A stretch of DNA of 36,000 bases, taken from NCBI GenBank assembly GCA_042216675.1, contig JBDGTS010000052.1, positions 1-36,000 of the forward strand, given 5' to 3'. The stretch is from Halobacteriaceae archaeon (GTDB lineage: Archaea; Halobacteriota; Halobacteria; Halobacteriales; Halobacteriaceae). This document shows, piece by piece, positions 1 to 36,000 of the stretch; the first letter of the stretch is position 1, and every line of letters begins with the position of its first letter. The notes under the pieces are model-generated. The model was given only the letters and a program-made list of their open reading frames with translations, had not been told where the DNA came from and searched no databases. The position numbers and the translations under genes are program-made.

Positions 1-51
1 CCCATTACCGACTCTACTACGTCTATCGGTAAATATCTTCCTTAAACACTA
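1..51 (-). mobile_element. Probable end of an insertion sequence (IS630-like, TA target), continuing off the left edge
   Basis: Abrupt drop to AT-rich sequence at 51. Minus strand reads TA-GTGTTTAAGGAAGATATTTACC...GTAATGGG, with a possible ATG at 5..3. The adjacent gene runs into it and stops within a few codons. No transposase or second end is visible. Confidence 0.4.
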
Positions 52-976
52 TGAGGGTCTCGCGAGCGGCGTGCGCGTGGAGCGCGTGCCCCACGTCGGC
101 GCCGAGTTCTTCGAGGATGCCGATCTCCGTCTCGTCGAAGGCGTCGGGTCGATCCGCGTAGACGCCGAGCAGGCCGTAGATGTCCTCACCGTGGGTCAGC
201 GGCACCGCGGCCACGGACTGGAACCCGCGCTCGGCCGCCCGCTCCCGCCAGGGCTCGAAGGACTCGTCCGACTGCACGTCCTGGGTGACGCTGACTCGGC
301 GCTGGCGGACAGCGCGACCGGCCGGGCCCTGCCCCGTCGCACTGCGGTCGGTGGTGATCGTGACGTCCTCGAGGTAGCCCGAGTCGACCCCCGCCCACTC
401 CCGGGGAATCACGCGCTGGACCGCCTCGTCGACCTCCCCCATCCACGCGAACCGGTAGGGGTCCGCGTCGCTGATGATCTCGCAGACGCGTCGCTCGATC
501 TCCTCGCGCGACGTCGCGCGCACGAGCGCCTGGTTGACGGTCCGCACGATGTCGCGGATGCGCTCCAGCGTCTGGGCCCGCGCGACCGCCCGGTGGCTCT
601 CGACGGCGTTCGTGACCCGGTTGGCCAGCAGTTCGTACCGCTCCGAGCCGCTGCCCTTCTGGAGGTAGTCGGTGGCGCCCGCCGAGATGGCGTCGCTCGC
701 GACGTCCTCGGAGCCGCGGCCCGTGAACAGCACGAACGGGAGGTCACCGTGGTCCCGCCGGACCGCCTCGAGCAGCGCGAGCCCGTCCATCTCCGGCATC
801 TGGTAGTCGCTGACGACGCAGTCCACGGGCTCCGCCGCGAGGACCTCCAGGGCCCGGGGCCCGCTGGCGGCGGTGACGACCTCGATGCGGTCGTCTGCAC
901 GTTCCAGCAGCTCGCTCGCTAGCTCGAGAAACGCCGGCTCGTCGTCGACGTGCAGGACCCGGATCCCCTCGCCCAT
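23..976 (-). CDS. Response-regulator receiver + GAF domain protein, probably C-terminally truncated
   Basis: VLHVDDE, VVSDYQMPEMDG, LFTGRG and DYLQK receiver motifs, then a GAF domain (GPAGRA...VAAVPL...YGLLGVYA). The last ~10 residues are encoded by AT-rich DNA. Confidence 0.85.
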   Translation of the reverse strand: MGEGIRVLHVDDEPAFLELASELLERADDRIEVVTAASGPRALEVLAAEPVDCVVSDYQMPEMDGLALLEAVRRDHGDLPFVLFTGRGSEDVASDAISAGATDYLQKGSGSERYELLANRVTNAVESHRAVARAQTLERIRDIVRTVNQALVRATSREEIERRVCEIISDADPYRFAWMGEVDEAVQRVIPREWAGVDSGYLEDVTITTDRSATGQGPAGRAVRQRRVSVTQDVQSDESFEPWRERAAERGFQSVAAVPLTHGEDIYGLLGVYADRPDAFDETEIGILEELGADVGHALHAHAARETLIVFKEDIYR

Positions 977-1069
977 CGCGTGTCTCTTCGGTGCAGGGGG
1001 AGAAAAGCGATTCCCCTGCTTCGTTCCGCCGAGAACACCGCTCGCCGGCCTGCTCGTCGGGCCGGTCGG

Positions 1070-1573
1070 TCAGTCCCGACCGAGGCCAGCCTCGCGGAAT
1101 CGCCGGCCGAGGGCCACGTAGTCCGCGGCGTGGCGCGCCACGTCCTCGCGCTGCCCCTCGGTGAGCGGTCGCGTCTCGGCCGGCGTCCCGTAGGCGAGGT
1201 GTCCCGACGGGACCGTCTGGTCGTGGGTGACGACGCTCCCGGCCGCGACAACGCACTCGGACTCGACGGTCGCCCCGGAGAGCACGCAGCTCCCCATCCC
1301 GACGAGGACGTCGTCGCGGACCTCACAGTAGTCCACCACGGCGTTGTGCCCGACGGTCACGCGGTCACCGAGGGTGGCGCCGTGGATCGTCGTCCCCTCC
1401 TGGACGTTCGTGTCGCGACCGACGGCCACCGCACCCCCGTCGCCCCGCAGACAGACGAACGGCCAGACGCTCGCCCCGTCCGCGACGGTCACGTCCCCGA
1501 CGAGGTAGGCCATCTCCGAGACGAACGCCGACCCCGCCACCGACGGCGTCTCGCCCTCGAACGTTCGTTGCAC
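1070..1573 (-). CDS. Gamma-class carbonic anhydrase family (hexapeptide-repeat) protein
   Basis: LVGDVTV, SVWP..CLRGD, TNVQEGTTIH and VTVGHNAVV left-handed beta-helix motifs. GTG start. Confidence 0.9.
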   Translation of the reverse strand: MQRTFEGETPSVAGSAFVSEMAYLVGDVTVADGASVWPFVCLRGDGGAVAVGRDTNVQEGTTIHGATLGDRVTVGHNAVVDYCEVRDDVLVGMGSCVLSGATVESECVVAAGSVVTHDQTVPSGHLAYGTPAETRPLTEGQREDVARHAADYVALGRRFREAGLGRD

Positions 1574-1623
1574 GGTCGTCCGACCGACGCCGGCCGGATG
1601 GCTCTGTCGGTTCTCCGGCCGGG

Positions 1624-2352
1624 TCAGGCAACGTCGCCGGGGACGTCACCGCCACGGCGCCCCCGGACGTAGGCGACGGCGACCACCAGCGCGAGGACGA
1701 CCGCGCCCCCGACCTCCGTCGTGGGCAGGCCCGCGAGGTGGTGAGGGACGTCGAACAGGTGCTGGACGAGCGGTTCTTCCGTGATGAGTTCGCCCGAGAC
1801 GAAGGCGACGATGCCGCCGCCGAGCCAGACGAGCTGTGGCGCCCGGTCGAGGACCCGCGAGATGGCGGTCGCGCCGAGGAAGAGCAGGGGGATGGAGATG
1901 AGCAGGCCGAGACCGATGAGCCAGACGAGGCCGTTCGACGCCGCGGCCACGGCGAGCATGTTGTCCAGCGACATCGAGGCGTCAGCGAGGAGGATGATGG
2001 CGATGGCCTCGACGAGGCTGTTCGCGTCACGCTCCGGTTCGTCGTCCTCGGCGTGGGGCGGTTCGGTGATGAGCTTCCAGGCGATGTAGACGAGCAGGAG
2101 GCCGCCGACGAGGCGGACGCCGACGAGTTCCGTCTCGTAGAGCAACACCGCGAACACGCCCGCGAAGACGACGCGGAAGGCGATTGCGCCGACGATGGCG
2201 AGTATCACCGCCAACCGACGCTGTTCGTCCGGGAGTCGGTGCGCCACCATGCCGATGACCAGGGCGTTGTCCCCGCTCATCGTGAGGCTGATGAGGACGA
2301 TGCTGACGAACGCGCTCAGCGTCGTCGGATCGATAGTCGGGAGCAGTGACAT
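1624..2352 (-). CDS. TerC/YjbE family integral membrane protein
   Basis: MSGDNALVI and ADASMSLDNMLAVAAA signatures with multiple TM segments. Start placed at ATG 2352. Confidence 0.9.
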   Translation of the reverse strand: MSLLPTIDPTTLSAFVSIVLISLTMSGDNALVIGMVAHRLPDEQRRLAVILAIVGAIAFRVVFAGVFAVLLYETELVGVRLVGGLLLVYIAWKLITEPPHAEDDEPERDANSLVEAIAIILLADASMSLDNMLAVAAASNGLVWLIGLGLLISIPLLFLGATAISRVLDRAPQLVWLGGGIVAFVSGELITEEPLVQHLFDVPHHLAGLPTTEVGGAVVLALVVAVAYVRGRRGGDVPGDVA

Positions 2353-2440
2353 CGGGGTTACCTTCCGTAGCAGAACGCGGGTTATATCTGTTGTCATCTC
2401 CGCCGCGTCGGACCGTGGCCGACCCGACGGAGCGGTCGGC

Positions 2441-2548
2441 TCAGTCGATGCGGTCGACCGTGTCTTCCTCCTCGGACCCGCGGCGGCGGAGGGCGATGAC
2501 GACGATTGCGACGATTGCGACGATGGCGATGACCTTTGTCCGGCTCAT
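2441..2548 (-). CDS. 35-aa single-TM microprotein (not in the ORF track)
   Basis: MSRTKVIAIVAIVAIVVIALRRRGSEEEDTVDRID*: hydrophobic helix, basic stop-transfer, acidic tail. SD-like AGGTG upstream of the ATG. Confidence 0.7.
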   Translation of the reverse strand: MSRTKVIAIVAIVAIVVIALRRRGSEEEDTVDRID

Positions 2549-2619
2549 GACACCTGACTCAAGGACGCCGACAGGTAAAAGTGTGCAGGACGGGGCGCCC
2601 CTTCGGGGGCGGGGACCGG

Positions 2620-2901
2620 CTACCGCGGGTCCCGGCTGTAGACGGTGACCCTGCTGGCGGTCACCGTGACGGGGCGGTCCCAGATCCGCGTGTAGACGAA
2701 CGAGTCGGGGCCCGAGTGTTCGAGGAAGTCGACGAGGGCGTCCATGTCGACCCAGTCGTTCACCCGCGTGTCGGTCCGGTCGACGGCGACGCCCGTCGTC
2801 GCGAACGCGTCGACGATAGCCGTCAACATCGAATCCCCGTCGTCGACAGCGAGCGAGACCAGCACGTCTCGTCCATCGTCCTCGAGGGGAGTGTCGACCA
2901 T
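2620..2901 (-). CDS. HalOD1-like halobacterial output domain protein
   Basis: SMLTAIVDAFA...VNDWVDMDALVDFL...VTVTASRVTV pattern, 93 aa. GGTGA upstream of ATG 2901. Confidence 0.7.
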   Translation of the reverse strand: MVDTPLEDDGRDVLVSLAVDDGDSMLTAIVDAFATTGVAVDRTDTRVNDWVDMDALVDFLEHSGPDSFVYTRIWDRPVTVTASRVTVYSRDPR

Positions 2902-2942
2902 CTCACCGTCGAGATGTGCACGCGCCGGGATTATGTCCTCTC

Positions 2943-2956
2943 CCCAACTAGTTGGG
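2943..2956. promoter_or_regulatory. Palindromic operator candidate CCCAACTAGTTGGG
   Basis: Perfect 14-bp palindrome 42-55 bp upstream of the HalOD1 start. Related copies at 4442, 5137 and 6529. Confidence 0.6.
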
Positions 2957-2974
2957 TGTCCAGACCGGCCGGTC

Positions 2975-3193
2975 CTACTCCATCTCCGACAGCGAGACGA
3001 AGGCGTCACCGCGCGCGAGCACCCACCGGGTCCTGATCTCGGACTCGTCGGCGTCGCGGCGGAAGATGGTGCACTCGTCCGGGAGGTGCTCGTGTTCCTC
3101 CACGTAGGCGGTCAGTGTCTCGCGGACGTCGAGCACACCGTCGGGGCCGTCTTCGTTCGCGGGGGAGTCGTCGGCGGTCGATATGTCGCTCAT
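2975..3193 (-). CDS. Conserved haloarchaeal small acidic protein (DUF7511-like)
   Basis: PDECTIF...RTRWVLARGDAFVSL motif, 72 aa, acidic. Confidence 0.7.
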   Translation of the reverse strand: MSDISTADDSPANEDGPDGVLDVRETLTAYVEEHEHLPDECTIFRRDADESEIRTRWVLARGDAFVSLSEME

Positions 3194-3322
3194 GGAATCA
3201 ATCGGAGGCGTCCTGCCTCGACGTTCGTGGCTTGGTCAGGCCGACCGATATATCCGTCCCTTCATTCTTGACCGATGGGAATCACCGGACGGCCCGGGTC
3301 GAATCGGGGGGATTCGAGTCCA

Positions 3323-4420
3323 TTACGTGGCTCGTAATAACGGGTCCGGCGACGGTCGGTCGCGTATGCCACCAGCCCTCGGATCGGTCCCCAGTCTGAC
3401 CTCCCGCCCGTCGACGAGTCCGTCGCCGTCGGAGTCGGGTTTCAGCGGATCGCTCCCGAGTGCGACCTCGCGGCCGTCCGTCAGTCCGTCGTCGTCGCTG
3501 TCGTCGTCCTTCGGGTCCGTCGAGTAGACGTGCACCTCCTCGCCGTCGTCCAGTCCGTCCCCGTCCGTGTCTGCGACCGTCGGGCGGGTTCCGTACTTGT
3601 GGAGTTCCGCCCCGTCGTCGAGGTTGTCACCGTCGGAGTCCCGCCGAGTCGGATCTGTCGCGCCGTCCACCTCCTCGGCGTCGTTGAGGCCGTCGCTGTC
3701 GGTGTCGTTCGTCCGCGGATTCGTCCCGTACTCGTGGACCTCGGTCCCGTCCATCAGACCGTCGGTGTCGGTGTCCTTCCGGCCGATGCCCGTCCCGGCC
3801 TGCACCTCGCGCTCGTTGGACAGTTGGTCGGCGTCGTAGTCCCCCGACCGAGTGATGACGACGACGGAGCGGTTCACCCGGTCGGTCCGGTTGCCTTCGT
3901 CGGAGGTGTCGTCTATCGTCACTGCCAGTTCGTAGGGCCCGGTCGCGTTCTTCGCCCACGTGGAGACGTTGAACTCCTCGGTGAACCTGTGCCCGACCGG
4001 TTTGCCGTAGGGGGTCGCGCGGTCGTGGCAGGCGATTCTCTCGGCCGACTTGGCGTCGTCGGGCGTCGTCCACACGCAGATCTGCATTCCGGTGGCGTTC
4101 CGCGGCGTGACGTCGACGCTGACCCGGTCGGTCTCTGACTGCCAGAGGAACGTCCGCCCGTCGGGGTGGCTGGCCACGCTCCGGTTCCCGAACTGCACGT
4201 CCCCGAGCGTCGGACCGTCGGCAGCGACTGCCGTGCCCATTAGCGCACTGCCGAGGACCACGGCGAGAATCGCGAGAACGAACGCGCGGCCGAGCGCCCG
4301 GCCGAGAAACTCACGGTCGACCTGCCACTGTCCCGCCTCCGTCATCGTCTTTCCACTGGGTCCGTCGGGCTTCGCTCGCCCCCGACCGGTACTCTCTCCA
4401 TCCGCTGGTTTCTTCGGCAT
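3323..4420 (-). CDS. Secreted protein with bacterial TSP3-like Ca-binding repeats (possibly C-terminally truncated)
   Basis: Signal-like FVLAILAVVLGSALMGTAVAA and about seven DxDxDGLxDGxE...GTDP repeats. Alternative start at ATG 4345. Confidence 0.8.
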   Translation of the reverse strand: MPKKPADGESTGRGRAKPDGPSGKTMTEAGQWQVDREFLGRALGRAFVLAILAVVLGSALMGTAVAADGPTLGDVQFGNRSVASHPDGRTFLWQSETDRVSVDVTPRNATGMQICVWTTPDDAKSAERIACHDRATPYGKPVGHRFTEEFNVSTWAKNATGPYELAVTIDDTSDEGNRTDRVNRSVVVITRSGDYDADQLSNEREVQAGTGIGRKDTDTDGLMDGTEVHEYGTNPRTNDTDSDGLNDAEEVDGATDPTRRDSDGDNLDDGAELHKYGTRPTVADTDGDGLDDGEEVHVYSTDPKDDDSDDDGLTDGREVALGSDPLKPDSDGDGLVDGREVRLGTDPRAGGIRDRPSPDPLLRAT

Positions 4421-4441
4421 TCCGTGGTTAATTAACTGTCG

Positions 4442-4455
4442 CCCAAACGATTGGG
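4442..4455. promoter_or_regulatory. Palindromic operator candidate CCCAAACGATTGGG
   Basis: CCCAA-N4-TTGGG next to AT-rich GTTAATTAAC, upstream of the repeat-protein gene. Confidence 0.55.
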
Positions 4456-4474
4456 GTATCCGCCTGCGGACTGC

Positions 4475-5092
4475 TCAGCTATCGACCGACTGCTCGATTG
4501 TCAGCTTCGCGAACGTGAGCATCGAGAACATGATCAGGATGAGGACGCTCGCGGCGAAGCTGGAGACGAGCTGGAAGACGGTCAGGTCCAGGGCGGTCCC
4601 GACGAGGAGGACGGTCCCGACCAGCGACACGCCCAGATACCGCCGCTCCCACGTGGCCTCCCCCGACCGGTCGGGCGTGGGAGCGCTGTCCACGTCCACG
4701 TACGTGGCGACGTGGTCGAGGAGTGGGGTGGGGTCGACGATGCCGCGGGGCTTGTTGTACTCGATGACGCCGGCGTCTTCGAGGGTTTCGAGGTGGGACT
4801 GGTAGAGGGCGATGTAGACGCGCTGGCGCTGGGTGGAGGTGAGCGCTTCGAGGGTGGTGTCGTGCTCCCAGGCGGCGACCTGTTCGGCGACGTCGCGCAT
4901 CTCGACGGGGCCCTCGCGCCCGCGGAGGTACCGGACGACCGCGCGTCGGCGGTAGTTCTGCAGCAGGTGGAACAGGTCGTCCTCCACGAGCGTCGCTCTC
5001 TCGTCCCCCGTGCCGTCTGTCGGATCCGCTGCCGACGATTCGTCTGCTGGCACCTCCTGCTGCCCCGTCGTGGTTCCCGTCGTCGCGTTCAT
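4475..5092 (-). CDS. DUF7344-type winged-helix protein with two C-terminal TM helices (membrane-anchored regulator)
   Basis: LFHLLQNYRRRAVVRYL, DVAEQVAAWE and RQRVYIALYQSHLETLEDAGVIEY motifs, with a hydrophobic C-terminus. Confidence 0.85.
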   Translation of the reverse strand: MNATTGTTTGQQEVPADESSAADPTDGTGDERATLVEDDLFHLLQNYRRRAVVRYLRGREGPVEMRDVAEQVAAWEHDTTLEALTSTQRQRVYIALYQSHLETLEDAGVIEYNKPRGIVDPTPLLDHVATYVDVDSAPTPDRSGEATWERRYLGVSLVGTVLLVGTALDLTVFQLVSSFAASVLILIMFSMLTFAKLTIEQSVDS

Positions 5093-5119
5093 GGTCCTGG
5101 AGTAGACCGACGCATGTTC

Positions 5120-5151
5120 GCCCAATCAACTAACTGCCCAACTGATTGGGC
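5120..5151. promoter_or_regulatory. Nested palindromes: GCCCAATCA-N14-TGATTGGGC containing CCCAACTGATTGGG (5137-5150)
   Basis: Read directly from the sequence, 28-59 bp upstream of the DUF7344 start. Confidence 0.6.
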
Positions 5152-5266
5152 ACTCTCGTCCGGGTCGCGCGTCGACCCGACCGAACCCCACGCCGTCGGT
5201 CGGATCGGGACGGACCACGCACCGCGTCCCGACGCCGGAGCCCCGGGGCGTCGGTTCACGGGGCGG

Positions 5267-5283
5267 GTTACCGGATCGGTAAC
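5267..5283. promoter_or_regulatory. Palindrome GTTACCG-GAT-CGGTAAC upstream of the cysD-like gene
   Basis: Perfect 7-bp arms, followed by TATA-like ATAATAAT at 5301-5308. Confidence 0.55.
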
Positions 5284-5337
5284 GCCGGCATACGCTGCAG
5301 ATAATAATGCGGTCGGTCGCCCCATCCGAGGACACCG

Positions 5338-6282
5338 ATGTCACAGCCGAACCTCGATTACACGGACGGTGCCGACGAGACGCCCGCGGACTACCCCACG
5401 ACCGCTGCCGCGATGGAGCGGGCCGTCGCGGTGACCCGCCGGGCCCTCGACGCGTACGACGACCCGGCGATGATGTGGACCGGGGGGAAGGACTCGACGC
5501 TCACGCTGTACTTCGTCATGGAGGTGGCTCGGAAGTACGATTACGACGTCCCACCGGCGGTGTTCCTCGACCACTACCAGCACTTCGACGACGTGCTGTC
5601 GTTCGTGGAGCGGTGGGCGGACGAGTGGGAACTGGACGTGCTGTACGCGCGCAAAGAGGACGTAGGGCGACTCGCGGAGGACCCCGGCGAGGACATCCCC
5701 GTCGCGGACCTGAACGACCGCAACCGGGCCGAGGTCCGCGAGAAACTGGAGTACGAGGACGAGACGTTCCCGTTCCTGTTGGACACCTACGTGGGCAACC
5801 ACCTGCTGAAGACGGTGGCGCTCAACGACGCCCTCGAGGAACACGGCATCGACGGCGTCTTCTCGGGCGTGCGCTGGGACGAACAGGAGGCCCGCGCGGA
5901 CGAGACGTTCTTCTCGCCCCGGCACGACACCGCGAAGTATCCGCCCCACGACCGGGTTCACCCCATCCTCCAGTTCACCGAGGCCGACGTCTGGGACGTC
6001 ACGTGGAACCACCTCGTCCCGGACACCGTTCCGGCCTGGCCCGACGACGGCTACGTCCCGCAGGACTACGACGACCTGCCCGGTGGGCTCTCCCCCGTCG
6101 ACGTCCCCGTCTCGCCCAAGTACTTCGAGGGGTTCCGCTCGCTCGGCAGCGAGGTCAGCACGGACCGCGCGGACCCGGAACCGGCGTGGCTGCAGGACCT
6201 CGAGGGGACGACCGAGCGCGCGGGCCGCGCCCAGGACAAGGAGGACCTCATGGATCGGTTGCGCGACCTCGGCTACATGTGA
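5338..6282 (+). CDS. cysD: PAPS-reductase family protein / sulfate adenylyltransferase small subunit (haloarchaeal CysD type)
   Basis: MWTGGKDST PP-loop, FSGVRWDEQEAR, RVHPILQFTEADVW, GFRSLG and ERAGRAQDKE...LGYM. Confidence 0.8.
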   Translation: MSQPNLDYTDGADETPADYPTTAAAMERAVAVTRRALDAYDDPAMMWTGGKDSTLTLYFVMEVARKYDYDVPPAVFLDHYQHFDDVLSFVERWADEWELDVLYARKEDVGRLAEDPGEDIPVADLNDRNRAEVREKLEYEDETFPFLLDTYVGNHLLKTVALNDALEEHGIDGVFSGVRWDEQEARADETFFSPRHDTAKYPPHDRVHPILQFTEADVWDVTWNHLVPDTVPAWPDDGYVPQDYDDLPGGLSPVDVPVSPKYFEGFRSLGSEVSTDRADPEPAWLQDLEGTTERAGRAQDKEDLMDRLRDLGYM

Positions 6283-6528
6283 CGGCGACGGCGGGTCGGA
6301 GAACGCGGCCGGGTGGACTGATTCGAGTGCGGTGGGGGACGTGGGGTGGAACTGTCGAGTCCCCGCACCGTGACCGGCGTTCGACCGCCGGTCTGCGGCC
6401 GCGATGGCTCGCGCGGTTCGAGTGCCCAGTCAGCGGACGTCTCGACGACGTCCAGACCCGGCTACTCGTGGTCTCTACCTTATTATGAGGAGGCTAAGCG
6501 ACGGAGACGTCCCGTCCGTCGCCCGAGA

Positions 6529-6543
6529 CCCAAACTGTTTGGG
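6529..6543. promoter_or_regulatory. Palindromic operator candidate CCCAAAC-T-GTTTGGG
   Basis: Perfect 7-bp arms 37-51 bp upstream of ATG 6580. Confidence 0.55.
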
Positions 6544-6579
6544 GGTTCGACGTTTGCGTCTCCGACCCCCCGTGGCTGT

Positions 6580-6936
6580 ATGTACGAGCGCACGACCGAC
6601 CGTGGCGCTGCCGACGCTCCGGACGGGCACTCGCGACTGTCCGCCGCTCTCTCGACTCCCCGACTACTGGTCGTGGCCGACGCGCTCCGGGAGCGCGGGT
6701 GGCGGGCCAGGGCCGCCGACCTGGCCGACGTCGTCGCAGACCGGTCGACGGACGCCGCTCCCGAGGACGTCCACGTCGGCCTCCACCACCGGGACCTGCC
6801 GGTCCTGGAGCGGGCGGCCGTCGTGGACTTCGATCACCGAACCGGCACCGTCTCTCCCGGACCCGACGCGGAGCGGTTCGAACGGTTCCTCGACGCCGTA
6901 CTCGAGTCGGGGGCGCCGGACTCGCGCCGGACCTGA
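6580..6936 (+). CDS. DUF7344-type small winged-helix protein
   Basis: ALSTPR..VADAL, DLADVVA and VHVGLHHRDLPVLERAAVVDFD motifs. Start placed at ATG 6580. Confidence 0.75.
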   Translation: MYERTTDRGAADAPDGHSRLSAALSTPRLLVVADALRERGWRARAADLADVVADRSTDAAPEDVHVGLHHRDLPVLERAAVVDFDHRTGTVSPGPDAERFERFLDAVLESGAPDSRRT

Positions 6937-7329
6937 CGGGCCGGCGCGGAGAAAATGGACGGGACGGGGAACGGCCGCCACGTCGACGCGGCTGACACGG
7001 TCCAACGCGTCTCGCGTCCGGTGGGGCCGTACCGCGTGGCGGGGTCCGGTCCCCGGGACGTGGGGGCACGCCCGAGAGACCGGAGGGGCGGCACGGACGT
7101 TACTATCGAGGTGCTAACCGCCCGCCGACCCCGCCGGCGTGGCCCACCCTGGGGGTCGCGAGTGAGTTATCGGACGCATAATAAACCGCCGACGGGACGG
7201 ACGCGTCTCCATGCAGACTGACCCCCGCCCGACCGACCGAGCGCCGCGGCGACCGTTCCGCCGTCCCCGTGTTCGTCGCCGACCGACGGCAGCACCGTCC
7301 GCCAGCCGAGTCGCGCCGTCGACCCCGCG

Positions 7330-8793
7330 ATGACGCGGAACGTCGCCCTCGTCGTCCTCGACACCGTCCGCAAGGACTACTTCGACGAGTTCGCCCCGCG
7401 TCTCCGCGCCAGGTCGGACTGCTCGTTCGAGCAGTGCCGGGCGGTGAGTTCCTGGAGCGTCCCCAGTCACACCAGCATCTTCACCGGCCGCCTCCCCCAC
7501 CAGCACGGCGTCCACGCGGAGGCGTTCGACGCGTCGTTCGACTTCGGGACGCTCGACGTCGACGACACGTTCTTCGGCGACCTGCCCGACCACACCGCGG
7601 TCGGCCTGAGTGCCAACTCCTACATCAACACGCACTTCGGCGTCGACGCCCTCTTCGAGGCGTTCCACGACTTCTCCATCGGGTCGCACACCGCGGAGTC
7701 GCTGTTCACCGAGGGACTGACCGTCCAGACGTACATGGACGAGACGGACGACCCGCGGGCGTGGCGGCGATACCTCGGGTTCCTCCGGGAATGCCGCGGT
7801 CACGACCACGTCGCCAAGAGCGTCGCCAACGGCGTCTGGGCGAAGGCCGGACCGAAGGTGAAGGCCCTCCCGGTCCCCGTCCCGGAACCGGTCGACGACG
7901 GCGCGGGCGTCATCACGGCGACGGCCGCGGACGCGGCGGCCGACGTCGACGAACCGGCCGTCTTCTTCCTGAACTACATGGACGCTCACACGCCCCTCCG
8001 GAACCTCCTCCAGCACGACCGGAGCATGCACTCGGTCCCGAACTCGTGGAGCTCGACCCAGATAGACAAGTGGGAACTCAACGAGGACGGCCTCGCGACG
8101 GCGGCCTACACGCGGAACTACCGTGACGTCTACGCCGCCGCCGTCGACTACCTCGACCGGACGGCCGTCCGACTGGTCGACGACGTGCAGGCCGCGACCG
8201 ACCGCGAGACGACGTTCGTGGTCGTCTCCGACCACGGCCACAACCTCGGCTACGAGGCCGACGACGGCCTGTTCCACCACACCGGCAGCATGAGCGAGGG
8301 GGTGATGCACACGCCCCTGGAGATCATCAACCCGCCCGACGGCTACCCGGAGACGGAGCCGCGGTTGTTCTCCCACCTCGAGTTGGGCCCGCTCCTGGTC
8401 GCCCTCGCCGAGGAGCGACCGCCCGAAGAGGCGTGGTTCCGCGAGCGCGTGCCCGCGGAGACGGTCGGCCTCCTCGGCGGCGACAACGCGACCTGGGGAC
8501 GGGAGTTCTCGGACGAGCGGTCGGCCTGGTGGAACCGCATGATGCGCGTCGTCTACGAGGGGTCCCGGAAGCGCCAGTGGAACTCGCTGGGCGACGCCGT
8601 CGAGTACCGACTCGACCTCGAGCGCCCCTCGTGGCAGGAGCGAGTCGCGGCCGACGTGGCGGTGTCGGAGGCCGACCGGGCGCCGTTCGACGTGGACCTG
8701 GCGACCTACAAGCGCACCGTCTCCGACGAGACCCAGGACACGGACTTCGACGACGCCGTCGCCGACCAACTCGAACAGCTGGGGTACCTGTAG
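7330..8793 (+). CDS. Sulfatase-like hydrolase/transferase (alkaline phosphatase superfamily)
   Basis: NVALVVLDTVR, SWSVPSHTSIFTG, FFLNYMDAHTP and VVVSDHG motifs, C-terminal QLEQLGYL. Confidence 0.9.
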   Translation: MTRNVALVVLDTVRKDYFDEFAPRLRARSDCSFEQCRAVSSWSVPSHTSIFTGRLPHQHGVHAEAFDASFDFGTLDVDDTFFGDLPDHTAVGLSANSYINTHFGVDALFEAFHDFSIGSHTAESLFTEGLTVQTYMDETDDPRAWRRYLGFLRECRGHDHVAKSVANGVWAKAGPKVKALPVPVPEPVDDGAGVITATAADAAADVDEPAVFFLNYMDAHTPLRNLLQHDRSMHSVPNSWSSTQIDKWELNEDGLATAAYTRNYRDVYAAAVDYLDRTAVRLVDDVQAATDRETTFVVVSDHGHNLGYEADDGLFHHTGSMSEGVMHTPLEIINPPDGYPETEPRLFSHLELGPLLVALAEERPPEEAWFRERVPAETVGLLGGDNATWGREFSDERSAWWNRMMRVVYEGSRKRQWNSLGDAVEYRLDLERPSWQERVAADVAVSEADRAPFDVDLATYKRTVSDETQDTDFDDAVADQLEQLGYL

Positions 8794-10710
8794 ATGGTCG
8801 GGCTCTGCGGCGTCCTCGGGGACGGGGACCTGCCGGACGCGATGGCGTCGTGGACGCAGTGGCGCGACGACGAGACGCGCGTCGCCTGCGCCGACGAGCG
8901 GGTCGAGTTCGTCCTCTCGAATCACGCGTCGCTCGCCGGCGATCAGCCCGCCACGGCCGCCGACGGCGAGGTCCGCGTCTGGGTCTGGGGAGACGTCTAC
9001 GGCCGCGTCACCGGGGACGGCTACGTCCCCCGGGACGGGCCGACCCACGGGAGCGCTCGCTACTGCGCCCGGCAGTACCGCGAGCGCGGCCTGGCGTTCG
9101 TCGAGGAGTTGAACGGCGACTTCCTCCTCGTCGTCCACGACCGGCGGTCACAGCGCCTCGCCTTCGTCACCGACCGCTGGGCGACCCACCCCCTCTACTA
9201 CGCCCGGCCTGACGACGACTCGCTGGTGGTGACCTCGGCGCTCCAGTCGCTCTCCGCCCACCCGTCGGTCGACGTCACGTTCGACCGGGACCTGCTCTAC
9301 GAGTACCTCGCTCTCCGTCGGGTGTTCGGCGTCGAGACGCCGCTCGTCGGGGTCGAGGAGTTCCCGCCCGCGTCGGTCGTCGAGGTGGACCTACACGACC
9401 TCTCGACGGAGGTCACGACGTACTGGCGCCCCCGCTACGACCCCGTTGACAGGCCGTTCTCGCACTTCGTCGACCGCCTCTCGTCGACGCTCCGTGACGT
9501 CTTCGCCGAGTGGACCGACGACGACCGGTCCTACGGCGTCCTGCTGAGCGGCGGTTCGGACTCCCGCCTCGTCCAGGCCGCCATCGACCAGCCGGTCGTC
9601 TCGTTCCACAACGCGGACTGGATGAGCCGGGAGGCGCGGGTCGCCCGGCGCGTCGCGGAGAGGTCCGGGGACGAGTTCCGCCTGTTGACGCGGTACGAGG
9701 ACCACGAGGCGCGGTCGCTGGACGAGACGCCCCGCCTCTCGAGTTTCAGCGGCTGGTTCGACCAGGCGTACTTCACGGCGTTCGAGTCGGACATCGTGGA
9801 GGACGTGGACGTCCTCACCTCGGGACTGTTCGCGGACATGCTGTTCGCCGGCGGACCGCTGGCCACGCGGAGCCTCTCGCTGGGGTCGGTCGGCACCGTC
9901 TCGCTCCCGGCCCGGCGACCGATAGCGAGCGTCGACGACTACGTCTGCGAGAAACTCGAGGAGCGCAGGCCGCTTCCCTACTACGACGCCCCCCGACCGC
10001 TCCGGAAGGTGGTGTCCGACGCCATCACGCGGACCGAGGACGGGATAGCGAGCCACGGCGTCCGCTACGGGTCGCTCACCGACCTCGTGATGTACGGCGA
10101 CTACTACCCGCTGGGAGCGGACACTGAGGCCATCTTCCCGCGGAGCCTCATGCAGATGTGCCCGTACCGGACCCCGTTCCTCGACGCCCGCATCTTCGAC
10201 GTCCATCGCCGGATGCCGCGGCGCTACCTCCTCCGGCGGAACGTCATCGACGCGGCCGTCGAGCGAATCGCCCCGGACCTGGCGGCCATCCCGCACGCCC
10301 GCACCGGCGTCCCGCTGAAGTATCCGTTCCCCGTCGAGTTCCTCGGGACGCAGGTCCACGGATTCTATCGGAAACACGTCGCCCCCGACTCCACGCCGGC
10401 TCCCCACCTCGACCACAAGCCCTGGCCGAACCGCGAGGAACTCCTGCGCGCCCGTCCGTTCGCCGCGGACCGCCTCGGCGCGAAGGAGTCGACGCTGCGC
10501 CGACTCCCGTTCCTCGACGAGTCGGGCGCCTGGAAGACCTACGAGGCCCACGTGGACGGCGCGAACAACACGACGGCCCTCTACTCGCTGCTGACGTTCC
10601 TGGAGATGCCGCTGGTGGCCGACTACGACGGCGATTCGGGCCGGACAGCCACGCCGCAGTTCGGGCCCGCCTCGGACGGCGGCTCCGTCGGCACGACGGA
10701 GGACCCGTGA
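8794..10710 (+). CDS. Asparagine-synthase-related protein (ATP-dependent amide ligase fold)
   Basis: ELNGDF, TDRWATHPLYY, TYW, LLSGGSDSR and RTPFLD motifs. Starts immediately after the sulfatase stop. Confidence 0.88.
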   Translation: MVGLCGVLGDGDLPDAMASWTQWRDDETRVACADERVEFVLSNHASLAGDQPATAADGEVRVWVWGDVYGRVTGDGYVPRDGPTHGSARYCARQYRERGLAFVEELNGDFLLVVHDRRSQRLAFVTDRWATHPLYYARPDDDSLVVTSALQSLSAHPSVDVTFDRDLLYEYLALRRVFGVETPLVGVEEFPPASVVEVDLHDLSTEVTTYWRPRYDPVDRPFSHFVDRLSSTLRDVFAEWTDDDRSYGVLLSGGSDSRLVQAAIDQPVVSFHNADWMSREARVARRVAERSGDEFRLLTRYEDHEARSLDETPRLSSFSGWFDQAYFTAFESDIVEDVDVLTSGLFADMLFAGGPLATRSLSLGSVGTVSLPARRPIASVDDYVCEKLEERRPLPYYDAPRPLRKVVSDAITRTEDGIASHGVRYGSLTDLVMYGDYYPLGADTEAIFPRSLMQMCPYRTPFLDARIFDVHRRMPRRYLLRRNVIDAAVERIAPDLAAIPHARTGVPLKYPFPVEFLGTQVHGFYRKHVAPDSTPAPHLDHKPWPNREELLRARPFAADRLGAKESTLRRLPFLDESGAWKTYEAHVDGANNTTALYSLLTFLEMPLVADYDGDSGRTATPQFGPASDGGSVGTTEDP

Positions 10711-10760
10711 TGAGCGCGACCAGCGACGCGGACGTCCGGAACGAGTACGGGAGGACCTCG

Positions 10761-12422
10761 ATGAACAAGGAACTGTTCGGCGTCTTCGGACCGGCCGACG
10801 CGTTCGACCGCGTCCGCGACCGGGGGGAGTTCGACGCGGTGGTCGAGGGGCCGGCGGTCACCGTCGGCCTCCGGGCCCCGGGCCTCGACGTGCCCGGCCG
10901 GAGTTCGGTGTGGGCCGACCCGGGTCGGGCCTGCGTCCTGTTCGGCGAGGCGGTCCGGCCGTCCGGCCCCGGGGCGCCCGCCCGCCAGGTCCTCGACCGG
11001 TACGGCGAGGTGGGCGTCGACGCGTTCGCAGAACTGAACGGCTCCTACCTCGCCGTCGTCGACGTCGACGGCGCGGCGCGCGTGGTCACCGACCCGATCC
11101 GGTCCTGGGAGTGCTACTACGCGGACGTCGACGGCGTCCGGGTCTTCGGGACGGACGTCTCGGCCGTCCGTGGCCTTCTCGAGAACCCGACCGTCGACCG
11201 GATGGCCGTCCTCGAGATGCTCCACCTCGGAACCGTCCTCGGGGAGGCCACCCTCTTCGAGGAGGTCCGCCGGGTCCCCTTCGACGGCACGCTCACCGCG
11301 TCGGGCGTCGACTCGCTCTCCCGGTTCGTCTACGACCCGCGGGAGTTCGACCACGAGGGCCAACTCGCGGAGCGTCTCTCCCGGGCGATTCGTCGCCGCG
11401 ACCACTACCCGGGACGACACGGCCTCCTACTCTCCGGCGGCCAGGACTCCCGGGTCTTCCTCTCGACGCTGCCCGGCGTCGAGACGACCTACACGATCGG
11501 CCGCCCGGACTCGCGGGAGGTGCGCGTCGCCAGACGAGTCGCCGCCCAGTACGGCGCGGCCCACCGGGCGCTCGAACCCGGGAGTCGGTACCTCTACCCG
11601 AGTGACGAGAAGGTCCTCTACGGACAGGGCGTCAAGGAGGCGCTGCACATCCACCACGCCGGGTACGACGACGAACTCGACGCGGACGTGATGTACCACG
11701 GCCTGCTGTTCGACACCCTGTTCAAGGGCTACTTCCTGGAGCGAGACGGTCTCTCGGTCTTCGGATCCCAGCTCCCCTCGGACTCGCTGGCGTCGGACCC
11801 CGACCCCGTCCCGTCGCTGCTCGACACGCTCGGATTTCTCCCGGACGGGAGCCGACGGCTGGCGGACGCGGTGACGCCCCTCTTCGAGGACGCGGGGGTC
11901 GACGTGGACCTGACGCTCCCCGCGCCCCGGGCGTTCCTCAGAGAGCGGATGGAGGCCGAACTGGAGACGTGCTGGGAGCGGGCCGACTCGGCGCACAACG
12001 CGACGGACCTCCTCGTCATCAAGAACCAGCCCGTGCTGCCGTTCCGGACCCACCTCGCCGACAACTACTTCGAGGCGTTCGTCGCGGCGGACGCGGACCT
12101 CCTCGCCTGGCACCTCGCCACGCCGCCCGCCGAGCGGAACGGCACCACCTTCCGCCGGGCGCTGACCCGTCTCGACGACGACATTCTCCGCTACCGGCCG
12201 CCCAGCCAGCCCCACGCGTCGACCCGCCTCAACCAGCTCGAGCGCTTCGTCCGCCGGAAGGTCCCGTTCGTCGAGCGGTTCGAACCCGCGTGGCCCGACC
12301 GGCAGGACCTCTACGAGGAGACGCGACTGGCCGAGCGGCTCTTCCCGGAACACGGGGCCGTCCACGAGTTGCCCGCGCGCCAGCAACTGCGCGTCAACGA
12401 CGTCAGGTGGTGGCTCTCGTAG
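10761..12422 (+). CDS. Divergent asparagine-synthase-related protein
   Basis: MNKELFGVFG start with GGAGG SD, ELNGSYL, TDPIRSW and LLSGGQDSR. Alternative start at ATG 10710 overlaps the upstream TGA. Confidence 0.8.
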   Translation: MNKELFGVFGPADAFDRVRDRGEFDAVVEGPAVTVGLRAPGLDVPGRSSVWADPGRACVLFGEAVRPSGPGAPARQVLDRYGEVGVDAFAELNGSYLAVVDVDGAARVVTDPIRSWECYYADVDGVRVFGTDVSAVRGLLENPTVDRMAVLEMLHLGTVLGEATLFEEVRRVPFDGTLTASGVDSLSRFVYDPREFDHEGQLAERLSRAIRRRDHYPGRHGLLLSGGQDSRVFLSTLPGVETTYTIGRPDSREVRVARRVAAQYGAAHRALEPGSRYLYPSDEKVLYGQGVKEALHIHHAGYDDELDADVMYHGLLFDTLFKGYFLERDGLSVFGSQLPSDSLASDPDPVPSLLDTLGFLPDGSRRLADAVTPLFEDAGVDVDLTLPAPRAFLRERMEAELETCWERADSAHNATDLLVIKNQPVLPFRTHLADNYFEAFVAADADLLAWHLATPPAERNGTTFRRALTRLDDDILRYRPPSQPHASTRLNQLERFVRRKVPFVERFEPAWPDRQDLYEETRLAERLFPEHGAVHELPARQQLRVNDVRWWLS

Positions 12423-12540
12423 CCGGGCCACCCGGCGTCGGGTCGGTGGCGCGGCCGTCGCGGGGTGGGTCCGCACGCCGTTCCCGTCGCGGCGTCGAGA
12501 ACGAAACTTTAGTCAGGCTGGTTTGTGAACCAACGTCGAG

Positions 12541-14961
12541 ATGAGCGACGACAATGCGGGTTCCGGCACGACCGACGTTGGGGGGTCGGGTGGCGACGTC
12601 GAGACGGAACTCTCGCGGGACATGAGCCTCTTCGACATCACGTTCATCGGCGTCGGGGCGATGATCGGCGCCGGCGTGTTCGCCCTGACCGGGTTCGCGG
12701 CCGGACTGGCGGGCCCGGCCCTCACGCTCGCCTTCCTGCTCAACGGCTTCGTGGCCCTGTTCACGGCCGTCTCCTACGCCGAACTCGGCGCGGCGTTCCC
12801 CGAGGCCGGCGGCGGCTACCTCTGGGTGAAGGAAGCCCTCGTCGACCCCAACGGCTTCTACGCGGGGTGGATGTCCTGGTTCGCCCACGCCGTCGCCTGT
12901 TCGCTGTACGCCGTCACCTTCGGCGTGTTCCTCACCGAGTTCCTCATCTACGGAACGTCGCTCACCCACGAGTTCCTCCTGTTCGGCGTCCTCACGCCCG
13001 GCCTCCTCGAGAAGGTCCTCGCGGTATTGATGGTGGCCCTGTTCGCGTACATCAACTTCCGCGGGGCCGAGGAGACCGGCAAGGCCGGCGTGGTCGTCAC
13101 CGGCATCAAGGTGGTCATCCTCGGCGTCTTCGTCGCCTTCGGCATCCTGGCGACGCTGAACACCCCCCAGTGGCCTCAGAAGTTCCTCGGTCACCCCGGG
13201 TTCGCGCCGAACGGCGTCATCGGCATCATCGGCGCGATGGGGTTCACCTACATCGCGTTCGAGGGCTACGAGATCATCGTCCAGTCGGGCGAAGAGGTCG
13301 TCAATCCCGGCGAGAACGTCCCGAAGGCCGTCTTCTACTCGATGGCCATCGTGGTCCCCATCTACATCCTCGTCGCCTTCGCCGCCATCGGGGGCATCTC
13401 GGTGGTGCCCGAACTCGCGACCCGGGCCGGCGTCGCCGCGGACGCCCCGACCTGGCGCCTGCTCGGCAACCTGGGCGAACTCGGCATCATCGAGGCCGCC
13501 GGCCAGTTCGTCCCCTACGGCGTCCCCCTGCTCCTGTTGGCCGGCCTGACCGCCACGATGAGCGCCCTGAACGCGACCGTCTACTCCTCCTCCCGGGTGT
13601 CCTTCGCGATGGGTCGGGACCGGGCGCTCCCGAAACTGTTCTCCGCCATCCACGACGAGAAGCGCACCCCCCACCTCGCGATATTCCTCTCGGCGATACT
13701 CATCGCCGTCATGGCCATCACCCTGCCCATCGAGGCGGTGGCCGCGTCGGCGGACATCATGTTCATCCTGCTGTTCGTGCAGGTGAACTGGACGGTCATA
13801 AAGATGCGGAAGACCCACCCGGACCTCCCCAGGACGTTCGAGGTGCCGTACATGCCGTGGCCCCCGCTGGTCGGCATCGTCCTCCAGTTCCTGCTCACGC
13901 CGTTCCTCCTCTCCGCGCTCGGCATGCAGGTGGGACTCGGCCCAGAGTCACACGGGTTCATCGCCCTCCTGACCACCGTGGTCTGGATGGGTCTCGGCGT
14001 CGCGGTCTACTACGGCTACTCCGCCCCGCGCGAGGCCGAGAAACTCGAGGAGGAGACTCCGACGGTGGCGACCGAGCGCGCGCCCGCGCCGGAGCGGGCC
14101 GAGGCCGAGGAGCGCATCCTCGTCCCCATCGCCAACCCGGAGAGCGTCGAGCAACTGATGCGGACCGCCTTCGACATCGCGGCCGACCGGAACGCCGAGA
14201 TCGTCGCGATGAGCGTCGTCACCGTGCCCCAGCAGACCCCGCTCTCGGAGGGGCGCCGGTTCGTCTCGCACGAGCGCGAGGTCATCGACGCCGCGCTGGA
14301 CTTCGCCGAGGAGGAACGGCCGGACGTCCCGGTCAGCGGCACGATCCGCATCGGTCACGACGTCGCGAAGGCCATCCTGAACACGGTCGAACAGGCCGAC
14401 GTCGACCTCGTCCTCCTGGGTTGGCGGGGTCGCAGTCGCCGCCGCGACGTCGCCCTCGGAAGCAACGTCGACCAGGTGGTCACCGGAGCCCGGTGTGACG
14501 TCCTCGTCGAGCGGATGGGGCCGGCCGAGAAGGTCGAGTCCATCCTCGTCCCGACGGCTGGCGGCCCCCACGCGGCGTTCGCCGCGGAGATCGCGCGCGC
14601 CATCGCCCTGCCGAACGAGGCCCGCGTCGACGTCCTCCACGTCGCCGACGCCGAGGAGGGCGGCGCGGAGCGCTCCGAGAAGATCCTCGCCCGGACCGTC
14701 GACCTCCTCGACGACGACGTCCAGGTGACCACGCAGTCGGTCGTGAGCGACGACGTGGTCGACGAAATCGTGGAGCGCTCGCGGGACTACGACCTGACGA
14801 TCATCGGGTCCTCGCGTGAGAGTCTGCTGCAGCAACTCGTCTTCGGGGCCATCCCCGAGGCGGTCGGACGGCGGGCGAAGAGCACGGTCATCATGGCAAA
14901 GCGGGACCTGGGCATCACCTCCCGCGTGACCCGGTGGTTCCGGGGCTACCGGCGGCGCTGA
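12541..14961 (+). CDS. APC family amino-acid permease fused to two universal-stress (USP) domains
   Basis: GVGAMIGAGVF, SYAELGAAFPEAGGGY and FEGYE motifs. C-terminal ILVPIANP and ILVPTAGGPH...FGAIPEAV USP domains. Confidence 0.93.
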   Translation: MSDDNAGSGTTDVGGSGGDVETELSRDMSLFDITFIGVGAMIGAGVFALTGFAAGLAGPALTLAFLLNGFVALFTAVSYAELGAAFPEAGGGYLWVKEALVDPNGFYAGWMSWFAHAVACSLYAVTFGVFLTEFLIYGTSLTHEFLLFGVLTPGLLEKVLAVLMVALFAYINFRGAEETGKAGVVVTGIKVVILGVFVAFGILATLNTPQWPQKFLGHPGFAPNGVIGIIGAMGFTYIAFEGYEIIVQSGEEVVNPGENVPKAVFYSMAIVVPIYILVAFAAIGGISVVPELATRAGVAADAPTWRLLGNLGELGIIEAAGQFVPYGVPLLLLAGLTATMSALNATVYSSSRVSFAMGRDRALPKLFSAIHDEKRTPHLAIFLSAILIAVMAITLPIEAVAASADIMFILLFVQVNWTVIKMRKTHPDLPRTFEVPYMPWPPLVGIVLQFLLTPFLLSALGMQVGLGPESHGFIALLTTVVWMGLGVAVYYGYSAPREAEKLEEETPTVATERAPAPERAEAEERILVPIANPESVEQLMRTAFDIAADRNAEIVAMSVVTVPQQTPLSEGRRFVSHEREVIDAALDFAEEERPDVPVSGTIRIGHDVAKAILNTVEQADVDLVLLGWRGRSRRRDVALGSNVDQVVTGARCDVLVERMGPAEKVESILVPTAGGPHAAFAAEIARAIALPNEARVDVLHVADAEEGGAERSEKILARTVDLLDDDVQVTTQSVVSDDVVDEIVERSRDYDLTIIGSSRESLLQQLVFGAIPEAVGRRAKSTVIMAKRDLGITSRVTRWFRGYRRR

Positions 14962-15019
14962 CGGCCGATTCGACGGCTGGACGACAAGGGCTTTCGCCCG
15001 GCGTCGACTACGCTACGAC

Positions 15020-15343
15020 GTGAACGAACCGGTCGACCCCGACGCGATACGGTGGCTGTTGAGTTTCGCCATCTTCCTCGTCGGGGCGGCGCTCAGCGTC
15101 GTGAGCTACTTCGGGTGGCGGCGCGAACGCGACCGGAAACTCGTCCTCGTGACCGTCGCGTACGCGCTGTTCGCCCTGCGGGGCCTCGCGACGGTGACCG
15201 GCGGCGCCGTCGAATCGACCGTCGAACTGCCCGGGATGCATCCGTCGCTGCTCGTCGTCGCCGTCGTGGTGTTCAACCACCTGTCTGCACTGCTCGTCCT
15301 CGTCGGACTGGTTCTCTTCTTCGTCGCGCTCACCCGCTCGTAG
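15020..15343 (+). CDS. Small three-TM membrane protein (DUF7521-like, partner of wHTH regulators)
   Basis: LSVVSYFGWRRERDRKLVLVTVAYALF pattern. Ends 7 bp before the wHTH gene. Confidence 0.7.
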   Translation: MNEPVDPDAIRWLLSFAIFLVGAALSVVSYFGWRRERDRKLVLVTVAYALFALRGLATVTGGAVESTVELPGMHPSLLVVAVVVFNHLSALLVLVGLVLFFVALTRS

Positions 15344-15350
15344 GTGCTCG

Positions 15351-15869
15351 ATGCCCGAGACAGACCTCCAACTGGAGTCCCGTCGAGACATCTACCAGGA
15401 GGTGCGACGGGCGCCGGGCACGCACTTCCGGGGCCTCCTCCGCGAACTCGACTACGCCAAGGGGACCGTCCAGTACCACCTCCGGTGGCTGGTGGCCAGG
15501 GGCCTCGTCGAGTCCGAGTCCGACGGCGAGTACACCCGCTACTACCCGGCCCGGGAGTTCGAACCGGCGGACAAGGCGACGCTCTCGGCCCTCCGGCGGA
15601 CCTACTCGCGCGAGGTGCTCGCCCACCTCGCCGCCGACGGGCCCCTGACGACGACCGACCTCGCCGAGCGACTGGGCAAGTCGGCGTCGACCGTCTCCTG
15701 GCACCTCTCACGGCTGCACGACGCCGGCCTCGTGGCGAAGCGTCGCGACGGGCGGTCCGTCGAGTACACCCTCGCCGACCGGGAGCGGGTCGCCACGCTG
15801 TACGCCACCTACGAGGAGAGCTTCACCGACCGCCTGCTCGACAACCTGGTCGACGTCTGGAACGCCTGA
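15351..15869 (+). CDS. Tandem winged-helix (ArsR-like) transcriptional regulator
   Basis: RRDIY..PGTHFRGL..GTVQYHL and DLAERLGKSASTVSWHLSRL, i.e. two HTH units. Confidence 0.9.
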   Translation: MPETDLQLESRRDIYQEVRRAPGTHFRGLLRELDYAKGTVQYHLRWLVARGLVESESDGEYTRYYPAREFEPADKATLSALRRTYSREVLAHLAADGPLTTTDLAERLGKSASTVSWHLSRLHDAGLVAKRRDGRSVEYTLADRERVATLYATYEESFTDRLLDNLVDVWNA

Positions 15870-15871
15870 CC

Positions 15872-16432
15872 TCAGTCCCGCGTGGCCGACCCGACGTACC
15901 GCCGGAGGGCCGTCCCGAGGCCGTAGAGGAGCGTCACGAGGAGGGCCGCCGCGACGAGGGCCAGCGACCAGAGCGCGAGCCGTTCGGTCAGGCCCACGAG
16001 GTCGGTGCCGACGGCGACGGCGTGGGCGACGCCGACGCCGAACCCCACGTACGCGAGCGCGTGAACCAGCGACGGGTCCGAGAAGCGCCACGGCGCGAGG
16101 AAGCTCGCAACGGCGACGAGGACGGCCACCAGCGAGAGGACGCCGAGCGCGACGCCCGCGGCGAAGAACCACCCGGGGTAGCCGGGGGCCGGGGCGGCCC
16201 CGGCGGCCACCAGCGCCACGTCCGCCGTGCCGACGACGGCGTGCATCGCCGCGACGATGAGCGCGAAGGCCGACAGCTTCAGGTGATACCGGGTCGCGAG
16301 ACGGTGGGCCACCGCGGGTCGGGGGGCCCGGACGAACACGCCGGTCATGACCGCCGCCCACAGCGACGGGAGCGTCACGAGTGCCGTGCCGCGGTCGAGA
16401 TACCAGAGGGACGTGACCGCAAGCCCGGTCAC
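15872..16432 (-). CDS. Ferric-reductase-like (MsrQ-like) heme-b transmembrane protein
   Basis: WYLDRGT N-terminus and four spaced His in TM helices (RYHLK, AMHAV, LVHALAY, VAHAVAVGTD). No FAD/NAD domain. Confidence 0.75.
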   Translation of the reverse strand: MTGLAVTSLWYLDRGTALVTLPSLWAAVMTGVFVRAPRPAVAHRLATRYHLKLSAFALIVAAMHAVVGTADVALVAAGAAPAPGYPGWFFAAGVALGVLSLVAVLVAVASFLAPWRFSDPSLVHALAYVGFGVGVAHAVAVGTDLVGLTERLALWSLALVAAALLVTLLYGLGTALRRYVGSATRD

Positions 16433-16433
16433 G

Positions 16434-16745
16434 TCAGGACGCCCCCGTCCGCTCGACGACGGTCACGTGGCGGGCCCCGGTTCGCGAGCGCCCGTCGGCG
16501 TCGCCGTCGTCGTCCCCGGTCCCCGAGTCGGCGTCGCGGTGTGCCGTCGTCGTCCGGGCGGCGTCCCGGTCGGCCGCTCGCTCGCGCCCCGCGCTCGAGG
16601 GCCCGCTCGCGTGCTGGCCGTCCGTGACGACGTGTGCGGGGGTCGTGGCGGCGCGGAACGCCGCGACGTTCGTCACGAGGGCCATCGACGCCGCGACGAC
16701 GAGGACGGCCGCCAGCGCCCGGAGCAGGTCACGCGACGTGCGCAT
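16434..16745 (-). CDS. Small membrane-anchored/secreted protein ending in RTGAS (candidate ApbE flavinylation substrate)
   Basis: N-terminal hydrophobic helix, low-complexity linker and a C-terminal [S/T]GA[S/T] match. Overlaps the end of apbE. Confidence 0.65.
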   Translation of the reverse strand: MRTSRDLLRALAAVLVVAASMALVTNVAAFRAATTPAHVVTDGQHASGPSSAGRERAADRDAARTTTAHRDADSGTGDDDGDADGRSRTGARHVTVVERTGAS

Positions 16746-17589
16746 CGAACCCCCCCGTCCGATGGAAGACGCCGTCGTGGACGAGAAACGCCTCCGCGCC
16801 GTCCCACCCCTCGACCAACTCGATGGCCGCCTCGGGGTGGAGGGCGGCGCAGGTCGTCGCGAGCACGTCCGCCTCCGTGCAGTCCCGCCGGGCGAGAACC
16901 GTCACGAGGGCGTTCCGGGCGCCGACGGCCCCCTCGGCCGGTCGGTAGATGTGGTCGACGCCCTTCCGCTGGCGGCGGTAGGACCCGGAGGTGGCGACGT
17001 GCCAGTCCGTGTCGAGGACGCGGAGCGAGTCCCCGCCCCACGGGTTCTCGACGGCGACGCCGCCACCTGTCGGGCCGGCGATGTCGCCGCCGCCGTTGAC
17101 GTATCCGCGGCGGGCCGGGCCGTCGAGGGCCTCGTGGGCCCGGTCGACGATGTAGCCCTTGGCGATGCCGTTCAGGTCCAGCGGTCGGGTGGCACGGACG
17201 GTGTCGTCCTCGACGTCGACGCTGGCCGCCTCGCCCACCGCTCCGGGAGCGCCCCCCTCACCGTCGATGAACCGCTTGACGTCGCGCTCGTCGGCGCCGT
17301 GACGGACGCTGAAGACGCCCTCCGTCCGGCGCTCGTACTCCCGGGCGCGGCGGACGAGGGTCGCCACGTGCCGGTTGGTTACCTCGCCCTCGCGTGCCAG
17401 CCTCGCGACGGCGCTCGACTCGTCGAACGCGTTCAGTTGCGCCTCGAGGTCGCGGGCGACGGCGACCGCCGCCTCGACGGCCCCCGCGGCGCGGAGCCCC
17501 TCCGCGTGTACCTCGAAGTCGGTGTCGCAGCACTCGAAGGACCGCGACGCCGTGCCGACGGCGGCGTAGGCCCGCTCGAGGACGCTCAC
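16729..17589 (-). CDS. apbE: FAD:protein FMN transferase (ApbE family)
   Basis: S.VARL, LDLNGIAKGYIVD, VNGGGDI, VATSGSYRR, HIYRP and ADVLATT motifs. GTG 17589 forms a GTGA overlap with the upstream stop. Confidence 0.9.
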   Translation of the reverse strand: MSVLERAYAAVGTASRSFECCDTDFEVHAEGLRAAGAVEAAVAVARDLEAQLNAFDESSAVARLAREGEVTNRHVATLVRRAREYERRTEGVFSVRHGADERDVKRFIDGEGGAPGAVGEAASVDVEDDTVRATRPLDLNGIAKGYIVDRAHEALDGPARRGYVNGGGDIAGPTGGGVAVENPWGGDSLRVLDTDWHVATSGSYRRQRKGVDHIYRPAEGAVGARNALVTVLARRDCTEADVLATTCAALHPEAAIELVEGWDGAEAFLVHDGVFHRTGGFDAHVA

Positions 17590-17879
17590 GGCGCGACACC
17601 CAGGAGGACGGCGACGGAGACGCTGCCGGCGAACCCGTACCACGCGTAGCGCACGGCCGTCCCGCCGTCGACGGGGTACTGGAGGCCCCGGAGCGTCGCG
17701 ACGGCCGTGCCGGCGGTGCGGCGGACGGCGGTCGGTTCGGCGGCGACCTGCTCGTAGCGGCGCCGGTCGATGGGCCCGAGTTCCGACGGGTCGTGTGCGT
17801 CGTGGAGGTGGCGACGGTAGCCCCGCTCCCCCTCGACCGCGGCGCCACAGTGGTCACACTCGGTCTTCGTGCCGGGCAT
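17586..17879 (-). CDS. C2H2 zinc-finger microprotein with C-terminal TM helix
   Basis: CDHC-x12-HLHDAH, ELGPIDRRR and a hydrophobic C-terminus. First gene of the apbE operon. Confidence 0.75.
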   Translation of the reverse strand: MPGTKTECDHCGAAVEGERGYRRHLHDAHDPSELGPIDRRRYEQVAAEPTAVRRTAGTAVATLRGLQYPVDGGTAVRYAWYGFAGSVSVAVLLGVAP

Positions 17880-18143
17880 ATCCCTCGCTACGCGTCTCGT
17901 GGGGTTATCCGTTCGCGTCCAGCGGTCGAATCGTCGTTCGACGGTCGAATCCGGGCCGGCCGGCGTGGGGGTCGCGTTCCGGTCTCGTTTCGGGGCGATG
18001 TCGGCGGGAAACCGTCAGTTCGGGGCGTCGAACGACGGGTCGAGCCGGTGGATTGCCTCGCCTGTCCGCGGATTTCCCCGTCCGGGGACGAACCGGTGCG
18101 ATGTGCGGTCGGTTGCCCCATCGAGACCGCCGGGACGGCGCGC

Positions 18144-18812
18144 TCAGTCGCCCCCGGTGAACTGGGCCATCACGTCCCCGGTCATCCCCTGCCGGGAGAA
18201 CACCGTGACGAGGTCGCCGGCGTGGATGGTCGTGTCGCCGCGCGGCGTGATGACGTCGCTGTCGCGTTCGATGGCCACGACGAGGACCTCCTCCCCGATG
18301 AACCCGCGGTCGCCCGCCTCTTCGAGGGTGACTTCGGCCAGCGGGGCGCCCTGGGTGACGGTTATCTCGAACACCTCCGCGCTGTCCGCGAGGTGCATGA
18401 AGTCCTTGACGGAGGGGCGCTGGACCGCGCGGACGAGGTACTCCGCGATGAGTCGCTGGGGGTTCTCGATGACGTTCGCGCCGATGCGCCGGAAGAGGTT
18501 CATGTGCTCGGGGTTCTGGACGACGGAGACGAGCGACGGGATCTCCAGTTCCTGTGCGAGCAACAGCACCATAATGTTCGTCGCGTCCTGGTCGGTCGTG
18601 GAGATGATGGCGTCGGCGCGCTCCGCGCCGGCGTCGACGAGCGTCTCCTTGACCGTCGCGTCGGCGTTGATGACGAGACAGTCGTGTTCCCGGCCGACGG
18701 CGTCCGCGACTGCGGGGTCGTGCTCGACGACGGCCACCTCGTTGTTCGACTGGGTCAACAGGTCGATGACGGGAGTGCCTATCTGGCCGGCGCCCACGAC
18801 GATGGCGTACAT
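18144..18812 (-). CDS. trkA: Trk potassium uptake NAD-binding subunit
   Basis: IVVGAGQIG Rossmann motif, DAIISTTDQDATN and an RCK-C domain (ITPRGDTTIHAGD). Confidence 0.92.
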   Translation of the reverse strand: MYAIVVGAGQIGTPVIDLLTQSNNEVAVVEHDPAVADAVGREHDCLVINADATVKETLVDAGAERADAIISTTDQDATNIMVLLLAQELEIPSLVSVVQNPEHMNLFRRIGANVIENPQRLIAEYLVRAVQRPSVKDFMHLADSAEVFEITVTQGAPLAEVTLEEAGDRGFIGEEVLVVAIERDSDVITPRGDTTIHAGDLVTVFSRQGMTGDVMAQFTGGD

Positions 18813-18855
18813 GCGGACACGCTGTGGTGGCCCGCGCTCCGTTCTTACTCTTTCG

Positions 18856-19059
18856 CTATCGGTCCCACCAGTTGTGGGCCACGTTCGCGAGGAAGGTGAC
18901 GAGGTAGAGGGTCGCCACCGCCTCCGAGACGGGCCTGCGCCCGACGACGGCGAGGGCGGCGATGACGAGGACGCCACCGACGAGGAGGGCGTCGAACAGC
19001 CTGTCGTCGGCGCCGGACTCGACGACGGCGGCGACGAGGGGCAGGTCTTCGGGGTTCAC
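18856..19059 (-). CDS. Small two-TM membrane protein between trkH and trkA
   Basis: MNPEDLPLV...DDRLFDALLVGG..., 67 aa. GTGA overlap with the trkH stop. Confidence 0.65.
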   Translation of the reverse strand: MNPEDLPLVAAVVESGADDRLFDALLVGGVLVIAALAVVGRRPVSEAVATLYLVTFLANVAHNWWDR

Positions 19060-20597
19060 GCGTACATCCCACCCCGGTTGAAGATGGCGCGCAGCAGGAC
19101 GAGCACCGGGATTATCTCGAGGCGGCCGATCCACATGTTGAACACGAGCATCACCTTCGCCACCAGCGGCATCGCCGCGCCGGTGATGCCCGCCGAGAGG
19201 CCCACGTTGCCCTGCGCGCTCGCCACCTCGAAGATGAGGTTCTCTAACGTGTACCCGTCGGGGCCGGTGTGGACGGCCGCGAGGAGGACGAACGTGCCGA
19301 CGACGAGGAACACCGCCCAGAGGAAGGCGATGATGGCCGCCTCCTCGAACTCCTGGGCCGCCTCCGTCTCCGAGAGCGTCCGCCCGTTGATCTGGAAGTG
19401 TCTGACCGCGCTCTCGGGGTAGAAGACGCCGCGGATGCGGAACAGGATAGCCTTGACGAGCGTTATCCCGCGGATGAGTTTGATGCCGCCGACGGTCGAC
19501 CCGGCCGCGCCCCCGACGACCATCCCCAGCGAGACGGTCAACTGGGCCTCCGGCGACCAGGACGACCCCAGCAACGGGACGGTCTGGAAGCCGGTGCAGG
19601 AGGCCGCCGAGACGAACTGGAAGGTGGCGTACCGGACGGCCGTGAGCACGTCGTCGTACGTGCCGTTCGCGAGCAACGCGAGCGTCAGCCCCGCCGCCCC
19701 GAGGCCGAAGAAGCCGAAGACCCACCGCGTCTGGATGTCCGTGTAGAGGTTCCGAAGGTCGCCCTGCAGCATCAGGTAGTGGACGGGGAAGGCGATGCTG
19801 CCCAGCACCATCACCGGGATGAGGGCGGCGTCGATGACCGCGCTGTGATAGGACGCGATGCTCTGGTCGGTGACGCTGAACCCGCCCGTGGCGAGGCCGG
19901 TCATCGCGTGGTTGATGGCGTCCCAGAGCGGCATGCCCGCCAGCCACAGCAGGAGGATGGAGACGAAGGTGAAGAGGATGAAGATCCACCAGATGGTCCG
20001 GACCGTCGAGACGACGCTCGGGTGTATCTTCTCGGAGCGCGCCTCGGACTCGTAGAGGGTGAGCGACCCGCTGCCGGGGCGGGCCAGTATCGCCGTCGTG
20101 AGGACGATTACGCCGACGCCGCCGACCCACTCGATGAACGAGCGCCACCACTGCAGCGTCGCGGGGAGCCTGTTCTCGTGAGTCGACATCGTCAGCCCCG
20201 TCCCGGTGAACCCGCTCATCGACTCGAAGACGCCGTTGAGGGGGTGTCGGAAGGCCGCGAGCGTCTGCGTCATCGGGGGCGTGTGGACGACGGGGAGGCC
20301 CACCTGGACGGTCCAGGCGACGAGCAGGAACGGCAGCGAGCCGAAGAGCGCGACGAAGAACCACCCGGCAGCCGCGATCATCATCCCGTGGAGCTTTCCG
20401 GGGTCGGCGGCCTCCCGGAAGCGCACCGCGAGGCCGCGGCCGATGGCGAAGGGGACTGCGCCGGCGACCAGGAGCGCGGGGACGGCGTAGTACTCCCCCC
20501 AGACGAGCGGGACGACGAGCGAGACGAACATCATCCCCGAGAGCGCCTGGAGCATCCGCCCCAGGTCACGCGCGATGGTCGCCAACTGCCGTGCCAT
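19056..20597 (-). CDS. trkH: Trk potassium uptake membrane subunit
   Basis: FESMSGFTGTG, ATGGFS, SCTGFQ and QGNVGLS pore loops, plus GSTVGGIK and IGRLE. Confidence 0.95.
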   Translation of the reverse strand: MARQLATIARDLGRMLQALSGMMFVSLVVPLVWGEYYAVPALLVAGAVPFAIGRGLAVRFREAADPGKLHGMMIAAAGWFFVALFGSLPFLLVAWTVQVGLPVVHTPPMTQTLAAFRHPLNGVFESMSGFTGTGLTMSTHENRLPATLQWWRSFIEWVGGVGVIVLTTAILARPGSGSLTLYESEARSEKIHPSVVSTVRTIWWIFILFTFVSILLLWLAGMPLWDAINHAMTGLATGGFSVTDQSIASYHSAVIDAALIPVMVLGSIAFPVHYLMLQGDLRNLYTDIQTRWVFGFFGLGAAGLTLALLANGTYDDVLTAVRYATFQFVSAASCTGFQTVPLLGSSWSPEAQLTVSLGMVVGGAAGSTVGGIKLIRGITLVKAILFRIRGVFYPESAVRHFQINGRTLSETEAAQEFEEAAIIAFLWAVFLVVGTFVLLAAVHTGPDGYTLENLIFEVASAQGNVGLSAGITGAAMPLVAKVMLVFNMWIGRLEIIPVLVLLRAIFNRGGMYA

Positions 20598-20690
20598 CCT
20601 AGGAGGGCACAGCCGGTGCGGTCGTATATAGCGTGCGGATTCGGTCCGCCCCCTCGTCGTCTCGCACGGAGACTGCGTCGTCCCGGACCG

Positions 20691-21500
20691 CTACAGGAAC
20701 AGGACGAGCGGTGCCATGGCCACGAACCCGAGAGCCGCCCCGCCGGCCAGGAACCGCTTCGCCGCGCTCGCGTCGAGGCTCTCCCCGGCCTCCAGCCCTT
20801 CGGGCAGGACGTCCTCGGCGACGAGGAACAGCATCGCGCCGGCCGCGAGCCCGTAGCCGAACGGCAGGAACTCCTGTGCGAGCACCACGAAGTAGAACGC
20901 CGCGACGGCCCCGATCGGCTGGGGGATGCTGGTGAAGAAGGCGGCCCCCCACATCTCCCCGTTGCTCATCTTCCCCCGCATCGGGATGGCCGTCGCGATG
21001 CCCTCCGGGACGTTGTGGATGGCGAGTGCGAGCGTCATGACGACGGCGAGGACCGGAATCGCGAACCCCAGGACGTGGATGCCCTGGTCCGTCCGGAGGT
21101 GTGCGAACGAGACGCCGATGGCGATGCCCTCCGGGAACGAGTGGACGAGCAACACCACGAAGATGTTGAGCATCGTCGTCGCGTCCGCCTGCGCCATGTC
21201 CGCCGGTTCGTAGTTCATCCGGTGGACGATCCGGTGGGCCACCACGACCAGCAGTATTCCGGCGGCGAATCCGCCCGCCGTGAGGACGACGTCGCCCACG
21301 TTGACGAGTGCCTCGTAGAGGATGCCGAAGACGGACGCCGACGCCATCAACCCGCCCGCGAACCCCCACAGCGAGACGTCCACCCTGTCGTCGATGTCTT
21401 CGACGAAGAACAGCGGAACCGCGCCGAGGCTCGTGCCGAACGCGGCGACGAGACCCGCGACGAACACGAGGACGTACGCGTGCCAGTGGAGTGCAGCCAT
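20691..21500 (-). CDS. ZIP (GufA/ZupT-like) divalent metal transporter
   Basis: FAGGLMASAS, HSFPEGIAIG, IHNVPEG and AAGAMLFLV motifs. Confidence 0.92.
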   Translation of the reverse strand: MAALHWHAYVLVFVAGLVAAFGTSLGAVPLFFVEDIDDRVDVSLWGFAGGLMASASVFGILYEALVNVGDVVLTAGGFAAGILLVVVAHRIVHRMNYEPADMAQADATTMLNIFVVLLVHSFPEGIAIGVSFAHLRTDQGIHVLGFAIPVLAVVMTLALAIHNVPEGIATAIPMRGKMSNGEMWGAAFFTSIPQPIGAVAAFYFVVLAQEFLPFGYGLAAGAMLFLVAEDVLPEGLEAGESLDASAAKRFLAGGAALGFVAMAPLVLFL

Positions 21501-21556
21501 CAGTCTCGACCTGGCTTCCGGTTGGAACCCCCGATCCTTGTTAGTTACGGCAGAAC

Positions 21557-21572
21557 TTTTGGCGTCCCAAAA
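21557..21572. promoter_or_regulatory. Palindrome TTTTGG-CGTC-CCAAAA upstream of the ZIP gene (possible metalloregulator site)
   Basis: Perfect 6-bp arms in an AT-rich intergenic region, 57-72 bp upstream of the start. Confidence 0.45.
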
Positions 21573-21631
21573 AGGAGAGTTTCCATGGGGAGAACGATAG
21601 TTCGACGGATACCCCGGCGGCCGTCTATCGG

Positions 21632-22603
21632 TCAGGACGTCGGCGACGTCTGGACGCCGAGGGACTTCTGGATGATCTGTCGCGCGGCCATCGAGCAGAG
21701 GAAGTACCAGACGATCCAGGTCGGCATCGGGCCGAGCAGCGACTGCTGCCACGTGACGTGACCGGTGAACGGGAGCACCATCCCCGTCGCGCCGGCGAGG
21801 TGCCCCCCGCGCACCGCCCACCGGAGCCAGATGTAGACCGAGATGGTCAACAGCATGATCCAGACCATCGGCCTGAACTGCGCCTTCAACATCCCGAACT
21901 GGTCGGTCGCCGCGTCGAGTTGCTCCTCCTGGATGGCGTCCAGCGCCTCATCGTCTCCGCGCTCCTCTGCGGCCGCCTTGCGCTCTTTGAGGCGCTCCAT
22001 CCGGTCCTGGTAGGCACGTATCACTTCCGTGTCCCGGAGTTTCGCCTGTAGTCCCACGGAGTAGACGCCGGTCACGATGGCGAGGACCACGACGACGGCA
22101 TAGAACGGAAGCGCCGCGGACACCGGGTGGAGGACGGCGTCGTAGACGGGCCCGATGACGTTCCGGAGCCCCGCGTTTATCTCCCCGCCGACGAGGGCCA
22201 GCGATCCGACGGCCGCCAGTTTGTCGTACCACGCCCACTTCGTGGACGGGAGGTCGTCCTCTCCGTCCTGGCCCGCGACCGCCGCGTCGCCCGGTATCGC
22301 GTCCGGGTCGTCGGGCCCCGGCGGGTCGGTCGCCTCGTCGTCCCCCGGGGCATTCGACGCCTCGTCGGTCTCTCGACCGAGTTCGCGCTCCAGTCGCTCC
22401 GGGTCGGCCGGCCGGAAGCCCGACTCGCCTCCGACGAGCACGCCCGACTCGAGGAGGCGGCCCCACTCGGCGCCGGTCATCGCGTCCCGGACGTCGCTGT
22501 ACTGCAGTTCGATCGCACCGCCGTCGGACCGCTCCAGGACCACCGCCAGCGCCTCCCGCGTGGCCGGGTCGTCGAGTAGCGGCGCTAACTGCTCTGCTGG
22601 CAT
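21632..22603 (-). CDS. DUF106 (EMC3/TMCO1/Oxa1-superfamily) membrane protein
   Basis: TM, coiled coil, QFRPMVWIML, GPMPTWIVWYFLCS...QKSL. Haloarchaeal N-terminal extension (WGRLLESGVL). Confidence 0.85.
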   Translation of the reverse strand: MPAEQLAPLLDDPATREALAVVLERSDGGAIELQYSDVRDAMTGAEWGRLLESGVLVGGESGFRPADPERLERELGRETDEASNAPGDDEATDPPGPDDPDAIPGDAAVAGQDGEDDLPSTKWAWYDKLAAVGSLALVGGEINAGLRNVIGPVYDAVLHPVSAALPFYAVVVVLAIVTGVYSVGLQAKLRDTEVIRAYQDRMERLKERKAAAEERGDDEALDAIQEEQLDAATDQFGMLKAQFRPMVWIMLLTISVYIWLRWAVRGGHLAGATGMVLPFTGHVTWQQSLLGPMPTWIVWYFLCSMAARQIIQKSLGVQTSPTS

Positions 22604-22676
22604 GCCGGTGGGTGTGTCTCCGGGGGCCGACGGTATCAACTCTTCCGGTTCGGGACCCCCCTGACGGTCCGCTCAC

Positions 22677-22698
22677 GTGACAACCCCCAACGGGGTTG
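22677..22698. repeat. Palindromic 22-bp element GTGACAACCCCCAACGGGGTTG (near copy at 32807-32828)
   Basis: 20/22 identity with 32807-32828. Lies in the divergent DUF106/ABC intergenic region. Confidence 0.55.
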
Positions 22699-22763
22699 CA
22701 CCGCGGTCGAGTCGGACTGCGCGAACCGAACCCCTTAGGTCCACGCGTGATACAGGACAGACC

Positions 22764-23696
22764 ATGGCACCGGCAGTCTCGGCGGAGGGCGTGTCGAAGC
22801 GATACGGCGACACCGTGGCCCTCGACGACGTGACACTGTCCGTCGACGCCGGAGACGTCTTCGCGCTCGTCGGTCCGAACGGGGCCGGCAAGACCACGCT
22901 CGTCCAGGTGCTGACCGGCACCACCGCGCCCGACGCCGGGTCCGTCTCGGTCCTGGGCACCCCGGCGTCCGACCTGGACCGGGAACGCGTCGGCGTCCTC
23001 CCGCAGTCCTTCTCCCCGCCGGACCGGCTGACCGCCCGGGAACTCCTCGAGTACTACGCCGGCCTCTACGACGACCCGCGGCCCGTCGACGACGTCCTCG
23101 CGGACGTGGGCCTCGTAGCGGACGACGACACGTGGTACGCGAACCTCTCTGGGGGCCAGCAGCGCCGCGTCTGCGTCGGCGTCGCCGTCGTGAACGAACC
23201 GGACGTCCTGTTCCTCGACGAGCCGACGACGGGCATCGACCCGGCGGGCCGTCAGGCGCTCTGGTCGCTGATCTCGGACCTCTCGGCCGGCGGGACCACC
23301 GTCTTCCTCACGACCCACTACATGGCCGAGGCGGAGGAACTTGCGGACCGCGTGGCGCTCCTCGACGACGGCGAACTCGCGGAGGTCGGCCCCCCGGGCG
23401 ACCTGGTCGCGGCCTTCGGTGGCGGCACGCACCTCCGCGTCGAGACGGCCGCGTCGCCGGCGACCCTCGACGGCGTCGGGTTCGCGGTCGAGGCCACCGA
23501 GGACGGCCTCCGCGTCCCCGACGTCGCGGCGACGGACATCGGGGACGTCGTCGACGCCCTGGAGGCCGCGGGCGTCGAGTACGACGCCATCACGTGGACA
23601 CAGCCGACCCTGGAGGACGTCTACCTGCGCCTGACGGACCACGGGACGGTCACCCGGTCGACCGACGCCGTCGCCGCGAGCGGGGGGGCCCGATGA
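22764..23696 (+). CDS. ABC transporter ATP-binding protein (ABC-2/DrrA-like)
   Basis: GPNGAGKTT, LSGGQQRR, LFLDEPTTG and TTHYM motifs. Confidence 0.95.
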   Translation: MAPAVSAEGVSKRYGDTVALDDVTLSVDAGDVFALVGPNGAGKTTLVQVLTGTTAPDAGSVSVLGTPASDLDRERVGVLPQSFSPPDRLTARELLEYYAGLYDDPRPVDDVLADVGLVADDDTWYANLSGGQQRRVCVGVAVVNEPDVLFLDEPTTGIDPAGRQALWSLISDLSAGGTTVFLTTHYMAEAEELADRVALLDDGELAEVGPPGDLVAAFGGGTHLRVETAASPATLDGVGFAVEATEDGLRVPDVAATDIGDVVDALEAAGVEYDAITWTQPTLEDVYLRLTDHGTVTRSTDAVAASGGAR

Positions 23697-24439
23697 GCGC
23701 CGTCACCCGCGTCGGCGCGGAGGCCGGCACCGCCTGGCGGTCGTTCCTTCGCCGGCGGACGGCCGTCTTCTTCACGTTCCTGTTCCCGCTCATCCTCGTC
23801 GCCATCTTCGGGGCCGTCGTCCAGACCAACCCGACCGGCGGCGGCCTGTTCGCCCGCCCGACGGGTTACTACGTGCCGGGCTACCTCGCCATCATCGTCC
23901 TGTTCACTCCGCTCTCCCGGGTTGGGAGTTCCATCGCTCGGTACCGCGACGGCAACCGCTTCGAGAAGCTGGCGACGACGCCGCTGCGTCGCGTCGAGTG
24001 GCTGGCGGCGCACACGCTCGTCAACACCGTCATCATCCTCCTGGCGGCGGCCGTCGTCCTCGCGGTCATCGTCGCGGGCCTCGGCGCCACGGTGACGCTC
24101 TCGTGGGTTCTCGTCCCCTTCGTCGTCCTCGCCGTCGTGGTCTTCTGCGGACTGGGCGCCCTCATCGGCCGCGTCGCGGAGTCCCAGGACGGCGTCGTCG
24201 CGGCGAGCAACGCCATCGCCCTCCCTCTCGTCTTCCTCTCCGAGACGTTCGTCTCCCCGGACCTGCTCCCGGCGTGGGTCCGGCCGGCGCTGAACCTCTC
24301 GCCACTGACCTACTTCGCTCGGGGCGTCCGGGCGGCCACCTACACCCACCAGTCGCCGTGGGCGGACCTCCTCGTCCTCGCGGGCCTGGCCGTCGTCTTC
24401 TTCGCCCTCGGCGCGTACGCCCTGCCGCGGGGCGAGTGA
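23693..24439 (+). CDS. ABC-2 type transporter permease
   Basis: ATGA overlap, FFTFLFP, KLATTPL, FLSETF and SPLTY motifs, about six TM segments. Confidence 0.92.
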   Translation: MSAVTRVGAEAGTAWRSFLRRRTAVFFTFLFPLILVAIFGAVVQTNPTGGGLFARPTGYYVPGYLAIIVLFTPLSRVGSSIARYRDGNRFEKLATTPLRRVEWLAAHTLVNTVIILLAAAVVLAVIVAGLGATVTLSWVLVPFVVLAVVVFCGLGALIGRVAESQDGVVAASNAIALPLVFLSETFVSPDLLPAWVRPALNLSPLTYFARGVRAATYTHQSPWADLLVLAGLAVVFFALGAYALPRGE

Positions 24440-24500
24440 GCGGCCGCGCCGACCGTCGGCGGTCGTAATTGCTATAATCGATACCGACCCTCCCTCTCCC

Positions 24501-24728
24501 ATGGGTCACGGTATGCGGCTGGACTACGGACTGTACGCGAAGCGCGGCCTCGCCCTGGGTATCGGCCTCCTCGTCGTCGGTCTCCTCGGGAACGCCCTCG
24601 GCCCCGTCGTCGTCGGGTCGCTCCCGGCCGTCGAGGAGACGGTGCTCTCGGACCTGATGGGTCTCGGCATCCTCGTCGGCTTCGCGTCCGTCTTCGGCTT
24701 CGGCATCCTGTTGCCCCTCACGGAGTGA
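24501..24728 (+). CDS. Small two-TM haloarchaeal membrane protein
   Basis: LDY..YAKRG...FGILLPLTE pattern. TATA-like CTATAAT ~25 bp upstream suggests a leaderless transcript. Confidence 0.7.
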   Translation: MGHGMRLDYGLYAKRGLALGIGLLVVGLLGNALGPVVVGSLPAVEETVLSDLMGLGILVGFASVFGFGILLPLTE

Positions 24729-24758
24729 CCGGGAGCGCCCCGTCCCGGGGGCGGGCCG

Positions 24759-25991
24759 TCACCCGACCAGCGTCGCGTAGAGCAGCCAGACGTTCAGGAC
24801 GACGATAGCACCGATGACGGCGCCCAGCACGCTCGTCGTGCTGGTGCGGTTGGTGAACGCGCCCATCAGCCCCTCCTCGCGCGTGAACCACAGGAGCGGT
24901 ATCAGGACGAAGGGCAACTCGAAGCTGAGCGCCACCTGCGAGGCGACGAGCACGGACGTGGGGTCGAAGCCGGCGGCGACGACGGCCAGACTCGGGACCA
25001 GCGTGACAGACCGCCGGAGCCAGACGTTGACGTTCAGGTCGAGGAAGCCGTCCATGACCGTCTGCCCGGCCATCGTGGCGACCAGCGAGGAGGAGAGGCC
25101 GGCGGCGATGAGCGCGACGCCGAACGCCGCGCTGGCGCGGCCACCGAAGACGCCGTCGAGGGTGACGTAGGCCTCGCGGAGCGTCTCGATGCCCGTCCCC
25201 TGGAGGGCGGCGGCGGCGACGACCAACATCGCTCCGTTGACGAACATCGCGCCGAACAGCGCGAGCACGGTGTCGGCGCTCTCGAGGTGGAAGTGCCGGC
25301 GGTGGACGGCCTCGGTGTCGCCCTCGGTGGCGACGAGGCGGGAGCGGCGGTCCTGCACGATGTACGGGTGGAGGTAGACGCTGTGTGGCATCACCGTCGC
25401 CCCGAGGATGCCGATGCCGATGTACAGCGCGGAGGTGTTCGGGACCGTCGGCGAGAGTCCCCGCAGAATCTCGCCCGACGTCGGCCTGGCGAGGACCATC
25501 TCGAAGACGAACGCCAGCGCGATGACGCCGACCAGCGCCATGACGGTCAGTTCGATCCACCGGTAGCCCCGACGGTGGGCGGTCCGGACGCCGAGCAGGG
25601 CGAACGAACTCGCGCCGGCGAGCACCGCGCCCGCCCACAGCGGCAGGGCGAACAGCAGGCTGAACCCGATGGCCGCCCCGATTATCTCGGCCATGTCGGT
25701 CGCGATCATCGCGAGTTCGGCCGCGGCCCAGAGGACGACCACGACCGGCCGGGAGAACCGCTCCCGGCAGAGCTGTGCGACGCCCTTGCCCGTGGCGATG
25801 CCGAGTTTCGCGGCCACGACCTGGATGCCCATCGCCATCACGCTGGCGAGGACGATGATCCACAGCAGCGCCGGTCCGAACTTCGCGCCGGCGGAGATGT
25901 TCGTCGCCCAGTTCCCCGGGTCCATGTACGCCACGCTGATGATGAACCCCGGCCCGAGGTAGGAGAGGGCCTCCCGGACGCGTCGCCTCAC
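24759..25991 (-). CDS. mntH: Nramp family divalent metal (Mn2+) transporter
   Basis: AYMDPGNWAT, DMAEIIG, GATVMPH and TMAGQ motifs. Start uncertain (GTG). Confidence 0.93.
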   Translation of the reverse strand: MRRRVREALSYLGPGFIISVAYMDPGNWATNISAGAKFGPALLWIIVLASVMAMGIQVVAAKLGIATGKGVAQLCRERFSRPVVVVLWAAAELAMIATDMAEIIGAAIGFSLLFALPLWAGAVLAGASSFALLGVRTAHRRGYRWIELTVMALVGVIALAFVFEMVLARPTSGEILRGLSPTVPNTSALYIGIGILGATVMPHSVYLHPYIVQDRRSRLVATEGDTEAVHRRHFHLESADTVLALFGAMFVNGAMLVVAAAALQGTGIETLREAYVTLDGVFGGRASAAFGVALIAAGLSSSLVATMAGQTVMDGFLDLNVNVWLRRSVTLVPSLAVVAAGFDPTSVLVASQVALSFELPFVLIPLLWFTREEGLMGAFTNRTSTTSVLGAVIGAIVVLNVWLLYATLVG

Positions 25992-26161
25992 CGCGGTCCA
26001 CCCCCCGAAGTGCGGGGAACGCCATCGCCACGTGCGGGACCGGTCCCGTCCGGTCCGGTCCCCCGACGCACGTGGAAGGGATTGTCGAAGATAGAATTTC
26101 CACTCATCTAATTCGTGGTTTCACCTCGTCGAATATAGTCGTGTCGGCTGCGCGACCGCGG

Positions 26162-27946
26162 TCAGGACGGGGCGCTCGCGTCCGCGTCGCGGGACACCAC
26201 CCGCCAGTCGGCCGGCGAGAGTTCGTTGCCGTCGACCGCGGCGTGTTCGGGGTAGGCGGTCAGGACGAGGTAGGGGGCCCGCCCGCGGAGGACCGCGACC
26301 AGGCGGCGGAGGTTCGACTCGGTCAGCGCCCCCAGGTCGTCGAGGAGGAGGACGGGAACGCGGTCCGCGACGTCGAACGCCGCGTGGCCGGCCAGGGCCG
26401 CGACGATGCCGAGGAGTTCGCGCTCGCCGTCGCTGAGGGAGGCGAGCCGCGTCTCCCGGCCGTCGCGAGCGACCACGAGGTCGAACGACCCGGTGAGGTG
26501 CGCGCCCTCGAAACCCGTGTCGAACGCTTCGAGGACGTCCGCGAGCGCTGCCGAGAACGCCTCGCGGGTCCGCCGCTCGACGCGGTCCTTCCGGGTCCGG
26601 AGATCCTCTATCTCCCCGGACAGGGCCTCGTACTGCTCCTGGAGGGCGTCCCGGTCGGCCGCGCGCGTCTCGGCCGCCTCGAGGTCCTCGCGGGCGTCCG
26701 CGAGTTCGGCTTCGGTGTACTTGATCTCGCTCTCCAGGTCGGTGACCCGTTCGTCGACCGTCTCGACGGTCTCCGCGAGCCCCGCTATCTCGTCGGTCAG
26801 CGTCTCGCGCTCCGCCCGGGCCGTCTCGAGGCTCTCCTCGGTCTCCGCGAGGCGGCGTTCGAGGTCGGCGATCCGGTCCTCGAGGTCCCGTTCGCGCCGG
26901 CGGGCGGCGCGGGCCGCCTCGCGTCTCTCCTCTAGCTCGTCGACCCGGTCGCGGACCTCCCTCTCCCGTCGCCGGTGCTCGTCGATCCGGTCCTCGAGTG
27001 CCGCGAGGCGCTCTTCGACGGTCTCGGTGCTCGCCTCGGCGCCACAGACCCAGCAGGTCACGTCGTCGGCGATCACCTCGCGCGAGACGTCCGTCAGCAA
27101 CTCCAGTCGCCCCGCGTCGAGGACGCGCCGGTTCGCCTCGTAGACCGACTGGAGCAGTTCCCGGTCCCGCTCGACGTCCCGGAGGTCGGCGCGCCGGCGC
27201 TCAAGTTCGTCCGCCACGTCCTCGCCCGCGGGCACGTCGAGCGCGTCCAGTTCCTCGCGGGCCTCGGCGAGAGAGTCGCGGACGCTCTCGGCGGTCGCAG
27301 CCAGTCGTTCGATGCGCGAGTCGAGGCGGTCGCGTTCGGCCCGCCGGTCGCTCAGTCGGTCACGGGCCGGCCGTTCCCCTTCGGCGGCGTCCAGGTCCGC
27401 CCGACGCTCGCGCAGCGAAGCCAGGTCCGCCTCCAGCGAGGTCACCCGGCGCTGGAGGCGAGGCAGGCGCTCGGCGGCGTCCTCGGCCCGGTCGAGTTCC
27501 GCCTCGACTCGGTCGCGCTCCGCGCGGCGGTCCGCGATGCGCTCGTCGATGTTCTCGAAGTCCAGCGGTCGGGTCAGCACCGCCGCGAGGTTCCGCCCGT
27601 CCCGGACGGCGGCACGCACGTCGTTGCTCTCGCCGAGGACTGCGAACAGCGACGCACAGACGCGGTCGTACTCGTCGTCGAGGTAGGGCGTCCCGGCGCT
27701 CCGAACCGCCCCGTCTGAGCGCGTCAGGTCGACGGCGTACTCCGCCTCGTCCGTCCGGAGCGACACCCGACCGCGCTCCTGCCCCTCGGTCAAGCGGGCG
27801 TCCGTCCCCAGCACGGCCTCGATGCCCGCGAGGAAACTGGACTTGCCCTGCCAGTTGCTCGCGCGGACGACGTTCACGCCCGGTTCGACCGCCGCCTCCG
27901 CCCGGCGGATGCCGGCGACGTTCTCGATGGCGAGTCGCCAGGTCAT
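26162..27946 (-). CDS. Archaea-specific SMC-like ATPase (Sph family)
   Basis: ENVAGI...NWQGKSS Walker A, long coiled coil with a central CWVCG hook, LSDGERE signature and VLLLDD Walker B. Confidence 0.88.
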   Translation of the reverse strand: MTWRLAIENVAGIRRAEAAVEPGVNVVRASNWQGKSSFLAGIEAVLGTDARLTEGQERGRVSLRTDEAEYAVDLTRSDGAVRSAGTPYLDDEYDRVCASLFAVLGESNDVRAAVRDGRNLAAVLTRPLDFENIDERIADRRAERDRVEAELDRAEDAAERLPRLQRRVTSLEADLASLRERRADLDAAEGERPARDRLSDRRAERDRLDSRIERLAATAESVRDSLAEAREELDALDVPAGEDVADELERRRADLRDVERDRELLQSVYEANRRVLDAGRLELLTDVSREVIADDVTCWVCGAEASTETVEERLAALEDRIDEHRRREREVRDRVDELEERREAARAARRRERDLEDRIADLERRLAETEESLETARAERETLTDEIAGLAETVETVDERVTDLESEIKYTEAELADAREDLEAAETRAADRDALQEQYEALSGEIEDLRTRKDRVERRTREAFSAALADVLEAFDTGFEGAHLTGSFDLVVARDGRETRLASLSDGERELLGIVAALAGHAAFDVADRVPVLLLDDLGALTESNLRRLVAVLRGRAPYLVLTAYPEHAAVDGNELSPADWRVVSRDADASAPS

Positions 27947-27947
27947 C

Positions 27948-28727
27948 TCAGAGCGCCGTGCCGACCCCGACGTCGAGGAGTGCCGGCGACTCGAGGAGGG
28001 CGGCGGACGCCAGTCGGGCCACGCCCGCCGCGAGTGCAGCGCCCCCCAGTCCGTTCGTCAGGCGCTCGCGGGCCCGCTCGCGGCCACCCTCGTCGCGGTC
28101 CTCGCTCTCGACGGTGGTCGACTCCGCGTGCGTCTCGCAGACGTATCCCCGCTCGAGGGCGTCCTCGAAGGGCACGCGGACGGCACACTCCGGGCAGCCC
28201 AGTTTGACCTGCACGTCGACCCGGCTCCGCTCGGCGTCGGGGAGGCGACCCTTGCTCGCGAGCGAGGAGAGGACCGAGCGCGTCATCTCCTCGGCGCGCC
28301 GGCGGGCCATCCGAACCGTGTTGTGCTCCCAGTCGGTCGACGCGGACCGGGTCCCCTTCTCCGCGTCGAGGCAGTCCTTGAGGTGGTGGCGCATCGTCGA
28401 CCACGAGACCAGTTCGTCGGCCAGGTCGTCGACGTCGAGGCCGTCCGCGGCGAGGTCGGCGGCGAGTTCGTCCCGGTCGACGCCGTCGTCGCCGGTGATG
28501 ACTTCGTACTCTCGGTCGAGGTGGACGCCCGCGTCGCGGCCGGCCGCCTCGTAGCGCCGGCGCAGCACGCGCTTGTTGAACCACTCGGTCAGCGTCTTGT
28601 ACCCGTCGGCGGCCCGGCCGTCCGCCCCGGTCCACCGCGCCACCAGGTACTCGTCGACCGCGTCGTACCCGGGGTCGGGCACGGTGAGCGAGTGGCGTTC
28701 GACGAGTGAGTCGACCTTGCAGCCCAT
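27948..28727 (-). CDS. rdfA: Rod-determining factor RdfA family protein
   Basis: GCKV, LVARWTG, LTEWFN, VSWSTMRHHLKDCL and CPEC...GYVC motifs. Immediately upstream of the Sph gene. Confidence 0.8.
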   Translation of the reverse strand: MGCKVDSLVERHSLTVPDPGYDAVDEYLVARWTGADGRAADGYKTLTEWFNKRVLRRRYEAAGRDAGVHLDREYEVITGDDGVDRDELAADLAADGLDVDDLADELVSWSTMRHHLKDCLDAEKGTRSASTDWEHNTVRMARRRAEEMTRSVLSSLASKGRLPDAERSRVDVQVKLGCPECAVRVPFEDALERGYVCETHAESTTVESEDRDEGGRERARERLTNGLGGAALAAGVARLASAALLESPALLDVGVGTAL

Positions 28728-28807
28728 CGTGGATTCTACGTCGTCGTTGTGCGCGGCCGACCATAAGCGTGACCGTGCCGGCCGGCGGAATCGAGCGCGT
28801 TCGCGGC

Positions 28808-30157
28808 TCAGCCCCGGCGCGGGACCCAGTACACCGAGAGGACGACGGCCCAGATGACCGCCACCGTCACGAGGACGTGCGGGTTCGTCTCGTGGAGGTG
28901 CCAGAACAGGGCCAGGAGGGTCGCGCCCGACCCGAGGGCCCCCACGGCCGGCACGACCGCGGTCAGGACGCCGTCGCCCCGCCGGGTGAACGCGAGCAGA
29001 CTCACGCTCCCGAAGATGGTGGTGAAGGCGCCCGACGCGAAGGAGGTGATGCTGTTGAGGTTGCCGTAGACGGTGAAGATGCCCGTCAGCACCCCGAGGA
29101 CGAGGATAGTCTTGACCGGCGGGCCCCCGCTCTCGTCCTCGCCCGTCGAGCGGTGGTGTCGGGTCGGCGTCGAGTGGGCCGACAGGCCGCTCCCACCGTC
29201 GGTGCCCACCGCGCGCGATCCCTGCCGGTGGTCCCCGCTGGTCGCCGCGTTGCTCATCTGATCGGCCAAGCGGGCGGCGCTGAACAGTGTCGCGTTGAGC
29301 GCGCTCGCGGTCGAGATGACCGCCGCCACGGCGATGAGGGTGAACCCGAGCGGCCCGAAGAACGGGCGCGCGGCGACGGCCAGCGCCGTCTCGGCGTGCT
29401 GTTTGATGACCGACGCGGAGACGAGGTTCGTCGTCACCACCGCCACGAGGACGTACAGCGCCGTCGTGCCGACGACGGACACGTAGATGGCCTTGCGGAC
29501 CGTCTCGCGGGGATTCTCGATGCTGTCCTGATCGAACAGCAGCAGTTCCCACCCCTCGAAGGCGACGAAGGCGATTGCGGCCGTGGTGAGCGCCCCGACG
29601 TCGAGTGCCCCGACGCCGCTCGCGAGTTCGCCGTGGGTCGCTCCGAAGTAGATTCCCCCGACGCTGAACGCGAGCAGAATGGCGACCTTGGACGCGACGA
29701 GAGCGTCCTCGGTCCGTCCCGAGGCCCGCGCGCCGAGGAGGTTCAGGCCGCCGAAGCCGGCCACGGCGGCGACCGAGAACAGGGGCCGGACGGGGACCCC
29801 CGCCACCGCGTGCAGGCCGACGAGTTCCGCGAGGTAGCTCCCGAACGCGTAGGCGTACATCGCCATCGTCCCGACGTAGCCGAACGTGAGCAGCCACCCC
29901 GCCATCCCGGCGAACCGGCTGTCGCCCGTGAGTTCCTCGATCTGACCCAGCGGACTCCGGTCGCGCTCACAGAGGTCGTTGAGGCGGACGAACGAGTAGC
30001 CCGCACAGAGCGCGACGACCCCGGAGAGCGTGAACGCGATCCAGGCGGCCGTGCCGGCGCCCGCCGCGACGACCCCGAGGACCGCGAAGATGCCGCCACC
30101 GACCATGCCGCCGACGGCGATCGACACCGACTCGTAGAGTCCGATCTTCTCGCCCAT
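28808..30157 (-). CDS. APC family amino-acid permease
   Basis: GGMVGGGIF, FVAFEGWEL and STASALNATLF motifs, 11-12 TM segments. Confidence 0.92.
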   Translation of the reverse strand: MGEKIGLYESVSIAVGGMVGGGIFAVLGVVAAGAGTAAWIAFTLSGVVALCAGYSFVRLNDLCERDRSPLGQIEELTGDSRFAGMAGWLLTFGYVGTMAMYAYAFGSYLAELVGLHAVAGVPVRPLFSVAAVAGFGGLNLLGARASGRTEDALVASKVAILLAFSVGGIYFGATHGELASGVGALDVGALTTAAIAFVAFEGWELLLFDQDSIENPRETVRKAIYVSVVGTTALYVLVAVVTTNLVSASVIKQHAETALAVAARPFFGPLGFTLIAVAAVISTASALNATLFSAARLADQMSNAATSGDHRQGSRAVGTDGGSGLSAHSTPTRHHRSTGEDESGGPPVKTILVLGVLTGIFTVYGNLNSITSFASGAFTTIFGSVSLLAFTRRGDGVLTAVVPAVGALGSGATLLALFWHLHETNPHVLVTVAVIWAVVLSVYWVPRRG

Positions 30158-30238
30158 GCCCTATCGCGGGCTCCCATGCCGTTCAAACCTCCGGCCGGAC
30201 ACGGTTGGCGGACCCCAAATTCCGGTCCGGGAACCGGG

Positions 30239-32650
30239 TCAGTCCGCGGACGTCCCGTTGGCCGCGATCTTCTGGAGGTCCTGGTGTGGGGCCTGGTCGT
30301 AGGCCGCGATGACGTCGGTCCGGGTCACCATCCCCACTATCTCGCCGTTCGAGGCGACGATGGGGACGCGACCGATGTCGGCGCCGACCATCCGGTCGAC
30401 CAGCGTGAGGAGGTTGGTGTGCGGGGAGGCGGTCACGACCTCGGTGACGCCGATCGTCTCGACCGGCGTCTCCGGCGTGATCTCGCGCTCCTCGCTCTCG
30501 GCCTCGACGACGAGGTTCCCTCCGTTGGTCGCGAGGTCCGCCCCGTCGCTCTCGTCGGCGCCGGGGATGGTCAGCACGCTCTCGAGGTCCGAGCGGACGA
30601 GGATGCCGGCGACGTGCCCGTCCTCGTCGACGATGGGCAGGCCGCGGTGGGAGGTGCGCTGGAAGACGCCGAGGGCGTCCTCGATCGGCGTTCCCGTGCG
30701 GATGGTGTCGACGTTCGTGGTCATGACGTCCTTGGCCGTGAGGTCCTCCAGGCCCCCGATGCGGCGCTCCTGGACGGTCATGCCCTTGTCGCGGAGCTTC
30801 TCGGTGTAGATGGTCCCGCCGTTGAGCAGGAACTGGGCCACCTCGCTGCCGACCACCGTGACCACGAGCAGCGGCAGGATGATGGTGTACTGCCCGGTCA
30901 ACTCGAAGATGATGAGCGTCGCCGTCAGGGGCGCGCTCGCGGCGGCGGCGAACACGCCCGCCGTGCCGACCAGCGCGTAGGCCCCGGCGCCGGCGACGCC
31001 CGCGAACACCCCGTTGACGACGACGCCGAAGGCCCCGCCGACCATCGCGCCGACGAACAGCGACGGCGAGAACACCCCGCCGGAACTGCCGCTGCCGACC
31101 GAGAGCGAGAACCCGACCGCCTTCATCAGGGCCAGCGTCACGAGGATGGCGAGGGTCAACTCGCCGGCGATGCCCGAGTGGATGGTGCCGTAGCCGACGC
31201 CGAACAGCCAGGTCGCGCTCTGGTGGCCGTCGGCGCCCAGCGTGGTGGCGGCGACGAGTACCGAGAGGCCCAGCAGCGCCCCGCCGATGGTGGGCTTGAC
31301 GTAGCCCGGCAAGTCGAGGCGGTGGAGGAAGAGGTGCTCCGTGGCGTAGAGCAGTTTGACGACGCCGGCGCCGACGAACGCGACGACGACGCCCATCAGG
31401 ATGTAGAGCGGGAACTCCAGCGCGGGGTTGACGAGCTGGTAGTGGACCGGCACGAGGAACTCGTGGACCCCCGGCGCCGCGGTGAACCCGAGGATAGAGC
31501 GCGCGACGGCCGTCGCCGTCACCGCGCTCAGTACGACCACGATGACGTTCTGGAGGTAGTACTCCGCGAGGAGTATCTCCAGCGCGAACATCACGCCCGC
31601 GATCGGCGTGTTGAACGTCGCGGCGATGCCGCCGCCCGCCCCCGCGGCGACCAGCGTCCGGGTGTACCGCGAGTCCACGAACTTCCCGAAGTACGACCCC
31701 GCCGCGCTCCCGATCTGGACGATGGGGCCCTCGCGGCCGAGGGAGGCGCCGCTCCCGATGGCGATGCTCGACGCGAGCGTCTTGTAGAGGGAGATCTTCG
31801 GGTTTATCTTGCCGTTCTCGGTCATCAGCGCCTCCAGCACCTCGGGCACCCCGTGCCCGCGGACTTTCGTCGTCGTCGCGCGGATGACGAGACCGACGAG
31901 CAAGCCTCCGACGGCGGGGATGAGGAGGTACCGCCAGTCGCCGAGGACGCCGAGTCCGTCGAAGACGTTCGGCACGGAGATGGCCGCGAAACTCACCGAC
32001 CCCGGGTTGAGCGACGTCCCGAAGAAGGCCTCCTGGAAGACGTAGATGGTGATACGGAAGAGGACAGCGCCGAGACCGGCGATGACCCCGATCACGATGG
32101 CGATGAGGTTGAGCCGCAACCCCTCGCTGAAGAGGACGCGTCGCCCGCCCGCGAGCACCGTCGCGACCCGTGCCCGGATATACCCCCCGACGGCGACCGC
32201 GGCGCTGCGTGGGCCGGGGCCGTCCGCGCGTGCGCGGTCTCGCCGTCCCGGGTCGCGCCGGTACCGCCGGGCGAAGTCCGAGGCGTTGACCGCGACCACG
32301 AGGGCGCCGCCGGCGAGACTCGCCGCCGTCAGCACCGCGACGACGTGGAGGTCCAGGTGCAACGAGAAGGCGACGACCCAGAGCCCCAGCACCGTCGCGA
32401 CGCGCAGGCCGTCGGGGTGTTCGAGGCTCCCCTCCCAGGTCCGGTAGAGGTTGAAGGTGCCCAGGGCCGCGACGGCTGTGCCGACCGCTGCGGTGTCGAG
32501 GCGCTCGACTGCCGGGCCGGCGAAGAGGAGGCCGGCGCCGAGGAGTCCCAGCCCGACGGCTGTCGTCACCGCGCTCGGCCACGCCGCTCCGTCGTCCGGG
32601 CCGTCCCACAAGAGATCGCCGACGACGTCCGCCGGATGACTACTGGTCAC
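30239..32650 (-). CDS. CLC chloride channel/transporter with a CBS pair and an extra N-terminal membrane domain
   Basis: GHGVP, LGREGP, FNTPIAG and GGVFSP motifs, two CBS domains. GGAGGT SD before GTG 32650. Confidence 0.9.
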   Translation of the reverse strand: MTSSHPADVVGDLLWDGPDDGAAWPSAVTTAVGLGLLGAGLLFAGPAVERLDTAAVGTAVAALGTFNLYRTWEGSLEHPDGLRVATVLGLWVVAFSLHLDLHVVAVLTAASLAGGALVVAVNASDFARRYRRDPGRRDRARADGPGPRSAAVAVGGYIRARVATVLAGGRRVLFSEGLRLNLIAIVIGVIAGLGAVLFRITIYVFQEAFFGTSLNPGSVSFAAISVPNVFDGLGVLGDWRYLLIPAVGGLLVGLVIRATTTKVRGHGVPEVLEALMTENGKINPKISLYKTLASSIAIGSGASLGREGPIVQIGSAAGSYFGKFVDSRYTRTLVAAGAGGGIAATFNTPIAGVMFALEILLAEYYLQNVIVVVLSAVTATAVARSILGFTAAPGVHEFLVPVHYQLVNPALEFPLYILMGVVVAFVGAGVVKLLYATEHLFLHRLDLPGYVKPTIGGALLGLSVLVAATTLGADGHQSATWLFGVGYGTIHSGIAGELTLAILVTLALMKAVGFSLSVGSGSSGGVFSPSLFVGAMVGGAFGVVVNGVFAGVAGAGAYALVGTAGVFAAAASAPLTATLIIFELTGQYTIILPLLVVTVVGSEVAQFLLNGGTIYTEKLRDKGMTVQERRIGGLEDLTAKDVMTTNVDTIRTGTPIEDALGVFQRTSHRGLPIVDEDGHVAGILVRSDLESVLTIPGADESDGADLATNGGNLVVEAESEEREITPETPVETIGVTEVVTASPHTNLLTLVDRMVGADIGRVPIVASNGEIVGMVTRTDVIAAYDQAPHQDLQKIAANGTSAD

Positions 32651-32806
32651 GAATGGACCTCCGTCATAGACGTCCGAGGCTAGGCGACCACAGTACTTGA
32701 AGGATGCTACTTGCGGTGACTCCCCCGTCCCGCGACTACTACCCCCGACGCTCCGGGGTCTCGTGGCCGGGCCCCGCGCACACGACCCCGACTCGCGACG
32801 GAGGCG

Positions 32807-32831
32807 GTGACAACCCCGAACGGTGTTGTCA
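32807..32831. repeat. Palindromic element TGACAAC-N10-GTTGTCA just downstream of nirK (near copy of 22677-22698)
   Basis: Perfect 7-bp arms and 20/22 identity to the 22677 copy. Confidence 0.55.
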
Positions 32832-32842
32832 GCGACCGCCGC

Positions 32843-33964
32843 TCAGTACTTCGGCCCCTCCTCGTCGGCGCTCGCCGGCTTGTCGGGCGAGGGGTCGAAC
32901 AGGTCCGGGCGCTCCTCGCCGGCGACGTCTATCTCGGCCAGCAGCCCCTTGTGTGCCACGCGGGAGAGCGAGTGGTCGACGAGTTTGATGCGCTCGGTGA
33001 CCGGGAGGTCCATCTCGCCCACGAAGGTGCTCCCGGGGGGAACCGTCTGGGTCTGGACGAACTTCATCGGGTCGGAGGCGAGTGCCCCCTGCGGGTAGGC
33101 GTCCGCCCAGACGTTCCCGATGGGGTGGAAACTGGACGCGAGGTTCGGTCCCCCGGTGACCATGAAGACCCGGACGCGTTCGCCCTGTTTCGCCGCCATC
33201 GGCCCGTAGCGGTCGGGCGTGAAGGGGTACTTCTCCCCGTTGAACAGGACGTAGGACGGCGTCTCGTCCTTCATCGCCTGCATGTCGAACTTGTGGTGAC
33301 CCTTCTTGCCGGCGGGCTTGTCGGTGTAGACTTCGTGCTGACCGAGGTAGAACTCGCGGTCGACCTCGGGTAGTCCCTCCTTCGGTTCGACCACTATCAT
33401 CCCGAACATGCCGGAACTGATGTGCATGTCCAGGGTCGGGACCGCACAGTGGTAGATGAAGGCCCCGGGGTAGTCTGCGCGGAACGTCTCCGCGTTCGAC
33501 TCGCCGGGCGCGGCGGTGGTCGCGACGTTGCCGCCGCCGGTCCCGTAGATGGCGTGCATGTCGACGTTGTGCTGGCGCATGTTGTCCGGCAGGTTCTCCA
33601 TGGTGAACGAGACCGTGTCGCCCTGCCGGACCCGGATCATCGGTCCGGGCACCTGCCCGTCGAAGGTCATGAAGTTGAACGTGACGCCCGGCTCTATCTC
33701 CGCGGTGAGTTCCTCGACTCTCAGCGTCACCTCGTGGTGTTTCGGCTCCGACCAGTCGACGGGGTCGGGGACGTCGCTCGGGTCGGCCGCCACCCGGTCG
33801 ACGTCGACCGACCTGGCCGCCGTCGACCCCCCGCTCGAGGTGGTCGTCGTGGTCTGCGCCGCCCCCGTCTCGGATGGGTACGATGCCGTGTTGCACCCGG
33901 CCACCGACGCCGCGCCGCCGATGCCGAGTGCCTGCAGGACGCGTCGCCGGGTCGATTTCGTCAT
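32843..33964 (-). CDS. nirK: Copper-containing nitrite reductase, Tat lipoprotein
   Basis: TRRRVL...VAGC Tat/lipobox signal. Cu-site motifs HNVDMH, YHCA..DMHISSGM, FHPIG and LVDHS. Confidence 0.96.
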   Translation of the reverse strand: MTKSTRRRVLQALGIGGAASVAGCNTASYPSETGAAQTTTTTSSGGSTAARSVDVDRVAADPSDVPDPVDWSEPKHHEVTLRVEELTAEIEPGVTFNFMTFDGQVPGPMIRVRQGDTVSFTMENLPDNMRQHNVDMHAIYGTGGGNVATTAAPGESNAETFRADYPGAFIYHCAVPTLDMHISSGMFGMIVVEPKEGLPEVDREFYLGQHEVYTDKPAGKKGHHKFDMQAMKDETPSYVLFNGEKYPFTPDRYGPMAAKQGERVRVFMVTGGPNLASSFHPIGNVWADAYPQGALASDPMKFVQTQTVPPGSTFVGEMDLPVTERIKLVDHSLSRVAHKGLLAEIDVAGEERPDLFDPSPDKPASADEEGPKY

Positions 33965-34038
33965 TGCTGGTCGCCTCACAGGTAGTGGTTGACACCGAGC
34001 GGCCTTGAACCGGCGAGACGGCTGCCGGCGCCCGAGAA

Positions 34039-34064
34039 CGAGGGGTGAAGATGTTGCACCCTCG
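34039..34064. promoter_or_regulatory. Imperfect inverted repeat upstream of nirK containing TGAAGATGTTGC
   Basis: CGAGGGGTG...CACCCTCG flanks a core resembling the CGAA-N4-TTCG element of haloarchaeal denitrification promoters. TTTATAA lies adjacent at 34066-34072. Confidence 0.45.
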
Positions 34065-34358
34065 GTTTATAAGTGTGGGCCGTTGCTCTGAGGGCGACGC
34101 CGTCCGCCGCGACGCGCGTCTCCGGATTGCTAACTCTCGATATTGAAAGACCGACATTCGAGTATAGAAATCGGATTACCGCGACTATATTGTCGATTGT
34201 GTCGCCACTTTGGGAAAAAGATGACGAAGATTCCCGTACGAATCGGTCTATACGTCGTTCTCGGTGGCGTCGGGGGACTTTCGAGAATGCTACTTGCCCC
34301 CACCGCCCACGGACGCGGCCGACCCGTCAGTCACGGGCCTTGGGCCGGGCGCCGCGAC

Positions 34359-34784
34359 TCACTCGAGTGCGTCGGTGACGTGTTCGTAGAGCGAACACCA
34401 GTCCTCGACGGCGATGTATCCCTGTACCTTCACGCACGCACCGAACCCGTCACCGTTCTTGTCGGGGACGAACTCCGAACAGTTCCCGCACGCGGTCCCC
34501 GGACGATGGGCCGACTGGTTCGTCGCCTCCTCGTGCTCGGTGAACGAGGCCTCCGCTTTCGTGACCAGGCTGTCCGTCGCTCGCGTCTCGCCGCCGAGTG
34601 AGACCGCAGTTCGATACGACTCCTCCAGTTCCTCGACCCGGCGGTATATCGTCTTCAACGACGTATCACAGCTCTCTGCGAGTGCCTTCGCGGAACGCGG
34701 CCGTTCGTACACGCGGCTGAAGATGGCCAGTGCCGTCTCGTCAGCGAGGACGTCGAGAAGCGGCTCTATCTGCGGGCTATACAC
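34359..34784 (-). CDS. Chimeric ORF: ArsR-like HTH N-terminus fused to a HiPIP-like [4Fe-4S] domain (possible deletion fusion or pseudogene)
   Basis: LLDVLADE...PRSAKALAESCDTSLKTIYRRVEEL followed by CGNC...GAC..VQGYIAVEDWCSLY. Confidence 0.65.
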   Translation of the reverse strand: MYSPQIEPLLDVLADETALAIFSRVYERPRSAKALAESCDTSLKTIYRRVEELEESYRTAVSLGGETRATDSLVTKAEASFTEHEEATNQSAHRPGTACGNCSEFVPDKNGDGFGACVKVQGYIAVEDWCSLYEHVTDALE

Positions 34785-35015
34785 GATATCGTGTGGACGA
34801 CGATGACAGATGCTGAAATACCACTTGTCTCTTCGGCGCTATTTGATCGAGTTCGCCGGGACCGCTCGGCGACAGTCCACGTCCGAGGCGCTATCTCGCT
34901 CGGACGCGGGGGCGGAACCCGCTACCCCGCCAGCCCACCGCACGACGAGTCGCCCGCCCCGCTGTCGAACGCGGTCCGTCCCCGGCCGACGTGGCCCCGG
35001 CCGGTCGGGGTTCCG

Positions 35016-35267
35016 ATGATGTTCGGGACAACCGTTCCGGCCCGCACGCCGCTACCCGGGGGAGTGCACTACCGATGTCGGCTCTGTGGCCGGACGTGTC
35101 GGGACTCGACGACGGCGACGCGGCACGTCACCCGCGACCACGGTGAACCGGACTTCGGTTGGCACGTCGAGCGCGTCCCCGAGTCCCGGCACGAGCGACC
35201 GATAGCGGCGGCCTCGAACGCCCCCCTCCGCGCCCGAGAGTGGTGGCGCCGACACGCCCCCACCTGA
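35016..35267 (+). CDS. Small C2H2 zinc-finger protein
   Basis: YRCRLCG-x11-HVTRDH. Start is either ATG 35016 or the in-frame GTG 35064. Confidence 0.55.
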   Translation: MMFGTTVPARTPLPGGVHYRCRLCGRTCRDSTTATRHVTRDHGEPDFGWHVERVPESRHERPIAAASNAPLRAREWWRRHAPT

Positions 35268-35314
35268 GGAGTCCGACGACCGACCGACGGGCCGTTCGGG
35301 TATCCCAACCCTTT

Positions 35315-35332
35315 TGACTAACTGGTTAGTAA
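35315..35332. promoter_or_regulatory. TetR-type operator candidate TGACTAAC-TG-GTTAGTAA
   Basis: ACTAAC/GTTAGT palindrome overlapping the AT-rich promoter ~14-30 bp upstream of the tetR ATG. Confidence 0.65.
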
Positions 35333-35345
35333 GTACGGACAGCGA

Positions 35346-35939
35346 ATGGACACCGAAGCCTCTGACGAGATCCTTGGAGCCACCTACCGCGCCCTCTGCA
35401 AGCACGGCCACGCCGACCTGACCATGCAGCGCATCGCCGACGAGTCCTCGCTCTCCACGGCCGCCTTCCACTACCACTTCGACACGAAGGCGGACCTGCT
35501 CGACGCGTTCCTCGAGCACCTCATCGACCAGTTCGAGGACGACCTGGCCTGCGAGTCGAGCGATCCGGGCGTGCGCCTGCGGGCCTTCCTCGACGCCGTC
35601 TTCGACCCGGCGGCGTCGGCCGCCGACCGTGACTCGGACTTCCCGGTCGCACTCTACGAGATAAAGGCCCGGTCGCCCTACCAGCAGACCTACCGCGCGC
35701 GCCTGGTCGAGATGGACCGGCGGATGCACGAGGTGCTCGCGAGCGCGGTGCGCGACGGCGTCGAGGCCGGCCGGTTCGACGAGGCGGACCCCGACGAGGT
35801 GGCCCGCTTCGTCGTCACCCTCATCAACGGGGCGCACTCGCGGCAGGTCGCCCTCGGCGAGGACCCGGAGACGACGCGTGCGCTGGTGGAGGACTACCTC
35901 GAACGACGCCTCGGGTGGTCCCCGGAGGTGGTCGCGTGA
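35346..35939 (+). CDS. TetR/AcrR family transcriptional regulator
   Basis: ILGATYRALCKHGHADLTMQRIADE...FHYHFDTKADL HTH, C-terminal GVEAGRF. Confidence 0.95.
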   Translation: MDTEASDEILGATYRALCKHGHADLTMQRIADESSLSTAAFHYHFDTKADLLDAFLEHLIDQFEDDLACESSDPGVRLRAFLDAVFDPAASAADRDSDFPVALYEIKARSPYQQTYRARLVEMDRRMHEVLASAVRDGVEAGRFDEADPDEVARFVVTLINGAHSRQVALGEDPETTRALVEDYLERRLGWSPEVVA

Positions 35940-36000
35940 GCGAGCGTCCAGAGCGAACGCGAGTACGCCGACGCGAAGCGTCGGAGGTGGTCGCGTGAGC
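35923..36000 (+). repeat. 19-bp direct repeat CGGAGGTGGTCGCGTGAGC (35923-35941 and 35982-36000) flanking a 40-bp hairpin-bearing insert
   Basis: Exact duplication of the SD + GTGA stop/start junction. The insert carries a GACGC-GAA-GCGTC hairpin. Confidence 0.8.

Follow-up and report, generated by a model that had tools for sequence, protein, structure and literature searches.

The covalent attachment of FMN by ApbE is widely used to set up redox chemistry outside the cytosol of bacteria, and the enzyme typically, if not universally, carries a signal peptide or lipobox. Besides the FMN_bind proteins, its known substrates belong to the DUF2271, DUF3570, NqrB/RnfD, FMN_red and Flavodoxin_4 families. 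To our knowledge, ApbE flavinylation has barely been studied in archaea. FMN is attached to the last residue of a [S/T]GA[S/T] motif, as stated in the accessible text of two studies (PMC8238504, PMC12052999); the second of them describes a minimal motif of seven residues in which the acceptor comes last, as well as engineered N- or C-terminal flavin tags that are typically fully flavinylated. According to the available part of a large survey, about 4% of the genomes bear an 'orphan' apbE that has no known substrate (PMC8238504). The closest described systems are the bacterial MsrQ-like clusters (Meheust et al. 2021, PMC8238504; Huang et al. 2024, 10.1101/2024.03.13.584918). As far as the accessible sections of both papers describe them, these clusters share with the locus presented here an apbE gene next to a membrane protein that has a ferric-reductase domain and two predicted heme sites, as well as a flavinylated partner anchored in the membrane, and their authors propose that they carry out transmembrane electron transfer, partly for iron reduction.

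The locus belongs to a 36,000-nt stretch of DNA from a Halobacteriaceae archaeon (GCA_042216675.1, contig JBDGTS010000052.1, positions 1 to 36,000, forward strand), hereafter the window. Two DNA sequencing runs correspond to this DNA, both from one salt-lake metagenome study, and no RNA run is listed. Positions 15872-17879 hold four tightly coupled genes on the minus strand, all with intact frames (Table 1). The Zn-finger gene and apbE share a GTGA overlap (17586-17589), apbE and the gene of a small anchored protein (the mini-protein) overlap by 17 bp (16729-16745), and a single base (16433) separates the latter from the gene of a ferric-reductase-domain-like (FRD-like) protein; the ORF coordinates therefore bear out the tight coupling described in the original prediction made from this DNA. 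None of the four genes matches an NCBIfam family. Literature searches found no published description of this haloarchaeal module, in line with the earlier statement that it is uncharacterised in archaea.

Table 1 Features of the locus, with positions in the window
Feature	Positions	Strand	Basis
Zn-finger/TM protein, 97 aa; first of the gene string	17586-17879	-	ORF
ApbE, 286 aa; GTG start at 17589	16729-17589	-	PF02424, E = 4.4e-32
Anchored mini-protein, 103 aa; candidate ApbE substrate	16434-16745	-	ORF, motif, conservation
Terminal T-G-A-S codons; final Ser is the proposed FMN acceptor	16437-16448	-	[S/T]GA[S/T] match
FRD-like (ferric-reductase-domain-like) protein, 186 aa; 5 TM, four His	15872-16432	-	ORF, homologue alignment
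Double winged-helix regulator, 172 aa; tail-to-tail with the FRD-like gene	15351-15869	+	PF24266, NF033788
Small membrane protein, 107 aa; upstream of the regulator, same orientation	15020-15343	+	ORF

The ApbE of the window matches PF02424 with 112.1 bits (cut-off 25.6) over profile positions 2-265 of 266, and it is the sole ApbE of its assembly. Once aligned to the solved ApbE/Ftp chains 1vrm, 4xdt, 4ifu and 7mgt, it keeps the blocks GIAKGY, GGD, ATSG.Y, H-I-x-x-P (dHIyrP) and AD.LAT (eADvLAT), the catalytic His being assigned after Vc_ApbE His257 as described in the accessible text of PMC12052999. The distribution of this gene in haloarchaea is closely tied to that of the FRD-like protein. 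Among 201 haloarchaeal genomes, the FRD-like profile matches 23 and ApbE matches 24; the 22 strong matches of each come from the same 22 genomes, where both genes lie on the same contig, 300-450 bp apart. Each of these carriers has one full-length ApbE, always adjacent to the FRD-like gene, and every full-length ApbE in the genomes searched falls within the module. The carriers represent 16 of the 58 genera, a patchy spread that suggests an accessory, transferable trait. The typical gene order is an anchored acidic protein, ApbE, the anchored mini-protein and the 5-TM protein; a regulator in convergent orientation and a small membrane protein complete the module. Judging from its sequence, the window holds a divergent copy of this conserved haloarchaeal module.

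The flanking genes are also part of the conserved arrangement. The regulator is made up of an HVO_0163-type N-terminal HTH and an ArsR/SmtB-like HTH (PF24266, E = 1.6e-22; NF033788, E = 1.4e-24), and a homologue of it adjoins the module in 22/22 loci. The 107-aa membrane protein matches no known family; its homologues lie within the 1.5-kb flank in 21 of the 22 loci and, in the remaining one (G047), further out, behind an inserted transposase-like ORF. In eight loci with flanks of ~8 kb, the six module families are the only ones that recur at fixed positions, and no conserved transporter or reductase partner was found near the module. The Zn-finger TM protein had been counted as part of the operon, but it was rejected as a module member: it is specific to the window, and in the relatives its position is occupied by an unrelated anchored acidic protein. 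It bears a CxxC...HxxxH (C2H2-like) motif near its N-terminus and a hydrophobic C-terminal tail, and it matches neither a Pfam nor an NCBIfam family. Its homologues elsewhere are weak (best E = 1.7e-8) and most of them span the Zn-finger part only; in none of the genomes that hold the five homologue loci listed did the FRD-like query give a match.

The translation of the mini-protein confirms the features first reported for it: an N-terminal hydrophobic anchor (a TM helix), an acidic low-complexity linker and a C-terminus that reads RTGAS-stop, with an RTGAR 12 residues before the end. A survey of neighbourhoods had been proposed as a check of this terminal motif, and it finds the motif conserved. 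A small anchored ORF fills the gap between ApbE and the FRD-like gene in all the 24 loci read, and it stops at, or at most one base from, the FRD-like start (with TGATG or TAATG in most of them). It ends in TGAS in 20 of these loci, in TRAS in two and in THAS in two, a count that excludes two weak FRD-like matches (G131 and G062 contig C108) that did not match the motif filter. The mini-protein has 255 database homologues, among them proteins of the cultured Natronomonas moolapensis and Halobacterium hubeiense, and the 120 listed all end in TGAS (TTGAS in 118), with the stop codon exactly after the Ser. The terminal motif is the sole conserved [ST]GA[ST] among the six module proteins; another match occurs in one of eight FRD-like sequences. 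In the 2.15-Mb assembly, four of the 14,654 stop-to-stop frames of at least 80 aa end in [ST]GA[ST], the mini-protein included. None of the 1,570 frames that pass a gene-like codon-position filter does (0.21 expected from composition), although this filter also removes the mini-protein itself, whose second-position GC is 0.74. Since the motif is conserved and lies beside the only ApbE gene of the genome, its occurrence is far beyond chance.

Conservation of the motif may nevertheless have more than one cause. One possibility is that TGAS was kept as a contact with the heme protein or as a translational-coupling signal, in which case ApbE would serve another target or act as a FAD pyrophosphatase in flavin trafficking; some ApbE/Ftp proteins are reported to hydrolyse FAD instead of transferring FMN (PMC4767422). 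The codons of the motif point in both directions. The Thr and Gly codons are near-fixed (ACG in 24/24 loci, GGG in 18 of the 20 Gly codons) and are located 8-12 nt before the downstream start; therefore, part of the conservation may serve the translation of the overlapping downstream gene. By contrast, the codons of Ala (GCG/GCA/GCC) and Ser (TCG/TCC/TCT/TCA) vary synonymously among the loci read while the residues are unchanged, so selection acts on the protein. The loci that replaced the Gly (by Arg in two, by His in two) kept ApbE in all four genomes, which would fit another role for the motif; this ApbE either tolerates the loss of the Gly or leaves the Arg/His copies unflavinylated. Loss of ApbE was considered as the cause of the Gly-to-Arg change in one of these genomes (G035) and rejected, as G035 does encode a full ApbE, next to the regulator pair but on a different contig. 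Nor is the canonical D-x-x-[ST]-G-A-[ST] followed at its Asp: the window reads V-E-R-T-G-A-S, with Val there, and typical relatives read D-V-V-x-T-T-G-A-S, with an Asp two residues further upstream than the canonical one. Replacing the Asp of the motif by Ala had minor effects only, according to the available part of PMC12052999. Against a role unrelated to flavinylation stand the constancy of Ala and Ser, the stop placed exactly after the Ser in every listed homologue and the lack of any other conserved [ST]GA[ST] in the module. Moreover, the substrate families FMN_bind (PF04205) and NqrB/RnfD (PF03116) were not found in any of five carrier genomes, four of them 99% complete. Taken together, we regard it as unlikely that TGAS was kept for such another reason.

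The mini-protein of the window matches no Pfam family at E up to 10, and the FMN_bind fold (PF04205) is not matched. Its anchor and its C-terminal end align with a family of 95-aa proteins. The peptides of most of these relatives contain a two-Cys TSP3-type (Ca-binding-like) repeat, TSP_3 being the only family that they match in Pfam; PF02412 (cut-off 25) reaches 24.6 and 26.2 bits in two of them and is annotated on many of the database homologues, whereas the window peptide is unmatched. The tail without a folded domain that had been predicted is thus a property of the window peptide, but not of most of its relatives.

The partner of the mini-protein was predicted to be a heme-b membrane protein with four TM histidines and no cytosolic FAD/NAD domain. 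The latter two points are correct: the residues H50, H64, H124 and H137, spaced by 14 (H50/H64) and 13 (H124/H137), are invariant in 8/8 and 15/15 aligned homologues, and the protein has no soluble domain. Its identity to other members is 38-45%. The heme-b assignment itself finds support in these four His and in a remote homology to the ferric reductases, but it is weakened by a sub-threshold Ferric_reduct match and by the presence of five TM helices instead of six. PF01794 scores 9.4 bits against the window protein (E = 1.4), below the 28-bit cut-off, and the best of eight members is also sub-threshold (E = 0.0011). Yet, it is the sole family matched, weakly, by 8/8 members, over nearly its full length, and six of ten tested distant relatives found with the profile exceed its cut-off. 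The AF2 model of the protein has five helices (pLDDT 74.3), where the ferric-reductase domain has six. A PDB sequence search with the FRD-like profile returned no match at E up to 10. In structure comparisons, Foldseek ranks STEAP1/2/4, cytochrome b561 and NOX5 highest, with a best E of only 6.6e-3. VIA-align gives Z scores of 12.1 for STEAP1 (163 residues), 12.0 for STEAP4 (172) and 10.2 for NOX2 (179), to be read against designed four-helix bundles, which score as high as STEAP (up to 13.1); the best long natural matches are STEAP, NOX and cytochrome b561. The alignments to STEAP and NOX begin partway into the target chains, presumably after TM1. The FRD-like protein is best described as a candidate for a distant ferric-reductase-domain (MsrQ/NOX/STEAP-like) cytochrome b devoid of TM1.

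Two distant relatives (P0166 and P0169) are single chains in which a signal/TM segment is joined to a TSP3_bac repeat and to Ferric_reduct, the TSP3 part being placed between the signal-like segment and the first FRD helix. A fusion of the peptide to the heme protein was also looked for in close relatives and none was found in 15 representatives (E below 1e-30). Two longer sequences, P0125 (243 aa) and P0127 (206 aa), have neither the anchor nor TGAS and were taken for miscalled starts or chimeras, and the check leaves out P0135 (2380 aa, 18 matched stretches).

Positive-inside counts predict that the FRD-like protein is N-out/C-in and the mini-protein N-in/C-out, the latter with 2.0 K+R before its helix and 1.2 K+R and 2.3 D+E after it. 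The two proteins were modelled as a complex using the orthologous pair of another carrier (G002) with two hemes and FMN. The median score was 0.76, compared with 0.00 for the best of three controls; this mark is attained by 58/80 solved complexes and 2/110 mismatched pairs, a calibration that is only rough here, as our own alignments were supplied and ligands were included. The runs agree in at least 89% of the contacts, the pLDDT of the partner is at least 62, and some memory of six-helix FRD structures is possible. In this model, peptide residues 4-41 pack against helices 4 and 5 of the FRD-like protein and lie parallel to the former, which runs from inside to outside in the positive-inside topology; the terminal residues of the peptide make no confident contact.

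This predicted topology would place the motif outside, which sits badly with the features of ApbE. Neither a signal peptide nor a lipobox was found in the ApbE of the window or in those of 22/22 loci, whose N-termini are polar and have ~20-25 residues before the first strand; since no hydrophobic N-terminus occurs in any of these loci, ApbE is predicted to be cytoplasmic. Tat-dependent export of a peptide loaded beforehand was considered and dismissed as a general solution, as only 6/120 listed peptides have an RR pair close to their N-terminus. Alternatively, the tail could stay in the cytoplasm, where the tethered FMN would be the electron entry to the inner heme and replace the FAD/NAD(P)H domain of NOX and many bacterial MsrQ-like proteins. 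The lack of a signal peptide in ApbE and of a cytosolic dehydrogenase domain in the module would both agree with this opposite orientation, and the accessible text of PMC12052999 provides a precedent of a cytoplasmic ApbE acting on a cytoplasmic substrate, the Klebsiella fumarate reductase. Nevertheless, the positive-inside counts put the N-terminus of the peptide inside, and its modelled helix lies parallel to a helix that leads outwards. TSP3 repeats with paired Cys, as found in most of the peptides, are typical of extracytoplasmic proteins, and the TSP3 part of the fused relatives follows a signal-like segment and precedes the first FRD helix. A cytoplasmic tail thus seems distinctly unlikely to us.

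Finally, that the window copy is decaying or non-functional is very improbable: its peptide lacks the TSP3 consensus and both Cys and is not recovered by BLAST with a typical relative peptide, its FRD-like protein is divergent, the upstream acidic protein is missing and replaced, and the assembly has a truncated second FRD-like copy on another contig, but none of its four frames is broken and their tight overlaps persist, it has retained the catalytic blocks of ApbE, the four His and the TGAS end of the peptide, and the regulator and small membrane protein are still present.

The explanation that we favor, with moderate confidence, is that of a flavin-tagged mini-protein and a split di-heme protein that together pass electrons across the membrane. 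ApbE would take FMN from FAD and attach it to the mini-protein through the hydroxyl of the C-terminal residue, the Ser of ...TGAS-COOH. The TM helix of the mini-protein would dock on the 5-TM protein and supply in trans the missing helix 1 of the six-helix ferric-reductase fold, and the acidic or Ca-binding tail would serve as a short tether that keeps the FMN at the outer face and close to the outer heme. We infer a path in which electrons would pass between a donor in the membrane or the cytoplasm and an acceptor outside it by way of the inner heme, then the outer heme and then the tethered FMN. For the acceptor, a metal chelate such as Fe(III) is our guess; that the physiological role is metal reduction for uptake is likewise a guess. 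The core of the original prediction, namely the flavinylation by ApbE of a small anchored protein at its terminal Ser and the partnership of this protein with a heme-b protein, agrees with the co-occurrence of the genes in 22/22 genomes and with the conservation of the motif. The flavinylation itself, heme binding, the complex and the outside position of the FMN are inferred; a link to quinol, an outside partner and the direction in which electrons flow, which the prediction also included, are purely conjectural. A more specific version may reconcile the location of ApbE with that of the motif: a cytoplasmic ApbE would load the C-terminal residue of the ~95-aa protein, the loaded tail would cross the membrane, and the anchor would complete a split NOX/STEAP-type di-heme protein. 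This sequence of events is put forward as a tentative and rather doubtful proposal. If it were true, no smaller heme-flavin transmembrane reductase than this module would be known, and it would be independent of flavin export; the module would also provide a natural flavin tag without a flavin-binding fold and a route to extracytoplasmic flavoproteins that is new to description.

The favored explanation would account for the ApbE genes of haloarchaea and would add a class of substrates defined by a terminal tetrapeptide alone. If confirmed, it would mean that a flavin can serve as a tethered redox center without a binding fold; it would give the engineered flavin tag a natural precedent and offer a simple two-protein heme-flavin conduit for study. 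It would also raise the question of how a cofactor attached by a signal-less enzyme is exported.

The comparison with known systems shows where the haloarchaeal module departs from them. Compared to the NOX/STEAP/MsrQ domain (PF01794), the FRD-like protein has the same two pairs of His on two helices and the same predicted topology; 13 and 12 residues separate the paired His, as in NOX2. In contrast, it lacks helix 1 in cis as well as a dehydrogenase domain, and it scores below the Pfam cut-off. The fused TSP3_bac and Ferric_reduct proteins (P0166 and P0169) have the same order of parts (signal/anchor, Asp-rich Ca-binding-type repeat, ferric-reductase helices) but, unlike the haloarchaeal mini-proteins, no [ST]GA[ST]. 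The engineered Flavin-tag (Tong/Fraaije; PMC12052999, PMC9400968) resembles the mini-protein in that a short terminal peptide with the motif suffices for covalent FMN, no flavin-binding fold being required. As described in the accessible text of these sources, it is man-made and the common 12-residue F1 tag retains three residues after the acceptor Thr, whereas the haloarchaeal peptide is natural, its candidate Ser acceptor is C-terminal and its Asp is off the canonical position. In the available part of the preprint that describes them, the FMN_red proteins associated with ApbE (Huang et al. 2024, 10.1101/2024.03.13.584918) likewise have the motif on an unstructured C-terminal extension, outside FMN_bind, but their flavodoxin-like fold already binds flavin, while the haloarchaeal substrate candidate has no flavin-binding fold. 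Lastly, the MsrQ-like clusters, as far as the accessible text of PMC8238504 and 10.1101/2024.03.13.584918 covers them, are mostly actinobacterial, and they differ from the haloarchaeal module in each of its three core proteins. Their substrate is a folded FMN-binding domain (PF04205) that carries the motif internally, where the haloarchaeal one has no such domain and its candidate acceptor is the last residue of a ~95-aa protein; their ApbE has a signal peptide or lipobox, where the haloarchaeal ApbE has neither; and their membrane protein is above the PF01794 cut-off, with six helices and, often, an NAD-binding domain, where the haloarchaeal one has five helices, a sub-threshold match and no soluble domain.

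In the 201 haloarchaeal genomes compared (at least 90% completeness requested), ApbE belongs to a conserved module. Used as a query, the 186-aa membrane protein of the window (the candidate heme protein) matched nine of 61 related genomes, and a profile of this ferric-reductase-domain (FRD)-like family, built from eight homologues, matched 23 of the 201 (20 of 187 in the higher-quality subset, spanning 16 of 58 genera). Pfam ApbE matched 24 of the 201, and the strong matches to both families fall in an identical set of 22 genomes, in all of which the two genes share one contig, 300-450 bp apart, and the full-length ApbE is single. G131 has one weak FRD-like paralogue (E=5.7e-14) and no ApbE; G155 and G190 have short partial ApbE matches only (~1e-8). 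By tblastn on the 22 loci, ApbE and the regulator were recovered in 22, the small membrane protein in 21 and the upstream acidic protein in 16, this last count being read on flanks of only 1.5 kb. The regulator and small membrane protein genes converge tail-to-tail on the heme-protein gene. Neither FMN_bind nor NqrB/RnfD was found in the five carrier genomes in which they were sought, four of which are 99% complete, so that these genomes lack the usual substrates of ApbE.

The original prediction described four tightly coupled genes in the window, the third encoding a protein that ends in RTGAS, and the sequence confirms it. The string occupies 15872-17879 of the minus strand; its first two junctions are overlaps (GTGA, then 17 bp), and one base separates the last two genes. 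The 103-aa product consists of an N-terminal hydrophobic helix, an acidic low-complexity stretch, an RTGAR 12 residues from the end and a C-terminal RTGAS directly before the stop. Among the four genes, Pfam names ApbE alone, and an NCBIfam scan returned no family for any of them. The 2.15-Mb assembly has 14,654 stop-to-stop frames of 80 aa or more, and four of them, the 103-aa peptide included, have ends of the [ST]GA[ST] type; of the 1,570 that pass a codon-position filter, which also drops this peptide, none does vs 0.21 expected. The permease-like and Trk-like ORFs that flank the module in the window do not recur beside it in relatives.

Features of the module and its surroundings in the window and in related loci
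Feature	Sequence	Position	Strand	Basis
97-aa protein, CxxC...HxxxH near N-terminus, hydrophobic C-terminal tail	window	17586-17879	minus	ORF
ApbE, 286 aa, GTG start	window	16729-17589	minus	Pfam ApbE E=4.4e-32
Small anchored protein, 103 aa (mini-protein)	window	16434-16745	minus	ORF
Membrane protein with four His, 186 aa (heme protein)	window	15872-16432	minus	ORF
Regulator, 172 aa	window	15351-15869	plus	
Small membrane protein, 107 aa	window	15020-15343	plus	
Resembles amino-acid permease with C-terminal universal-stress-type domains	window	12541-14961	plus	by eye
Resemble TrkA/TrkH potassium-uptake pair	window	18144-18977; 19056-20597	minus	by eye
Anchored protein before ApbE	L013; L017	6431-6778; 6496-6789		
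ApbE matches in two pieces	G001:C1	1753373-1754109		
Transposase-like ORF, ~284 aa	L013 (G047)	8611-9462		
ApbE part of split module	L049 (G035:C1)	2750-4493		
Peptide and FRD-like gene of split module	L011 (G035:C27)	1-4429		
Second, truncated FRD-like copy	G000 C57 (L010/L041)	8320-8613		profile positions 84-183 only

In relatives, the gene before ApbE encodes at most loci an anchored protein that carries a conserved TPNQxFTP box and ends in a long tail rich in Glu, His and Tyr. This protein matches no Pfam family, is missing from the window and may bind metal. In G001 (85% complete), ApbE matches in two different frames, owing to a frameshift or to an error in the assembly, and the peptide nonetheless ends in TTGAS. 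The transposase-like ORF of G047 is an insertion that separates the FRD-like gene from the regulator. The module of G035 is split over two contigs. On one, ApbE still converges on the regulator and small membrane protein; the other carries the peptide, which ends in TTRAS, and the FRD-like gene, directly preceded by a FecCD-type permease and a FecE/FhuC-like ATPase and followed by an MFS transporter. The truncated FRD-like copy in the window's own assembly (106-aa open frame) adjoins a further homologue of the HTH regulator; since it is nearer in sequence to the typical family than the intact copy, it may be the remnant of an older module.

An ORF ending at the start of the heme-protein gene was read at 24 of 24 loci, mostly through TGATG or TAATG. 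The terminal TGAS on which the original prediction had relied is conserved at 20 of these syntenic loci, two others ending in TRAS (G114, G035) and two in THAS (G177, G181). The Thr codon is ACG in all 24 and the Gly codon GGG in 18 of 20; Ala is encoded by GCG, GCA or GCC and Ser by TCG, TCC, TCT or TCA. A database query with a typical mini-protein retrieved 255 proteins (E <=0.001), the named ones all haloarchaeal and annotated as hypothetical or thrombospondin type 3 repeat proteins; of the 120 listed, 120 end in TGAS, 118 in TTGAS, and the length is exactly 95 aa in 103. Typical members consist of a basic N-terminus, one TM helix, a linker, an Asp-rich two-Cys repeat borderline to Pfam TSP_3 (24.6 and 26.2 bits, cut-off 25) and the tail. 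The disordered acidic linker first described thus holds for the window and its nearest relative G035, which keep anchor and tail around a degenerate, Cys-free linker, and not for most relatives. Within the module, a conserved [ST]GA[ST] is confined to the mini-protein.

The heme protein has four invariant His, 14 and 13 residues apart in helices 2 and 4, which is the NOX2 spacing. Ferric_reduct (PF01794) is the only Pfam family matching all eight members scanned, always below threshold (best E 0.0011; window protein 9.4 bits vs a cut-off of 28). The profile had 272 matches at E <=0.001 among 1.84 billion representatives, 15 of them below 1e-30, and six of ten distant matches scanned pass the PF01794 cut-off. 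Two of these six, the low-GC relatives P0166 and P0169, join a signal/TM segment, a bacterial TSP3 repeat (TSP3_bac, PF18884) and Ferric_reduct in a single chain. Three haloarchaeal-looking paralogues likewise unite a TM segment, an acidic linker and an FRD-like part; none of the three contains TGAS. The AF2 model has five helices (pLDDT 74.3), and its best long natural matches by VIA-align are STEAP1 (Z 12.1, 163 residues aligned), STEAP4 (12.0, 172), SpNOX (11.6, 155), cytochrome b561 (11.4, 149) and NOX2 (10.2, 179). Since the best Foldseek E is only 6.6e-3 and designed bundles reach Z 13.1, the modelled fold is consistent with, rather than decisive for, the ferric-reductase type. Going by the TM boundaries of the targets, the alignments begin past their helix 1. 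Over 15 sequences, K+R counts are 2.7-3.1 in loop 1, loop 3 and the C-terminus and 0-0.3 in the N-terminus, loop 2 and loop 4, from which an N-out/C-in orientation is predicted, like helices 2-6 of NOX.

The peptide is predicted N-in/C-out (2.0 K+R before the helix, tail net charge about -9). A complex model of the orthologous pair of G002, with two hemes and FMN, had a median score of 0.76 vs 0.00 for the best control, a value that 58 of 80 solved complexes and two of 110 mismatched pairs attained; this calibration is rough, since the alignments were our own and the model included ligands. Resemblance to solved six-helix FRD structures may have contributed to the score. Contact agreement between runs was at least 89% and partner pLDDT at least 62. 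Residues 4-41 of the peptide pack on helices 4 and 5, parallel to helix 4, and no confident contact involving the terminal residues was reported. Along with the single-chain relatives, this model supports the idea of a split ferric-reductase domain, of which the mini-protein would provide helix 1 and the outer loop, the new C-terminus bearing the flavin.

The predicted location of ApbE does not fit the predicted outside C-terminus of the peptide: all 22 N-termini have ~20-25 polar residues ahead of the first conserved strand and no hydrophobic segment. An RR pair lies near the N-terminus in only six of 120 peptides, so Tat export of a pre-loaded peptide would not be a general answer. Three scenarios may explain the mismatch. 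FMN could be added in the cytoplasm before the short acidic tail is translocated; the tail could, against its charge distribution, be cytoplasmic after all; or ApbE could get outside by a route not yet known. ApbE is kept in the genomes with an Arg or His variant, so whatever is selected does not strictly depend on the motif Gly.

No module component names an electron donor or acceptor. Hints of metal handling are weak: the ArsR/SmtB-type domain of the regulator, the Glu/His/Tyr-rich tail of the upstream protein in relatives, and the permease and ATPase preceding the G035 pair, both below equivalog cut-offs. Bacterial MsrQ-like clusters have been put forward as iron reductases of the assimilatory kind (PMC8238504). 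The literature searches returned no account of these genes or of an ApbE system in haloarchaea. The 2021 survey retained genes only if a signal peptide or lipidation site was predicted, and it used PF01794 to define MsrQ-like systems (PMC8238504); each criterion would miss the haloarchaeal module.

The mini-protein end fits the [S/T]GA[S/T] rule, in which the last residue carries FMN (PMC8238504, PMC12052999), with the canonical Asp out of register; according to a review, a stretch of seven residues with the acceptor at its end is sufficient, and terminal tags are flavinylated efficiently (PMC12052999). The engineered tag in common use keeps three residues past the acceptor (PMC9400968), whereas the TGAS of the mini-protein forms its very last residues.
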